The notes under the pieces were generated by a model. The model was not told the DNA's origin. It did not search any database and was given only the letters and a program-made list of their open reading frames with translations. Below, one piece after another: positions 1 to 64,000 of a stretch of DNA of 64,000 bases (the first letter of the stretch is position 1; each line of letters opens with the position of its first letter). Source of the DNA: Thermoplasmatota archaeon (GTDB lineage: Archaea > Thermoplasmatota > Thermoplasmata > UBA10834); contig JBFMHR010000003.1 in NCBI GenBank assembly GCA_040751795.1, positions 128,001 through 192,000 of the forward strand, given 5' to 3'. The position numbers and the translations under genes were made by a program.

Positions 1-289
1 GCGTGACGAGCGCCTGGTCGAGCGTCCTCCGTATGTCGGAGGTCGCCATCCTCTCGGTGGGCTTGTGGGAGTCGATCGACAGGGCGCGTATCATGGCCCG
101 GAGCTTCAGGAGCTTCTGCGAGGCCTCCGACGCGCTCGGCAGCGGCTCGCCGATCTTGAACTCCTCGTCCTGCTCGGTGAAGTCTATGAGGTGCAGTACT
201 CCCAGCTCGTAAAGGCACTCGATCGTGACATCGAGGCTCTCGATGGACCCGACGACTACCGCGCGGGTCATCTCCTCCGGCCTAAGCAT
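1..289 (-). CDS. atpI: A/V-type ATP synthase subunit I, N-terminal part (runs off the left edge)
   Basis: Manual translation of the minus strand from ATG at 289: MLRPEEMTRAVVVGSIESLDVTIECLYELGVLHLIDF..., a typical subunit I start; overlaps the stop of subunit H. Confidence 0.85.
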   Translation of the reverse strand, partial: MLRPEEMTRAVVVGSIESLDVTIECLYELGVLHLIDFTEQDEEFKIGEPLPSASEASQKLLKLRAMIRALSIDSHKPTERMATSDIRRTLDQALVT

Positions 290-608
290 CGGCTGCCCTC
301 TCGAACTCCGAAAGGACCAGAGCCTTCACCTTGCCCGAGTTCCTGCGGGCCCGCGAGACGAGGGCCTCCGCCTTCCTCGCGCCCTCGGCGAGGACGGCCT
401 GCTTCCGCGCGTCCACCGCCCTCTTCGCCTCGGCGTGGCGGGCGTCGACCTGCTTCCGGAGCTCGGAGTCGGCCGCCTCTACCCTCTCCAGCGCCCGCCT
501 CTTCCCGTCGGCCTGGAGCTGCTTGCGCTTATCCTCCGCATCCTTGACGACGGTGCGGACATGCTCCTCCGCCACCTTGATCTGGTGAAGGATCTCAGCC
601 TTCCCCAT
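282..608 (-). CDS. atpH: A-type ATP synthase subunit H (peripheral stalk)
   Basis: 108 aa charged helical protein (EILHQIKVAEE...AE...A) directly upstream of atpI. Confidence 0.8.
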   Translation of the reverse strand: MGKAEILHQIKVAEEHVRTVVKDAEDKRKQLQADGKRRALERVEAADSELRKQVDARHAEAKRAVDARKQAVLAEGARKAEALVSRARRNSGKVKALVLSEFERAADA

Positions 609-692
609 GTTGACACGTCCCCTGTGCTGATGCTGGTTTCCGTATAAATATGCTACTAGTTCGCCTGGCGGCGCCAGACTGCCGGGGCGCGC

Positions 693-1184
693 CTAGCCGG
701 AGAGCTTCCTCTCGAAGACCTTCTTGTCCATCCTCGCGACCTTGACGCCGGCCTGCTCGAGCAGCTCCAGCCCCGACAGGTCCGAGTAGTCCCCGATGTA
801 CACGACGCGCGCGACCTGCGCGTTCATAATCATGCGCGCGCAGATCGGGCAGGGGACGATGGTCGAGTAGAGGGTCGAGCCGCGGGCGTTCGTCCCGGCC
901 TGAAGGAGGGCGTTCTGCTCGGCGTGCACCGCGGTGCACGTCTCGAGCCTCGTGCCGGACGGGATGTTGAGCCGGTCCCTGATGCACCCCATCTCCTCGC
1001 AGTGGGGGAGGCCGCGGGGGTTGCCGTTGTAGCCCGTGCTCTTGATCTCCCCGTGCTCGCTCACGATTATCGCGCCTATGTGCCTGCGCGTGCAGGTGCT
1101 CCTCCGGCTGACCTCGATGGCTATGTTCATGAAGTACTCGTCCTTCGAGATCCTCTTGTTGCCGTGCTCGGACAAAGGCACCAC
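693..1184 (-). CDS. dCMP deaminase family protein
   Basis: HAEQNA and PCPIC Zn motifs, RSTCTRR and TGYNG motifs. Confidence 0.9.
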   Translation of the reverse strand: MVPLSEHGNKRISKDEYFMNIAIEVSRRSTCTRRHIGAIIVSEHGEIKSTGYNGNPRGLPHCEEMGCIRDRLNIPSGTRLETCTAVHAEQNALLQAGTNARGSTLYSTIVPCPICARMIMNAQVARVVYIGDYSDLSGLELLEQAGVKVARMDKKVFERKLSG

Positions 1185-1308
1185 TCTGGCGGTCTGAAGA
1201 CGCTTAGTGCATTTCTACCTTTGCCCCCGGCAGGCCCGGACCCAATGCTTACTTATGCCTCCACGCACTACACATCGACGGTGCTACGACGGTAGGGCCG
1301 GTGCTCCC

Positions 1309-1902
1309 TTGAAGAACAAGATGAAGGTCATCGCGGCGGCGCTCGCAGTGGCCGCGATAGCGATGTTGGCCTACTCCCTGTTGACGGGCGTCCCTACCGA
1401 CGAGGACACCACCGACCACCCCGGCATGTGGGACCCCGACCGGGCGTACTCGGACTACGGCCTCGTGGTCATCGTCGCGGCGTCGTTCCTGATCGCCGTC
1501 GCGGTCATGTTCATACTCCTCAGGGAGGAGTACGTGCCCCTGCCGCCCTCGATGACGCCGCCCCCGCCCCCTCCGCCGGAGAGGGCCCCGGCGGCGGAGC
1601 CCGTGCCGGTGCCCGATGCCGCCCCTCCCGAGGGCCCGGAGGAGAAGGCCGCCCGCCCCACCGAGGAGGTGGAGGCGGAGGAGAACTACCTCGTCCTGAG
1701 GCTCCTGTCCGGGGACGAGAGGGCCATGTTCAAGGCGATCATGGACTCCAAGGGGGAGGCCCTGCAGAAGGACCTGATGCAACGTACGAATATGTCCAAC
1801 GCCAAGGTCTCCCGGGTCCTGGAGAAGCTCGAGCAGAAAGGCGTCGTGTCGAAGGAGCGGTACGGCTCGACGAACAAGATACGGATCAGGCTCAGGACCT
1901 GA
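1309..1902 (+). CDS. Membrane-anchored winged-HTH transcriptional regulator (COG2512-like)
   Basis: Two TM helices, Pro-rich linker, C-terminal LSGDE...QKDL...SNAKVSRVLEKLEQKGVV..ERYGSTNKI wHTH; start uncertain (1309 or 1321). Confidence 0.75.
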   Translation: MKNKMKVIAAALAVAAIAMLAYSLLTGVPTDEDTTDHPGMWDPDRAYSDYGLVVIVAASFLIAVAVMFILLREEYVPLPPSMTPPPPPPPERAPAAEPVPVPDAAPPEGPEEKAARPTEEVEAEENYLVLRLLSGDERAMFKAIMDSKGEALQKDLMQRTNMSNAKVSRVLEKLEQKGVVSKERYGSTNKIRIRLRT

Positions 1903-1921
1903 GAACGGGGGGTCCGAGGGG

Positions 1922-1962
1922 TCACTTTTCAGAAAAGTGAGAACGTTCCGGGCACTTTTCAG
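1922..1962. promoter_or_regulatory. Putative operator: inverted repeat TCACTTTTC-A-GAAAAGTGA plus an extra CACTTTTCAG half-site
   Basis: Perfect 9-bp inverted repeat at 1922-1940 and half-site at 1953-1962, between the regulator and the small secreted ORF. Confidence 0.55.
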
Positions 1963-2067
1963 GATACCTCCAAATACCCTTTCACCGAAGGTCTAACACA
2001 AGAGGCGCGAAGGGCGGACGGGGTCTCCCCCCTGCCCCCGCGCCGGAAAAGGAAGAGGTGAACAAGG

Positions 2068-2379
2068 ATGAAGGCGACAATGATAGCCGCGATCGTTGGA
2101 GTGGTCGCGGTCCTCGGCTTCGCCGGGGTCGCGGCGGCTAGCGGCGCCCTGACGGCTTCGGGCTCGGACACGAGCGCGGACTCGGGCTCGAAGAAGGGCA
2201 TGGGGGCGAGCGACGGCGACGGTTCCGGGAACATGTGGAAGCACATGTGGGAGCACATGTGGCAGTGGATGTTCGGCGGCAACACGACCGAGACGCCCCA
2301 CGACTACAGCTACGACTACAACTACTCCTACGAGTACGACGTGGTCGACTGCCCCAGCGCCAACTGCACCTGCGGTTGA
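2068..2379 (+). CDS. Small secreted protein with Met/Trp/His and Tyr repeats
   Basis: GAGGTGA SD, signal peptide, MWKHMWEHMWQWM and HDYSYDYNYSYEYD repeats, C-terminal Cys residues. Confidence 0.7.
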   Translation: MKATMIAAIVGVVAVLGFAGVAAASGALTASGSDTSADSGSKKGMGASDGDGSGNMWKHMWEHMWQWMFGGNTTETPHDYSYDYNYSYEYDVVDCPSANCTCG

Positions 2380-2503
2380 TCGAGGAGCGGTCACTCGGCA
2401 AACCCCTTAACATGATTCATTCTGATACTCGCCGGCGGCCATGGGCACGTCGGCGCGGGGGCTGACCATATTGGTTTTATACCAATGCGCCACTGTACGC
2501 GTC

Positions 2504-3451
2504 GTGTCTAGCGAGTCAGGCGGCCGGGAGAGGAAGAAGCTCTCGCCGACCATGCTGTTCCTGCGCGACGCCGGGATCGCCCTGATCTTCGTGGCGAGCG
2601 TCCTCCTCGCGATGTACGCCTACACGGGCCTTTGGCCCCCGCTCGTCGTGGTCGAGTCGGGGAGCATGATGCACAGCGAGGAGAACGTCAGCTACATAGG
2701 CGTCATAGACACCGGGGACCTCGTCCTCGTCAAGTCGCTCGACTCGCCCTCTGAGATCGAGACGTACATGGACGGCTACGTCTCCGGGCACCGCACCTAC
2801 GACGACTACGGGGACGTGATCATCTACCTCCCGGGGGGCAACGAGCTCGCGACCCCCATAATCCACAGGGCGGTCCTCTACCTCGAGGCGAACTCCGACG
2901 GGGACAGCTTCAGGTGCGAGGCGCTGAGGGACGTCGACGACGGGAAGTGGGACACGACGGACCCCGGCGACACCTGGGACCGCCTCACGAGCACCATCCG
3001 GATCTACGACTACGGCTTCCAGTCCGAGACGGTCTCGATAGACACGACCAGGCTCGTGGTGGCGGACGGGTACGTCACCAGGGGGGACCACAACGACAAC
3101 ATCGACCAGGCCTACTCCAGCCGGAACACCCCCGTCAAGGTCTCCTGGGTCGTCGGGAAGGCCAGGGGCGAGATCCCCTGGTTCGGGCTCCTGAAGCTCT
3201 GGTCCACCGACACCCTCAAGGACGACGCCCCGCCGAACAGCGTCAGGAACCTCTGGATCAGCATGGCCTTCATCGTCATCGGGCCCATAATGCTCGATGT
3301 GTTCATCACCTACAAGATCAGGAAGAAGATCGCGAGGAAGCGCGAGGCGGCCATCAGGGAGTACCAGGCCGAGCAGAGCAGGATGCAGCCGCTCCAGCCC
3401 GAGAAGGAGGCGCCCCCGGACCCTCCAGCGGGCCCGGGCGGCCCGGCCTGA
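2504..3451 (+). CDS. Signal peptidase I (S26, archaeal Sec11 type)
   Basis: VVESGSM catalytic Ser, PIIHR, TRGDHN motifs; TATA at about 2475 suggests a leaderless GTG at 2504. Confidence 0.9.
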   Translation: MSSESGGRERKKLSPTMLFLRDAGIALIFVASVLLAMYAYTGLWPPLVVVESGSMMHSEENVSYIGVIDTGDLVLVKSLDSPSEIETYMDGYVSGHRTYDDYGDVIIYLPGGNELATPIIHRAVLYLEANSDGDSFRCEALRDVDDGKWDTTDPGDTWDRLTSTIRIYDYGFQSETVSIDTTRLVVADGYVTRGDHNDNIDQAYSSRNTPVKVSWVVGKARGEIPWFGLLKLWSTDTLKDDAPPNSVRNLWISMAFIVIGPIMLDVFITYKIRKKIARKREAAIREYQAEQSRMQPLQPEKEAPPDPPAGPGGPA

Positions 3452-4687
3452 TCACATCAGGGTCGTCTGGAACCGGAGCTTGTAGTTCTTCAGCTGGCCG
3501 AGGGTCTCGTCCTCCTCTATGACCCTCTTGGCCTCCATGGACGGGACGCTCAGCTCTATCTCCTTCGTCCTGCCGCCCCTGCCGAACGACTTCACGCGGG
3601 CGTGGACCAGCCCGAGCATGTCCAGCTCCGACACCAGGTCCGTGACCCTCCTCTGGGTGAGCACGGTGGTGGAGGTGCACTCGCAGAGCTCCTTGTAGGT
3701 CTCGTAGAGGTCGCCCGTGGTGAGCTTGCCCAGGCCGCGCTCCTCGGTCATCAGGACCCCCAGGAGGATCATCTTCGACTGGAGCGGGAGCGTGCGTATG
3801 GCCTCGGTGACGCAGTCGAGCTCGATCTTGTTCTTCGCCCTGACGACGTCGGAGTCCGTGACCGAGGTCATGTGGTTCCTCTCGGCGATCTCGGCCGCCA
3901 CCCTCAGGAGGTCGAGCGCCCTCCTGGCGTCCCCGTGTTCCTGCGCGGCGAGCGCGGCGCAGAGCGGGATGACGGACGGCTCGAGCGCGCTCTGCTCGAA
4001 GGCGAGGGCGGCGCGCTGGCCCAGGATGTCCCGCAGCTGCTCCGCGTTGTAGGGCGGGAACACCATCTTCTCCTCGCTGAGCGAGCTCTTGACCCTGGGG
4101 TCCAGGAACTCGGTGAACTTGAGGTCGTTGGAGATGCCGATGACGCTGACCTTGGCGTTCCTCAGGTCGTCGTTGATGCGGCAGAGGTGGTAGAGGACGT
4201 CGTCACCGCTCTTCGAGACCAGCTTGTCGATCTCGTCGAGGACTATGACGATGACCCTCCTCTCCTCGTCGATCTTCTCCCTGAGTATGTTGTAGACCCT
4301 CTCGGTGCTCCAGCCCGTGAAGGGTATGCGCTGGTCGAAGTCCTCGATGAACATGTTCCCGATGTTCTGGAGCACCCCGTACTGGGTGTCCACGACCTCG
4401 CAGTTCATGTAGAGGAAGCTGACGTTGCGGAGGTCGGAGCTGGCCCGCTCGATCTCCTTGCCGATGTACTTGATGGTGGCCGTCTTGCCCGTGCCGGTCT
4501 TGCCGAACAGGAGGACGTTCGACGGCCTCTGCCCCTCGAGGGCTGAGACCAGGACCGACGCCAGCTGGTTGATCTGCTCCTCGCGGTGGGGCAGCACGTC
4601 GGGTATGTACGATGGCCTCAGGACGTCCCTGTCGCCCTTGAAGACGGACTTCGTCCTGATGTACTGCTGGAATATGGTGTCCTGCAT
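3452..4687 (-). CDS. cdc6: Orc1/Cdc6 replication initiator
   Basis: PHREEQI, GKTGTGKT, VLDEID, HGDARRALDLLR, C-terminal wHTH (SFGRGGRT). Confidence 0.97.
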   Translation of the reverse strand: MQDTIFQQYIRTKSVFKGDRDVLRPSYIPDVLPHREEQINQLASVLVSALEGQRPSNVLLFGKTGTGKTATIKYIGKEIERASSDLRNVSFLYMNCEVVDTQYGVLQNIGNMFIEDFDQRIPFTGWSTERVYNILREKIDEERRVIVIVLDEIDKLVSKSGDDVLYHLCRINDDLRNAKVSVIGISNDLKFTEFLDPRVKSSLSEEKMVFPPYNAEQLRDILGQRAALAFEQSALEPSVIPLCAALAAQEHGDARRALDLLRVAAEIAERNHMTSVTDSDVVRAKNKIELDCVTEAIRTLPLQSKMILLGVLMTEERGLGKLTTGDLYETYKELCECTSTTVLTQRRVTDLVSELDMLGLVHARVKSFGRGGRTKEIELSVPSMEAKRVIEEDETLGQLKNYKLRFQTTLM

Positions 4688-4720
4688 CTAGCTGCCCCCG
4701 AAAGGAAAAAACGTTCCTTT

Positions 4721-5048
4721 CCCCTCCCCCGGCGCTTCCTGTGGAAGCCGCTCTCGGAATCCACTTGAAACGGTGGGATTTGGGGAATCGCGCGCACCGT
4801 ACTTAAGCGTTAATATTATCCTGGAAATTCATTTTTTGCGCAGCCCGTAAATTTTGGGGTTCCGGGCGAGCCAGATGAGGGGGACTCGTGCGCGGGCCGT
4901 GCGCGTGCGGGCGATGCTCGACCCCGTACATTGCGAAGGGGCCCCCCTCCTTTTCCGGTGCAGTCCGCGGCACGGGGGCGGGATGCGCGTCCCGCCTCAT
5001 AGCTCCACCGGAATCGCCGGTCGGACGACCACCCCTTCTAGTCGAAAT
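4721..5048. other. Probable replication origin (oriC): ORB elements flanking an AT-rich unwinding element
   Basis: TCCACTTGAAACGGTGGG (+, 4760-4777) and TGCACCGGAAAAGGAGGGGGG (-, 4942-4962) point inward at AT-rich 4801-4860; further ORB-like copies at 4721-4746 (-), 5004-5014 and 5036-5048; immediately upstream of cdc6. Confidence 0.8.
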
Positions 5049-5101
5049 CCGTCAGCGGAACCGATATCTTCCCGCGAACGCGTTACCTCGGGGTGACGTG
5101 G

Positions 5102-6403
5102 ATGAGAGCAATCGTCTTTTCGAGGTCCGCCGATACCTCCGAGATCATCTCACTCCTTGATACGTTACGTATCGACGTAGTAAAGGAATACGTACAGAAG
5201 AAGGAGGCGCACCCGACGAGCTACCTCGGTCCGGGTAAGTTGGAGGAGATCTCGGACGAGGTGAAGCGCGCCGACCCGGACTTCGTCGTGGTTAACGACC
5301 AGCTGAAGCCGTCCCAACACCACTTCCTCGAGATGAAGTTCCAGAAGGAGTGCATGGACAGGACCGGGGTGATCCTGAGGATATTCTCGGAGCATGCGCA
5401 CACGCCGGAGGCCATAGCTCAGGTGCAGCTCGCCCGCCTGAGGTACGAGCAGCCCTTCCTGAGGGAGTGGATACACAAGGCGAAGAGCGGGGAGAGGCCG
5501 GGGTTCTTGGCGGGAGGCGCGTACGCCACCGACGTCTACTACGAGCACGCCAAGTCACACATACGGAGGATAGAGGCGAGGCTGGAGGAGCTGTCGAGGA
5601 AGAGGGAGGTCAAGAGGAGCAGGAGGCACGAGGAGGGGTTCACCCTCGTCTCCCTGGCTGGATACACCAACGCTGGTAAGTCCGCCCTCATGAACGCCCT
5701 GTGCGGGTCCGAGGTCGAGGTGAGCTCCCAGCTCTTCTCCTCCCTCTCCACCACGACCAGGAGGGTGAGGGGGGTGAAAGGGAAGGTGCTGGCCATAGAC
5801 ACGGTCGGCTTCATCAGGGACCTCCCGACGGACCTCGTGGACGCGTTCAAGTCGACCCTGGAGGAGGTCTTCTTCGCAGACCTGATCCTGCTGGCGTTCG
5901 ATGCGAGCGAGGACGACAGGACCATCAGGAGGAAGCTCGAGACGTCGATGGACATCCTCATGCCCAGGATGGGCGAGGGGCAGGTCCTGGTCGTGGGCAC
6001 CAAGGTCGACCGTGTCTCCAAGGATAGGATGGACGAGGTGGACGCCCTCATCAGACCGGTCATCGGGCCGATGGACGTGGTGATGACGTCCTCCACATCG
6101 GGTCACGGACTCGAGACGCTGAGGGAGAGGATCTCGGACGTCCAAGGCCACACGTACGGGCTGGATGCGGTCCTCCCGTTGACCGACGCGAGCTTCAGCC
6201 TCCTGTCGCGCCTCCATAACGTCGCAGAGGTGTCGCACAGGGTCGAGGACGGCCAGCTCAGGGCGGAGCTGTGGTGCGGCCCGTCGGAGGCCGACAAGGT
6301 CCGCGGGTGGCTCTTGGCCGCCGGCGCGAAGGTCGTATCAGACGGTGAAAGGAAGGGCGGGCGCCGCCCCCGCCGTCCAACGGAAACGAAGGGGCCCCCC
6401 TGA
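5102..6403 (+). CDS. hflX: GTPase HflX
   Basis: YLGPGKLEE, DRTGVILRIF, GYTNAGKS, DTVGFI, TKVD motifs. Confidence 0.95.
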   Translation: MRAIVFSRSADTSEIISLLDTLRIDVVKEYVQKKEAHPTSYLGPGKLEEISDEVKRADPDFVVVNDQLKPSQHHFLEMKFQKECMDRTGVILRIFSEHAHTPEAIAQVQLARLRYEQPFLREWIHKAKSGERPGFLAGGAYATDVYYEHAKSHIRRIEARLEELSRKREVKRSRRHEEGFTLVSLAGYTNAGKSALMNALCGSEVEVSSQLFSSLSTTTRRVRGVKGKVLAIDTVGFIRDLPTDLVDAFKSTLEEVFFADLILLAFDASEDDRTIRRKLETSMDILMPRMGEGQVLVVGTKVDRVSKDRMDEVDALIRPVIGPMDVVMTSSTSGHGLETLRERISDVQGHTYGLDAVLPLTDASFSLLSRLHNVAEVSHRVEDGQLRAELWCGPSEADKVRGWLLAAGAKVVSDGERKGGRRPRRPTETKGPP

Positions 6404-6404
6404 C

Positions 6405-6797
6405 CTAGAGCCCGAACTCCTTCTTCTTCGCGAGGACCTCGTCCTCGTACCTCTGGGGCAGGGACCACGCGAGGAACTCGATGTCGTCCAGGTTCCGCAC
6501 GAACTTCGCCTTGCTCGGGGTCTTGATCAGGTCGTCGAGCTCCTTGGTCTTCTTCACGAAGTCGTAGAGCCACCATATCGATATGGCCAGCCCCAGGGGC
6601 CCGACCACGACCAGCCAGTACGCCCACGAGCCGATCGGCTCGGTGAGGTCCGTCAGGAACACCAGGTAGGACGGCAGGTCCTCCTCCAGGAACACCCCGA
6701 CCACCCCGACGACCGTCAGGAAACTGAAGACCACGATGAACAGGCCCGCCAGCTCCAGCCTGAACTCCGTCAGTACCCCTTTCGGCACTTGCCTCAC
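6405..6797 (-). CDS. Membrane protein, DUF3198-like
   Basis: Two TM helices followed by SKAKFVRNLDDIEFLAWSLP. Confidence 0.6.
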   Translation of the reverse strand: MRQVPKGVLTEFRLELAGLFIVVFSFLTVVGVVGVFLEEDLPSYLVFLTDLTEPIGSWAYWLVVVGPLGLAISIWWLYDFVKKTKELDDLIKTPSKAKFVRNLDDIEFLAWSLPQRYEDEVLAKKKEFGL

Positions 6798-6895
6798 CTC
6801 AGGGACCGATAACCCGAACCCCTTTTAAAATGATTCTGCAGGCCGGGCTGCATGCAGCCCCCCTCGATATAGGGCCCCCGCCCCATCCCGCGGCC

Positions 6896-7537
6896 ATGAA
6901 GGCCTTCGACCACCGCTCGGCCTCGGTCCTGGCGGCAGGTCTGCTGGCATCCATGGTGCTGCTGTCGGCGTCATCGGTCCCCCCCTCACTGACCGTGTCC
7001 GAGCTGTGGGGGCTGGGCGGGAACGCCCGCGTGACGGTGGAAGGCATCCTCGTCTCGCTGTGGACGTACGACTCGGGCGCGGAGGCGATCGTCCTCGCAG
7101 ACCATTCGGGGCCGCTGACCGCCAGGGTGATGTGCTCGCCGGGTCCCGGCCCTCCGCCGAGCGCGGCCGCCGCCGTGGGCGACCTGGTCTCCGCCTCCGG
7201 CGAGTGCGTGTTCGAGGACGGCGCCCCGACGGTCTTCTGCAGGTACGGCGACGTCCGCCTCCTGAAGGAGTCGCAGGACATCCTGACGGTCGGCCTGCTC
7301 GCCGAGTCGTGGGAGCTCTTCGAAGGGGACAGGTTCACCGTCCGCGGCGTGTGCGGGGTCGACCGGGCCGGCGCCCCGAGGCTCAGCGACCCGGACGGCG
7401 CCCATGGCTTCGCCCTGATCCTCGACGACGGCGTCGCCGCGGCCGAGGGGGAGGTCATCGTAGACTGCACCCTCGCGGTCGACCGCTCGACGATGGCCAT
7501 AGTGCTCGAGGCCCATTCAATCACCCCCGCGCGCTGA
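6896..7537 (+). CDS. Membrane-anchored hypothetical protein with probable OB-fold domains
   Basis: N-terminal hydrophobic helix; VTVEGIL...GDLVSASG and FTVRG patterns. Confidence 0.5.
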   Translation: MKAFDHRSASVLAAGLLASMVLLSASSVPPSLTVSELWGLGGNARVTVEGILVSLWTYDSGAEAIVLADHSGPLTARVMCSPGPGPPPSAAAAVGDLVSASGECVFEDGAPTVFCRYGDVRLLKESQDILTVGLLAESWELFEGDRFTVRGVCGVDRAGAPRLSDPDGAHGFALILDDGVAAAEGEVIVDCTLAVDRSTMAIVLEAHSITPAR

Positions 7538-7587
7538 CAACAAGCTTTTCTGGGCAGGCCGCGTTGGCCACCCCCGTGCCCGCAACG

Positions 7588-8901
7588 ATGCTCGCCTTCG
7601 ACGACACCGACTCGCCGGACGGCATGTGCACGACGTACCTCACCACGCTCGTCCTGGAGGAGCTGCCGGACCTGGACCTGCTGGGGTGGCCGAGGCTGGT
7701 GCGCCTCAACCCGAACGTGCCGTGGAAGACGCGGGGCAACGCGGCCGTCTGCCTGCCCCTGGGCCACGGCGAGGGCCGGGGCCGCCCGTGCGGGATGCTC
7801 GAGAGGGGCGAGGTCAGGTGGCACAGACGCGGGAGGCCCGCGGACCCGGGGGAGCTCCTCGAACGCGCCGCCAAGGTCGTCTCCAGGCACGCCATGTTCG
7901 ATTGCCACACCACCAACCCCGGCCTCGTCGCCTCCGTGCGCCGCCCCTCCCCCTCCCTCTACTGGAGGGCGGTCCGCGGGGTCGTGAGGCTCGAGGACGT
8001 CGAGGCGGAGCTCTCCTCCGCGGGGGCGTGCTGGCGCAGGTTCAAGAGCGGGCGTGGGGTCATCGGGGCCGCGTCGGCTATGGCGTGGAGGCCGAGGGAC
8101 AGGACATGGGAGGTCGTGGCGTACAGGTCCCCGGAGCGGTTCGGGACCCCCAGGGACATCTCGGCAGAGAGCGTCGCGGAGATGGACCGCGCTACCCGCT
8201 GGACGTTCAACAACTACGATCCCGAGAACGGCCACGTCGCCATCGCCCCGGGGTCCCCCTGCCCGGTGCTCTTCGGCATCAGGGGGGACTCCCCGCCTGA
8301 GCTCCTCAGGGCGAAGGACATGATCAGGGGCGAGCCGCCCGCGAAGTGGCTCCTCTACATGTCCAACCAGGGGACCGAGGACCACATCGTGAGCCGCAGG
8401 ATAGGCGAACTGGCCCCCGGCGACTCGGCCAAGGTCCGCGCCACCGTCGTCGCGGCCCCCTCGACCGTGCCTGGAGGGCACGTGATAGTCAGGCTCGGTG
8501 ACGGGGCCGAGGTCGACGCCGCCTTCTACGAGCAGTCGCGCGGCATGAGGGACGCCGCCCGGCACCTCATGCCCGGGGACGAGGTCGTCGCGTACGGCTC
8601 CGTCAGGTCGTCCCCCCGGTCCCTGAACGTCGAGAAGCTCCACGTGCTGAGGCTCAGCCCCCAGGTCAGGAAGTCGGCGAACCCGACCTGTCCGGCGTGC
8701 CGGAAGAGGATGGGCTCGATGGGCTCCGCGAAGGGCTTCCGGTGCAAGGTCTGCGGGGCCCGCGCCCCGCCAGAGGCGGCGGAGTACGAGGAGGTCCAGA
8801 GGTCCGTAGGGGTCGAATGGTACGAGCCGCCGGTCTCGTCCAGGAGGCACCTCCACAAGCCGTTACGGCGAATGTCGAGGGGTACCTTCAACAAAATATA
8901 A
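7588..8901 (+). CDS. tiaS: tRNA(Ile2) agmatidine synthetase
   Basis: FDDTDSPDGMCTTY, RLNPNVPWKTRGN, PCPVLFGIRG, SNQGT, C-terminal Zn ribbon and RRHLHKPL. Confidence 0.95.
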   Translation: MLAFDDTDSPDGMCTTYLTTLVLEELPDLDLLGWPRLVRLNPNVPWKTRGNAAVCLPLGHGEGRGRPCGMLERGEVRWHRRGRPADPGELLERAAKVVSRHAMFDCHTTNPGLVASVRRPSPSLYWRAVRGVVRLEDVEAELSSAGACWRRFKSGRGVIGAASAMAWRPRDRTWEVVAYRSPERFGTPRDISAESVAEMDRATRWTFNNYDPENGHVAIAPGSPCPVLFGIRGDSPPELLRAKDMIRGEPPAKWLLYMSNQGTEDHIVSRRIGELAPGDSAKVRATVVAAPSTVPGGHVIVRLGDGAEVDAAFYEQSRGMRDAARHLMPGDEVVAYGSVRSSPRSLNVEKLHVLRLSPQVRKSANPTCPACRKRMGSMGSAKGFRCKVCGARAPPEAAEYEEVQRSVGVEWYEPPVSSRRHLHKPLRRMSRGTFNKI

Positions 8902-8969
8902 ATACGCTCAGGGGAATCAACGCGACAGAATCCAGCGTCCCGGGGGACGGGCCGCTGCGGATGTGATTT

Positions 8970-10148
<1,179 letters not shown>

Positions 10149-10193
10149 GCCCCAGAAGGCACTTAACGGGGCGCGCTGATACGCGACCCCGCA

Positions 10194-11447
10194 GTGAGGG
10201 TGACCAGTTTGGACGCTTCGGAGCTGATGGGCCGGGTCGAGTCCCAGCGCGATAGGATCGTCGAGGACTTCTGCGCGATGCTGCGCGTCAAGGCCGTCGG
10301 GCCGGAGAGCGGCGGCGAGGGAGAGCACGCGAGGGCGGAGCACCTGGTCGCCCTCGCGAGGAGGCTCGGCCTCAGGGACATCGAGGTCCTCGAGTCCCCC
10401 GACCCGAACGTGCCTTCGGGCAAGAGGCCCAACATCATCATCAGGGTCAAGGGGAGGAAGCCGAGGAGGCTGTGGGTGGTCACGCACATGGACACCGTCC
10501 CCGAGGGGGACCTGTCGGCGTGGGCGACCCCGCCCTACGAGCCCACGGTCAAGGACGGGAGGATCTACGCCCGGGGCTCGGAGGACAACGGGCAGGAGCT
10601 CATGGCCTCCCTCTACGGCCTCGCCACGGTCGTGGGCGCCGGGGTCGTGCCCGAGCTGGACACGGGCCTCGTCCTGGTCTCCGACGAGGAGCACGGTAAC
10701 ACCCACGGCATCGACTTCGTCATGGGGAAGGGGCTGTTCAGGAAGGGCGACCTGGTGGTCGTGCCGGACCACGGCTCGCCCGACGGGTCGGAGGTGGAGG
10801 TCGTGGAGAAGTCCATAGCCTGGATAGACGTCGAGGTCGCCGGGAGGCAGACGCACGCGAGCACCCCGCACAAGGGGGTCAACGCCCTCGAGGTCGCGGC
10901 CAGGTTCATGCTGGCCGCGTGCGGGAAGCTGAGGGGGAAGTACTCCGTCAGGGACCCGCTGTTCGACCCGCCCGGGAGCACCTTCGAGCCCACCAGGTGC
11001 GAGGCCAACGGCCCGAACGTGAACACGGTGCCGGGCAGGCAGAGGTTCTCGTTCGACTTCAGGGTGCTGCCGGACCACCCGCTGGACGAGGTCCTCGCGG
11101 ACCTCAGGGCCGTCGCGGACGAGGTCGGGCGGTCCTCCGGGGCCGAGATCTCGCTCGACATCCTCCAGAGGGCGGACGCCGCCCCCAAGACGCCCATCGG
11201 CTCGGAGGTCGTGGAGCGGCTCTCCAGGGCGATCTCCCTGACGAGGGACGTGAAGGTGAGGCCGACGGGCATCGGGGGAGGCACCTGCGCCGCCCCGTTC
11301 AGGCGCGAGGGGATCGAGGCCGCCGTGTGGGCGACGGTCGCCAGCGTCGCTCACGACGTGAACGAGTACTGCGTCATCGACGGCCTTGTGGGCGACGCGA
11401 AGGTGTACGCCCTGCTGTTCGCCGGGGACGGCGTGAGGGGCGGCTAG
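10194..11447 (+). CDS. M20 family metallohydrolase (DapE/ArgE-like)
   Basis: HMDTVP, RGSEDNG, DEE, HAS, AH..NE motifs. Confidence 0.9.
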   Translation: MRVTSLDASELMGRVESQRDRIVEDFCAMLRVKAVGPESGGEGEHARAEHLVALARRLGLRDIEVLESPDPNVPSGKRPNIIIRVKGRKPRRLWVVTHMDTVPEGDLSAWATPPYEPTVKDGRIYARGSEDNGQELMASLYGLATVVGAGVVPELDTGLVLVSDEEHGNTHGIDFVMGKGLFRKGDLVVVPDHGSPDGSEVEVVEKSIAWIDVEVAGRQTHASTPHKGVNALEVAARFMLAACGKLRGKYSVRDPLFDPPGSTFEPTRCEANGPNVNTVPGRQRFSFDFRVLPDHPLDEVLADLRAVADEVGRSSGAEISLDILQRADAAPKTPIGSEVVERLSRAISLTRDVKVRPTGIGGGTCAAPFRREGIEAAVWATVASVAHDVNEYCVIDGLVGDAKVYALLFAGDGVRGG

Positions 11448-12409
11448 AAGTCCTGGCCCGAGCCCCGCTGCTTGTCGCCGAAGATCCTCGCTACCATCCA
11501 GTCGGAGTCGAACCTGCCGAACTCGTCGTACTCCTGGCCGTAGCTCACGTAGGCGATGGGCTTCCCGACCGCCTTGGCTATGGAGAGCGCGGCGCCGCCC
11601 TTGGCGTCCGCGTCTATCTTCGTCAGCACGACCGCGTCGATCCCGACCGCCTCGTCGAACTTCCTCGCCTGCTCGACGGCGTCGGAGCCGGCGAGCGAGT
11701 CGCCGACGAACACGACCAGGTCCGGCTTCGCGACCCTCTTGATCTTCTTCATCTCGTCCATGAGGTTGGTGTTGGTCTGCATCCTCCCGGCGGTGTCTAT
11801 GAGGACGATGCCCTTCTTCCTGGCCTTGGCGTGCTCGACCGCGTCGTAGGCGACGGCCGCGGGGTCCCCCCCGGCCTGGTGCTTGACGATCTTGCACCCC
11901 AGCCTGTCGGCGTGGATCGTGAGCTGCTCGATCGCCCCCGCCCTGAAGGTGTCGGCCGCGGCCAGCACGACCGTGTAGCCGTGCTTCTGCAGCCTGCTCG
12001 CGAGCTTCGCGATGACGGTGGTCTTGCCCGTCCCGTTGATCCCGACGAACATGATGACGAAAGTGGCGTCCTTGGCCTCGAGCCGGTCCTTGAGGGAGAA
12101 CCTCCTCTCGTCTAGGACCTGCTTCACGGCCGCCCTGAAGGCCAGCTGGATCGCCTCCTCGATCTTGAAGTCGCGGTCGATCCGCTTGCCGGCGAGGGAC
12201 TGCCTCACCTTCTCGGTCAGCTCCTCCGCCACGGGCAGGGCGACGTCCGCCTCCAGGAGCCCCATCTGGAGCTCCTGCAGCACGTCGTCGAGGACGCCCT
12301 CCCTGAGCCGCCTCCCCGAGTCGCCCGCGACCTCAGAAATATCCTCGATGGACCTGGTCTTGGCCGACTTGGACGCCGCTGAGAGCTTCTCCCTGAGAGC
12401 TTTGAACAT
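11444..12409 (-). CDS. ftsY: SRP receptor FtsY
   Basis: GINGTGKTT, DTFRAGA, DTAGR, TKIDADAKGG motifs. Confidence 0.97.
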   Translation of the reverse strand: MFKALREKLSAASKSAKTRSIEDISEVAGDSGRRLREGVLDDVLQELQMGLLEADVALPVAEELTEKVRQSLAGKRIDRDFKIEEAIQLAFRAAVKQVLDERRFSLKDRLEAKDATFVIMFVGINGTGKTTVIAKLASRLQKHGYTVVLAAADTFRAGAIEQLTIHADRLGCKIVKHQAGGDPAAVAYDAVEHAKARKKGIVLIDTAGRMQTNTNLMDEMKKIKRVAKPDLVVFVGDSLAGSDAVEQARKFDEAVGIDAVVLTKIDADAKGGAALSIAKAVGKPIAYVSYGQEYDEFGRFDSDWMVARIFGDKQRGSGQDF

Positions 12410-12418
12410 GTCGGGACC

Positions 12419-12853
12419 TCAGGCCTTCTGGCCGCCCGCCTGGAACCTCTCGTACTGCTCCTGGACCTTGTCCGTGAGCTCCTGGATGGCCGCCTCCGTC
12501 TGCGCCGCCATCTCCGCGACCTTCTGGAACGCCTGGGCCAGCTCCTCGACCCTCGTGTCGAGCATCTTCTCGGCCTCCTCGGCGCCCCTCTGGACGGAGA
12601 CGCCGGAGCCGACCCCGATGACGACGTCCTTCCTCTCGGACGCCTTCGCGTAGATGTACGAGTCCGCCCCGACCGGGATCATCAGCTCGTCGCCGGGCGC
12701 GCTCTTGGCGAGGCTCCTGACGGTCTCCCTCGCCTTGACGTGCTCCTCGATCGCCAGCTGGATGAGCTCCTGCTGCTTGGAGAGCCCCTCGAGCTGCGCC
12801 TTGGCCGTCTCGAGCCTCATCATGTTCTCCCTCAGGGCGGTCTCTTCGCTCAC
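12419..12853 (-). CDS. pfdA: Prefoldin alpha subunit
   Basis: Coiled coils around LMIPVGADSY...VVIGVGSG; conserved rpl18a-pfdA-ftsY order; GTG start overlapping the rpl18a stop. Confidence 0.92.
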   Translation of the reverse strand: MSEETALRENMMRLETAKAQLEGLSKQQELIQLAIEEHVKARETVRSLAKSAPGDELMIPVGADSYIYAKASERKDVVIGVGSGVSVQRGAEEAEKMLDTRVEELAQAFQKVAEMAAQTEAAIQELTDKVQEQYERFQAGGQKA

Positions 12854-13083
12854 TTCTTCTCCCCCAGAAGGTGCTTGACGGTGTGGTCGCTTACCTCCTC
12901 GGGCTTCAGCGGCCGCACCCCGTCGATCTTCACGAACTTGCGCTTGACCTTGTGCCTGCTTCCTATGAGCGCGAGCGACTTCTCCAGGGCCGCCTTCTCG
13001 TCGGCCGACGCGACCTCGAGCGCGAATGGCTGCCACTCGCGCGGGGAGAGCCGGAATTGTCCCTTGACTTCGAATGCCTTCAT
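12850..13083 (-). CDS. rpl18a: 50S ribosomal protein L18Ae (eL20/LX)
   Basis: MKAFEVKG...GSRHKVKR. Confidence 0.92.
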   Translation of the reverse strand: MKAFEVKGQFRLSPREWQPFALEVASADEKAALEKSLALIGSRHKVKRKFVKIDGVRPLKPEEVSDHTVKHLLGEKK

Positions 13084-13180
13084 GAGGACCAGCAGGGGCC
13101 CTAGAGAGGGTGTCTCAGATAAAGCTTTTGCACCCCTCGTTCGCAAGGTTCATTACATTCACGCGCGCTGGAATCCCTCC

Positions 13181-14023
13181 GTGAAGAGGACCCTAGACGC
13201 CTACTACCCCGGGAAGGGGTTCCCCTCCGTGTCGACGACGGGGCGGTCATGCGGCCTGGCCTGCAAGCACTGCGCGGGGAGGTACCTCGAGGGCATGGTC
13301 CCGGTGACCGAGCCCGGGGAGCTGGTGTCGTTCGCGCGCGCTCTCGCCTCAGGGGGCGGCCGGGGCATGCTCCTCAGCGGGGGCTGCGACGCCGACGGGA
13401 GGGTCCGGCTGGAGCGGTTCGCGCCGGCCATCAGGGAGATCAAGGCCTCCACCCCTCTGGTCATGAACGCCCACGTGGGGCTCATGCCGCGCAGCGGCCT
13501 CGAGGAGTTGTCCGAGGCCGGCGTCGACTGCTTCTCCGTCGACGTCTACGGGGACGACGACACCGTGGAGGAGGTCCTCGGCGTCCGCGCGGCCGCGGAT
13601 GAGTACGCCGCCGTCGTCGGGCACCTCTTGGACATGGGGGCACAGGTCGCGCCGCACATCTGCATAGGCGTCCGCGGCGGGAAGCCGGGCCACGAGCGCG
13701 CCGCGGTGGACAGGATGGCGCGGCTCTCCCCGGCGACGCTGGTGCTCATCTCGTTCATCCCGACGCGCGGGACCGCGTACGCGTCCCGCAGCCCGCCGGA
13801 GGGCGGGGAGATCGTGTCGGTGGTGTCGTACGCGCGCTCCGCGCTCCCGCGGACCCGCCTCCTGCTGGGGTGCATGCGCTCGAGGAGGGACAGGTCCTGG
13901 GAGCTGGAGGCGGTCAGGGCCGGCCTCGACGGGATCGTGCTCCCGTCGGAGGAGACCCTCAGGGCGGCGGCCTCGCTCGGCTACGAGGTGAGGAAGAAGG
14001 GGACCTGCTGCGCCATCGCCTGA
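13181..14023 (+). CDS. Radical SAM protein, LipS1-like (archaeal lipoyl synthase component)
   Basis: CGLACKHC radical SAM motif plus GCMR and C-terminal CC motifs. Confidence 0.7.
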   Translation: MKRTLDAYYPGKGFPSVSTTGRSCGLACKHCAGRYLEGMVPVTEPGELVSFARALASGGGRGMLLSGGCDADGRVRLERFAPAIREIKASTPLVMNAHVGLMPRSGLEELSEAGVDCFSVDVYGDDDTVEEVLGVRAAADEYAAVVGHLLDMGAQVAPHICIGVRGGKPGHERAAVDRMARLSPATLVLISFIPTRGTAYASRSPPEGGEIVSVVSYARSALPRTRLLLGCMRSRRDRSWELEAVRAGLDGIVLPSEETLRAAASLGYEVRKKGTCCAIA

Positions 14024-14851
14024 CTACTTGTAGATGGAGCCCTGGGAGTACTTCCTCTCGATGGGGACCAGGTACGCGATCCAGGCCACGTTGGCCACGA
14101 AGAAGGCGAGGGCGATCACGGCCACGATCCCCGTGAACATCTCCGACGTGTCCTTGACGAGGGTGAGGGTCACGACCGCGCCGGGCGAGGACAGGTCGTT
14201 GACCACGACATGGAGGAGGGTGTGTTCCATGGCAGGGACATCCATGCTCAGGCTCCCGGCGAGCTGGTAGTCCTCCCTGTTCAGCCGCAGGAAGTACATG
14301 TCCGCGATGCTGTCTATGTGGTCCTGGTAGGTCGCATCGTCCACGAGGTACACCTCGACGGCCTCCGTCGCGGACGCGCGCAGCTCCGACACCCTCTGGA
14401 GGGCCAGGGGGTCCCTGGACCAGAAAGAGTAGGGCTCCGCCGCGGTGGCGCTGCCGGTCCTCTGGGCGGCGTCCTCGGTAACCGCGAGGACGGGCTGCAC
14501 CATGAGGATGATGGTCACCACCGCCCCGACGGCCGCGAGCAGCATCGAGCTGTTCATGGAGTTCTTGGCCATCAGGTGCTTCGCGCTCGAGCTCCTGGCG
14601 AACCTGATCTCCATGATCCGGAAGAAGAAGCTCTCGACGCAGACGACGAGGAGCAGCAGCGCCATGACCGCCGCGAACTGGTCGAGCGGGAGGTAGAGGC
14701 TGGGCGTCATGGTGGCGTCGCCGATGACGAAGACGAGGACGAACCCGAGGGCGACCAGCATCACGACCTGGACGACATACAGGGTCATCTTGATCCTGCG
14801 GAGCCTGCCGAGCCTCACGGAGTCCTCCAGCACCTTCTTCGAGAGCGGCAT
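14024..14851 (-). CDS. Multi-pass membrane protein of unknown function
   Basis: Four hydrophobic segments; typical codon usage; downstream of priS. Confidence 0.7.
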   Translation of the reverse strand: MPLSKKVLEDSVRLGRLRRIKMTLYVVQVVMLVALGFVLVFVIGDATMTPSLYLPLDQFAAVMALLLLVVCVESFFFRIMEIRFARSSSAKHLMAKNSMNSSMLLAAVGAVVTIILMVQPVLAVTEDAAQRTGSATAAEPYSFWSRDPLALQRVSELRASATEAVEVYLVDDATYQDHIDSIADMYFLRLNREDYQLAGSLSMDVPAMEHTLLHVVVNDLSSPGAVVTLTLVKDTSEMFTGIVAVIALAFFVANVAWIAYLVPIERKYSQGSIYK

Positions 14852-14889
14852 TGCGGGTTAAGATGCCCGCATCTGAATTAATAGTTTTC

Positions 14890-16122
14890 TCAGTGGGTAT
14901 CAGCCGCGGCCAGCTTTCTGCACAGCAGGTGGACCGCGACGTATTCGGGGACCCGGTTCGCCCCCTCGTCCAGCGAGAATCCCCTGTCCCTGAGCCTGAC
15001 CTCCACCGGTCTGTCGCACACGACGGCGACCTCGGTCTCCCCGAACGCGGCGGGGACCGCGGAGACGAACGGGTCGAACCCGTCGAGGTCGTCCCTCTTC
15101 ATCGGCACCACCTGGAACCCGGTCTTGCCGTGGAGCGAGCTCGGGAGCCTGATGAGCCTCTTGATGTCCGAGGTCACGGGCTCGTCCGTCTCCCCCTTCA
15201 TCCTCCCCTTGACGCGCATCTCCACGAGCCTGAGGAACGCGTCAGCGTGCCTCTTCTGGGAGAACACCTCGAACGTGTCGTCGGCGCGCATGCGGTCCAC
15301 CCCCCTCTTCCCCTCGGCGCCCTTGAACAGGTCGGAGTACATCCCCCCGACCGTCCTCTCCCCCGTCTCCTTGTCCGAGGCGGAGAGCGCCTCGGAGATC
15401 CCCCTGACCGCCTCGCCCTCGTCCAGCGCCTCCAGTTCGGCCAGCAGGTCGTCGATGCCCCTCCTCATCCTCCTGCGCCACCCGCCGTCGGCGAGCGTCG
15501 GCATCGCCCTCCTGTACTCGGTGCCGACCCTCTCCTTGTACCTCCTCGCCTCGAAGGCGGTGGAGGGGAACACCCAGTCGATGTCGAGGTCGGTGCCCGT
15601 GACGTAGTCGACGACCTCGCGCCTCTCGTGGCTCGAGAGCCTCATCACGCGCGGGTCGTTGATGTGGACGTGGTACCCCCTGCCCCCCGAGAAGGCCACC
15701 TTCAGGCTGTCGCCGTCGAATCCCAGGTCCCCCAGGAGGAACTCGTCGATCAGCCGCACGACCTCCACCTTCACCCTCTCGAGCATCTTCTCGTAGGGGA
15801 GGCCCTTAGTCCCCTCGACGTGGTCCGCGTCGAGGTCGAATATCAGGTCGGCCCCGAGCCACTTCTTCTCGGCCATCGTCGGCGCGTCCGGCCTCTCGTA
15901 GTAGGCGCACGAGTAGTAGGCGTGCGACGGGACCTGCTCGACGAGGTAGTTCTTCAGCGAGGCCCTCGTCGGGAAGGACAGGTGCCGCATCACGAAGGTC
16001 CTGTCGAAGAACATGAATCCGAACTCCCTCCTCGCGAACCTGTCCGGCATGGAGAGGGGCACCTGCCGGTAGTGCTTGGAGAACATTCTCATGACGAATC
16101 TAGCCGAGGCGTCGGAGGGCAT
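14890..16122 (-). CDS. priS: DNA primase small (catalytic) subunit
   Basis: REFGF, DLIFDLDAD, FSGGRGYH, DEPVTSDIKRLIRLPSSLHGK. Confidence 0.96.
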   Translation of the reverse strand: MPSDASARFVMRMFSKHYRQVPLSMPDRFARREFGFMFFDRTFVMRHLSFPTRASLKNYLVEQVPSHAYYSCAYYERPDAPTMAEKKWLGADLIFDLDADHVEGTKGLPYEKMLERVKVEVVRLIDEFLLGDLGFDGDSLKVAFSGGRGYHVHINDPRVMRLSSHERREVVDYVTGTDLDIDWVFPSTAFEARRYKERVGTEYRRAMPTLADGGWRRRMRRGIDDLLAELEALDEGEAVRGISEALSASDKETGERTVGGMYSDLFKGAEGKRGVDRMRADDTFEVFSQKRHADAFLRLVEMRVKGRMKGETDEPVTSDIKRLIRLPSSLHGKTGFQVVPMKRDDLDGFDPFVSAVPAAFGETEVAVVCDRPVEVRLRDRGFSLDEGANRVPEYVAVHLLCRKLAAADTH

Positions 16123-16248
16123 GCGCCAGTGTCATCCCAGTGACCACTATATTAACCTCTCATGTGCCCCTGCGCTGCACGTAGCGCCCGTATCAACAAC
16201 AATAATGAACCCCAAGGCCTATGCCTACGCCCAGCCAAGGTAGTCGCG

Positions 16249-17124
16249 ATGATCAAGGTCTTCATCAGGGTCGAGTTGAGCAGCGAGGGCGAGTCGCCGA
16301 AGGAGGTGGTCGAGAGGATGAGGCAGATCGGCTGCACCCCCGTCGTGGGGGACTTCGACTTCGAGATGCCCCTCGGGGACGACGAGCGGCTCTTCGACAA
16401 GCTCGAGGACATACACCACGCCCTTCGCGGCTCCAACGCCAGGTACAGCGTGACCACGAGGACGGACGTGGAGGACGCGGGGAGCGCCCAGAGGAACCAC
16501 GTGACGCCGCTGGTGGACCAGAAGGCGACGGAGCTGAAGAGGAAGCTGTACAGGGAGAAGCTCGAGCGGTGGCGCGAGCTCGGTCTGGACGTCGAGGAGC
16601 TCGAGGTCCTCCTGGACAGCGACATGGAGCGGTTCAAGCAGGTGAGCAAGGACTTCCTGAGGACCCACCTGGACAAGATGTCCGTCGTCAAGGACAAGCA
16701 CCCGCCGGAGAACCAGGTCGACGGCGAGGTGCTGTCGCTGCTCGACGAGCAGGGCCGCACCCTTCAGGACATCATGTCCCTCACAGGGTACTCCGAGGAG
16801 GCGGTGACGCTGTCCCTCGGCAGGCTGATATCCGCCGGCAGCACCCAGACCGAGAAGAACGGCCAGGCCGAGGTCTACAGGCTGATCCCCCCGCCGGCCC
16901 CGCCGGTGAGGAAGCAGATCAAGGTGCTCACCGCCCAGTCGGAGGACGAGGCCGAGCAGAGGATCGTCACGGCGCTCCGGCCGAACGGCTCCACGAGGGG
17001 CCAGCTCATCCGGGGCAGCAGGCTCCCGACCGAGCAGGCCACCAAGGCCATAGCCTCCCTCTCCAAGAAGGGGAAGGTGAGGGTCGTCCGCAGGGGGAAA
17101 GAGGCTTTCTTCTACCCCACTTGA
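16249..17124 (+). CDS. Hypothetical multidomain protein (small alpha/beta domain, WR..G..V..LE module, two wHTH-like domains)
   Basis: Typical codon usage; TLQDIMSLTGYSEEAVTLSLGRL and TRGQLIRGSRL...SLSKKGKV resemble wHTH. Confidence 0.7.
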   Translation: MIKVFIRVELSSEGESPKEVVERMRQIGCTPVVGDFDFEMPLGDDERLFDKLEDIHHALRGSNARYSVTTRTDVEDAGSAQRNHVTPLVDQKATELKRKLYREKLERWRELGLDVEELEVLLDSDMERFKQVSKDFLRTHLDKMSVVKDKHPPENQVDGEVLSLLDEQGRTLQDIMSLTGYSEEAVTLSLGRLISAGSTQTEKNGQAEVYRLIPPPAPPVRKQIKVLTAQSEDEAEQRIVTALRPNGSTRGQLIRGSRLPTEQATKAIASLSKKGKVRVVRRGKEAFFYPT

Positions 17125-17205
17125 CGCGCGGGCCCGCGCCGCCGCGCCAGCCCGCGAAGGTTTATTAGAGAACCATCCGATTGAGCGCCGAGGCCAGGTC
17201 GGCGG

Positions 17206-18075
17206 ATGATCGCGCTAAGTCTCAAGGGCGTCAGGTTCAGGTATCCAGGGGCGTCAGAGTGGGCGCTCGACGTCCCCTCCCTGGACATCGAGCGCGGCGA
17301 GTTCGTCACGGTCCTCGGCCCGAACGGCTCGGGGAAGACGACGCTCTCGTTCCTCGCCAACGGCCTCGTCCCCAAATCGGTCCGGGGCGACTTCGAGGGC
17401 TCCGTCGAGGTGTTCGGGCACAAGGTGTCCGAATACACCGTGGCCCAGCTGTCCACGCTCGTCGGGGCCGTCTTCCAGGAGCCGGACAGCCAGCTGTTCT
17501 GCATGAGCGCCGAGGAGGAGGTCGCCTTCGGCCCCGAGAACCTCGCGGTCCCCAGGGAGGAGATCGCCAGGCGCGTCGAGTGGGCGCTCGACGTCGTGGG
17601 CCTGAAGGGGCTCGCCCACAGGCCCCCGTCCACGCTCTCCGGCGGGCAGAAGCAGAGGCTCGCGATCGCGGCCGCGCTGTCCATGAAGCCATCGATGCTG
17701 ATGCTGGACGAGCCGGCCTACGCCCTGGACCCTGTCGGCAGGGTGGAGCTGTACTCGATACTCAGCGGCCTGAAGGCCGAGCACGGCATGACCGTGGTGG
17801 TCATGGAGCGCGACGCGGAGGACCTCGTCGAGTTCACCGACCGCTTCGTCCTCATGTCCGGGGGGAAGGTGCAGGCCGCGGGCCCGCCGCGGGAGATGAT
17901 GGGCGACCCGGCATCCCTCGCCAGGGCGGGGGTGTCCCCGCCGCAGATGGCCGTGGTCGCGTCCCTCCTCAACGCCAGGAGGAGGGGGCCGCAGTTCGGC
18001 TTCCTCACCGTGGAGCAGGCCGTCGCGGAGATAACGATCACCGCGCATCGGCACGCCAAGGGGGGAGCCAGGTGA
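17206..18075 (+). CDS. ECF transporter ATPase (EcfA)
   Basis: GPNGSGKTT, FQEPDSQL, LSGGQKQR, LDEP. Confidence 0.92.
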   Translation: MIALSLKGVRFRYPGASEWALDVPSLDIERGEFVTVLGPNGSGKTTLSFLANGLVPKSVRGDFEGSVEVFGHKVSEYTVAQLSTLVGAVFQEPDSQLFCMSAEEEVAFGPENLAVPREEIARRVEWALDVVGLKGLAHRPPSTLSGGQKQRLAIAAALSMKPSMLMLDEPAYALDPVGRVELYSILSGLKAEHGMTVVVMERDAEDLVEFTDRFVLMSGGKVQAAGPPREMMGDPASLARAGVSPPQMAVVASLLNARRRGPQFGFLTVEQAVAEITITAHRHAKGGAR

Positions 18076-18923
18076 TCCCTCACCCGGTCCCGGACGGGCC
18101 GGAGTGCGTCCTCCGCCTCCGCAACGTCAAGTTCACGTACGAGTCGGGGATCGAGGCCCTCGGCGGGGTCAACCTGTCGGTCGACAGGGGCGAGTACCTC
18201 GCCATCGTCGGCGGGAACGGCTCGGGCAAGACCACCCTCGCCAAGCACATGAACGGGCTGCTCAGGCCCGGCAGCGGGGAGGTCCTGGTCCTCGGCGCGC
18301 CCGCCTCTTCGAGGACGGTCGCCGAGCTCGCGAGGGTGGTGGGCTACGTCTTCCAGAACCCGGACCACCAGCTCTTCTGCGGCACCGTCCAGGAGGAGGT
18401 CGCGTTCGGCCCCTCCAACCTCGGCCTGGAGCCGGTCGAGGTCCGGACGCGCACGGAGCACGCGATAGACATCATGGGCCTCTCCCACGTCAAGGGCAGG
18501 TCCCCGCTGTCCCTCTCCCTGGGCCTCCGCCGGAGGGTGTCGATAGCCTCGGTGATCGCCATGCGCCCGCAGGTGCTGGTGCTCGACGAGCCCACCACAG
18601 GGCTCGACGCAGGGGAGGCGAAGGACCTGATGTCCATAGTCCGTGTCCTCAACGAGGAGGGGAGCACCATCGTCCTCATCACCCACGAGATGAAGCTCGT
18701 CGCGGAGCATGCGAACAGGGTGGTGGTGATGGCCGGCGGCAGGATCGTCCTCGACGCCGATACGAGGGGGGCGTTCTCGGACCCTACCCTCCTCCGCAGC
18801 AGCAAGCTCCTCCCGCCGCCCGTGACGCTCTTGGCCCACAAGCTGGCGCCCATGGGCGTGTCGAAGGACGTGCTCACGCCAGAGGAGCTCGTGTTCGAGC
18901 TCACGCGAGGGGGTGTGGGATGA
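18072..18923 (+). CDS. ECF transporter ATPase (EcfA')
   Basis: GGNGSGKTT, FQNPDHQLF, LDEPTTG, ITH; GTG start overlapping the previous stop. Confidence 0.92.
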   Translation: MIPHPVPDGPECVLRLRNVKFTYESGIEALGGVNLSVDRGEYLAIVGGNGSGKTTLAKHMNGLLRPGSGEVLVLGAPASSRTVAELARVVGYVFQNPDHQLFCGTVQEEVAFGPSNLGLEPVEVRTRTEHAIDIMGLSHVKGRSPLSLSLGLRRRVSIASVIAMRPQVLVLDEPTTGLDAGEAKDLMSIVRVLNEEGSTIVLITHEMKLVAEHANRVVVMAGGRIVLDADTRGAFSDPTLLRSSKLLPPPVTLLAHKLAPMGVSKDVLTPEELVFELTRGGVG

Positions 18924-19708
18924 CCGGCTTCATGGACCTCTACTCGGACAAGGACACCTTCCTGCACGGCCTCGACCCGCGCGTGAAGCTCCTGGCCGTG
19001 GTGATGATCAGCGCCCTCGCGTTTATCCTCTCCGAGTTGTGGTCGCTCCTGCTGCTCCTCGCCTTCATACTGCTGCTGATGGCTCTGACGGGGTCGAGCT
19101 TCAGGAAGGCGTTCCTCGCCCTGAAGTTCGTGATGAGGTTCATGGTCCTCATCACCGTGCTCTGGCCGCTGTTCGACAGGTCGGGGGTCCCGGTCCTGTT
19201 CTCCATCGGGCCGCTGGACATAACCGAGCCGGCCGTATGGCGGGGGCTGACGTCCGCTGTGAGGGTCGGCTGCTTCGCGACCGTGTGGTACATACTCATG
19301 TTCACGACCTCGCAGCGCGACCTGGTGCGCGGCCTCACGAAGCTGGGGCTGAGGTTCGACTACGGGCTCGCGCTGGCCATCTCCTTCAGGTTCATCCCGA
19401 CCTTCGGCCTCACCATCGAGTCGATCAAGGACGCGCAGAGGGCGAGGGCGCTCGAGCTCGACAGGGGCTCGCTGTGGCGTCGCTCCAAGAACTACGTCAC
19501 GGTCCTCGTCCCCACGGTGGTCGCCGCCCTCAGGACCGCCCACATGCTCTCCCTCACGCTGCAGTCCCGCGCGTACGGCGCTGTGCGCGACCGCACCTAC
19601 CTCAGGGAGGTCCGCATGGGCCGGCGGGACTACATCGCCGCGGCGGTGGCGGTGCTGGTCTTCCTGGTGCCGGCCGTCGCGATGTACCACTTCGGCGTCC
19701 AGCTTTGA
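18920..19708 (+). CDS. ECF transporter transmembrane component T
   Basis: LHGLDPRVKL, AQRARA and LQSRAY (ARG-type motifs). Confidence 0.92.
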   Translation: MTGFMDLYSDKDTFLHGLDPRVKLLAVVMISALAFILSELWSLLLLLAFILLLMALTGSSFRKAFLALKFVMRFMVLITVLWPLFDRSGVPVLFSIGPLDITEPAVWRGLTSAVRVGCFATVWYILMFTTSQRDLVRGLTKLGLRFDYGLALAISFRFIPTFGLTIESIKDAQRARALELDRGSLWRRSKNYVTVLVPTVVAALRTAHMLSLTLQSRAYGAVRDRTYLREVRMGRRDYIAAAVAVLVFLVPAVAMYHFGVQL

Positions 19709-19787
19709 GCTCGGAGCGGCGCTGCCGCGTTCGACACGGCGGCCGGTTAGGTTTAATGTACGTGCCCGCCATGAGGGTCTGGTCGCT

Positions 19788-20357
19788 GTGTCGACAGAGG
19801 TCCCGAAGGCGGAAGAGGGGAGGCCCAAGATCCTGGGCAGCGGCGACGCCGAGTTCATCTCGCCCGAGACGGTCGCCCTATTCGCGGTGCTCACCGCGCT
19901 GACGGCGGCCATCACGCTGATGACGGTGATACCGTTCCCGCCGACGCGCGGCTACTTCAACCTCGGCGAGGCGATGGTGTTCTTCTCCGCGTTCACGTTC
20001 GGCTGGAGGGCCGGCGCCGTCTGCGGCGGCGTCGGGTCCGCGATAGCGGACCTCCTGGGCGGGTGGGGCATGTTCGCCCCGACGACGCTCGTCGCGAAGG
20101 GGACGGAGGGCCTAGTCTCGGGCCTGATCGGCCGCATGAACGGCGGGAAGCCGCTGGCGTACGCGGCGGGGATCGCCTGCGGCGGGGCCTGCATGGTCAC
20201 CATCTACTTCCTCTCGGAGTGGCTGTTCCTCGGCTTCGGACTCGGCCCCGCGATAGCGGAGATACCCACGAACATAGCGCAGGTGACCATAGGCGGCACG
20301 GTCGGGAGCCTGCTCTCCCACTCGGTGAAGCTGGCGATGCCGTCGCTGGGCAAGTAG
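19788..20357 (+). CDS. ECF transporter substrate-binding S component (substrate unknown)
   Basis: GYFNLGEAMV, GSAIADL, APTTLVAKG; hydrophobic; last gene of the ECF operon. Confidence 0.88.
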   Translation: MSTEVPKAEEGRPKILGSGDAEFISPETVALFAVLTALTAAITLMTVIPFPPTRGYFNLGEAMVFFSAFTFGWRAGAVCGGVGSAIADLLGGWGMFAPTTLVAKGTEGLVSGLIGRMNGGKPLAYAAGIACGGACMVTIYFLSEWLFLGFGLGPAIAEIPTNIAQVTIGGTVGSLLSHSVKLAMPSLGK

Positions 20358-20386
20358 CCACGCGGCGTCCCTGGTCGGGGCGCGCC

Positions 20387-21850
20387 TCACTTCCTGAGCT
20401 TCTCGAGTTCCTTCTCGCCCATGCGGTCCCTGGGCATGATCCTCTTCATGCCGGCCATCATGTCCATGCCGAAGTTCATCAGGAACGCCGGCATCGATAT
20501 GCCCCACCTGGTGCCCGTCTCGACGAGCTTCCCGGGGTTCATGACCTCGTAGGGGTCCATGGCCTTCTTCAGGGTGCGTATGAGCTCCGCCCCGTCCTTG
20601 CCGCGCACCCTCGCGAGGTTCGCCGCGAAGAATATCCCGAGGCCGACCGGCCTCCCGCCGTGCTCGAAGGCTATGTCGCCGAGCTTCTTCCCGAAGCCCA
20701 TGGCCGCGGTCGAGCGCCAGAAGTTGCTCTCCTCGGTGAGGTAGTACGGCATGAACATGGCGGTGTTGTTGTCGGCGATGGTGCCGATGGTCGGGGCCTT
20801 GAGCTTCATCGTCCTCACGAGCTTCGCCATGTCCGCGAGGACCTTCTCGAAGGAGTCTATGGGGACCAGGATCTCGCCGGGTATGGCCCCGACGCCCATC
20901 TCCCTGACCCTGAACTCGTAGCTCCTCTCGGACCACTCGTGCTCGGCGACCTCCTTCGGCATCTTGGCGCCGCCGGACTCGGCGACGATCTCGTCGAGCG
21001 CCTTCTCCTCGACGTCGACGGACGCCTTCGACCCCGTGAGGGCCATGGTGACCATGCACCCCACGTCGGGGGCGTGCTTGCCCAGGCCCCTGAGGTAGTC
21101 GAAGTGCAGCCTGTCGCCGAACATGATGTGCATCGGCGTGACGCCGCTCCTCACTATCTTCCTCATCGCCGGCGCGAACTTGCCCAGGTCCTCGAAGGAG
21201 TAGGCGACGGTCCTCATCTCCTCGGGCTTGGGGAGGACCGCGAGGGTGACCTCCGTGATGACCCCGAGGATGCCCTCGGAGCCGACGAACAGCCAGTTCA
21301 GGTTGGGCCCGCCGCCGTTGGCCGGGACCCGCTTGTCCCCTGTGTGGATCGTGACCCCGGTCGGCAGGACGACCTCGAGGTCCCTCACCAGGTCCCCCCC
21401 GGTCCCGTACTTGTAGGCGCCGATCCCGGTCCCGCCGGTGCCGAGCCACCCGCCTATCGTGGCGGACGGCGCGCTGCTCGGGTAGCACGGGAGGAAGAGC
21501 CCCTTCGCGTCGAGGGCGTCGGAGAGCGCCTTCCAGGTGATGCCGGGCTGCACCGTGGCCGTGAGGTTCTTCTCGTCGATGGAGACGACCTTGTTCATGG
21601 CGGTCATGTCGAGGACGTAGCCGCCCTTGACCGGGACGGAGCCGCCCAGGCCCCATGTCCCCGCGCCCCTGGGCACGATGGGCTTCTTGGTGGCGATGGC
21701 CTTCCTGACCATCTGGGCGACCTCCTCGGTGTGCCCGGGCCGGATGACCTGGTCGGGCATGGTCTTGAAGAGCGCGTCCATCTCCTTCGGGAGCGGCGCC
21801 AAGTCATGGCTGTACAGTCTCCTCTCGAGTTTGTCGTCCGACGTCTCCAT
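20387..21850 (-). CDS. FAD-binding oxidoreductase (GlcD / D-lactate dehydrogenase-like)
   Basis: PRGAGT, ATIGG, GSEGILGVIT, DP..MNPGK. Confidence 0.88.
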   Translation of the reverse strand: METSDDKLERRLYSHDLAPLPKEMDALFKTMPDQVIRPGHTEEVAQMVRKAIATKKPIVPRGAGTWGLGGSVPVKGGYVLDMTAMNKVVSIDEKNLTATVQPGITWKALSDALDAKGLFLPCYPSSAPSATIGGWLGTGGTGIGAYKYGTGGDLVRDLEVVLPTGVTIHTGDKRVPANGGGPNLNWLFVGSEGILGVITEVTLAVLPKPEEMRTVAYSFEDLGKFAPAMRKIVRSGVTPMHIMFGDRLHFDYLRGLGKHAPDVGCMVTMALTGSKASVDVEEKALDEIVAESGGAKMPKEVAEHEWSERSYEFRVREMGVGAIPGEILVPIDSFEKVLADMAKLVRTMKLKAPTIGTIADNNTAMFMPYYLTEESNFWRSTAAMGFGKKLGDIAFEHGGRPVGLGIFFAANLARVRGKDGAELIRTLKKAMDPYEVMNPGKLVETGTRWGISMPAFLMNFGMDMMAGMKRIMPRDRMGEKELEKLRK

Positions 21851-22050
21851 TATTAACACCTGACTAGAGCGTGATGGAGGCCTTGTCCTGCCTCCCCCGA
21901 CGGTGGAAAGCGGTCATCCCCAATAAAGATATACGCCGCCGACGCCCGGTCGCCGCCCGGCCGGGGGCGGCGGCCCCGCCCGCCGGCGGCATCACGTCGA
22001 AAGGTTCTTATCGCAATCACCCTTGGACGGGTTGGGGAGTGAGACACACC

Positions 22051-22923
22051 ATGCACTCGACGCTCCGCACACTGGGGCTCTTCGCGGCCCTTATGCTCCT
22101 ATTCGTCGGGATAGGATACGTCGTGGGCGGGTATTTCTACGGCGACTGGGTCACCGGGTCCCTGGTATTCCTCGCGATCGCCGCCGCGATGAACCTGATT
22201 AGCTACTTCTTCAGCGGCAGGATCGTCCTGTGGTCCTACAAGGCGAAGATCGTGACCGAGGCGGAGGCCCCGCGGCTCTACAACATAGTGAAGAAGGTCG
22301 CCATGAAGGGCGACCTGCCCATGCCTAAGGTCGCCATAGTGCCGAGCCAGAACCCCAACGCCTTCGCCACGGGGAGGAACAAGGACAACGCAGTCGTCGC
22401 CGTGACGGAGGGGATACTCACCCTCCTGACGGACGACGAGCTCGAGGGGGTGCTGGCCCACGAGATGGCCCATGTCAGGAACCGGGACATACTCGTGATG
22501 TCCGCGGCGGCGACCATAGCCGGGGCGATATCCTTCGCCGGCCGGATGTTCTGGTACAACTCCATGTTCGGCAGGGGCAGGGGCAACGACAACGCGGCGC
22601 TGCTCCTCATAGTGGCGGTGACGGCGCCCATAGCCGCCCTGCTGCTGCAGCTGGCCATTTCCAGGAACAGGGAGTACAAGGCGGACAGGGAGGGCTCGCT
22701 CATGATCCAGAGGCCGAGGGCGCTCGCGCGCGCCCTGGCCAAGCTGGAGGAGGGCAACAGGCGCAGGCCCATGGAGAGGGGGAACCCCGCCACGTCCACG
22801 CTGTTCATAGTCAACCCGTTCAGGGGCGGCGGGCTCGTCTCGATCTTCATGACGCACCCGCCGGTGAAGGCGAGGATAAGGAGGCTGGAGGAGCTCGCCG
22901 AGCAGACCGGCTACATCGCCTGA
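22051..22923 (+). CDS. htpX: Zn metalloprotease HtpX (M48)
   Basis: NAFATG, HEMAH, SRNREYKAD, THPP. Confidence 0.95.
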   Translation: MHSTLRTLGLFAALMLLFVGIGYVVGGYFYGDWVTGSLVFLAIAAAMNLISYFFSGRIVLWSYKAKIVTEAEAPRLYNIVKKVAMKGDLPMPKVAIVPSQNPNAFATGRNKDNAVVAVTEGILTLLTDDELEGVLAHEMAHVRNRDILVMSAAATIAGAISFAGRMFWYNSMFGRGRGNDNAALLLIVAVTAPIAALLLQLAISRNREYKADREGSLMIQRPRALARALAKLEEGNRRRPMERGNPATSTLFIVNPFRGGGLVSIFMTHPPVKARIRRLEELAEQTGYIA

Positions 22924-22926
22924 GCG

Positions 22927-24219
22927 CTAGCCGACCTTCTCCCACTTCTCGAGCTTCATCACGCTGGAGAGCGTGCCGCCCCGCTGTATCTCCTCGCGGA
23001 CCCGGTTCTCCCGCTCCATGACGTCCAGGGCGCGGTTGGCCACCTCGAGCGCGCTCTCCTGCGGCACGACGACCACCCCGCTCTCGTCGCCCACGACCCA
23101 GTCCCCCGTCCTGACGGTCACGCCGCCGCACACTATCTCGTGCCCTATCCCGCCGTAGCCCTTGGGCTCCCCGGCGTTGGACGCTATGTGCCTGGAGAAG
23201 CAGGGGAACCCCATGTCGGCGATGGAGTCGATGTCCCTCGCGGCCCCGTCGATGACGACGCCGGCGACCCCCTTGGTCTTGCAGCTCCAGGAGGCCAGCT
23301 CCCCCCAGACCGCGACCTCGCCCCCGCAGGCGTCTATGACTATCACGTCGCCCTTGGACGCCCTGTCGATGGACTCCACGGGCTTCGCCCAGTCGCCGCT
23401 GACCGTCTGGACCGTCAGGGCCCTGCCGACCATCCGCACGTTGCGGCCGGTCCTGGGCAGTATGCCCTTCATGGCGCCCATCTTGTGCTGGGCGTCGGCC
23501 ACGTTGGGGGACGAGACCTTGGAGAACGCCTCCAGGAGGCTGTCGGCCGAGTACTTCTTGAAGAGGTCGGTCCCGACGGCCCTCCTCTCCGACAGAGCGG
23601 TCTTCACCGCGGCCGCCGCGGCCGTCACGTCCCTCGCCTTGATGATCGCCCCGCCGACTATGATTATCGAAGCCCCGGCCGAGAGCACGGCGGCGGCGGA
23701 CTCGCTGTTGATGCCCCCGGCCGCGGCCACGGGTATCCCGACGGCCTCCGCGACGCCCCTGAGCTCCGCGAGGGGCGAGCCTCCGACCATCTGCTCGTCG
23801 ACGCCGACATGGACGCACACATACGACGCGCCCATCTCCTCGGCCCTCCTGGCCCTCGCGGGCTTGTCCGCGACGTTGAAGAGGTCGACCATGACCTTCG
23901 CGCCGTACTGCCTGGCGCTCAGGACCGCCTCGGTTATCGTGGGGTCGGACGACAGGCCGAGGACCACGACGACGTCCGCGCCGGCCTTCGCCGCGATCTC
24001 CACCTCCGCCCCGCCCACGTCGATGGTCTTCATGTCCGCGACCACTGTGTTCCGCGGGAAGGCCTTCTTGAGCTGCCTGACTATCTCGACCCCCTCGCTC
24101 TTGATGAGGGGTGTCCCCGCCTCTATCCAATCCGCGCCGCCCCTGACCGCCTCGCGCGCGATCTGCAGCGCCCGGTCCCCGTGGACCAGGTCCAAGGCGA
24201 CCTGAATCACAGGCTCCAT
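22927..24219 (-). CDS. 3-hexulose-6-phosphate synthase fused to an RraA-like domain
   Basis: QVALD, EAGTPLIK, ADMKTID, HVGVDEQ; C-terminal AVWGEL...DGAARD...GDESGVVVVP. Confidence 0.9.
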   Translation of the reverse strand: MEPVIQVALDLVHGDRALQIAREAVRGGADWIEAGTPLIKSEGVEIVRQLKKAFPRNTVVADMKTIDVGGAEVEIAAKAGADVVVVLGLSSDPTITEAVLSARQYGAKVMVDLFNVADKPARARRAEEMGASYVCVHVGVDEQMVGGSPLAELRGVAEAVGIPVAAAGGINSESAAAVLSAGASIIIVGGAIIKARDVTAAAAAVKTALSERRAVGTDLFKKYSADSLLEAFSKVSSPNVADAQHKMGAMKGILPRTGRNVRMVGRALTVQTVSGDWAKPVESIDRASKGDVIVIDACGGEVAVWGELASWSCKTKGVAGVVIDGAARDIDSIADMGFPCFSRHIASNAGEPKGYGGIGHEIVCGGVTVRTGDWVVGDESGVVVVPQESALEVANRALDVMERENRVREEIQRGGTLSSVMKLEKWEKVG

Positions 24220-24329
24220 CGAGGCCAAACACCCACCTGCCTTGATAAAAACGTGTCGTACGCACGCGCGCGTGCCCCGCGCGCGCACTGGAAACAATAA
24301 TATGCGGACCACGGCATTCTCAAGGAACG

Positions 24330-25082
24330 ATGCCCCCCCGGACAGGCGAAAGGGAGAGATGCGTCACCGGAATCGACGGGCTAGACACCATACTGTACGG
24401 CGGCATCCCGAGGGACAACACGGTCCTCCTCACTGGAAGTTGCGGGACGGGCAAGACCTCCCTCGCCCTCGAGTACCTCATCCACGGCGCCGTGGCGGGG
24501 GAGAACTCTCTGTTCATAAGCGTCACGGAGGACTCCGAGAAGCTCCTCGCCAACATCATCCCGTACAAGTTCTTCGACCAGCAGCTCGTGAAGTCGGGCA
24601 GGCTGGTCTTCATAGACCTCCCCGCGATGTACGAGCGCCTGGGGATGACGAAGGCGGAGCTGACCATGGAGGAGATCGACCTCCTCGTCGCGGCCATAGC
24701 GAGCCTCGTGAAGGAGCTCGGGACCAAGAGGCTCGTGATGGACTCCATCACCTCCGTGTGCTACAAGCTGAAGACGCCCGAGAAGATCAGGGACTTCATA
24801 CTCAAGCTGAGCAAGTCCCTCTCCGACCTCCGCTGCACCTCGATACTGGTGAGCGAGGTCGCGGCCAACTCGGAGGCGTACTCGACCTTCGGCGTCGAGG
24901 AGGCCATATCCGACGGGATAGTCCTCATGGCCAACATGGAGCGAAGGGGCGACCTGCTCAGGACCCTCCAGGTCATCAAGATGAGGGGGACGATGCACAG
25001 CAGGGCGAAGTACGTGCTGGACCTGACGCCCATGGGCGTGCTGCTGGTCCCGCTGCTCAAGGGAGGGAGCTCTGCGACATGA
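24330..25082 (+). CDS. KaiC/RAD55-like ATPase with intact motifs
   Basis: TGIDGLD, GSCGTGKT, RLVMDS, VIKMRGT. Confidence 0.9.
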   Translation: MPPRTGERERCVTGIDGLDTILYGGIPRDNTVLLTGSCGTGKTSLALEYLIHGAVAGENSLFISVTEDSEKLLANIIPYKFFDQQLVKSGRLVFIDLPAMYERLGMTKAELTMEEIDLLVAAIASLVKELGTKRLVMDSITSVCYKLKTPEKIRDFILKLSKSLSDLRCTSILVSEVAANSEAYSTFGVEEAISDGIVLMANMERRGDLLRTLQVIKMRGTMHSRAKYVLDLTPMGVLLVPLLKGGSSAT

Positions 25083-25666
25083 CCGACACAAGGGTGGCGG
25101 GGAGCATCGCGAGGCAGCTGGGCGAGCTCGCGCCCGGCTCGGCCGTGTCGCTGCAGATGAGCGTGGACAGCTACCTGGACGTCATGCGCGGCATCATAGA
25201 CATGCACGCCAACAAGCGCGACATGGACACCATCTACGTGACGGCCACGATATCGTTCGAGGCGATCAAGCGCGTCATGCAGGCACTGGACATCGACACC
25301 TCGAGGGTGTACTTCGTGGACTGCATCTCGCACATAATGATGGGGACGGCCGCCGCCCAGAAGGACGAGCACGCCTCCCTCGTCGAGAGCCCGACGATGC
25401 TGGAGAACATCATGCTCAAGGTGGAGTACCTCATCAGGCGCTCCCAGTCGAAGGAGAAGCTGGTGGTCATAGACTCGATCAACTCCCTCGCGATACACAA
25501 CAACAACTGGATCCTGTCGGAGTTCCTGCACATACTGGTCTCGGGCCTGAGGTCCAAGGAGGCCTACACGGTCATACTGACGGTGGAGGAGCACACGACC
25601 CCGGAGATATCGAACATGGTGAACCTCGTGTGCGACCAGGGCATACGCGCCGGGAAGGAGGAGTGA
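25079..25666 (+). CDS. Inactivated KaiC-fold protein
   Basis: No Walker A; IYVT, YFVDCIS, VVIDSINSL, CDQGI; translationally coupled to the upstream gene. Confidence 0.75.
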   Translation: MTDTRVAGSIARQLGELAPGSAVSLQMSVDSYLDVMRGIIDMHANKRDMDTIYVTATISFEAIKRVMQALDIDTSRVYFVDCISHIMMGTAAAQKDEHASLVESPTMLENIMLKVEYLIRRSQSKEKLVVIDSINSLAIHNNNWILSEFLHILVSGLRSKEAYTVILTVEEHTTPEISNMVNLVCDQGIRAGKEE

Positions 25667-25667
25667 G

Positions 25668-26393
25668 ATGAAGCTCACGAGCATGGGCGTGCCCGCGCTC
25701 GACGACCACCTCGGCGGGGGCGTGCAGAAGGGCTCGACGGTCCTGGTCGTGGGCGGGCCCGGCTCAGGGACGGAGTTCTTCGCGAAGCAGTTCGCCTCCA
25801 CGGGGCAGGAGCCCGTGACCTACTTCACCTCGACCGAGAGGGACGAGGACGTCGTCAACATCATGCGCGAGCACGGGTGGAGGACGGACATCAAGATAGT
25901 GAACATAGGGAGCAAGTACTACGAGGGCGTGCTCGCGAAGAAGCTCGAGATCAGCCGGTTCAGGCAGGAGGGGATAACCCTGAGCGACATCAGGCGGCTG
26001 AAGGACAAGGACCCGCACCGGGAGGAGAACTTCCTCACGTTCCTGTCGTACGAGATATCGAAGCTCACCCCGCCCTTCAGGGTCGTCATCAACTCCCTCG
26101 ACTTCTTCCTCGAGAACTACGACAGCGCGGAGGTCCTGATGGCCATGAGGACCATCAAGGCCCACACCCAGCACTCGGAGAGCCTCACGCTGATGACGGT
26201 GCTGAAAGGGGTGCACGCCTCGCGCATCCAGAGCAGCATAGAGGACCTCGCGGACGTCATCTTCGAGCTCGACAGGGAGAAGATCGGCCAGGAGTTCAAG
26301 AAGTACATAGTGGTCCAGAAGGTCAGGAACAGGCCGGGCCTCGTGGGCATACTGCCGTGCGCCTTCGACCAGAGCGGGATCAGGACCTGCTGA
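25668..26393 (+). CDS. KaiC/RAD55-like protein with degenerate Walker A
   Basis: GVPALDDHLGGG, GPGSGTE (Lys lost), VINSLD, VQKVRN. Confidence 0.85.
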   Translation: MKLTSMGVPALDDHLGGGVQKGSTVLVVGGPGSGTEFFAKQFASTGQEPVTYFTSTERDEDVVNIMREHGWRTDIKIVNIGSKYYEGVLAKKLEISRFRQEGITLSDIRRLKDKDPHREENFLTFLSYEISKLTPPFRVVINSLDFFLENYDSAEVLMAMRTIKAHTQHSESLTLMTVLKGVHASRIQSSIEDLADVIFELDREKIGQEFKKYIVVQKVRNRPGLVGILPCAFDQSGIRTC

Positions 26394-26468
26394 GGCGCCC
26401 GGACCCCCTATTTAAGAAACGGCGTTAATTCGGCGAAAGGCGACGTTTTCTCCACGGCCCCCTCTTAT

Positions 26469-26488
26469 AAGAAGACTAGAGTCTTCTT
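26469..26488. promoter_or_regulatory. Inverted repeat AAGAAGACT-AG-AGTCTTCTT upstream of the pilin gene
   Basis: Perfect 9-bp inverted repeat about 90 bp upstream of the GAAAGCTATATAAG BRE/TATA element. Confidence 0.45.
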
Positions 26489-26643
26489 GGAGTTTAAGAA
26501 CCTGCGACATGTCCAGATGTCTCACTTCGGCGCTAGTCGATTCCGCTGACGCTCGAAGTTGATAACGGGCCGGAAAGCTATATAAGCGCGGCTTTGCGGT
26601 TATAATCTCCACGCGGGCCGAAAGGTCCGCAGGAGGACAGAAC

Positions 26644-27159
26644 ATGAAGAAGATTTGGGCAGTCCGGAAGGACTCCGAAGCCGTGTCGCCCGTCATCGCG
26701 ACCATCCTGATGGTGGCGATCACGGTCGTGTTGGCCGCAGTGCTGTACGTGATGGTACTGGGGTTCGGCACGGACACGTCTAGCACGCCGACGACGACCT
26801 TGAGCGACACCGCGATCACGAACGGCGTCAAGGTGACGTTCGGCGCGGTGAACCAGGACATAGGCTGGGACCAGATATCGTTCCTGCTGTCTGACGGCAC
26901 GAACTCCGGCGGCTGGTCGAACCTGACCGTCGACATGCTGGATGACGGTCTGGGCGACACCCAGACGATGCAGACCCTGACACTCGGCTCACTCACCGTG
27001 AGCTTCGTGATCCAGGACCTGTCTGGCAACGGCAAGGCGGACCAGGGCGACAACATCAAGCTGACCGCTTCGTCCTTCTCGGCTGCCGCGACCTACACCT
27101 TTACCGCCATATACGAGTCTACTGACGGTAACATGGGCGAGTGCACCTTCTCCGGGTGA
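26644..27159 (+). CDS. Archaeal type IV pilin (class III signal peptide)
   Basis: RKDSEA/VSPVIATILMVAITVVLAAVLY; AGGAGG SD; strong TATA box; Ser/Thr/Gly-rich body. Confidence 0.92.
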   Translation: MKKIWAVRKDSEAVSPVIATILMVAITVVLAAVLYVMVLGFGTDTSSTPTTTLSDTAITNGVKVTFGAVNQDIGWDQISFLLSDGTNSGGWSNLTVDMLDDGLGDTQTMQTLTLGSLTVSFVIQDLSGNGKADQGDNIKLTASSFSAAATYTFTAIYESTDGNMGECTFSG

Positions 27160-27274
27160 TAGCCACCTGGTGAGGCCGCTCGAGCCGTGAAAACCCCTTC
27201 CCCGTTTCTCATTTTCCCTCTGCTCCGGGCGCGAGCCACGTCCGGCAACCTAGTTATCCCCTCCCGCGCATCAC

Positions 27275-27520
27275 GTGCGCGTGGCGCGGAAGGGAAGCCC
27301 GCTCAAGGTGATGGCGCCGTCGGAGGCCGAGGACTACGTCCTCGGGTTGCTCAGGGAACGCGGCCCCATGACGACGATGGAGGTCGAGAAGGCCGCAGCC
27401 TCGGGAGGGAGGAGGTGCCCCGACCAGACGGTGCTCTTCCTGACGAAGATGCGGAGCAGAGGCCTCGTCCGCGGCGAGGTCTCGCAGGAGCGCCGCGGGT
27501 GGCTGTGGAGCCTCCCGTGA
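27275..27520 (+). CDS. Small winged-helix protein
   Basis: LLRERGPMTT.EVE...FLTKMRSRGLVRGE...GWLWS. Confidence 0.65.
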   Translation: MRVARKGSPLKVMAPSEAEDYVLGLLRERGPMTTMEVEKAAASGGRRCPDQTVLFLTKMRSRGLVRGEVSQERRGWLWSLP

Positions 27521-27523
27521 GGC

Positions 27524-27958
27524 TCAGGTCCCGCCGGGCCTGTCGTAGGTTATGACCGCGGTGTGCGCCACCTGGTCCATCCACTTCTGCCTCGGGTCCT
27601 TCGTGTCCACGGCCATGCCTATGAGCCAGTCGAGGAACAGGAACAGGGGGAACACCTTCGAGAAGTTCCTCAGCAGCGCCTGCGACGGGGACATGGTCCC
27701 GTGGAGGGGCACGGCCTTCATGTGCATGGCCATCTTGCCCACTGTGCCGCCCACGGTCGACTCGAAGAGGAACGCGTACATGAACAGCGCCACGCCCGCG
27801 AAGAACCCCGGGAACATGTAGGGGTACCCGAGGACCGCCCCCACGAGCCATATGGGGGTGTACACGATCACGAAGTCTATGACGACCGCGACGAACCGCT
27901 TGACCCAGTGCTCCTGCAGGGCTTTGTCCTGGCTGAGGTAGTCGAACCCGGTAACCAT
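27524..27958 (-). CDS. RDD family membrane protein
   Basis: KRFVAVVID, TVGK, LLRN, QKWMDQVAHTAV. Confidence 0.88.
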   Translation of the reverse strand: MVTGFDYLSQDKALQEHWVKRFVAVVIDFVIVYTPIWLVGAVLGYPYMFPGFFAGVALFMYAFLFESTVGGTVGKMAMHMKAVPLHGTMSPSQALLRNFSKVFPLFLFLDWLIGMAVDTKDPRQKWMDQVAHTAVITYDRPGGT

Positions 27959-28004
27959 CCTCGTCCCTCCTCTCGACGCCCCGCGGGCAGGGCCCGCAGG
28001 GGCA

Positions 28005-28064
28005 GCCACTCCGATCGCCCGTCTCTCATCACAGAGTCAGCGAATGTGTCTTCGTCATCGTGGC
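28005..28064 (-). ncRNA. C/D box methylation guide sRNA
   Basis: Minus strand reads GCCAC-G-ATGACGA(C)-AGACACATTCG-CTGA(D')-CTCT-GTGATGA(C')-GAGACGGGCGAT-CGGA(D)-GTGGC; terminal stem GCCAC/GTGGC; TATA-like TTCTTAAA about 25 nt upstream. Confidence 0.85.
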
Positions 28065-28144
28065 GTCATCGTATATCCGTCGACCCTTTAAGAACCCTTC
28101 CGCCTGGATTGGATGAAATAGTACGTGCGCCTCTCCACGTCCCG

Positions 28145-28660
28145 ATGGCCCCGGCACGCCTGTACATCGTGATGGCGCACGAGGACGACCCGAGGAGGTG
28201 CACCGCCGCCCGCATGGTGCGGTTCGGCGAGGCGAGGGAGACATCCGCGGGCCGGGCCCCGAGGGGCGCCATCGTGCTCGACCCGTCCGCCGAGAAGTCC
28301 ATATCCGCGGAGGACAGGGAGGCCGCGCTCAGGTTCGGGCTCCTGGCCCTCGACTGCTCGTGGAACCGGCTCAACGAGTTCCCGAGGGTCAGGTCGGGGC
28401 TCAGGCACAGGGCCCTCCCGTTCGTGGTGCCGACGAACCCGACCAACTTCGGCAAGGCCCAGAGGCTCAGCACCGCCGAGGCCTTCGCGGCCGCGCTTTA
28501 CATACTCGGAGAGCCGGGGCAGGCCGAGGCGATAATGTCCAGGTTCAAATGGGGCCCCTCGTTCATCCCGATGAACAGGGCGGCCCTCGACCTTTACGCC
28601 GCTGCGAGGGACAGCTCGGAGGTCGTCAAGATACAGAACGAGCTGCTAGGCGTAGGCTGA
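28145..28660 (+). CDS. tsr3: 16S rRNA aminocarboxypropyltransferase Tsr3 (DUF367)
   Basis: DDPRRCTA, LDCSW, RALPF..PTNPTNFGK, LSTAEA, FKWG. Confidence 0.93.
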   Translation: MAPARLYIVMAHEDDPRRCTAARMVRFGEARETSAGRAPRGAIVLDPSAEKSISAEDREAALRFGLLALDCSWNRLNEFPRVRSGLRHRALPFVVPTNPTNFGKAQRLSTAEAFAAALYILGEPGQAEAIMSRFKWGPSFIPMNRAALDLYAAARDSSEVVKIQNELLGVG

Positions 28661-28778
28661 CTGTATAGGCAGGATATAGGCTGACAAACCCTTTTGTACG
28701 GAACATCCATACCCGTAGTCCCTTCTCCGAAAGCGTGGACGGAGGGCCTGTCATCGAAGTTCAACGGGGGGACGAGCA

Positions 28779-30905
28779 ACGCCCAAGGAGTACACGCCCG
28801 AGGACCTCATCGCCGTGTGGGAGGAGTTCCTGGGGTCCGAGGACCAGAGGCACCAGGTCTCGGCCATAGCCGACCTGTACCCAGACGTGAGGAGCATGTA
28901 CGTCGAGTTCTCCGCCGTGGAGAAGTTCGACCCCGACCTCGCCAACTACACCCTGGCCAACCCCACGCAGTCGCTCGGCGCGGCCGAGGAGGCCGTGAGG
29001 CACATGGTCTCCCACGCCCTGACCGAGCCGTTCGTCCACTTCAGGATCAAGGGCCTGCCCCGCGACTCCAGGGTCGAGATACGCAAGCTCAGGGCGAAGC
29101 ACCTCGGCACCTTCGTCGCCGTCGAGGGCCTCGTCAGGAAGGCCACCGAGGTCAGGCCAAGGGTCACCGTGGCGGAGTTCGAGTGCGCGAGGTGCGGCCA
29201 CAGGATGTCGGTGGAGCAGGACGGGATGCAGTACCACGAGCCGCTCGAGTGCCCCAAGGACGACGGCGGCTGCGGCAGGGGCTCCGGCTCCACCAAGTTC
29301 AGGCTGCTCACGGACCCGTCGACGTTCGTCGACACGCAGAAGATCGAGGTCCAGGAGCCGCCGGAGGGCCTCAGGGGGGGCTCGCAGCCCGAGAGGCTCA
29401 CCGGCTTCATCGAGGACGACCTGTCGGGCAAGATCTCCCCGGGGGACAGGGTCATCATCAACGGCGTTCTCAGGAGCCACCAGAAGGGGACGACGGTCAA
29501 GTCGACCCTCTTCGACATCACGGTGGACGTCAACTCGGTCGAGTACGAGGAGCACGAGTACGAGGAGATCGTCATAACCCCCGAGGACGAGGCCAAGATA
29601 CGCGAGTTCGCCGGCTCGCCCGAAGCGCTCGAGAAGATCGTGGCATCGATATCCCCGACCATCTTCGGCTACGCCCAGGAGAAGGAGGCCCTCGCGCTGC
29701 AGCTGTTCGGAGGAGTGTCCAAGGTCATGGACGACGGCACGAGGATCAGGGGCGACATCCACATAGCGATGATAGGCGACCCGGGCACGGCCAAGTCGCA
29801 GATACTGAGGTACATGGCGATGCTGGCCCCGAGGGGCATCTACACGTCCGGCAAGTCCTCCTCGGCCGCGGGCCTCACCGCCGCCGCGGTGAAGGACGAG
29901 TTCGGCGAGGGGCGCTGGACCCTCGAGGCGGGGGCGCTCGTCCTCGCGGACAAGGGCCTCGCATGCATCGACGAGCTGGACAAGATGACGGACCAGGACC
30001 GCTCCAGCATACACGAGAGCCTGGAGCAGGGCACGATATCCGTCGCCAAGGCGGGCATCACCGCCACGCTGCAGTCGAGGTGCGCCGTCCTGGGCGCGGC
30101 GAACCCGAAGTACGGCCGCTTCGACGAGAACCGGAGCGTCGCGGAGCAGATCGACCTGCCCCCCGCGCTGCTGTCCAGGTTCGACGCCATATTCACCATG
30201 ACCGACAGGCCAGACTCCGAGTACGACAGGAACGTCGCGTCGCACATACTCAAGGCCCACAGGCGCGGGGAGGTCATGCAGCACGAGTCCCCGGACAGCA
30301 TCCCGGCGGAGCTGGACGCCGAGGACATCATGAACGAGACCAGGGCCCTCGTGCCCGCCATGGAGCGCGACTTCCTCAGGAAGTACGTCGCGTACAGCAA
30401 GCGCATAATGCCGGTCATGAGCGACGAGGCGATGAGGACCCTCGAGGGCTACTACGTGTCCATACGGAAGCTGGGCGAGGGGGATGAGGCCTCGGTGCCG
30501 ATCACCGCGAGGCAGCTCGAGGCGCTCATCCGCCTCTCCGAGGCGGGCGCCAGGTCCAGGCTGCACACGGTCGTGACCACGGAGGACGCGAACCGGTCGA
30601 TCAAGATCGTGGAGTACTACCTCGGCAAGGTCGCCAGCGAGGGCGGGAAGAGGGACATCGACCTCATAGCCACCGGGACGAGCAGGAGCCAGAGGGAGCA
30701 GATCTACGTGCTCAAGAACCTCGTGCAGCAGCTCTCCGACGAGAGGAGGGGCGTGAGCCTCGAGGAGCTGGTCCAGAAGGCCGGCTCCGACAACATACCC
30801 GAGGAGCGGGTCCGCGCCCTGCTGAAGCGGCTCAGCGATGCGGGCGAGGTCTACTCCCCGCAGCCGGGCTACTACAAGCTCGCGACGGAGGAGCGCATCG
30901 GATGA
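28779..30905 (+). CDS. mcm: Replicative helicase MCM
   Basis: GDPGTAKSQ, AAGLTAA, IDELDKM, LLSRFD, TARQLE; start inferred as ACG at 28779 (first canonical start is GTG 28815). Confidence 0.96.
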   Translation, partial: TPKEYTPEDLIAVWEEFLGSEDQRHQVSAIADLYPDVRSMYVEFSAVEKFDPDLANYTLANPTQSLGAAEEAVRHMVSHALTEPFVHFRIKGLPRDSRVEIRKLRAKHLGTFVAVEGLVRKATEVRPRVTVAEFECARCGHRMSVEQDGMQYHEPLECPKDDGGCGRGSGSTKFRLLTDPSTFVDTQKIEVQEPPEGLRGGSQPERLTGFIEDDLSGKISPGDRVIINGVLRSHQKGTTVKSTLFDITVDVNSVEYEEHEYEEIVITPEDEAKIREFAGSPEALEKIVASISPTIFGYAQEKEALALQLFGGVSKVMDDGTRIRGDIHIAMIGDPGTAKSQILRYMAMLAPRGIYTSGKSSSAAGLTAAAVKDEFGEGRWTLEAGALVLADKGLACIDELDKMTDQDRSSIHESLEQGTISVAKAGITATLQSRCAVLGAANPKYGRFDENRSVAEQIDLPPALLSRFDAIFTMTDRPDSEYDRNVASHILKAHRRGEVMQHESPDSIPAELDAEDIMNETRALVPAMERDFLRKYVAYSKRIMPVMSDEAMRTLEGYYVSIRKLGEGDEASVPITARQLEALIRLSEAGARSRLHTVVTTEDANRSIKIVEYYLGKVASEGGKRDIDLIATGTSRSQREQIYVLKNLVQQLSDERRGVSLEELVQKAGSDNIPEERVRALLKRLSDAGEVYSPQPGYYKLATEERIG

Positions 30906-31198
30906 TCTGCATCAGGGTCTACACCCAGGGCCGGGAGCGCCTCGTGGCGGCCTGCGACGCCGACATCGTCGGCAAGACCTTCAGGTCGGACGGGCTGGTC
31001 CTCGAGGTCTCCGAGTCCTTCTACCACGGCGACGACGTCGACGAGGAGGCGCTGGTCAACTGGCTGAGGCTGGCCACGGTGGCCAATCTGTCCGGGGAGA
31101 GGGTCGTGGCGGTCGCGGTCGAGAACGGGTTCATTGACGAGGGCTGCGTCATCAGGATAGGCGGGGTGCCGCACGCCCAGATGACGAGGATGATCTGA
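30902..31198 (+). CDS. DUF424 family protein
   Basis: LVAACD.DIVGKTF, ESFY, ANLSGERVV, GGVPHAQ. Confidence 0.85.
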   Translation: MICIRVYTQGRERLVAACDADIVGKTFRSDGLVLEVSESFYHGDDVDEEALVNWLRLATVANLSGERVVAVAVENGFIDEGCVIRIGGVPHAQMTRMI

Positions 31199-32236
31199 TT
31201 GTTCTGCGTCGAGTGCGGCGCCGAAGGGGTCGACATGATCGGCTCCGTGTGCAGGGAGTGCTACGCCAAGAAGCACGTTTGGGCGAGGCTCCCCGACCAC
31301 GTCGACCTGGTCCTCTGCGCGCACTGCTCCTCGATGCAGCTCCACGACGACTGGACCGACATCGGCTCCGTCGCCGAGGGGGCCGAGGCCGTCCTGAGGG
31401 ACGCCCTGGAGCTCCCCGGGGACGCGGCCCTCGTGGCCCTGAGGGTGTCCATCGAGGAGAGGGACCCCAGGAACGTCCAGGCATCGGTCCAGGTCAGGCT
31501 GTCCTCGCACGGGACAGAGTTCGACATCCCCCTTCAGACGGTCGTCAGGATGAAGCGCGGCTCGTGCAAGGAGTGCTCCAAGAAGATGGGCTCCTACTAC
31601 GAGGCCATGCTCCAGGTCCGGACCCCCGGCGGGGGCAGGGAGGGGGACGCGGAGGCCGAGGTCGAGTCGTTCGTGCGGTCGAGGGCCGACGCGATGAGGA
31701 AGGGGAGCAGGTCCGTGTTCATAAGCAGGGTGGAGAGGGTCAGGGGCGGCCTGGACTTCTACTTCAGCACCGCCCAGGCGGCCAGGGCCATCGCGAGGGA
31801 GCTGCAGGAGACCAGGTGCGCCGAGTACAAGGAGTCCTCGAGCCTCTGGGGGAAGCGCGGCGGGGAGGAGGTCTCAAGGATGACCTACCTGGTCAGGCTC
31901 CCCGGCTTCGGGCCGGGAGACGTCGTCGAGCACGGCTCCAGGGACTACCTCGTCAGGAGCATGTCGAAGGGGAACGTCCACGCCATCGACCTGCTGACGG
32001 GCGAGGCCAGGGCCATCAAGGTGAAGGAGCAGTCCGACTTCAGGCTGTCCAGCCCGGCGTCGGGGGTGCGGAGGGCGGTCGTGCTAATGGAGACGCCCTC
32101 GGAGGTGCAGGTGCTCGACCCGGACACCATGGCCCCCCTCGACCTGAGGAAGCCCCAGGGCTTCGTCCGGGGGCAGGAGCAGGCCCGCCTCGTCAAGACG
32201 AGGCTCGGCGCGTACGTGCTCAGCGACAGTTGGTAA
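31199..32236 (+). CDS. NMD3 family ribosome biogenesis protein
   Basis: Four CxxC pairs, YYEAMLQVR, GGLDFY. Confidence 0.88.
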   Translation: MFCVECGAEGVDMIGSVCRECYAKKHVWARLPDHVDLVLCAHCSSMQLHDDWTDIGSVAEGAEAVLRDALELPGDAALVALRVSIEERDPRNVQASVQVRLSSHGTEFDIPLQTVVRMKRGSCKECSKKMGSYYEAMLQVRTPGGGREGDAEAEVESFVRSRADAMRKGSRSVFISRVERVRGGLDFYFSTAQAARAIARELQETRCAEYKESSSLWGKRGGEEVSRMTYLVRLPGFGPGDVVEHGSRDYLVRSMSKGNVHAIDLLTGEARAIKVKEQSDFRLSSPASGVRRAVVLMETPSEVQVLDPDTMAPLDLRKPQGFVRGQEQARLVKTRLGAYVLSDSW

Positions 32237-32310
32237 TCGTACCTCGCCCGCCGGGTCCCACGAAAAGGCATTAATTCTAACTCGGCCTACCCCGGACGGA
32301 GGCCGCGACA

Positions 32311-33183
32311 ATGGTCGACGAGAAGGGTATTCAGGACGCTGTCGTCGAGCTGCTCCGCAGGACGGTCGTTAGGCTGCCCAAGGACGTCGAGGGCGCCATC
32401 CGCAGGGCCTACGAGGCCGAGACGGACGAGGTCCCCAGGATGCAGCTCAAGGCGATCGTGGACAACATAGAGCTTGCCAAGAGGACCAACACCCCCATGT
32501 GCCAGGACACGGGCGTGACGATATTCTACGTGAGCCTGCCCAGGGAGTGCAGGGCCGACGTGGAGAAGGGCATAGTCGACGGGGTCAGGCGCGCCACGAA
32601 GGAGGTCCCGCTGAGGCCCAACGCCGTCCACCCGCTGACGAGGAAGAACCCGGGGGACAACGTGGGCGACCGGATGCCCTACATCAACTGGAAGGTCTGG
32701 GACAAGGACCACATCGAGATCACGGTCATGACCAAGGGCGCGGGCTCCGAGAACATGAGCCAGCTCGCGATGCTCACCCCCAGCGCGGGGCTCAAGGGCA
32801 TCAAGGAGTTCGTCCTGGGCACCGTGCTCAGGGCCGGGAGCAACCCCTGCCCGCCGACCATCATCGGCCTGGGCATAGGCGGCTCAGCCGACATATCCAT
32901 GAAGCTGGCCAAGGAGGCCCTCCTGAGGCCCTTGGACGTCAGGAACAAGGACCCGGAGGTCGCCAAGCTGGAGACCGAGCTCCTCGAGGCGATGAACATG
33001 CTGGGCATAGGCCCGATGGGCCTCGGGGGCAAGACGACCATGCTCGGCCTCAACATAGAGTACGCCTACTGCCACACGGCCAGCCTGCCCGTCGCGATCA
33101 ACGTGCAGTGCTGGGCGGGGAGGAGGGGCACCGTCAGGATACACAGGGACGGGAAGCTCGAGTTCCCGACCCACGAGGGGTGA
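32311..33183 (+). CDS. Fe-S hydro-lyase alpha subunit (class I fumarate hydratase / tartrate dehydratase)
   Basis: PMCQDTG, KGAGSEN, PCPP, CHTASLP. Confidence 0.92.
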   Translation: MVDEKGIQDAVVELLRRTVVRLPKDVEGAIRRAYEAETDEVPRMQLKAIVDNIELAKRTNTPMCQDTGVTIFYVSLPRECRADVEKGIVDGVRRATKEVPLRPNAVHPLTRKNPGDNVGDRMPYINWKVWDKDHIEITVMTKGAGSENMSQLAMLTPSAGLKGIKEFVLGTVLRAGSNPCPPTIIGLGIGGSADISMKLAKEALLRPLDVRNKDPEVAKLETELLEAMNMLGIGPMGLGGKTTMLGLNIEYAYCHTASLPVAINVQCWAGRRGTVRIHRDGKLEFPTHEG

Positions 33184-33788
33184 TGACGATGGCCAAGAGG
33201 TTGAAGACACCGTTGTCGGAGGCCGACGCGAGGGCCCTGAAGGTCGGGGAGACCGTGTTCCTGGACGGGACCGTCTACACGGGCAGGGACGAGGTCCACA
33301 TACACGCCCTCGAGTACGCGGAGAAGGGGAAGAAGGTCCCGGTCGAATTCAAGGGCGCGGCCCTCTTCCACTGCGGGCCCATAATGAGGAAGGTGGGGGA
33401 GCAGTGGGAGGTCGTGGCGGCCGGCCCGACGACCTCGTCGAGGATGAACTCCCTCGAGCCGCAGTTCATAGAGAAGTTCAGGCCCGGCGCGATCATAGGC
33501 AAGGGCGGGATGTCCCAGCCGACCGTCGACGCCATGGAGAAGTTCGGGTGCGTCTACCTGGCCATAACCGGGGGCGCGGCCGTCCTCGCGGCCAAGGGGA
33601 TCAGGAAGGTCCACGGGGTCGAGTGGTACGAGCTCGGCATGCCCGAGGCGATTTGGATAATGGAGGCAGACAACTTCGGGCCGCTGACGGTCGCCATCGA
33701 CGCGCACGGCAACAGCCTGTTCGCGGACGTGGGGGCCAAGGTCAAGGAGAACGAGGCCAAGGTCCGCCAGAGGCTGGGCATCAAGTGA
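33183..33788 (+). CDS. Fe-S hydro-lyase beta subunit
   Basis: TGRD, HCGP, GPTTSSRM, IGKGG, IDAHGNSL. Confidence 0.92.
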   Translation: MTMAKRLKTPLSEADARALKVGETVFLDGTVYTGRDEVHIHALEYAEKGKKVPVEFKGAALFHCGPIMRKVGEQWEVVAAGPTTSSRMNSLEPQFIEKFRPGAIIGKGGMSQPTVDAMEKFGCVYLAITGGAAVLAAKGIRKVHGVEWYELGMPEAIWIMEADNFGPLTVAIDAHGNSLFADVGAKVKENEAKVRQRLGIK

Positions 33789-33798
33789 GGGGCCGCCC

Positions 33799-35397
33799 TC
33801 ACCTCTTCCTCTTTTCCTTCCTCCTGTCCCGCTCGCCGGGCCCCTCCTCGTCCTCCTGGGCCTCGTCCTGGTCGTACACCGCGGGCGCCTTGTCGGGCGC
33901 CTCGAAGGTCCTGATCCGGAGCATCACGGCCAGCGCGAGGATTATAATGGTGAGGAAGAGCGCGAGGATCATCATGGAGTGCGCCAGGTCGAAGCCGAAG
34001 ATGAAGCCCCCGAAGCTCTCGGGCACCGGCTCCATGACGACCTGGTCCAGGACGGCGCCCTCGGCGGGCACCGCTATCGGGCTCAGTTCGACGGGCTGGT
34101 ACCCGTCGAGGACGAACCTGACGGTGTAGTTGCCCTGGGTGAGCCCCGTCACCACGAACTGCCCGTCTATGTTGGTTATGGTGTTCCTCTGGGTCGCCAG
34201 GCCGACCACGGCGACGACGACCCCGGAGAGGGGCAGGTCGTCCCTGCCGGACAGGACCAGCCCGGATATGGACGGGCCAGGTACGATGGTCATGTTGATG
34301 TTGACCTGCACCTCGCTGCCCCTCGGGACCACCACCCCGACCACCGTCACCGGGGTGTACCCCTCGAGGGAGGCGGTGAGGCTGTAGGTGCCCGCGGTGA
34401 TGTTCTTGATCTCGTAGTAGCCCTCTATCGACGTGTTTGTCGACAGGTCCGTGCCGATGACCGTGATGAGGACCGACGGCACCAGGAAGGTCCCCGACCT
34501 CACGATGCCGTACAGCTTGGTCGGCTTCTCGACGAGGAGGAAGTCCACGCCCGAGGTCTCCGAGCCGTTCTGGACGACCACGCCGGGCACGGACGCCGGC
34601 TCGAAGCCGGTGAGCGACGCCGTCACGTTGTAAGTCCCCGACGGGACGTTGGGGATCCGGTACTCCCCGACGGAGTTGGAATAGGCCGTCATGGTGAGGG
34701 TGCCGACGGTCACGGAGACGGACACGAGGTAGAGGGGCTCCTCGGTGGCCGCGTGCCTCACCGTGCCGGATATGGCCCCGGTCTGGGCGACCAGGTCGAA
34801 GAAGAGCACCTCGAAGTAGTCCGCATCCAGGACGACGTTCTGGGGCTGGGGCGTGTCGTATCCGGGCGCCGAGGCGGTGACGACGAAGAGGACGCCCGCC
34901 GGGACGCCGTTGACGGTGCACACGCCCTCGGCGTCGGTCGTGTTGTGCCCGAGGGTGAGCACGGAGACGTTGGCCCCTGCCACCGGTCCGGACGCGTCGC
35001 TCACGACGCAGTAGATGATGCCGCCCGTTATCTCGAGGGCGACCTCCGTGGTGTTCCACGGGGAGACGACGACCTCGACGACCTCGGAGGGCCTGTACCC
35101 CGACTTCTCCGCCGTCACGTTGTACCGCGTCCAGTTGGCGTCGGTCGGCAGGCCGTCCAGCAGGACGTACCCTGTGGCGTTCGTGTGCTCGGAGATGCCC
35201 ATGCCCACGACCGAGACGTCCGCATCGGCGATGGGTCGGCCGACGTCGTCGGTCACGAGCACCAGGACCGCACCCGTGTCCTCCGTCTGCGCAGCGGCCC
35301 ATCCCGCGGGGTTCAGCAAGGCAGCTGCGGGCCCGAGCAGGGCCGTCAGGACGGTCAGCGCGGCCAACCAGGTCGAGAACATGCGAATCCTGGCCAT
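33799..35397 (-). CDS. Surface protein with about five carboxypeptidase-regulatory-like repeats and a C-terminal TM anchor
   Basis: Signal peptide; repeated G.V...P+....V.V.....TN..G.Y....+P.G.Y.+TA...GY. Confidence 0.85.
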   Translation of the reverse strand: MARIRMFSTWLAALTVLTALLGPAAALLNPAGWAAAQTEDTGAVLVLVTDDVGRPIADADVSVVGMGISEHTNATGYVLLDGLPTDANWTRYNVTAEKSGYRPSEVVEVVVSPWNTTEVALEITGGIIYCVVSDASGPVAGANVSVLTLGHNTTDAEGVCTVNGVPAGVLFVVTASAPGYDTPQPQNVVLDADYFEVLFFDLVAQTGAISGTVRHAATEEPLYLVSVSVTVGTLTMTAYSNSVGEYRIPNVPSGTYNVTASLTGFEPASVPGVVVQNGSETSGVDFLLVEKPTKLYGIVRSGTFLVPSVLITVIGTDLSTNTSIEGYYEIKNITAGTYSLTASLEGYTPVTVVGVVVPRGSEVQVNINMTIVPGPSISGLVLSGRDDLPLSGVVVAVVGLATQRNTITNIDGQFVVTGLTQGNYTVRFVLDGYQPVELSPIAVPAEGAVLDQVVMEPVPESFGGFIFGFDLAHSMMILALFLTIIILALAVMLRIRTFEAPDKAPAVYDQDEAQEDEEGPGERDRRKEKRKR

Positions 35398-35533
35398 GTC
35401 AACTTCTCAGTCGGCAACAATCACCTCGTCTCGATAAATACGTTTGCCGTCCGGGGACTTCTTCCGCCTCCCCAGCTGGCAACGTATTAATACGGACACC
35501 TGATAACGAAGACGAATCGACGGACTGACTGAC

Positions 35534-38500
35534 ATGGTAGAGAGGGTATCTGACGGGATGGGCACCGAAGGGGTGCTGGGGCTCATGCACCCCCTCGTGG
35601 CCAAGTGGTTCAGGGCCAAGTTCGGCGGGGTCACCGAGGCCCAGGCCGTGGCGGTGCCCGTGATACACGCCCGCGAGAGCGTCCTCGTCTCCTCCCCGAC
35701 CGGCTCGGGGAAGACCCTCACCGCCTTCATGTCCATCATCAACGAGCTGGCCCTCCTGGACCAGAGGGGGGAGCTCGAGGACAGGATATACGCCGTCTAC
35801 GTCTCCCCGCTGAAGGCCCTCGCCAACGACATCAACGAGAACCTCCTCCGCCCGCTCGAGGAGATCTCCGCCGAGTTCGAGCGGGCGGGCTCCAGGCCAC
35901 CGGGCATAAGGGTGGCGGTGAGGACGGGGGACACCCTGCCCGCCGAGAGGCAGAGGCAGCTCCGCTCCCCCCCGCACATATTCATCACCACGCCCGAGTC
36001 CCTCTCGCTCGTCCTGAGCACCCCCGCGTTCAGCAAGAAGTTCGGGAAGGTGGAGTACGTGGTCGTGGACGAGGTCCACGAGGTCTGCGACTCCAAGCGC
36101 GGGGTGGCCCTCTCGGTGGCGCTCGAGCGCCTCCGGGGAATGTGCGGGAGGGACTTCGTCAGGATCGGCCTCTCCGCCACCGTCGCCCCGCTGGAGGAGG
36201 TCGCGGAGTTCCTGGCCGGGCTCGAGGGCGGGAGGCCGCGTCCGGTGAAGGTCGTCGAGATCTTCGGGCAGCGCGACCTCGACCTCAGGGTCCTCTGCCC
36301 CGCCGACGACATGACCGCCCTGTCGTTCGAGGTGGTCAACTCCAAGATGTACGACCATCTCAAGGAGATGGTCGACGGGCACCGGACGACCCTGGTGTTC
36401 ACCAACACCAGGAGCGGGACCGAGAGCGTCGTCTACAAGCTGCGGGAGCGGGGCCTGGAGGCCGTCGGCGCCCACCACGGCAGCCTGAGCAGGGACACGA
36501 GGCTGGAGGTGGAGGACCAGCTCAGGGGCGGGGCGTTGAGCGCCGTCGTCTCGTCGACGTCGCTCGAGCTCGGGATCGACATCGGCCACATCGACCTGGT
36601 CGTGCAGATCGGCTCCCCGAAGTCGGTCGCGAAGGGGCTCCAGCGCATAGGCCGCGCGGGGCACCAGTACGGGGGCACATCGAAGGGCCGGATACTGGTG
36701 TTCGAGAACGACGACCTGGTCGAGTGCGCGGTCCTCTGCAGGGCGGCCCACAGGAAGGCCATAGACAGGGTAACGATCCCCAGGGACTCCCTGGACGTCC
36801 TGGCGCAGGCGGTCGTGGGCATGTCGATCGAGCGCCAGTGGACCGTGGACCAGGCGTTCGAGCTCGTCACGCGGTCCTTCTGCTACAGGGACCTCCGGCG
36901 CGACCAGCTCCTGAGCGTCCTGAGGTACCTCGGCGGGAAGGACGAGTTCGAGGGCATCTACTCCAAGATATGGTACGACGAGGGGACCGGGACGTTCGGG
37001 AGGAGGCGCGGGTCCCGGATGATCTACTACCTCAACCAGGGCACGATACCAGAGGAGGCCGACTACAAGGTCTACTCGGAGAGGGGCGCCCCCCTGGGCT
37101 CCCTGTCCGAGAAGTTCGTGGAGCGCCTCTCGGCGGGCGACATATTCGTCCTCGGAGGGAGGAGCTACGAGTTCCTGAGGACGAAGGGGACCAAGGCCTT
37201 CGTCAAGGGCGCCAGCGGGCGCAGGCCGACGGTGCCCTCGTGGACCGGCGAGATGCTCCCGAGGAGCTTCGACCTCTCCGTGATGGTCGGCCGGTTCAGG
37301 AGGGAGATGGACGAGCGCCTCGGCCCCGTCCCGGAGGCCGAGATAGCGTCATGGCTCATGGAGGAGTTCAGCGTCGACGAGGGCTCGGCCAACACGATCA
37401 TCAGCTACTTCAAGGAGCAGAAGGCCGCGGCCACGATACCCACCGACGAGCGCCTGGTCATCGAGGGGTACGTCGACGCCTCGGGGGAGAGGCACGCGGT
37501 GTTCCACTTCCCCTTCGGGAGGAGGGTCAACGACGCCCTGAGCAGGGCCTACGCGCACGCTCTGTCGGGCAAGCTCAGGTGCAGCGTCAACGTGAGCGTC
37601 ACCGACGACTGCTTCATGCTCTCCGCGCCGAAGAGGTTCGAGCTCGGGGGGCTCGAGGGGCTCGTCCGCTCCGGGGACCTCGAGGGGATGCTCAGGTCCG
37701 CGGTCAAGGACTCGGAACTCTTCCACCAGCGGTTCAGGCACACCGCCACCAGGAGCTTCATGGTCCTCAGGAACTACAAGGGGCGGGAGCTCTCGGTCGC
37801 CAGGCAGCAGCTGAGGTCCAGGCGCCTCCTGGACGCGCTCCACGAGCTCTCCGACTTCCCGGTGATGGCCGAGACATACTCGGAGATACTGACGGACGTC
37901 ATGGACCTGGACAACGCACGGGCGGTGCTCCGGTCGATCGAGTCCGGCGACAGGCGGGTCGAGCACCTGCCGTTCTCGGGGGTGCCCTCCCCCATGGCCC
38001 ACAACGTCATACTCGTCGGCGTGTCGGACATCGTGCTGATGGAGGACCGGAGCATGCTGCTCCGGGAGATGCACAGGAAGGTGCTCGCGCGGGTGCTCGG
38101 CGAGGACGCGCTCTCGGAGTACCAGTTCGACCCGGACGAGGTGGCCGAGCACTTCAGGCGCAAATTCCCGACGGTCTCGTCCAAGCAGGACATCCTCCGG
38201 CTCCTCGGCGAGGCGGGGCCCATGAACCTGTTCAGGGAGAAGGGGGAGAACGTCTACGCCCACACCGACCGGCCGTTCGAGGAGGTCAGGGGATGGGCCT
38301 CCGAGCTCCTCCGCGAGGGGAAGGTCAGGTCGGTGTGGGTCGGGGAGGACGTCTACGCGGCCGCGGACATGTGGCCGACGTACCTGTGCCTCCATTCGAG
38401 GGCGCACCGGAGCTCGCCGCTCGAGAGGGCGGCGCTCGCCCTCCTGTCCAAGGGGGCGATGGACCAGGACGAGCTCGCGCGCTCCCTCTCCGTCAAGAGG

Positions 38501-40915
38501 GAGGACGCGAGGGAGGCGCTGAGACGGCTCGAGATCGCCAACATGGTCCACAGGTCGTCGGTGAAGGGGGAGAGGTTCTCCTACTCGGCCTCCCCGGAGG
38601 CCAGGCTCGACAGGGGCGAGTGCGCGAGGGCCGCGATCGTGAGGCACCTCGCCTTCCACGCCCCCCTCACCGTCGAGGAGCTGTCCTACGAGGTCGGCCT
38701 GCCCGAGCAGGAGGTCTCCGAGGCCCTGGGCCGGCTGGTCTCCGACGAGGCCGTCGTGTCCGGGCGGTTCGTGGTGGGGGAGCAGCAGCAGTACATCCTG
38801 GCGAAGGACTACATCAGGCTCAAGGCGGGGGACCGTCCGGCGCTCGACAGGGAGCAGGTCCGGTCGTACCTCGAGAGGAAGTCCTTCTCCGCGAGGCCGT
38901 CGGTCCGCGGGTACTTCGAGGCCGTCGGCGAGGCGGGGATGGCCTACGACGTCTTCCACCGCGTGAGCGGGTTCTCGATGGACGAGTTCAACGCGCTGAG
39001 GGCCAGCGGCGCGCTCCTCCTGGGCCGGTTCGCCAGGGGCCGCCTCCGGTACGTCCTCGCCGAGGACGCCCCGTACTACATCGGGGCCTTCCGGAGGGAG
39101 AGGCTCAACAGGTTCGAGGCGAGCATCCTGTCCGCCCTCAGGAGGATGGGGACAGGCACGTACCAGGAGGTCTCCGAGGCGGTCCGGTTCCCGCCTGACG
39201 CGATGCGGGAGCACTGGGACTCGCTGGACAGGAAGGGGCACGTCCTGAGGCTCCACGACGGGAGCGAGGCGTGGACCTCCCGGAACCTCTACGCCCCCTG
39301 CGACGTGGAGCCGGTGGAACAGGGCGCCCTGGAGCACGTCCTCGTGAGGTACCTCCGCGGCTCGGCGCCGGTCACGCTCTCGCAGGCGTCGTCGTACCTG
39401 GACGTCGGGCCGGACGTCGCGAAGAGACTCCTCGCTGCGGTCGGGGCGAGGCCGGCCTCGGTCGGCCTCGAGAGGACGGAGATGTACCTCCTCCCCGAGG
39501 ACATCGCCGGCGTCGAGGCCCCCTCCGGGCCGGACGACCAGGTCCGCATCCTGTCCCTCTACGACCCCTTCCTCAGCGACAAGTGGGCGGCGGTCACGGC
39601 CCGCTACGGCGAGGGCTGGATGTTCCCCGTCGTGCACAGGGGCCAGGTCGTGGGCACGGTCGAGAAGTGGCTCATGGCGGGGGCGGTCGAGGTGAGGGAC
39701 ATCGTCCTGGAGGACCGGGCCATGCTCGGCCCGCTGCTCGACGCCCTGGACCGCGCCATGGTGTTCTACGCGTCGCAGAACGCCGACGTCCTCAGGGTCA
39801 GGCGCGCCCTCGGGACCGACGCCGTCTCCCTCGACGGCGCCGACCTGGAGGCCTTCCTGTCGCGCGGCTACGTGGCCTCCAACGGGATGCTGGTCAAGGG
39901 GCCCGTCGTCCCCGAGTGCTTCGACAGGCCGGAGATCCTCGACACGGTGTTCTCCCTCCAGCACTTCGCCGAGGGGGACAGGCTCAGGGACATGGACGAG
40001 GTCCTCGACATGCTCGGCGGCCTCCGGCACGACGGCGAGGCGCTGGCCCGCGTGGAACGCTTCGAGCCGATAGAGAGGATGAGGAGGCGCGGCCACCTGG
40101 TCAGGGGGCACCTCGCGCCCGACAGGTCCGGCTTCTGCCGGCAGGAGGACGCGGCGGTCTACAGGGCCGCCAGGGCAGGGCCGAGGACCCCGGAGGAGAG
40201 GCTGATTCTGAGGGTCATCAAGGACCAGCAGCCCGTGACGAGGGGCAGGCTGCTGACGGTGTCGCCCCTCGGCCCGGAGGAGACCCTCAAGGCCGCGAAG
40301 TCCCTCTACCTCCGGTCGGAGGTGTTCCTCGACGCCTCCAACGCGTACCTGGGCGCGAAGCGCACCCGCATGGCCAGGCACGCCGCGTGGGACAGGGTGG
40401 TCCGGAGGATGTTCGGCGCCTTCGGGGTCATGACCGCGGAGACGCTGGCGTTCATGCTCAGCGGGGACCTCGTCATCCGGGAGGTGAGGGCGAGCCTCAG
40501 GCGACTGGAGTCGGAGGGCTTCCTGGTCAGGGGGCACCTCCTCCGCGGGTCCAACTCGGTCTACTGGGCGTCCAGGGAGGCGTACGGGAGGCTGGGCCGC
40601 GCCTCCGCCGCGGCGGACGTGGTCCTCTACCCCTGGGACAGCCTGACGACCTTCCTGAGGGCGGCGTACAGGGACGTCCTCCCGGAGACCGGGCGGTGCG
40701 CCGTGTTCTCCGGCTCCAGGCTGGTCGGCTCCTTCGAGGGCCACCTGAGGAAGGGCGGGCTCCACATCTCGGACGTCGTCGGCGAGGCGGGGTGCAGGGG
40801 GATAATCGAGGACCACGCCAGGCGGATGGGCCTGGCCCTCTCGGAGGACGGCGGGGGCTCGGTCTCGGAGTGGGAGATCATGGAGTTCTACCGGAAGACG
40901 CACCCCGGCGAGTGA
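35534..40915 (+). CDS. lhr: Large Lhr-type SF2 helicase with an extended C-terminal wHTH/AlkZ-like region
   Basis: SPTGSGKT, SPLKAL, DEVH, SAT, HHGSLS, LELGID, QRIGRAGH, PSW; 1793 aa. Confidence 0.93.
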   Translation: MVERVSDGMGTEGVLGLMHPLVAKWFRAKFGGVTEAQAVAVPVIHARESVLVSSPTGSGKTLTAFMSIINELALLDQRGELEDRIYAVYVSPLKALANDINENLLRPLEEISAEFERAGSRPPGIRVAVRTGDTLPAERQRQLRSPPHIFITTPESLSLVLSTPAFSKKFGKVEYVVVDEVHEVCDSKRGVALSVALERLRGMCGRDFVRIGLSATVAPLEEVAEFLAGLEGGRPRPVKVVEIFGQRDLDLRVLCPADDMTALSFEVVNSKMYDHLKEMVDGHRTTLVFTNTRSGTESVVYKLRERGLEAVGAHHGSLSRDTRLEVEDQLRGGALSAVVSSTSLELGIDIGHIDLVVQIGSPKSVAKGLQRIGRAGHQYGGTSKGRILVFENDDLVECAVLCRAAHRKAIDRVTIPRDSLDVLAQAVVGMSIERQWTVDQAFELVTRSFCYRDLRRDQLLSVLRYLGGKDEFEGIYSKIWYDEGTGTFGRRRGSRMIYYLNQGTIPEEADYKVYSERGAPLGSLSEKFVERLSAGDIFVLGGRSYEFLRTKGTKAFVKGASGRRPTVPSWTGEMLPRSFDLSVMVGRFRREMDERLGPVPEAEIASWLMEEFSVDEGSANTIISYFKEQKAAATIPTDERLVIEGYVDASGERHAVFHFPFGRRVNDALSRAYAHALSGKLRCSVNVSVTDDCFMLSAPKRFELGGLEGLVRSGDLEGMLRSAVKDSELFHQRFRHTATRSFMVLRNYKGRELSVARQQLRSRRLLDALHELSDFPVMAETYSEILTDVMDLDNARAVLRSIESGDRRVEHLPFSGVPSPMAHNVILVGVSDIVLMEDRSMLLREMHRKVLARVLGEDALSEYQFDPDEVAEHFRRKFPTVSSKQDILRLLGEAGPMNLFREKGENVYAHTDRPFEEVRGWASELLREGKVRSVWVGEDVYAAADMWPTYLCLHSRAHRSSPLERAALALLSKGAMDQDELARSLSVKREDAREALRRLEIANMVHRSSVKGERFSYSASPEARLDRGECARAAIVRHLAFHAPLTVEELSYEVGLPEQEVSEALGRLVSDEAVVSGRFVVGEQQQYILAKDYIRLKAGDRPALDREQVRSYLERKSFSARPSVRGYFEAVGEAGMAYDVFHRVSGFSMDEFNALRASGALLLGRFARGRLRYVLAEDAPYYIGAFRRERLNRFEASILSALRRMGTGTYQEVSEAVRFPPDAMREHWDSLDRKGHVLRLHDGSEAWTSRNLYAPCDVEPVEQGALEHVLVRYLRGSAPVTLSQASSYLDVGPDVAKRLLAAVGARPASVGLERTEMYLLPEDIAGVEAPSGPDDQVRILSLYDPFLSDKWAAVTARYGEGWMFPVVHRGQVVGTVEKWLMAGAVEVRDIVLEDRAMLGPLLDALDRAMVFYASQNADVLRVRRALGTDAVSLDGADLEAFLSRGYVASNGMLVKGPVVPECFDRPEILDTVFSLQHFAEGDRLRDMDEVLDMLGGLRHDGEALARVERFEPIERMRRRGHLVRGHLAPDRSGFCRQEDAAVYRAARAGPRTPEERLILRVIKDQQPVTRGRLLTVSPLGPEETLKAAKSLYLRSEVFLDASNAYLGAKRTRMARHAAWDRVVRRMFGAFGVMTAETLAFMLSGDLVIREVRASLRRLESEGFLVRGHLLRGSNSVYWASREAYGRLGRASAAADVVLYPWDSLTTFLRAAYRDVLPETGRCAVFSGSRLVGSFEGHLRKGGLHISDVVGEAGCRGIIEDHARRMGLALSEDGGGSVSEWEIMEFYRKTHPGE

Positions 40916-41753
40916 ACGCGCAGCCGCCGCTCCTGGACAGGGTCCTCTCGTTGTAGTATAGGTACTCCTGCGCGTACCCGGCGTAGCCCCCGAACCGCCC
41001 CGTGGCGAACTCGCGGAGCCTGGCGTACGACCCCTTGACGCCGTAGAGCCGCAGGAGCGCACGCTGCATCCAGACGTCTATGGGGAACGCGCCGAGCCTC
41101 CCGAACCCGAAGAGGGAGACGCAGTCCGCGACCTTCTCCCCCACACCTGGCAGCTCCAGGAGGGCGTCCCTCAGCTCCTCGTCCGTCATCGCGCGCATGT
41201 CCGCGAGCCGCCCCTCGTCCACCTCCTGGCAGATCCCTGCCAGGTACTCCGCGCGGTACCCGAGTCCGCAGCGCCTCAGCTCGGCGACGGGCGCCTCCCT
41301 CATCCGCCCGATCGACGGGAAGGCGTGGACCCCGTCCGCTATCGGGTCGCCGTACCGCGAGGCCAGGTTCTCGATCATCCGCGAGATCCTGGGGACGTTC
41401 GCATAGGTGGCCAGGGCGTAGCTCGCGAGGCACTCCCACTCGTCCATCTTCACGATCCTGAGCCCGGCCACGGCCCCCGCTCCCCTTGCCATGACAGGGT
41501 CCCTCGACAGCACGGACTGAACCTCGGCTATGTCGTCCGCACCCCTCAGGTAGGTCGAGACCATCGCCCGCAGGTCCTTCCGCTTCGGGTCCCCGTCCGC
41601 GTGCAGCCAATGGCCGCTGGTCCGGAGGGTGACCAGGCAGCCGCCTATCGGGCCGCGCCAAGTCCCATCCGCGCCCCTCCTCCACCGGAAGGTCTGGCCG
41701 CAGCCCAGGGTCTGGTCCAGGTCGATCCGCGGTATCTTCAGTCTGGCGCTCAT
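40878..41753 (-). CDS. 8-oxoguanine DNA glycosylase (OGG1-type HhH-GPD)
   Basis: TLGCGQTFRW, GLGYRA, LPGVGEKVADC, FPIDVW, AGYAQEYLY. Confidence 0.9.
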   Translation of the reverse strand: MSARLKIPRIDLDQTLGCGQTFRWRRGADGTWRGPIGGCLVTLRTSGHWLHADGDPKRKDLRAMVSTYLRGADDIAEVQSVLSRDPVMARGAGAVAGLRIVKMDEWECLASYALATYANVPRISRMIENLASRYGDPIADGVHAFPSIGRMREAPVAELRRCGLGYRAEYLAGICQEVDEGRLADMRAMTDEELRDALLELPGVGEKVADCVSLFGFGRLGAFPIDVWMQRALLRLYGVKGSYARLREFATGRFGGYAGYAQEYLYYNERTLSRSGGCAFTRRGASSGRTP

Positions 41754-41769
41754 GCCTAGATGCTTCCCG

Positions 41770-42252
41770 TCATCTCTTGTAGCCGAACTTCCTCAGCATC
41801 GCCTTCCGGTCGGCGGCGTCCTCGGCACCCTCGACGCCCTTCGGTCTCTCGCCGTCTATGACGCCGACGATGCCCCTGCCCCTCTCGTTGTTGGCGACGA
41901 CCACGTCCAGCGGGTTGGCGGTGGCGCAGAACACGCAGCACACCTCCTGCACCGCCTTGACCCTGTCGAGTATGTTTATGGGGTAGGCGTCCTTGAGCAC
42001 GATCACGAAGGTGTGCCCCGCCCCGATCCTGGCGGCGTTGTCCTGGGCCGCCTTCTTCATCGCCTCGTCGTTGCCGTCGGTCCTGATAAGGCAGGGGCCG
42101 GAGGCCTCGCAGAAGGCGACTCCGAACTTGGCCTGCGGGACGGTCCCGACCACGGCCTCGTAGATGTCCTCGACGGTCTTGATGAAATGGCTCTGGCCGA
42201 TGACCACGTTGGCTCCCTCAGGGATTTCCACCCTGACCGATGATATCTCCAT
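41770..42252 (-). CDS. Adenosine-specific kinase family protein
   Basis: GQSHFIKTVED, FCEASG, GAGH, CATANP, GVIDG. Confidence 0.88.
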   Translation of the reverse strand: MEISSVRVEIPEGANVVIGQSHFIKTVEDIYEAVVGTVPQAKFGVAFCEASGPCLIRTDGNDEAMKKAAQDNAARIGAGHTFVIVLKDAYPINILDRVKAVQEVCCVFCATANPLDVVVANNERGRGIVGVIDGERPKGVEGAEDAADRKAMLRKFGYKR

Positions 42253-42426
42253 TCCGCGCCCCTGCCACAGCATCGCCTAACACCGGCAAATACGTTTCTC
42301 CGCCCTCTGGCTGGTCGGCGGTCCGGGGCGACCCCCGTCGTTATCATCGCCATCAATCAAAACGGTTAACTATTTATCCAGGCATATCGTAAACTGCGAG
42401 GAACACCTGAAGGAGGCCCTGCGAAA

Positions 42427-44190
42427 TTGCCACGTTCTAGCGGGGACAAGCTCTGCCCCATCTGCGATTCTCCACTGCAGCCCGGCTCGAGGAAGTGCGG
42501 CTTCTGCGGCACCGACCTCGCCATATTCGATGTGGACACGGGACCGGCCGAGCCAGCCCCGCCCGCGCCCACGCCCGCGCCCGCGAGACCATCGATGGAG
42601 TCCAGGGTGAGGGAGGTCCTCTCGACGCCCCCGAGGCCGTCGCCCCAGCCTGCGCCCCAGCCTGCGCAGCAGGCTGCGGCACAGCCCGCGCCGGCGCCAG
42701 CCCCTGCACAGGCCCTGCCCAGGCCGTCGCCGCCGCCAGTGGCCGCCCCGGCACCCCCGCCCGCGGCGGAGAAGAAGGCCGAGCCCGCTCCTGAGCCGGA
42801 GCCCCTGAGGGCCGAGGAGGAGGCCCACGAGTACTTCGCGTGCCCGGAGTGCGGCGCCAAGGTCGAGGCGCACTCGAGCACCTGCCCAGGGTGCGGCGTC
42901 ATGTTCGCCGAAGAGGGCGCAGAGATGTTCCAGTGCCCCGCATGCAACTCGCTGGTCAACATAGACTCCAAGAGCTGCCCCGGCTGCGGCGCCGTGTTCG
43001 TCGAGGCCGAGGAGGGACCGGCCGCTGAGCCGGAGGCGGCCAGGCCCAAGCCCGAGATCGAGGAGCCCATATCGGAGGTGGCTCCGAGGAGGGACGAGCC
43101 AGCCCCGGTCGCGGCCACCGGGCAGGAACCGGCCCGGGCCGAGGCCGTCGGGCCCGCCGCGGAGCCGGCGCCGGCCGCCGAGCCCGAGGTGCGGAAGGGC
43201 CGCATGGGGCTCGGATGGCTGAAGAAGCGGAAGAAGGAGGAGGAGCCGAAGCCCACTGAGGCGGAGCCCGACGAGGAACCGTCCCCGAAGCCGGAGCCGC
43301 CGAGGAGGTTGCTGCGTCAGCACGAGCCGGCCCCGGCCCCGACCCCGGCCCCGGAACCCGAGCCCGAGCCGCGCTACGAGCCACCGCCGATGGCGAGGCC
43401 CAGGCCCGAGCCGCCGCGGGGCGAGGCCAAGGACAAGGGCAAGGAGCTCGCGCGCATGGTCGCCGAGATGAAGCCCATACTCACGCTCGCCAACGAGAAG
43501 GACATCGACATAGCGGACAGCAAGAAGCTCATCGACGACGCGGCCGAGGCGGGGAGGGACCGGCAGCTCGAGAAGGCCCTGGAGCTGGTCAACAGGTCCA
43601 GGACGATCCTCATGGGCAAGATCGACGGCCACCTGGGGACGGTGCTCTCCCAGCTGAAGGAGGAGACCGCGGTGGCCAGGTCGCTCGGGGGAGACGTGTC
43701 GAGGGCGCGCACCTACCTGGTCGAGATAGAGAGGGCGAAGGCCGCGGGCGACGCCGAGGCCGCGTACGTGTACGCCGACAAGGTGTCGAACGAGCTGCTC
43801 CCCATTACCGGGAGGTACAAGGAGGCCCTCTCCAGGACAGCGGCCCTCAAGTCCCTCGTCACGGACTGCGAGACGCTGATACTCGACACCAAGGAGGCCA
43901 GGACGGCCCTGGTCGAGGCGAACAAGGCCTTCGAGACCAACGACTTCGAGAGGGTGGAGATGCTCGTCAAGCAGGCGACGGACAGGCTCTACAGGGCCAT
44001 CCCCGACAGGATCAACGAGGAGATGCACGCCGCCAAGGGCCAGCTCATCGAGGCGAAGATGAGGAACATCAACACCACCCCCATGATCACGATCCTCAAG
44101 TCCGTCAGGACGCTCATGAAGGCCGGCGACTACCAGCAGGCCCTCAGGGAGATGAAGGAGTTCAAGGAGCAGATGCGGAAGGTCATGTGA
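42427..44190 (+). CDS. Zinc-ribbon protein with Pro/Ala/Glu-rich linkers and a C-terminal helical domain
   Basis: Three CxxC...CxxCG ribbons; low-complexity linkers; about 250 aa helical C-terminus. Confidence 0.8.
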   Translation: MPRSSGDKLCPICDSPLQPGSRKCGFCGTDLAIFDVDTGPAEPAPPAPTPAPARPSMESRVREVLSTPPRPSPQPAPQPAQQAAAQPAPAPAPAQALPRPSPPPVAAPAPPPAAEKKAEPAPEPEPLRAEEEAHEYFACPECGAKVEAHSSTCPGCGVMFAEEGAEMFQCPACNSLVNIDSKSCPGCGAVFVEAEEGPAAEPEAARPKPEIEEPISEVAPRRDEPAPVAATGQEPARAEAVGPAAEPAPAAEPEVRKGRMGLGWLKKRKKEEEPKPTEAEPDEEPSPKPEPPRRLLRQHEPAPAPTPAPEPEPEPRYEPPPMARPRPEPPRGEAKDKGKELARMVAEMKPILTLANEKDIDIADSKKLIDDAAEAGRDRQLEKALELVNRSRTILMGKIDGHLGTVLSQLKEETAVARSLGGDVSRARTYLVEIERAKAAGDAEAAYVYADKVSNELLPITGRYKEALSRTAALKSLVTDCETLILDTKEARTALVEANKAFETNDFERVEMLVKQATDRLYRAIPDRINEEMHAAKGQLIEAKMRNINTTPMITILKSVRTLMKAGDYQQALREMKEFKEQMRKVM

Positions 44191-46321
44191 GGTTCAGTAC
44201 CTCCATCTCCCGCTCCAGTATCGAGGTCTCCTGCTCCTTCATCGTCTGGGGCGACAGGGACACGGCGAAGACGCACTCCGACTCCGAGACCTCGTCGACC
44301 AGGCTCCTCAGGAACCTCAGGACGGCGTCGAAGTTCGTGTTGCTCGTGAGGTACTGTATCCCGTCGAGGACGATCATCCCGTTCCCCTCCCCCGCCATGA
44401 ACTCCTGGATCTTGTGGATGATCATCTCGAGCGACGGCGGGACGGTGGCCTCGACGGAGCTCTGCTTGTCCGTGAGCCACAGGATCTGAGGGACCTCCTT
44501 GAACTCGTCCTTGATCCTGCTAGGGTTCATGCGCGTTATCACGAGCCCGCGGTACCCCTCGGCCATCATCCTCGCGAGGAGGACGTTGCTGTACATGGGC
44601 TTCTCCTCCTCTATGAGGTAGCAGTGGCCGGGGAGGACCTTGACCTCCCTCATGATCTCCTTCCTCGTCTCCTGGACCGGCGCGAGGGGCTTCAGTATGT
44701 CCGAGACGAGGTTCAGGTCGACGTCCATCTTCATGATGCTCGAGAACGCGATGATCTTGTTGAGTGTGCTCTCCAGCTCCCTGACGTTCTGGGTCACCCT
44801 CTCCGCGATGTACTCGATGATCTCGTCGCTCAGCTTGAGCTTCTTCTCCTCGGCCTTCATCCCGAGGATCTTGACCCGGGTCTCCATGTCCGGCGGCTGT
44901 ATGTCCACCGTGAGCCCCTTCTGAATGCGCGCGTTCAGCCTGTCGTTGAAGCCCGGTATCTGCGTCGGCAGGCGGTCGCTCGCGAACACGACCTGCCTCC
45001 CCGACTCGATCATGCGGTCTATGGCGTGGACCATCTCCCCCTGGGCGCGCTCGCTCGCCGCCAGGAACTGCATGTCGTCGACCAGGAGGAGCTCCACCCT
45101 GTTCAGCGCCTCCCTGACCGGCTTGAGCCCGTCCGGGGTCCCGCACTGCTCTACCGCGTCGACGAACTTGTCCGAGGGCACGTAGAGCAGGTCGAGCTTC
45201 GGGTTCTTCTTGAGCATGTGGCACCCGATCGCCGATAGGAGGTGCGTCTTGCCCAGGCCGGACCCGCCGAATATCAGCAGGGGGTTGTAGGCCTTGCCGG
45301 GCCTCTCGGCCACGGCGACGGCGGTCGCGGCCGCGAACTTGGAGCCGGGCCCGATCACGAACCCGTCGAACCGGAGCTCGGCCATGAGGGGTTTGGAGAA
45401 GCCCGGGGCCTCCGCCGCCCCGGCCGGGCACCTCGGGCAGGCGCCGGCCTCGTCCAGGTCGGCCCCGCACCTGGGGCACTTCGCGGCCTCCTTGGCGGCC
45501 TCCGCCCCCTCCGGGGCGGTCTGGTACTTGAGTATGAGGTCGTAGACGTCCGCCGCCTTCTCCTCCTGCCTCTTCTTCTCGAGCTCCTGCTTGATGGACT
45601 CCTCCTCGTCCCGCCTCTTCTGTATCTTGCGCCTGATCTTCTCCTGGAGGAACTCGATGTCCGACTCTATCTCCGCTATCCTGGTCCTGTCGTCCAGCTT
45701 GGTCCTTATCTCGGCGATCTCCGCCTCGAGCCCCATCACCGGGAAGTTGTTGAGGATGGCCTCGAACTGCTTCAGCCTCGAGGCGTCGTACTCGAACGCG
45801 GCGAGCTCCTTGGCCGCGGCCTGGGGTCCCGCCCTCGCGGCCTGCTCAAGCGTGTCGACCTTGAACCCCTTCCTGCGCCACTCCTCGATCCTCTCCCCGG
45901 TCGGGTCGCCCTCGGCCTCCTCCGGCTCCTCCGCGGGGGCCTTCTGCACGGGCGCGCCCGCGATGTACGAGTCGGGGAACCTCCTCTCGAACTCGGTCTT
46001 GGGGACGCGGCTGTGCAGCTCGATGCCCGACGCCTTGTCCTGCGAGTCCTCTAGAATGAACCGCAGGGACTTCTCGCCGGTGTAGATCCTCCTCAGCTCC
46101 CTCGGCTTGGACTTCTCGAACTCGTAGATGGCCATCATCGGCGTGCCCTGCTCGACGACGATGTAGCCGGTGGAGGTCATGAAGGGCTTCTCTAATGTCA
46201 CCTTCAGGTAGCCGGTGAAGCTGTACTGCTTCAGGTCTGCCAGGATTCCCTTGAGGGAGTCCGGCCCTCCCTTGGCAGTGCGGACCACGATGCCCTCTGG
46301 GATGCGGAGGTCTGTGACCAT
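44183..46321 (-). CDS. Fusion protein: DUF2226-like domain, coiled coil, Zn ribbon, DnaA-type AAA+ domain, DUF835-like (inactive KaiC-fold) domain
   Basis: FDGFVIG, AYNPLLIFGGSGLGKTHLL, LLLVDDMQFL, SDRLP, RLNAR, NVRELE; C-terminal GLVITR.NP, ILWLT, IVLDGIQYL...NFDAVLRFL; start moved to ATG 46321. Confidence 0.88.
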   Translation of the reverse strand: MVTDLRIPEGIVVRTAKGGPDSLKGILADLKQYSFTGYLKVTLEKPFMTSTGYIVVEQGTPMMAIYEFEKSKPRELRRIYTGEKSLRFILEDSQDKASGIELHSRVPKTEFERRFPDSYIAGAPVQKAPAEEPEEAEGDPTGERIEEWRRKGFKVDTLEQAARAGPQAAAKELAAFEYDASRLKQFEAILNNFPVMGLEAEIAEIRTKLDDRTRIAEIESDIEFLQEKIRRKIQKRRDEEESIKQELEKKRQEEKAADVYDLILKYQTAPEGAEAAKEAAKCPRCGADLDEAGACPRCPAGAAEAPGFSKPLMAELRFDGFVIGPGSKFAAATAVAVAERPGKAYNPLLIFGGSGLGKTHLLSAIGCHMLKKNPKLDLLYVPSDKFVDAVEQCGTPDGLKPVREALNRVELLLVDDMQFLAASERAQGEMVHAIDRMIESGRQVVFASDRLPTQIPGFNDRLNARIQKGLTVDIQPPDMETRVKILGMKAEEKKLKLSDEIIEYIAERVTQNVRELESTLNKIIAFSSIMKMDVDLNLVSDILKPLAPVQETRKEIMREVKVLPGHCYLIEEEKPMYSNVLLARMMAEGYRGLVITRMNPSRIKDEFKEVPQILWLTDKQSSVEATVPPSLEMIIHKIQEFMAGEGNGMIVLDGIQYLTSNTNFDAVLRFLRSLVDEVSESECVFAVSLSPQTMKEQETSILEREMEVLNLT

Positions 46322-46439
46322 AAATGGGTCGGTCTTGTTAATACGGTCGAAGCCTAAAAACCCTTGTCCCTCGCGCTGGAGCCTGGACCCCCGGCGGAAA
46401 GGCTTAACTAGAGAGACCATCTTCCCAACCTGCCTTGGC

Positions 46440-46543
46440 GCCACTGTAGCTCAGCGGTTGCGCGTGCGCCCTCGCACGCGCCGCTAGAGAGCGGCGGTTT
46501 CGTAAACCGCAGGCCGGGGGTTCGAGACCCTCCAGTGGCTCCA
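46440..46543 (+). tRNA. tRNA-Thr(CGU) with a 29-nt D-loop intron (46459-46487) and encoded CCA
   Basis: Acceptor GCCACTG/CAGTGGC, D stem GCTC/GAGC, anticodon arm GCGGT-TTCGTAA-ACCGC, T arm GGGGG-TTCGAGA-CCCTC, U73 then CCA. Confidence 0.93.
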
Positions 46544-46595
46544 CACCCTTCTCCAGCAGCTCCCCACGTGGCCGAGCGGAGGGCCCCCCGACGGC

Positions 46596-50170
<3,575 letters not shown>

Positions 50171-50180
50171 GTGATCGGCC

Positions 50181-52778
<2,598 letters not shown>

Positions 52779-52892
52779 CGCCAGCCCCTCCGCCGCACCG
52801 GTCTCACTCCTGATAACGACCAACAAACCTTTATTAGCGCACAGCCCTTTGAAATGCGTCGCCGTCGACCCCCCGTCGAGGAGGCAGTTGAC

Positions 52893-53606
52893 TTGTTTAA
52901 GGACTCGATTCCAGGGCTGGACAAGGTCTTCAAGAACGACATCGAGCGTCCGAAGGTCATACTCGTCACCGGCCCGCCGGGCTCCATGAAGACGAGCTTC
53001 TGCTACTCCCTCATGTCCAACTACCTCAGGGACAAGAACGAGTTCGGCCTCTATGCGACCCTCGAGGAGACGGCCGAGAGCCACATGCACAACATGGAGA
53101 GCATGGGGGTGAAGCTGTCCGCGAAGATGCAGATCTCGGACATGACCGACCTCAGGGAGATCGACCAGATCGACGAGGTCATAGGGGAGAGCGCCCAGAC
53201 CGACTACGTCCTGTTCATAGAGAAGATGATCCAGAGGTTCAGGCGCACCCACGGCGACAAGTTCTCGGTCCTGGTCATAGACTCCCTGGGGGCGCTCTAC
53301 TCCCTGATGTCCGAGTCGGCCGAGATGAGGAAGAAGATGTTCTACTTCTTCAAGATGCTCAGGGACAACAACCTCGTCACTTTCATCATAATGGAGCGCT
53401 CCCTCACCGGGGAGTCGCAGCTCCTGGGGAACGAGGGGTTCCTCGCGGACGGCATCGTGATGCTCGGCCTCGACAGGCAGAGGGGGAAGCTGGTCAGGTA
53501 CCTCCAGGTCGAGAAGATGAGGGCCGCAGAGCACAGCATGGAGAAGCACGCGATAGAGGTGACCAAGAGCGGGATGACGGTCCTGGGCCCGCTCCTGACG
53601 ACATGA
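52893..53606 (+). CDS. KaiC/RAD55-like ATPase
   Basis: IPGLD, GPPGSMKT, TLEE, VIDSL, ADGIV, VEKMR; TTG start after GAGGAGG. Confidence 0.9.
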   Translation: MFKDSIPGLDKVFKNDIERPKVILVTGPPGSMKTSFCYSLMSNYLRDKNEFGLYATLEETAESHMHNMESMGVKLSAKMQISDMTDLREIDQIDEVIGESAQTDYVLFIEKMIQRFRRTHGDKFSVLVIDSLGALYSLMSESAEMRKKMFYFFKMLRDNNLVTFIIMERSLTGESQLLGNEGFLADGIVMLGLDRQRGKLVRYLQVEKMRAAEHSMEKHAIEVTKSGMTVLGPLLTT

Positions 53607-53735
53607 CGCGCGGGGCTGTGCCGATATGAACAGTATTAGTACGGCCGGCGCGTTATGTGGTCCGTCGGGAGAGTCCCCCAGCCCGGGCGGCCGCCCGCGT
53701 CGCGGAATCAGGTTCGACTTCAGATGTGATGGACG

Positions 53736-54722
53736 ATGACCGAAGACCAGACTATCTCCCAGATAATCGAGGACGCGATCAAGCGACTGAAGGCCCAGGA
53801 GGCGGAGGTCCTGAAGAAGGGCCGCGAGCTCCAGGCCGAGAAGGACGAGCTCCAGAAGCAGAAGGCCGAGGTCGCCTCCCAGGAGGAGCGCCTGAGGGAG
53901 AAGGAGGACGGGCTCAGGCAGAGGGAGTCGGCCGCGGACCGGAAGGAGGCCGACGTCAAGGCCAGGGAGGAGGCCGCGCAGGCCAGGGCCGACAAGATCT
54001 CCGCCAGGGAGGCCGAGGTCGTCAAGATGGACGAGAGGGCCAGGGCCGCCAGCGTGTCCGCGGAGGCGCGCGAGGAGGAGGCCCAGAGGTCCCTGGAGGA
54101 GTGCACGAGGCTCCAGGCCGAGGCCACCGAGAAGAGGAGGGCGCTCCTGGACCGCGAGGAGCTGATGAAGAGGTCCGAGGACGAGGTCCAGAAGCTCATG
54201 GAGCAGGTCGTCTCCAGGCGGGACGCCGTCATAGCGAGGGAGCGCGCGCTGGCCGAGGAGGAGGAGGCCCTGAGGAAGGACCGGGAGAAGCTCTCCGAGG
54301 ACGCGAAGTCGCTCCTGCAGAGGCAGACCGCGTCCCTGGCGGCCCCCGCGTCCAAACCGGAGGCGGCCGAGGAGGCCCGCGTCATGGGTGAGGACGAGAT
54401 GCCCTGCCCCAAGTGCTACACCGTCATCAGCAGGGACGCCGTCATGTGCTACTCCTGCGGGGTCAGGCTCCGGGAGGAGCCAGAGGCCGCGGAGGAGGCG
54501 CCCCAGGCCCAGCCGGCGGCCGAGGCGGTCGAGGAGGACGAGGTCCCCTGCCCCAGCTGCAAGACCATGGTCAGCAAGGACGCCATCATGTGCTACGCCT
54601 GCGGGGCCGACCTGAGGGCGGCCGCCGCGCAGCCCGCGGAGGAGGCCCCGAAGGAGGCCTCCCCCGAGCCCAAGAAGCCGCAGGTCTTCGTCAAGAAGAT
54701 CGTGAAGAGGAAGACGGTCTAG
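53736..54722 (+). CDS. Long coiled-coil protein with two C-terminal zinc ribbons
   Basis: About 190 aa E/R/K/A coiled coil; duplicated EDE.PCP.C.T.+S+DA+MCY.CG. Confidence 0.82.
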   Translation: MTEDQTISQIIEDAIKRLKAQEAEVLKKGRELQAEKDELQKQKAEVASQEERLREKEDGLRQRESAADRKEADVKAREEAAQARADKISAREAEVVKMDERARAASVSAEAREEEAQRSLEECTRLQAEATEKRRALLDREELMKRSEDEVQKLMEQVVSRRDAVIARERALAEEEEALRKDREKLSEDAKSLLQRQTASLAAPASKPEAAEEARVMGEDEMPCPKCYTVISRDAVMCYSCGVRLREEPEAAEEAPQAQPAAEAVEEDEVPCPSCKTMVSKDAIMCYACGADLRAAAAQPAEEAPKEASPEPKKPQVFVKKIVKRKTV

Positions 54723-54832
54723 CCAGACGTGCGGCAAAACCTTCTTCGGCATGAGAACTCGGCAAATACCTTTTTATACAGCTGAACTGCTTACTTTGCC
54801 TAACGATACCCAGCTTCTGGGTGGGTGAACTT

Positions 54833-57800
54833 ATGGAACACAGAGCTGGCCCTATTCTGGCCAACAGATCTCTGAGCGCGTTGATCGTCGTGTCATTTGT
54901 GCTGTCAGCCTTCGCAGGACTGTATATCGCGGCCTCCCCCTCCCCGTCGGCGGCGCAGGCACCGATCGGCGACCTCATCGTCACGAGCGGTACCTACATA
55001 ATCGAGAACATCGAGCAGCCAGTCGACGGCGACGTGGTGGTCTCCGGCGGAGAGCTGATCGTGAGGAACGGGGCCTTGATGGTCATAAGCAACGTCGGGG
55101 CCCCCAGGACCGTCACGGTGTCCGGCACGGGCACCCTGACGCTGGAGCACGGAGTGCTCACCTCCTACCTGGACCAGATAGACCCGTGGCCGTACCTCAC
55201 CCTCGACATAGACGGCGGCGGCACAGTCCGCGCCAGCTCACAGTCCATACTCCAGTTCCCCGGCTACATAACGGTCCAAGGCGGCGGCGCGCTCATCCTG
55301 GAGGACAGCTCGATCGAGCCCCTCTCCGCTGATGACCTCGCCGCATACGTCAGCGGCTCCGTCCTCATCACGGCCGACTCCGCGGACGACGGCCCGGCCA
55401 TAAGCGTGAGCGACGCCACCCTCGAGCTGTACGACTCGTCGATCACCTCCCTGCCCGAGTTCCCGTCGGACGGGGTCGTGGCCAGCAACCTGACCCTGAC
55501 GGGCGACTCGTCGCTCCTGGCGGTCAACAGCTACATCGACGTCGACTTCGGCCCGGCAGCCGACATCGACGACTGGTACGTCCACAACATGTTGGTCCTT
55601 GAGGACTCGTCCAGCGCCAACCTATATGGATCATACTTTGAGCCATATGTTGGATCGCTTTCGCAGAGAGCCCCTTCAGTTTCCGCGAATGGTGAGAGTT
55701 ACTTCGCCCTGCCCGCTACGAAGGCCGCTGAGGATAACACCGGACAGCCAATCGCCGACCTACTGGCAAGCGATGAAGGAGCAATCTACCATGTAGACCC
55801 GGGCGAGAGACTGTCAATTGAGACATTCTCCGCCGGAGCATCATCCGCAATTGATGGGGCAACTCTCTATGTGCGATATTCAGTCGGAAGCACATATGAT
55901 GGGGAGGAGTCCTTCGAATGGAGACTCGAAGGCGGGACCTACGCCTCGACGGGAATCACCCCATTGGCCTCCGAGACTACATATGTGGAAAAGAGTTTCG
56001 ATCTCTTCGCCGCCGGAGTCGCGACAACCGACGAAATCGCTGCTATGGATATCACATTCCTGAATGGCGGATCCAGCGGGAGTGTCGGCGTTGACAGCAT
56101 GTCGATTGTGATTACCATAGGTCCAGAAGCCTATGTGTACAGATGGATCAACATAACTGTCGGAGATGAGTATGGTGTGCCGATACCCGATTGTGAGATT
56201 TCCGCGATTTTCACAGGGTCCACATCATTTGGAGGACAGCCATCGTTCTACTTTGGGACGGACGGAATCTCATCCACCCCCCCGGAAGAAGTGCTTGATT
56301 ACATGGGTGTTGACGGAGCATCCTTCGGGATTACTGGCCCGATGGGCATTGCCCAGATCCCCCTCCTGACGGACCTCATTTCAGGTGGAGAATATCCGAA
56401 CTCTCTCTATGTAGGCACATTCGAGCTTACGGGCACCGTTGAGCAAGATTCGATTATCTACTCCTCAACTGAAGCCTTTTCCTTCCCCGCCTACCCTGCG
56501 ATGTCAGCGGCAGACCAGCAATTCGAGGTTACAGTTGATGTTGAAGGGATATCTGCCGAGAGTCCTGACTCCTCAAGGTGGCTAGTCGTTCCTCCAGACA
56601 TCCTGATTGAGGACATGGAGTACTACCACGCCGGCGATGTCATCGTCGCGTCCGACGGGACATTGACCCTGCGCAATGCGGTGTTCCGCCTGGTGCAGAC
56701 CTACGCCAATGAGCACACGATATACGTCGACGGGACTGCGAACTTCGTAATCGAGGACTCCGAACTGGTCAGCGCTCTGCCTATCGACATAATCGTGAAG
56801 GGCCAGGGCACCCTAGAGGTCGTGGATTCCACACTCACCGGAGTGAACATCTACGCGACGGAGGAAGCGGTCGTCAAGCTGAACGGCGCGTCGTTCAATG
56901 GCCTGCTCACGACCTCGTGGGACTCGGAAGCCTACATAATGATATACGATTCGTACCTGGTCCAGTCGCCAGAGCTGTCCGGCTCGACGGTGTGTGAGAT
57001 CACGAACACCAGCGCGCCGTCGATAGTCGTGATGGATGACGCGATGGCCTTCCTCTACAGGTGGATCCACATAACCGTGTTCGACGGAGGCGACTATCCG
57101 CTAGAGGGGGCCGACGTCTACGCGCGGTTCTATGTCAACGAGACCTTCTGGACCTCCTCGAAGACCGACCCGTCCGGTGTGGCCAGGCTGAAGTCGTTGA
57201 GCACCATCCTGACATCGTCGGGCTCGACCTACATCGGCCAATACAGGGTGAACGCATCCTACTGGAGCGACGGCGTCGAACATGTCTCGGACAGCGAGGT
57301 GAGCGTGAGCGTGATGCCCTACACGCAGCCCCTGACCGAGAATGCGACATTCGAGGTGCTGCTCATATCGTCCGTCCTGTTGCCGGACCTCTCCGTCATA
57401 TCCGATGAGATACTCACGGACCCGGAAGACGTCGTGTTGAACGGCGAGTGCACCATATATGCGCGTGTCTGGAACTACGGCGAGACGGCGGCCATCAACA
57501 CCACGGTCGATTTCCTCGTGGGTGAATCGCTGGCTGTCGCGGAGCTCATAGGCACTGACATAGTCGACACGATAGCGGCGGGCAGCTTCAGGGACGCATC
57601 CATCACCTGGGTGCCTGACGTCACTGGCCTGCACACCATATGGGTCGTCGTGAACGGCGCTCCTGACTTCGACGAGAGGACATTCAACAACAACAACGCC
57701 TCCGTCGTCGTCGACGTCCTGGAATACGCGGACCTCTTCATGTATCCCCTCAGCTTCTACATCTATGGGACCACCACCCCGATCGACAGCGCAGCCGGCG

Positions 57801-59548
57801 GGGAGACCGTGACGATCTCCGGATACCTCTACAACGTGGGCGAGGCCCCGGTCACCGGGATATCCGTGCACCTGGCCGTGGTCTACGACAGCACACTAGA
57901 CAGCGACGACATGACCATCACAGAGACGCTCGAGATGAACGACCGCTACCTCGTGTCCTTCGACTACACGCTCGAGGTCCTCGATGCGGACACAGAGATC
58001 GAGTTCACCATATCCGTGAACCCTGCCAGGTCCATCCTAGAGACGTCCTATCTGAACAACAACCAGTCGGGAGTGATGACGATCCTCGATGTGCGAGCCG
58101 ACTTCTCGGTCGACGTGGCCGATGTGTACATCGAGTACGGCGCTGAGGACGACGTGGAGCCGATCTTCGGCAACACGGTCACCATCGTGGCCCTCGTCTA
58201 CAACGAAGGCGGGACCGACCCAGGCGAGATCAACATCTCGTTCGGGATCGAGGGCACGCCCCTGCCGTTCGCGATCGTGAGCGACAGCTTCGCGCCAGGT
58301 CAGTCCCACGAGGTGCGCGCGGAGTACCTCATAAGCCTGACTGACGGGGACGTGTACCAGGTCTACGTCAATGTGGACTGCAACGAGTCATACTGGGAGA
58401 AGAACGAGACCAACAACTACGCCGCGATCGACTTCGAAGTGATTCAGCTGGAGGTCGACATCACGGTCAACGCGGCCTCGGCGGAGTACGAGGCCGACGA
58501 CACGATGGTCGTCACGGCATCCGTCGTCTACGCTGGCACTCAGACGCCGGTGAAGAGCCTGCGCGGCGTGCAGGTCGAGTTGGTGCCCCCGGATGACGAT
58601 GAGGCGATAGTGTGGTCCGAGGCCAAGTACACCAACTCGCAGGGCATGGTCTCGTTCGACCTGAGGGTGCCGGCCACGGCCGAGAGCGGGACCTACACGG
58701 TGATCTGCAGCATCGAAGGCCTGGCTGACACCGGCTCCGCGACGGTCGAGATAATCGGCACCGTCTCGGGCGGCGGCATCCCGCTCCTGGTCTGGATCGT
58801 GGTGATAGCGGCCATAGCCGCGGTCGTCATAGGCTTCACCGCGTACACCTACATCTACGGCCTCGGCAAGCTCGTCGAGTGCGGCGAGTGCGGCGAGTTC
58901 ATACCCGCGGCGAGCAAGAGGTGCCCGAAGTGTGGCGTGGAGTTCGAGGCCGGGACGATGAAGTGCTCCGAGTGCGGGGCATGGGTGCCGGCCGAGTCCA
59001 CAGAGTGCCCGAACTGCGGCGTCAAGTTCGTCGGAGAGGAGCTCGGGGAGGAGGACTATCTCGAGAAGATGAGGAAGGAGTACGACGAGATGGTCTCGAA
59101 GTACCGCGAGCTCGCGAAGGCGGAGCTGGGCAAGAAGTTCAGCGACAAGGCGTTCGAGCAGTGGTGGATGGCCCAGCCGGCGTACATCAGCTTCGACGAC
59201 TGGCTCGCGAAGGAGGAGGAGAAGCGGAAGGAGACCCCCGTCGCCTGCCCGGTCTGCGGGACGCTGAACCCGAAGGAGGCCACGGTCTGCAACAAGTGCG
59301 GTACGGTCTTCGCGGCTGCGGCAGTCACCGCGCAGAAGCGCCCGCCGCAGAGCCCGCCGAGCGGCGGGCAGGAGCCCGCCCAGGCGGCCCCCGCGGCGCA
59401 GCCCCCGGCGGAGCCGGCCCAGCAGCCGGCCGCGCCGAGGATGGTCATCCGCAGGCCGATCGACCGCAAGGTCGTCCCCAAGAAGATCATCAAGACCCCG
59501 CTGGGCGGCCAGGGCGAGGGCGACACGCAGAACGGCGAGAACCAGTAG
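54833..59548 (+). CDS. Giant surface protein (beta-helix-like and CARDB-like domains) with a TM helix and cytoplasmic zinc ribbons
   Basis: Signal peptide; PDLSV...NYGE...E....NNNA-type CARDB repeats; TM IPLLVWIVVIAAIAAVVIGF; three CxxC...CxxCG ribbons. Confidence 0.85.
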   Translation: MEHRAGPILANRSLSALIVVSFVLSAFAGLYIAASPSPSAAQAPIGDLIVTSGTYIIENIEQPVDGDVVVSGGELIVRNGALMVISNVGAPRTVTVSGTGTLTLEHGVLTSYLDQIDPWPYLTLDIDGGGTVRASSQSILQFPGYITVQGGGALILEDSSIEPLSADDLAAYVSGSVLITADSADDGPAISVSDATLELYDSSITSLPEFPSDGVVASNLTLTGDSSLLAVNSYIDVDFGPAADIDDWYVHNMLVLEDSSSANLYGSYFEPYVGSLSQRAPSVSANGESYFALPATKAAEDNTGQPIADLLASDEGAIYHVDPGERLSIETFSAGASSAIDGATLYVRYSVGSTYDGEESFEWRLEGGTYASTGITPLASETTYVEKSFDLFAAGVATTDEIAAMDITFLNGGSSGSVGVDSMSIVITIGPEAYVYRWINITVGDEYGVPIPDCEISAIFTGSTSFGGQPSFYFGTDGISSTPPEEVLDYMGVDGASFGITGPMGIAQIPLLTDLISGGEYPNSLYVGTFELTGTVEQDSIIYSSTEAFSFPAYPAMSAADQQFEVTVDVEGISAESPDSSRWLVVPPDILIEDMEYYHAGDVIVASDGTLTLRNAVFRLVQTYANEHTIYVDGTANFVIEDSELVSALPIDIIVKGQGTLEVVDSTLTGVNIYATEEAVVKLNGASFNGLLTTSWDSEAYIMIYDSYLVQSPELSGSTVCEITNTSAPSIVVMDDAMAFLYRWIHITVFDGGDYPLEGADVYARFYVNETFWTSSKTDPSGVARLKSLSTILTSSGSTYIGQYRVNASYWSDGVEHVSDSEVSVSVMPYTQPLTENATFEVLLISSVLLPDLSVISDEILTDPEDVVLNGECTIYARVWNYGETAAINTTVDFLVGESLAVAELIGTDIVDTIAAGSFRDASITWVPDVTGLHTIWVVVNGAPDFDERTFNNNNASVVVDVLEYADLFMYPLSFYIYGTTTPIDSAAGGETVTISGYLYNVGEAPVTGISVHLAVVYDSTLDSDDMTITETLEMNDRYLVSFDYTLEVLDADTEIEFTISVNPARSILETSYLNNNQSGVMTILDVRADFSVDVADVYIEYGAEDDVEPIFGNTVTIVALVYNEGGTDPGEINISFGIEGTPLPFAIVSDSFAPGQSHEVRAEYLISLTDGDVYQVYVNVDCNESYWEKNETNNYAAIDFEVIQLEVDITVNAASAEYEADDTMVVTASVVYAGTQTPVKSLRGVQVELVPPDDDEAIVWSEAKYTNSQGMVSFDLRVPATAESGTYTVICSIEGLADTGSATVEIIGTVSGGGIPLLVWIVVIAAIAAVVIGFTAYTYIYGLGKLVECGECGEFIPAASKRCPKCGVEFEAGTMKCSECGAWVPAESTECPNCGVKFVGEELGEEDYLEKMRKEYDEMVSKYRELAKAELGKKFSDKAFEQWWMAQPAYISFDDWLAKEEEKRKETPVACPVCGTLNPKEATVCNKCGTVFAAAAVTAQKRPPQSPPSGGQEPAQAAPAAQPPAEPAQQPAAPRMVIRRPIDRKVVPKKIIKTPLGGQGEGDTQNGENQ

Positions 59549-59671
59549 GCTCTCCGCCCCAAACCTCCCAAACCTCTTCCACCGTTTCTCGGTCCTTCTT
59601 CTCCATCCTTCCTGGAGGGCGACCACCGCGGAATTATACGCGCGACCGCCATTCCTTCCCAGGGTAGAAGG

Positions 59672-60475
59672 ATGAAGGAGAACGAAGCGATCAGGACGAT
59701 GCTAGAGCACAGGTCGGTGAGGAGGTATTCGAGGCGCCGCCCCTCGGCCGAGTCGGTCGAGACCGTTGTGCGGGCGGGCCAGCAGGCGCCGTTCGCCTCC
59801 CAGATGTACAGCGTCGTACTGTCCAGGGACAGGACCAGGAACCCGTTCAGGGCACCGCTCCTCTTCACCGTGTGCATCGACTCGCACAAGTTCGAGCTGA
59901 TAATGGCGAAGAGGGGCTGGAGGATGGCGACCAACGACCTCACCCTCCTCTTCTTCGGGATAGAGGACGCCCTCCTGATGGCGGAGAACATGGTCGTGGC
60001 GGCGAGGAGCCTGGGGATGGGCAGCTGCTTCCTCGGGTTCGCGATGTACGACGCGGACAGGATCGCCCGAAGGCTGGGCCTGCCCCAGAGGGTGTTCCCG
60101 ATAGTCCAGCTGGCCATGGGGTATCCGGCGGAGGCCCCTCCGCCGAGACCGCGCTATCCCCTGGACTTCACGCTCTTCGAGGGCCGGTACCCGGAACTGG
60201 ACGACGAGGCGGTGTCGGCGGCTATGAAGGCCATGGACGACGGGTATCTGGCGCAGGATTACTACAGGGTCAACCGGGCGAAGATACCCCTCGAGGGGGG
60301 CAGGGAGGAGACCTACGACCTGAGCGACTACAGCTGGACGGAGCACATCTGCAGGAAGTGGGGGCAGTGGCACCCCAGCCCGGACGGGCTCCTGAGGCAG
60401 CTGGAGCTGAGGGGGTTCCACATATGCGGGGCCTCGGCCCCCGCCCCGAAGCGGCGGGGGCGCCGTCAAGGGTAG
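59672..60475 (+). CDS. Nitroreductase family protein
   Basis: HRSVRRY, AENMVVAARSLGMGSC, MGYPA, PRPR. Confidence 0.9.
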   Translation: MKENEAIRTMLEHRSVRRYSRRRPSAESVETVVRAGQQAPFASQMYSVVLSRDRTRNPFRAPLLFTVCIDSHKFELIMAKRGWRMATNDLTLLFFGIEDALLMAENMVVAARSLGMGSCFLGFAMYDADRIARRLGLPQRVFPIVQLAMGYPAEAPPPRPRYPLDFTLFEGRYPELDDEAVSAAMKAMDDGYLAQDYYRVNRAKIPLEGGREETYDLSDYSWTEHICRKWGQWHPSPDGLLRQLELRGFHICGASAPAPKRRGRRQG

Positions 60476-60494
60476 CGCGGCGTGCCGTCCACAC

Positions 60495-62216
60495 TCAGGC
60501 CGGTGCAGGGGCGCCCTCGGCCAGCTTCGCCCTGACCTCCTTCATGACCTTGTCGGGGTCCTTGTAGTAGGCGGAGATGATCGTGGCGACGCGCCTGTGG
60601 TTGTCCATCCCGACCTTCTTCATGTACTCGAGTATGTCCACGCGCCTCTTGATCTCCCTCTCCATCTCCCTGGGGGACCAGTTCCTGGCCATCCTGACCT
60701 TCTCGTAGATGTAGCTGTGGCCGCTGTAGTTGAAGGTGTCGTCCGCGGGGTTCCAGGTGTAGACCGAGTTGGTGATCAGCTCGTTCGTCTCCGGGTCTAT
60801 GCCCACGACCTCCGTGAGGGACTTGACCCGCCTGGTCATCTTGGTGCCCACCTTCACCTGCGCCTGCATGAGCACGAGGTTCAGCGCGGTGATGAGCGCC
60901 CTGGGCAGGTTGATGGGGTCGTTCTCCATCCTGTGCACCATCGCCTGGACGTCCTCCGCGTGGAACGTGGAGTAGCAGGTCTTGCCGGTCGCCATCGCCT
61001 GGAAGACGACGTACGCCTCCTTACCCCTGACCTCACCGACCATCAGGTACTGGGGCCTCTGCCTCATGGCCGCGGTGAGGAGGTCGAACATGTCTATCTC
61101 GCCGGACGCCCTCCCGGTGACGGCGCTCTTGCCGCCGAACCCCTCCCTGGTCAGGCCGGGGATCCAGTTCTCGTGGGGCAGGTTGAGCTCCCTGGTGTCC
61201 TCTATCGAGACGATCTTCATCTGGGGAGGTATGAACAGAAGGACGGCGTTCAGGGTGGTGGTCTTCCCGCTCGCCGTGCCGCCGCACACGAGCATCGACT
61301 GGCCGTGCTCGATGCTTATCCAGAGGTAGGCCATCATCTCGGTGCTCATGGTCTTGAACTTGAGGAGGTCCAGCGGCGTGAAGGGGTTCTCCTTGAACCG
61401 CCTGATGGTGAACGAGGAGCCCTTCTTGGTGACGTGCTTGCCGAGGGTGGCCTGCAGCCTCGAGCCGTCGGGGATGGTGGCGTCGAGGAGCGGGCTGGCG
61501 ACGGATATGTGCTTGCCGCACTTCTGGGCCAGCCAGACGACGAACCCGTCGAGCTCCTGCTCCTTCTCGAACTTGAGGTTGGACCTTATGGAGCCGTACT
61601 TCCTGTGGTAGATGTACAGCGGGACGGCGACCCCGTCGCACGAGCAGTCCTCGACGCTCGGGTCGGTCATCATTACGTCTATGACGCCGTAGCCCAGGAA
61701 GTCCCTGAGGACGTAGTACACCACCTTCTCCTTGGATATGGGGTGGAGCGTGATGCCGAGCTTGACCATGAGCTCGTCGACGATCCTCCTCAGGTACTTC
61801 TCCTTCTCGGACTTCTCGGCCTCGGTCATCCTCTCGACCGAGCCGACCAGCGTCTCCTTGAGGAGCTCCAGCACGTCCGACTCGTCATCGGACAGCTTCG
61901 GCTCTATGACCTCGTACGTGTACTCGTTGGCGCGGTTGTCGTACCTTATCCGCACATAGGAGTAGTTCTGCTTGACCGGGGTCATCTCGACCTCGTCGAC
62001 GTTCGACTCGGTTATCTTGGGGACCTCGGTGATCTGGCTGAAGTCCACCTTCGCCTCGCTCTTCGAGACGGTGATGAGGGTGGGCCTCGGCTTGAGCTTC
62101 ATGAGGACGCCGTAGTACGCAGCGCGTATGCCGCCGCTCTTCGGCTTCTCCTCTGGGACGGTCTGCTCTGCACTCTCTTCGGTCTTGGCGCGCTCGGTCT
62201 CGGTCATCTCAATCAC
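60495..62216 (-). CDS. Type IV pilus / type II-IV secretion ATPase (ArlI/TadA-like)
   Basis: GGTASGKTT, SIEDTREL, RQRPQYLMVGEVRG, STFHA; start 62216 or 62207. Confidence 0.95.
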   Translation of the reverse strand: MIEMTETERAKTEESAEQTVPEEKPKSGGIRAAYYGVLMKLKPRPTLITVSKSEAKVDFSQITEVPKITESNVDEVEMTPVKQNYSYVRIRYDNRANEYTYEVIEPKLSDDESDVLELLKETLVGSVERMTEAEKSEKEKYLRRIVDELMVKLGITLHPISKEKVVYYVLRDFLGYGVIDVMMTDPSVEDCSCDGVAVPLYIYHRKYGSIRSNLKFEKEQELDGFVVWLAQKCGKHISVASPLLDATIPDGSRLQATLGKHVTKKGSSFTIRRFKENPFTPLDLLKFKTMSTEMMAYLWISIEHGQSMLVCGGTASGKTTTLNAVLLFIPPQMKIVSIEDTRELNLPHENWIPGLTREGFGGKSAVTGRASGEIDMFDLLTAAMRQRPQYLMVGEVRGKEAYVVFQAMATGKTCYSTFHAEDVQAMVHRMENDPINLPRALITALNLVLMQAQVKVGTKMTRRVKSLTEVVGIDPETNELITNSVYTWNPADDTFNYSGHSYIYEKVRMARNWSPREMEREIKRRVDILEYMKKVGMDNHRRVATIISAYYKDPDKVMKEVRAKLAEGAPAPA

Positions 62217-63148
62217 GCAAACAGTACCCTAAGCATCACGAACCCGGCCAGCAGCATGATGAAGCTGTGCCTCATCCCTATCGGCAGGCTGCCCTTCTGT
62301 ATCACGCCCGCGAGCAGCCCGTCGCCCACGGCGTGCACGACCACCGCGAGCAGGAACACGAACCCGACGTCCTCGATCACGCTTATCTTGATGTTGACGC
62401 CGGGTATCTCCGCGATGCCCATCTCCTGGGCCGCCTCGCTGACCGTCGTCCCCGCCTCCTCCATCTTCGGCAGGAACTGGAGGTTGAGGATCAGGATGGT
62501 CGCGATGAACACGAAGAAGGAGATGTACACGACCATGACGTAGGTGGACATGGTCAGGTTCCTCTCCTCCTGGGTCAGGATCGCCTCCTTGGCGTCGTGG
62601 GAGACCATCGTCAGCACGTCGGCGACGTTGCCGCCCGCGTCGTTGGCCTTCCTTATGATCGAGGCCATCCTCACGACCAGGGGGGTCTTGACCCTCTCCG
62701 AGAAGAGCCGTATGGCCTCGGAGGCGGGGACTCCCCACTCTATCTGGGCGGACATCTTCTTGATCTCCGGCGTGAGCCTCCCGTACCTCCCGGTGGATGC
62801 CACCACTATCGAGTCGGCCAGGGTCATGCCGAACCTGCCCGCCTCGGCGACGTCCCTGAGGAAGTCGGGGAGCCTCGTCTCTATCTCCTTGACGTTCCTC
62901 TCCTTCGTGGACACGTAGAACCCGTACGGCCCGAGGAGGGCCAGCAGGGCGAAGATGACGTAGTCGATCGGGTCGAAGGGGAGCGCCAGGCTGCCCATGG
63001 AGTCGATGAGGGCCATGAAGCCGAACACGCCCACGAGCGCCATGGACACGATCAGTATGGTCCTCGTCTTGTCGGCCTTCTCAGTGGCGAGTATCTCCTT
63101 GACCGCCCTCTTCTGCTCGGCCTGGGAGAGCTTCTTGACAGCCGCCAT
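62213..63148 (-). CDS. Type IV pilus platform protein (TadC/ArlJ, T2SSF-like)
   Basis: RLPDFLRDVAE, YGRLTPE, AGGNVADVL, TM helices. Confidence 0.9.
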   Translation of the reverse strand: MAAVKKLSQAEQKRAVKEILATEKADKTRTILIVSMALVGVFGFMALIDSMGSLALPFDPIDYVIFALLALLGPYGFYVSTKERNVKEIETRLPDFLRDVAEAGRFGMTLADSIVVASTGRYGRLTPEIKKMSAQIEWGVPASEAIRLFSERVKTPLVVRMASIIRKANDAGGNVADVLTMVSHDAKEAILTQEERNLTMSTYVMVVYISFFVFIATILILNLQFLPKMEEAGTTVSEAAQEMGIAEIPGVNIKISVIEDVGFVFLLAVVVHAVGDGLLAGVIQKGSLPIGMRHSFIMLLAGFVMLRVLFA

Positions 63149-64000
63149 CACATAGCACTCTCCTTGGACATGTTCCAGATGACGAAGATGAAGCCGAACT
63201 GGGATATGGGTATCATCAGGCCGACCACCATGTAGAGCAGGAGCACCATCATGTCGGAGTCGCCGCCCCCGACGATGGCCATGATCGCCATGATGAGCAC
63301 GAGGAACAGGGGGAACGCCACCACGACGGTGACGAACGACTCCGCCAGCATGCCCAGCGTCTCCATCTGGGACTTCATCGCGAGCTTGTTCTCCTTCTGG
63401 TACTCCTCCGCCTTGAGCAGGAAGTAGGGCTTCAGCTGCCCGCCGGATGTGGATGTGGTGATGACGCCCTGCAGGAACTCCTGGAACTTGGAGGACGGGG
63501 ACCTCTTGGCGGCCTTCTTGATCGCCGTGAGGATGTCGGAGCCGAGCAGCTCGGTGTCCCTGGTGATCCACGCGGCCTCGGAGGCTATCTCGCCGTAGAC
63601 CTTCTGCCTGGAGAGCTCCTTGAATATGACGTCGATGTTGACGTCTGCCGACGCCATGGCCGAGATGAAGCTCATCGCCGCGGCGATCCTCTTGTCTATG
63701 TCCCTGCCCCTGGATTTCGCCTTCGAGGCGGGGGAGCCGGACATTATGACGTAGGCCATCATGGGCAGCACGATGACCGCGGCCAGCGAGATCAGCACCC
63801 TCATCATCAGCCCCACCCCGAGGAGGCCGAACAGGACGACCCCGACGCCGACCGCTATCGCGATCCCGATGGCGGCAGCGATGATGGTGCCCATGACCAC
63901 CGACGCGTAGTACTCCTCGGCCCTGATCTTCATGTGGGCCTTCATCAGGTTCTCCTCGAGGAGCTGGTTGTTGGCGGCCTTCTCGGTGGCGTACCTGCCC
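63148..64000 (-). CDS. Type IV pilus platform protein (T2SSF-like), 5' end beyond the window
   Basis: YGEIASEA, LLGSDI, SPSSKFQEFLQG, SGGQL; frame is open to the window edge. Confidence 0.88.
   Translation of the reverse strand, partial: GRYATEKAANNQLLEENLMKAHMKIRAEEYYASVVMGTIIAAAIGIAIAVGVGVVLFGLLGVGLMMRVLISLAAVIVLPMMAYVIMSGSPASKAKSRGRDIDKRIAAAMSFISAMASADVNIDVIFKELSRQKVYGEIASEAAWITRDTELLGSDILTAIKKAAKRSPSSKFQEFLQGVITTSTSGGQLKPYFLLKAEEYQKENKLAMKSQMETLGMLAESFVTVVVAFPLFLVLIMAIMAIVGGGDSDMMVLLLYMVVGLMIPISQFGFIFVIWNMSKESAM

What the first reader, a model, noticed from the sequence alone, without database searches (positions are those of the whole stretch)
44183..46321. Bacterial DnaA AAA+ domain repurposed in an archaeon: DUF2226-like, Zn ribbon, DnaA domain III, DUF835-like fusion
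Seen: a clear DnaA domain III with Walker A (GGSGLGKT), Walker B (LLVDD), sensor I (SDR), arginine finger (RLNAR) and sensor II (NVRELE) all intact. There is no domain I and no domain IV HTH; an inactive KaiC-fold DUF835-like domain follows instead. The initiator-specific region looks diverged by eye. Established: archaea initiate with Orc1/Cdc6 (present here with its origin), and DUF835 domains are proposed KaiC-network signalling modules. Inference: DnaA's ATP-dependent oligomerisation switch has been co-opted as a signalling or scaffolding hub, possibly coupling nucleotide or cell-cycle state to KaiC-type ATPases. This is the best candidate for an undescribed system; I cannot verify novelty without a search.
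Basis: partly seen in the sequence, partly recalled or inferred. Interest (0 to 1): 0.9.

Follow-up and report, generated by a model that had tools for sequence, protein, structure and literature searches.

The report
Archaeal DnaA ATPase fused to DUF835
A widespread, conserved protein of Thermoplasmata archaea carries the ATPase core of the bacterial replication initiator DnaA without its DNA-binding parts, set inside an archaeal adaptor protein, so it most likely acts as an ATP-driven assembly switch and not as an initiator.

Summary
Window 44183-46321 (-) encodes a 712-aa protein. Its parts, in order, are a small N-terminal domain, a helical region, an optional Zn ribbon, a true DnaA domain III, and DUF835.

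- **DnaA domain III:** Pfam E 9e-48. It is 43% identical to B. subtilis DnaA domain III, and the model superposes at TM 0.93.
- **DUF835:** Pfam E 2e-27.
- **Missing parts:** no DnaA domain I or IV was found.
- **Not a chimera:** 120 listed orthologs cover 97-100% of the protein, and an independent 3.4-kb metagenome contig spans it.
- **Conserved residues:** the ATPase and arginine-finger residues are conserved. The positions that DnaA uses to hold single-stranded DNA are not.
- **Domain III lost:** two families encode the same protein without the DnaA module at the same locus. A DUF835 tree suggests two separate losses.
- **Neighbours:** the strongest conserved neighbour is a convergent Zn-ribbon/helical-repeat gene, in at least 61 of 75 genomes compared. 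A KaiC-like ATPase is a weaker neighbour, in 8 of 20 loci. No Orc1 or MCM gene lies within 8 kb in any of the 20 loci.
- **Other contexts:** elsewhere in the phylum the same DnaA module is fused to a type IV pilus ATPase.

Best reading: an ATP-dependent self-assembling adaptor. A role in replication control is not excluded. I found no paper describing this family.

The parts
44183..46321 (-). CDS of the DnaA-domain-III/DUF835 protein (712 aa plus stop; P0001)
   Evidence: ORF list and translation. The start is fixed by the conserved ortholog N-termini and by the tRNA at 46440-46540. Of the 120 listed orthologs, all cover 97-100% of the protein.
45962..46309 (-). N-terminal domain (aa 5-120), beta-alpha-beta4-alpha-beta, of no established family
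   Evidence: Present in all 27 aligned members. A stand-alone AlphaFold2 model has pLDDT 87.1 and pTM 0.81. Foldseek against the PDB gave 0 matches at E <= 0.001. DUF2226 is only a weak match, E 0.053. The Atlas points to DUF2226 at 0.88 and PatA_N at 0.83 as leads.
45518..45910 (-). Helical linker (aa 138-268), including one long helix at aa 212-268
   Evidence: Secondary structure of the AlphaFold2 model. Its length varies between families, and it is short in the roughly 580-aa forms.
45422..45505 (-). CxxC...CxxC Zn ribbon (aa 273-300), optional in the family
   Evidence: Weak Pfam DZR match, E 0.053. The four cysteines are present in 18 of the 27 aligned members and absent in 9 (my count on the alignment).
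44678..45388 (-). DnaA domain III (AAA+ core plus lid, aa 312-548)
   Evidence: Pfam Bac_DnaA, E 9.2e-48. PDB 8btg_A DnaA, E 3.1e-62. Foldseek match to 8bv3_A: target-normalised TM 0.93, rmsd 1.8 A, 43% identity. Motif conservation is shown.
44192..44638 (-). DUF835 domain (aa 562-710)
   Evidence: Pfam PF05763, E 2.2e-27, above its cut-off. It is one of 12 DUF835 matches in this genome. It forms a clade apart from 8 own-genome paralogs, SH-aLRT 99.
42427..44190 (+). Convergent neighbour: a 587-aa protein with Zn ribbons, a Pro/Ala/Glu-rich linker and a C-terminal helical-repeat domain. Its stop overlaps the stop of the DnaA-like gene by 8 nt.
   Evidence: Pfam finds Zn ribbons only. A homolog lies next to the DnaA-like gene in 15 of 20 fetched loci. 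The two genes abut tail to tail in at least 61 of 75 genomes compared (coordinates).
52854..53606 (+). KaiC-like ATPase (250 aa), a looser member of the neighbourhood
   Evidence: Pfam KaiC PF06745, E 5.3e-37. A homolog lies within the fetched flanks in 8 of 20 loci, often directly beside the Zn-ribbon/helical gene.

Best explanation
The gene encodes a conserved protein of many Thermoplasmata lineages, found once in this genome. A DnaA-type AAA+ module (domain III with its lid), most simply explained as acquired from bacteria, sits inside an archaeal adaptor protein. That adaptor consists of an N-terminal domain, a helical linker with an optional Zn ribbon, and a C-terminal DUF835 domain.

Shown:
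- The module keeps every residue needed to bind and hydrolyse ATP, and the residue that reaches into a neighbouring protomer (the box VII arginine).
- It has lost domains I and IV.
- It is relaxed at the positions DnaA uses to grip single-stranded DNA.

Inferred:
- The protein uses ATP to switch between monomer and a head-to-tail DnaA-like oligomer.
- That switch clusters or releases its N-terminal and DUF835 domains.
- Those domains act together with the convergently encoded Zn-ribbon/helical-repeat protein, and probably with KaiC-type ATPases.
- It is not a DnaA-box-binding replication initiator.
For: 1. **The domain III is genuine.** Pfam gives E 9.2e-48 over the whole profile. B. subtilis DnaA scores 213.9 bits and Hda 37.8 bits. 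The model superposes on B. subtilis and T. maritima domain III at target-normalised TM 0.93 and 0.94, rmsd 1.8 and 1.7 A.
2. **ATPase and oligomerisation residues are conserved.** In 31 family rows the equivalents of E. coli K178, T179, D235, D236, D269, R281, R285 and R334 are 87-100% conserved.
3. **DNA-handling features are missing or relaxed.**
   - No Bac_DnaA_C or DnaA_N was found.
   - A domain IV profile matched 62 sequences of the set and none of the 31 family rows.
   - The V211 position is I in 85% of 61 classic DnaAs but in only 26% of family rows, and it is E391 here.
   - The K243 position is conserved at 95% in classic DnaAs against 39% in the family, and it is S423 here.
4. **The DnaA module is dispensable.** Four genomes of two families encode N-terminal domain plus DUF835 proteins of 337-452 aa without domain III. 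Each sits at the same locus, tail to tail with the same neighbour. Their DUF835 domains nest at two places among the domain-III-bearing ones, one of them with SH-aLRT 97.
5. **The partner gene is conserved.** See, and the coordinates.
6. **The module is used outside replication.** Elsewhere in the phylum a domain III plus T2SSE ATPase lies inside a pilin/T2SSF operon.
7. **No link to replication genes by position.** No Orc1/Cdc6 or MCM gene lies within about 8 kb in any of the 20 loci.
Against: - Nothing here measures ATP binding, oligomerisation or partners.
- Relaxed conservation at two or three positions does not prove loss of DNA binding.
- The Zn ribbon (18 of 27 members) could bind nucleic acid.
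- The KaiC link is weak. A KaiC-like neighbour occurs in 8 of 20 loci. My hhalign comparison of DUF835 with that KaiC gave a probability of 1.9%.
- A stand-alone DUF835 gene directly follows the main Orc1/Cdc6 gene in 13 of 30 loci. This points towards replication rather than away from it.
- In this family and its sister family the gene lies next to thiC and gyrB-gyrA.
- The neighbour is convergent and not co-transcribed, so the link is by position only.
Confidence: 0.55

Rival explanations
1. It is a replication or cell-cycle control factor. The DnaA-type module, through its DUF835 domain, talks to Orc1/Cdc6. It could act like Hda, which regulates an initiator's ATP state, or as an accessory origin-opening factor.
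For: - It carries an intact initiator-clade AAA+ module with its arginine finger.
- The main Orc1/Cdc6 paralog of this genome is followed on the same strand by a stand-alone DUF835 gene (Pfam E 1.5e-33). That pair recurs in 13 of 30 loci from five families. So an initiator-type AAA+ paired with DUF835 occurs twice: once as a fusion and once as a gene pair.
- In this family and its sister family the gene lies beside thiC-gyrB-gyrA.
Against: - It has no domain IV or domain I.
- The single-stranded-DNA-contact positions are relaxed.
- Orthologs without domain III exist at the same locus.
- No Orc1 or MCM gene lies within about 8 kb in any of the 20 loci.
- gyrB is adjacent in only 4 of 20 loci, with one more about 6.6 kb away.
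- DUF835 is a promiscuous domain. It has 12 matches in this genome and is fused to REC and PAS domains elsewhere (PMC5847659, passages read). One Orc1 pairing is therefore not specific.
Confidence: 0.2
2. It regulates a type IV pilus-like or secretion ATPase. In this reading the DnaA module and the N-terminal domain are accessory parts of such machines.
For: - A domain III plus T2SSE fusion (813-aa ORF) sits in an operon with an archaeal pilin, DUF7289 and two T2SSF genes in another class of the phylum.
- T2SSE and T2SSF genes lie at 60495-63571 of the window.
- The N-terminal domain has a faint PatA_N/DUF4388 lead: Atlas score 0.83, with 12% of that cluster's members carrying the family. I recall, without having read it here, that PATAN domains bind pilus motor ATPases in cyanobacteria.
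Against: - No T2SSE or T2SSF homolog scored above 50 bits in any of the 20 fetched loci.
- The PatA_N lead is below the tool's own reliability mark.
- PF14332 finds nothing in this genome.
- The fusion protein lacks both the N-terminal domain and DUF835.
Confidence: 0.1
3. It is an assembly chimera or a decaying remnant of a transferred dnaA gene, with no function.
For: None found. The idea arises only because a bacterial domain is unexpected in an archaeon.
Against: - 1252 homologs scored E <= 0.001. The 120 listed cover 97-100% of the protein at 66-96% identity and come from several source collections.
- In one search, 22 of 22 genomes of the window's own family had a match, and every full-length match listed has no internal stop.
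- One contig of an independent sediment run spans 44183-46321 with 93 differences and a 12-nt insertion.
- The catalytic residues are conserved across members only 31-38% identical.
Confidence: 0.01

Closest known systems
Bacterial chromosomal replication initiator DnaA (e.g. B. subtilis DnaA, PDB 8btg/8bv3; TIGR00362)
   Same: - The AAA+ domain III with lid is about 43% identical to the B. subtilis domain over 233 aligned columns. The fold matches at target-normalised TM 0.93.
- Walker A and B, sensor I, the box VII arginine and sensor II are all conserved.
- There are no insertions or deletions relative to E. coli DnaA across the initiator-specific region.
   Different: - It has no domain I, no domain II of the DnaA type and no domain IV HTH.
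- TIGR00362 scores 281.9 bits, below its cut-off of 343.9.
- The positions equivalent to V211, K243, R227 and E204 are relaxed.
- It is flanked by an archaeal N-terminal domain and DUF835, and the host is an archaeon with Orc1/Cdc6 and MCM.
- In trees the family sits on one side of a branch from all domain-IV-bearing DnaAs: SH-like support 96 and SH-aLRT 87. Family monophyly is not rejected, p-AU 0.735.
Hda, the DnaA-related regulatory inactivator
   Same: It is a DnaA-type AAA+ module without domain IV that acts through protein contacts and not DNA-box binding. I recall this function from the literature.
   Different: - The match is far weaker: TIGR03420 scores 99.4 bits against a cut-off of 194.8, and PDB Hda 5x06_E scores 37.8 bits.
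- Hda is about 230-250 aa and stands alone. This protein is 712 aa with two extra domains.
- The only DnaA-type match in this genome is this protein's own domain III, so there is no full-length DnaA for an Hda-like protein to act on.
Archaeal DUF835 (inactivated KaiC) signalling proteins such as REC-DUF835 and REC-PAS-PAS-DUF835 (Galperin et al. 2018, PMC5847659)
   Same: It has a C-terminal DUF835 domain behind a variable input or switch module. These proteins occur in Thermoplasmata and Methanomicrobia (passages read).
   Different: The upstream module here is a DnaA-type AAA+ ATPase plus an uncharacterised N-terminal domain. It is not a receiver or PAS domain. I found no paper that mentions this combination.
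Orc1/Cdc6, the archaeal initiator
   Same: It belongs to the initiator clade of AAA+ ATPases. In this genome and in 12 other loci an Orc1/Cdc6 gene is paired with a stand-alone DUF835 gene.
   Different: The family's domain III profile scores the window's own Orc1 paralog at only 14.6 bits, on a fragment. The protein has no Cdc6 lid or winged-helix domain.

Membership tests
DnaA (replication initiator) | DnaA-type AAA+ domain III (Pfam PF00308 above its cut-off) | tested here: met
   162.9 bits against a cut-off of 23, over the full profile. The fold matches solved domain III structures at target-normalised TM 0.93-0.94.
DnaA (replication initiator) | Walker A and B, sensor I, box VII arginine finger and sensor II | tested here: met
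   These residues are invariant or at least 87% conserved in 27 and 31 family sequences.
DnaA (replication initiator) | Domain IV helix-turn-helix that reads DnaA boxes (Bac_DnaA_C) | tested here: not met
   It is not among the Pfam hits at E <= 1. A domain IV profile seeded from E. coli DnaA matched 62 sequences of the set and none of the 31 family rows. DUF835 occupies that position.
DnaA (replication initiator) | Domain I (DnaA_N), which interacts with the helicase and with other DnaA molecules | tested here: not met
   There is no DnaA_N hit at E <= 1. The N-terminus is a different fold with no PDB match.
DnaA (replication initiator) | Conserved single-stranded-DNA-contact positions in and near the initiator-specific motif (E. 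coli V211 and K243; roles recalled, not read here) | tested here: not met
   The V211 position is I in 85% of 61 classic DnaAs and in 26% of 31 family rows; it is E here. The K243 position is 95% against 39%; it is S here.
DnaA (replication initiator) | Whole-protein equivalog score (TIGR00362) | tested here: not met
   281.9 bits, below the cut-off of 343.9. Only profile positions 52-346 of 437 are aligned.
Hda | Equivalog score (TIGR03420) and a stand-alone size of about 230 aa | tested here: not met
   99.4 bits against a cut-off of 194.8. The protein is 712 aa.
DUF835 (PF05763) | Pfam profile above its gathering score | tested here: met
   96 bits against a cut-off of 33.1, profile positions 7-136 of 136.
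DUF835 (PF05763) | KaiC/RecA-like fold with the P-loop lost ('iKaiC', as labelled in PMC5847659) | tested here: inconclusive
   The model shows an alternating beta/alpha domain at aa 567-709. No GxxGxGK[ST] motif is visible in that stretch of the translation. Weak AAA_22, AAA_14 and NACHT hits fall at aa 628-708. hhalign against the neighbouring KaiC gave a probability of only 1.9%. The domain alone was not folded or searched.
DUF2226 (PF09987) | Pfam profile above its gathering score | tested here: not met
   13.5 bits against a cut-off of 22, E 0.053, covering only profile positions 3-66 of 252. The family has no match in this genome. The Atlas score of 0.88 is a lead only.

The most novel reading that the evidence does not exclude
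The DnaA-type module was captured once by an early Thermoplasmata lineage. It now serves, through DUF835, as a nucleotide-state switch that couples Orc1/Cdc6-dependent replication initiation to the archaeal KaiC-type signalling network. The fusion (DnaA domain III with DUF835) and the conserved gene pair (Orc1/Cdc6 followed by DUF835) would then be two versions of one regulatory contact between an initiator-clade ATPase and DUF835.
Probability: 0.15. Interest if true: 0.9.

Novelty: new variant of a known kind. Interest (0 to 1): 0.7.

Why it matters
DnaA is treated as the hallmark bacterial initiator, and archaea are taken to lack it. Three findings here change that picture.

- **It is conserved.** A bona fide DnaA ATPase core is a conserved gene of many Thermoplasmata families. 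In the class survey the best E-value was below 1e-69 in 19 of 30 families.
- **It has lost its DNA-binding parts.** None of the archaeal forms I checked has domain IV.
- **It is reused.** The same core appears in at least four other architectures in the phylum, including a type IV pilus ATPase.

This gives a natural experiment on what the DnaA ATP switch does when separated from origin DNA. It also shows a bacterial replication module being domesticated by archaea as a portable assembly device.

The finding has a practical side. Annotation pipelines name these proteins 'chromosomal replication initiator protein DnaA' (names seen). That name is misleading for origin prediction and for the contamination checks applied to metagenome-assembled archaeal genomes.

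The paired observation of an Orc1/Cdc6 gene followed by a DUF835 gene offers a testable entry into how archaeal replication might be wired to KaiC-like signalling.

Tried and rejected
**N-terminal domain**
- Foldseek of a confident stand-alone model against the PDB found nothing at E <= 0.001.
- DUF2226 and DUF4388/PatA_N have no match in this genome. I therefore do not file the domain under either family.

**Helical-repeat domain of the neighbour**
- A profile search of the PDB gave only coiled-coil noise, with a best E of 0.005.
- The Atlas gave Thermoplasmatota-only clusters and a weak EzrA lead at 0.80. I did not use either result.

**Other tests that gave no usable result**
- Complex prediction with the full protein (alignment A1) against the neighbour's C-terminal domain (alignment A3) returned 'no answer' with a score of 0.01. 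This is no evidence either way.
- The look-up of sequencing runs listed no RNA holder. One run guessed to be RNA gave a few short contigs on the gene. This is not evidence on expression.
- hhalign of DUF835 against the neighbouring KaiC was not significant.

**'Relic of a bacterial dnaA-gyrB origin region'**
- gyrB is adjacent only in the window's own family and its sister family, 4 of 20 loci, plus one locus where it lies about 6.6 kb away. I did not adopt this idea, though it is not excluded.
- I did not test the ORB-like motifs that other readers reported between thiC and gyrB.

**Rooting and donor**
- Hda is a very long branch: 2.8 and 6.7. Its attachment next to the family is not trustworthy.
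- The bacterial rows are the best hits to my query. They are unnamed except P0150 (Anaeromonas/Clostridium). No donor lineage can be named.

**Rows left out of trees**
- One search kept 12 of the 44 tandem-domain proteins.
- One search dropped L027 and L029 as long branches, and P0121, L032, L033 and P0202 as near-duplicates.
- One search also kept E. coli DnaA, P0150 and a random 24 of the other 59 classic rows, plus 19 hand-picked other rows.
- One search dropped P0121, L032, L033 and P0202.

**Literature**
- Searches found no description of this family. One search was badly framed and useless.
- The paper that defined inactivated KaiC domains (Makarova et al. 2017, mBio) is not held. It and its supplements may mention such fusions.

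**Data caveat**
- The f11 tallies include the unpublished genome G098.

Full report
**What is there.** Window 44183-46321 on the minus strand is an open frame of 712 codons from an ATG. A GTG at 46444 would give 753 codons. I take the ATG as the start for two reasons. Orthologs from the same genus and family begin at the same M(V/A)(T/S)DLRIPEG. An Rfam tRNA (55.9 bits) lies at 46440-46540 on the other strand and overlaps the GTG; ARAGORN had missed it.

Pfam finds Bac_DnaA across its whole profile (E 9.2e-48, aa 315-473) and DUF835 (E 2.2e-27, aa 577-706). It also gives a sub-threshold Hda_lid and a weak double Zn ribbon. Neither DnaA_N nor Bac_DnaA_C appears at E <= 1. NCBIfam scores the DnaA equivalog at 281.9 bits, below its cut-off of 343.9, and Hda at 99.4 bits.

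An AlphaFold2 model built on 27 orthologs has mean pLDDT 82.9. It shows these parts:
- an N-terminal alpha/beta domain (aa 11-114);
- helices at aa 140-268, including one of 57 residues;
- a poorly defined ribbon;
- the AAA+ core and lid (aa 320-546);
- an alternating beta/alpha domain (aa 567-709).

**It is real and conserved.**
- The word-indexed search gave 1252 homologs. The 120 listed are 66-96% identical over 97-100% of the query. Sources name them 'DnaA/Hda family protein [Thermoplasmata archaeon]' or 'chromosomal replication initiator protein DnaA'.
- In a sample of 201 genomes of the class, 164 had some match. The best E-value was below 1e-69 in 19 of 30 families, including 22 of 22 genomes of the window's own family.
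- With domain III alone as query, nothing reached E <= 1e-25 in families f6 (0 of 36), f19 (0 of 18), f11 (0 of 5), f26 (0 of 4), f14 (0 of 3), f20 (0 of 2) and f30 (0 of 1). Most of the no-match genomes listed from these families are rated 98-100% complete.
- This genome has one such gene.
- A 3366-nt contig from an independent sediment run covers the whole gene with 93 differences and a 12-nt insertion. The chimera refuter therefore fails.

**Is the AAA+ domain really DnaA?**
- By sequence against solved structures, B. subtilis DnaA scores 213.9 bits. T. maritima DnaA scores 171.5, Aquifex DnaA 122.5, Hda 37.8 and helicase loaders about 20.
- The model superposes on B. subtilis and T. maritima domain III at target-normalised TM 0.93 and 0.94, rmsd 1.8 and 1.7 A.
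- An exhaustive profile-free search with aa 305-555 found 4087 representatives at E <= 1e-30.

I classified the best 150 of those representatives with my own domain profiles:

| Architecture | Count |
|---|---|
| Classic DnaA with domain IV (38-45% identical to the query) | 60 |
| Tandem double domain III | 43 |
| Tandem double domain III plus domain IV | 1 |
| Domain III with none of my other domains | 34 |
| N-terminal domain + domain III + DUF835 | 8 |
| Domain III + DUF835 | 1 |
| Giant proteins with the N-terminal domain and domain III | 3 |

- In a FastTree of 154 domain III rows, a branch with SH-like support 96 separates two groups. On one side are 30 family rows plus P0198, together with two long branches, E. 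coli Hda and P0131_d1. On the other side are the remaining 121 rows, which include every domain-IV-bearing DnaA.
- An IQ-TREE mixture-model tree of 70 rows shows the same split with SH-aLRT 87.
- Holding the 25 family rows together is not rejected (p-AU 0.735). That constrained tree had a log-likelihood 14.2 higher than the free search found.
- The domain is thus DnaA-like in sequence and fold and much closer to DnaA than to Hda. The family forms its own group and is not nested in a sampled bacterial lineage. The root and the donor remain open.

**What is kept and what is lost.** I compared 31 family rows with 61 classic DnaAs, using E. coli numbering. The roles of these residues are recalled and were not read here.
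- Kept: K178, T179, D235, D236, D269, R281, R285 and R334 are 87-100% conserved in the family.
- Relaxed: the table below shows four positions.

| E. coli position | Classic DnaAs | Family | This protein |
|---|---|---|---|
| V211 | I, 85% | I, 26% | E391 |
| K243 | 95% | 39% | S423 |
| R227 | 97% | 71% | N407 |
| E204 | 98% | 58% | D384 |

- There is no insertion or deletion in the initiator-specific region, so the helices are kept but their DNA-facing chemistry is not.
- The Zn ribbon is present in 18 of 27 aligned members.
- The N-terminal domain is present in all 27. Folded alone it is confident (pTM 0.81) but has no PDB neighbour at E <= 0.001.
- DUF2226 and PatA_N are only leads for that domain.

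**Neighbourhood.** The window reads as follows:

| Coordinates | Strand | Gene |
|---|---|---|
| 35534-40915 | + | Lhr-type helicase |
| 40878-41753 | - | OGG |
| 41770-42273 | - | adenosine-specific kinase (Pfam PF04008) |
| 42427-44190 | + | Zn-ribbon/helical-repeat protein; convergent, stops overlap by 8 nt |
| 44183-46321 | - | the DnaA-like gene |
| 46440-46540 | + | tRNA |
| 46596-47861 | - | ThiC |
| about 48215-50170 | + | GyrB |
| 50181-52778 | + | GyrA |
| 52854-53606 | + | KaiC-like ATPase |
| 53736-54722 | + | second Zn-ribbon protein |
| 54821-59548 | + | 1575-aa CARDB/Zn-ribbon protein |
| 60495-62216 | - | T2SSE |
| 62213-63571 | - | T2SSF |

- I fetched 20 loci from 20 genomes of 18 families. 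A homolog of the 587-aa neighbour is present in 15 of them. The KaiC-like gene is present in 8, ThiC in 6 and GyrB in 4 (details).
- I compared by hand the coordinates listed for the first 75 genomes's match table. In at least 61, the neighbour's helical domain lies on the same contig, on the opposite strand, within about 500 bp of the 3' end. For the other 14 I could compare only the listed match.
- That helical domain is a multi-copy family, with mostly 6-14 matches per genome in the families that carry the full-length protein. It was not found in f6 (0 of 20), f19 (0 of 19) and f30 (0 of 1). These three families also lack the DnaA module.
- No Orc1/Cdc6 or MCM homolog lies in any of the 20 loci.

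**The DnaA module is a removable cassette.**
- In families f4 and f26 the orthologous locus encodes a protein of 337-452 aa with the N-terminal domain and DUF835 but no domain III. It still abuts the same neighbour tail to tail, in 4 of 4 genomes fetched.
- I built a DUF835 tree rooted on 8 paralogs from this genome. All 32 locus-type domains form one clade (SH-aLRT 99).
- The two forms that lack domain III nest at different places within that clade. One groups with domain-III-bearing rows at SH-aLRT 97 and the other at 82. This favours two losses.
- The core function therefore belongs to the N-terminal domain, DUF835 and probably the neighbour. The ATPase adds something that can be lost.

**The module elsewhere in the phylum.** Domain III matches at E <= 1e-25 occur in 41 of 301 genomes of the phylum sample. 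I saw four other architectures:
- A domain III plus T2SSE ATPase (813-aa ORF) lies in an operon with an archaeal pilin, DUF7289 and two T2SSF genes.
- Proteins of 441-468 aa carry domain III and a short tail.
- A 1424-aa protein carries the N-terminal domain, domain III and Zn ribbons.
- A full N-terminal domain + domain III + DUF835 form occurs with the same neighbour.

None of those I scanned has Bac_DnaA_C.

**A second link between initiator-type ATPases and DUF835.**
- The better conserved Orc1/Cdc6 paralog of this genome lies outside the window, at contig positions 63217-64383. A stand-alone DUF835 gene follows it 84 bp downstream on the same strand.
- The pair recurs in 13 of 30 loci, from families f1, f13, f15, f21 and f22. 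Three of the 17 loci without it are cut close behind the Orc1 gene.
- This keeps a replication-related reading alive. However, DUF835 has 12 matches in this genome and is published as an output domain of archaeal response regulators (PMC5847659, passages read).

**Mechanism.**
- Shown: an intact DnaA-type nucleotide switch and inter-protomer arginine; absence of the DNA-reading domains; relaxed single-stranded-DNA-contact positions; a conserved positional partner; and a domain III that can be lost.
- Inferred: ATP-dependent head-to-tail assembly clusters the N-terminal and DUF835 domains, which work with the Zn-ribbon/helical protein and possibly with KaiC-type ATPases. I give this 0.55.
- Rivals: replication or cell-cycle control through Orc1/Cdc6, 0.2. 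Pilus or secretion ATPase regulation, 0.1. An artefact, about 0.01.

**Novelty.**
- Full-text searches found no paper describing the family. The term combinations were DUF835 with DnaA; PF00308 with archaea; DnaA with Thermoplasmatota; and phrases such as 'archaeal DnaA'. I read the matching passages.
- The 2017 paper on KaiC-like ATPases is not held. Supplements are closed. Prior mention there cannot be excluded.
- Databases already label the proteins as DnaA or DnaA/Hda family.
- I rate it a new variant of a known kind, with interest 0.7.
- Other first-stage notes on this genome had already flagged the DnaA-like gene beside gyrBA, the tRNA and the KaiC/Zn-ribbon/surface-protein cluster.

Noticed in passing
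window 46440-46540 (+): Rfam finds a full-length tRNA match spanning 101 nt, which is about 30 nt longer than a plain tRNA. ARAGORN found nothing here. This agrees with other readers' notes of an intron-bearing tRNA-Thr. I did not check the intron or the anticodon.
   Followed up: partly
same contig outside the window: G000:C23:63217-64937 (locus L038:158-1959): The better conserved Orc1/Cdc6 paralog is followed 84 bp downstream on the same strand by a 182-aa stand-alone DUF835 gene. The pair recurs in 13 of 30 loci from five families.
   Followed up: yes
L081:5102-13358 (genome G219, another class of the phylum): This is a type IV pilus-like operon. Its assembly ATPase carries a DnaA domain III at its N-terminus (813-aa ORF, Bac_DnaA E 1.2e-69 plus T2SSE E 6.6e-36). 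It is flanked by a 957-aa archaeal pilin, DUF7289 and two T2SSF genes.
   Followed up: partly
proteins P0122-P0149 and others: 44 of the 150 best representatives have two DnaA domain III copies in tandem. Most are about 550-700 aa, two are 1876 and 1990 aa, and one also has domain IV. One is named 'AAA family ATPase [Gemmatimonadota bacterium]'. Their function is unknown to me.
   Followed up: no
proteins P0154, P0165, P0166, P0167, P0174, P0179, P0183 and relatives: A clade of 16 proteins of about 400-850 aa sits among classic bacterial DnaAs in the tree. They have domain III but no recognised domain IV or other Pfam domain.
   Followed up: no
L084:1021-5292 (genome G325); also P0203, P0253, P0257: These are giant proteins of 1248-1424 aa. 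They have the same N-terminal domain, about 830 residues of unknown sequence, then DnaA domain III. In L084, C-terminal Zn ribbons follow domain III.
   Followed up: partly
window 52854-59548 (+): A KaiC-like ATPase, a 328-aa Zn-ribbon protein and a 1575-aa CARDB/Zn-ribbon protein lie in tandem. In other families this trio lies directly beside the Zn-ribbon/helical neighbour of the DnaA-like gene (L019, L020, L029, L032). The gyrBA and thiC genes may therefore have split one ancestral cluster in this lineage.
   Followed up: partly
window 43423-44187 (+) and genome-wide: The helical-repeat domain of the 587-aa neighbour is a multi-copy family. Most genomes in the families that carry the full-length protein have 6-14 matches each. 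It was not found in the two families made up of the most complete genomes, f6 and f19. It has no PDB or Pfam relative.
   Followed up: partly
window 35534-40915 (+): A 1793-aa Lhr-type helicase is fused to winged-helix domains and an AlkZ-like DNA glycosylase domain. It lies next to an OGG glycosylase gene.
   Followed up: no
L077-L080 (genomes G002, G059, G180, G159): Orthologs of the DnaA-like protein lack the DnaA module. They have the N-terminal domain plus DUF835 and are 337-452 aa. Each sits at the same locus, tail to tail with the same neighbour.
   Followed up: yes
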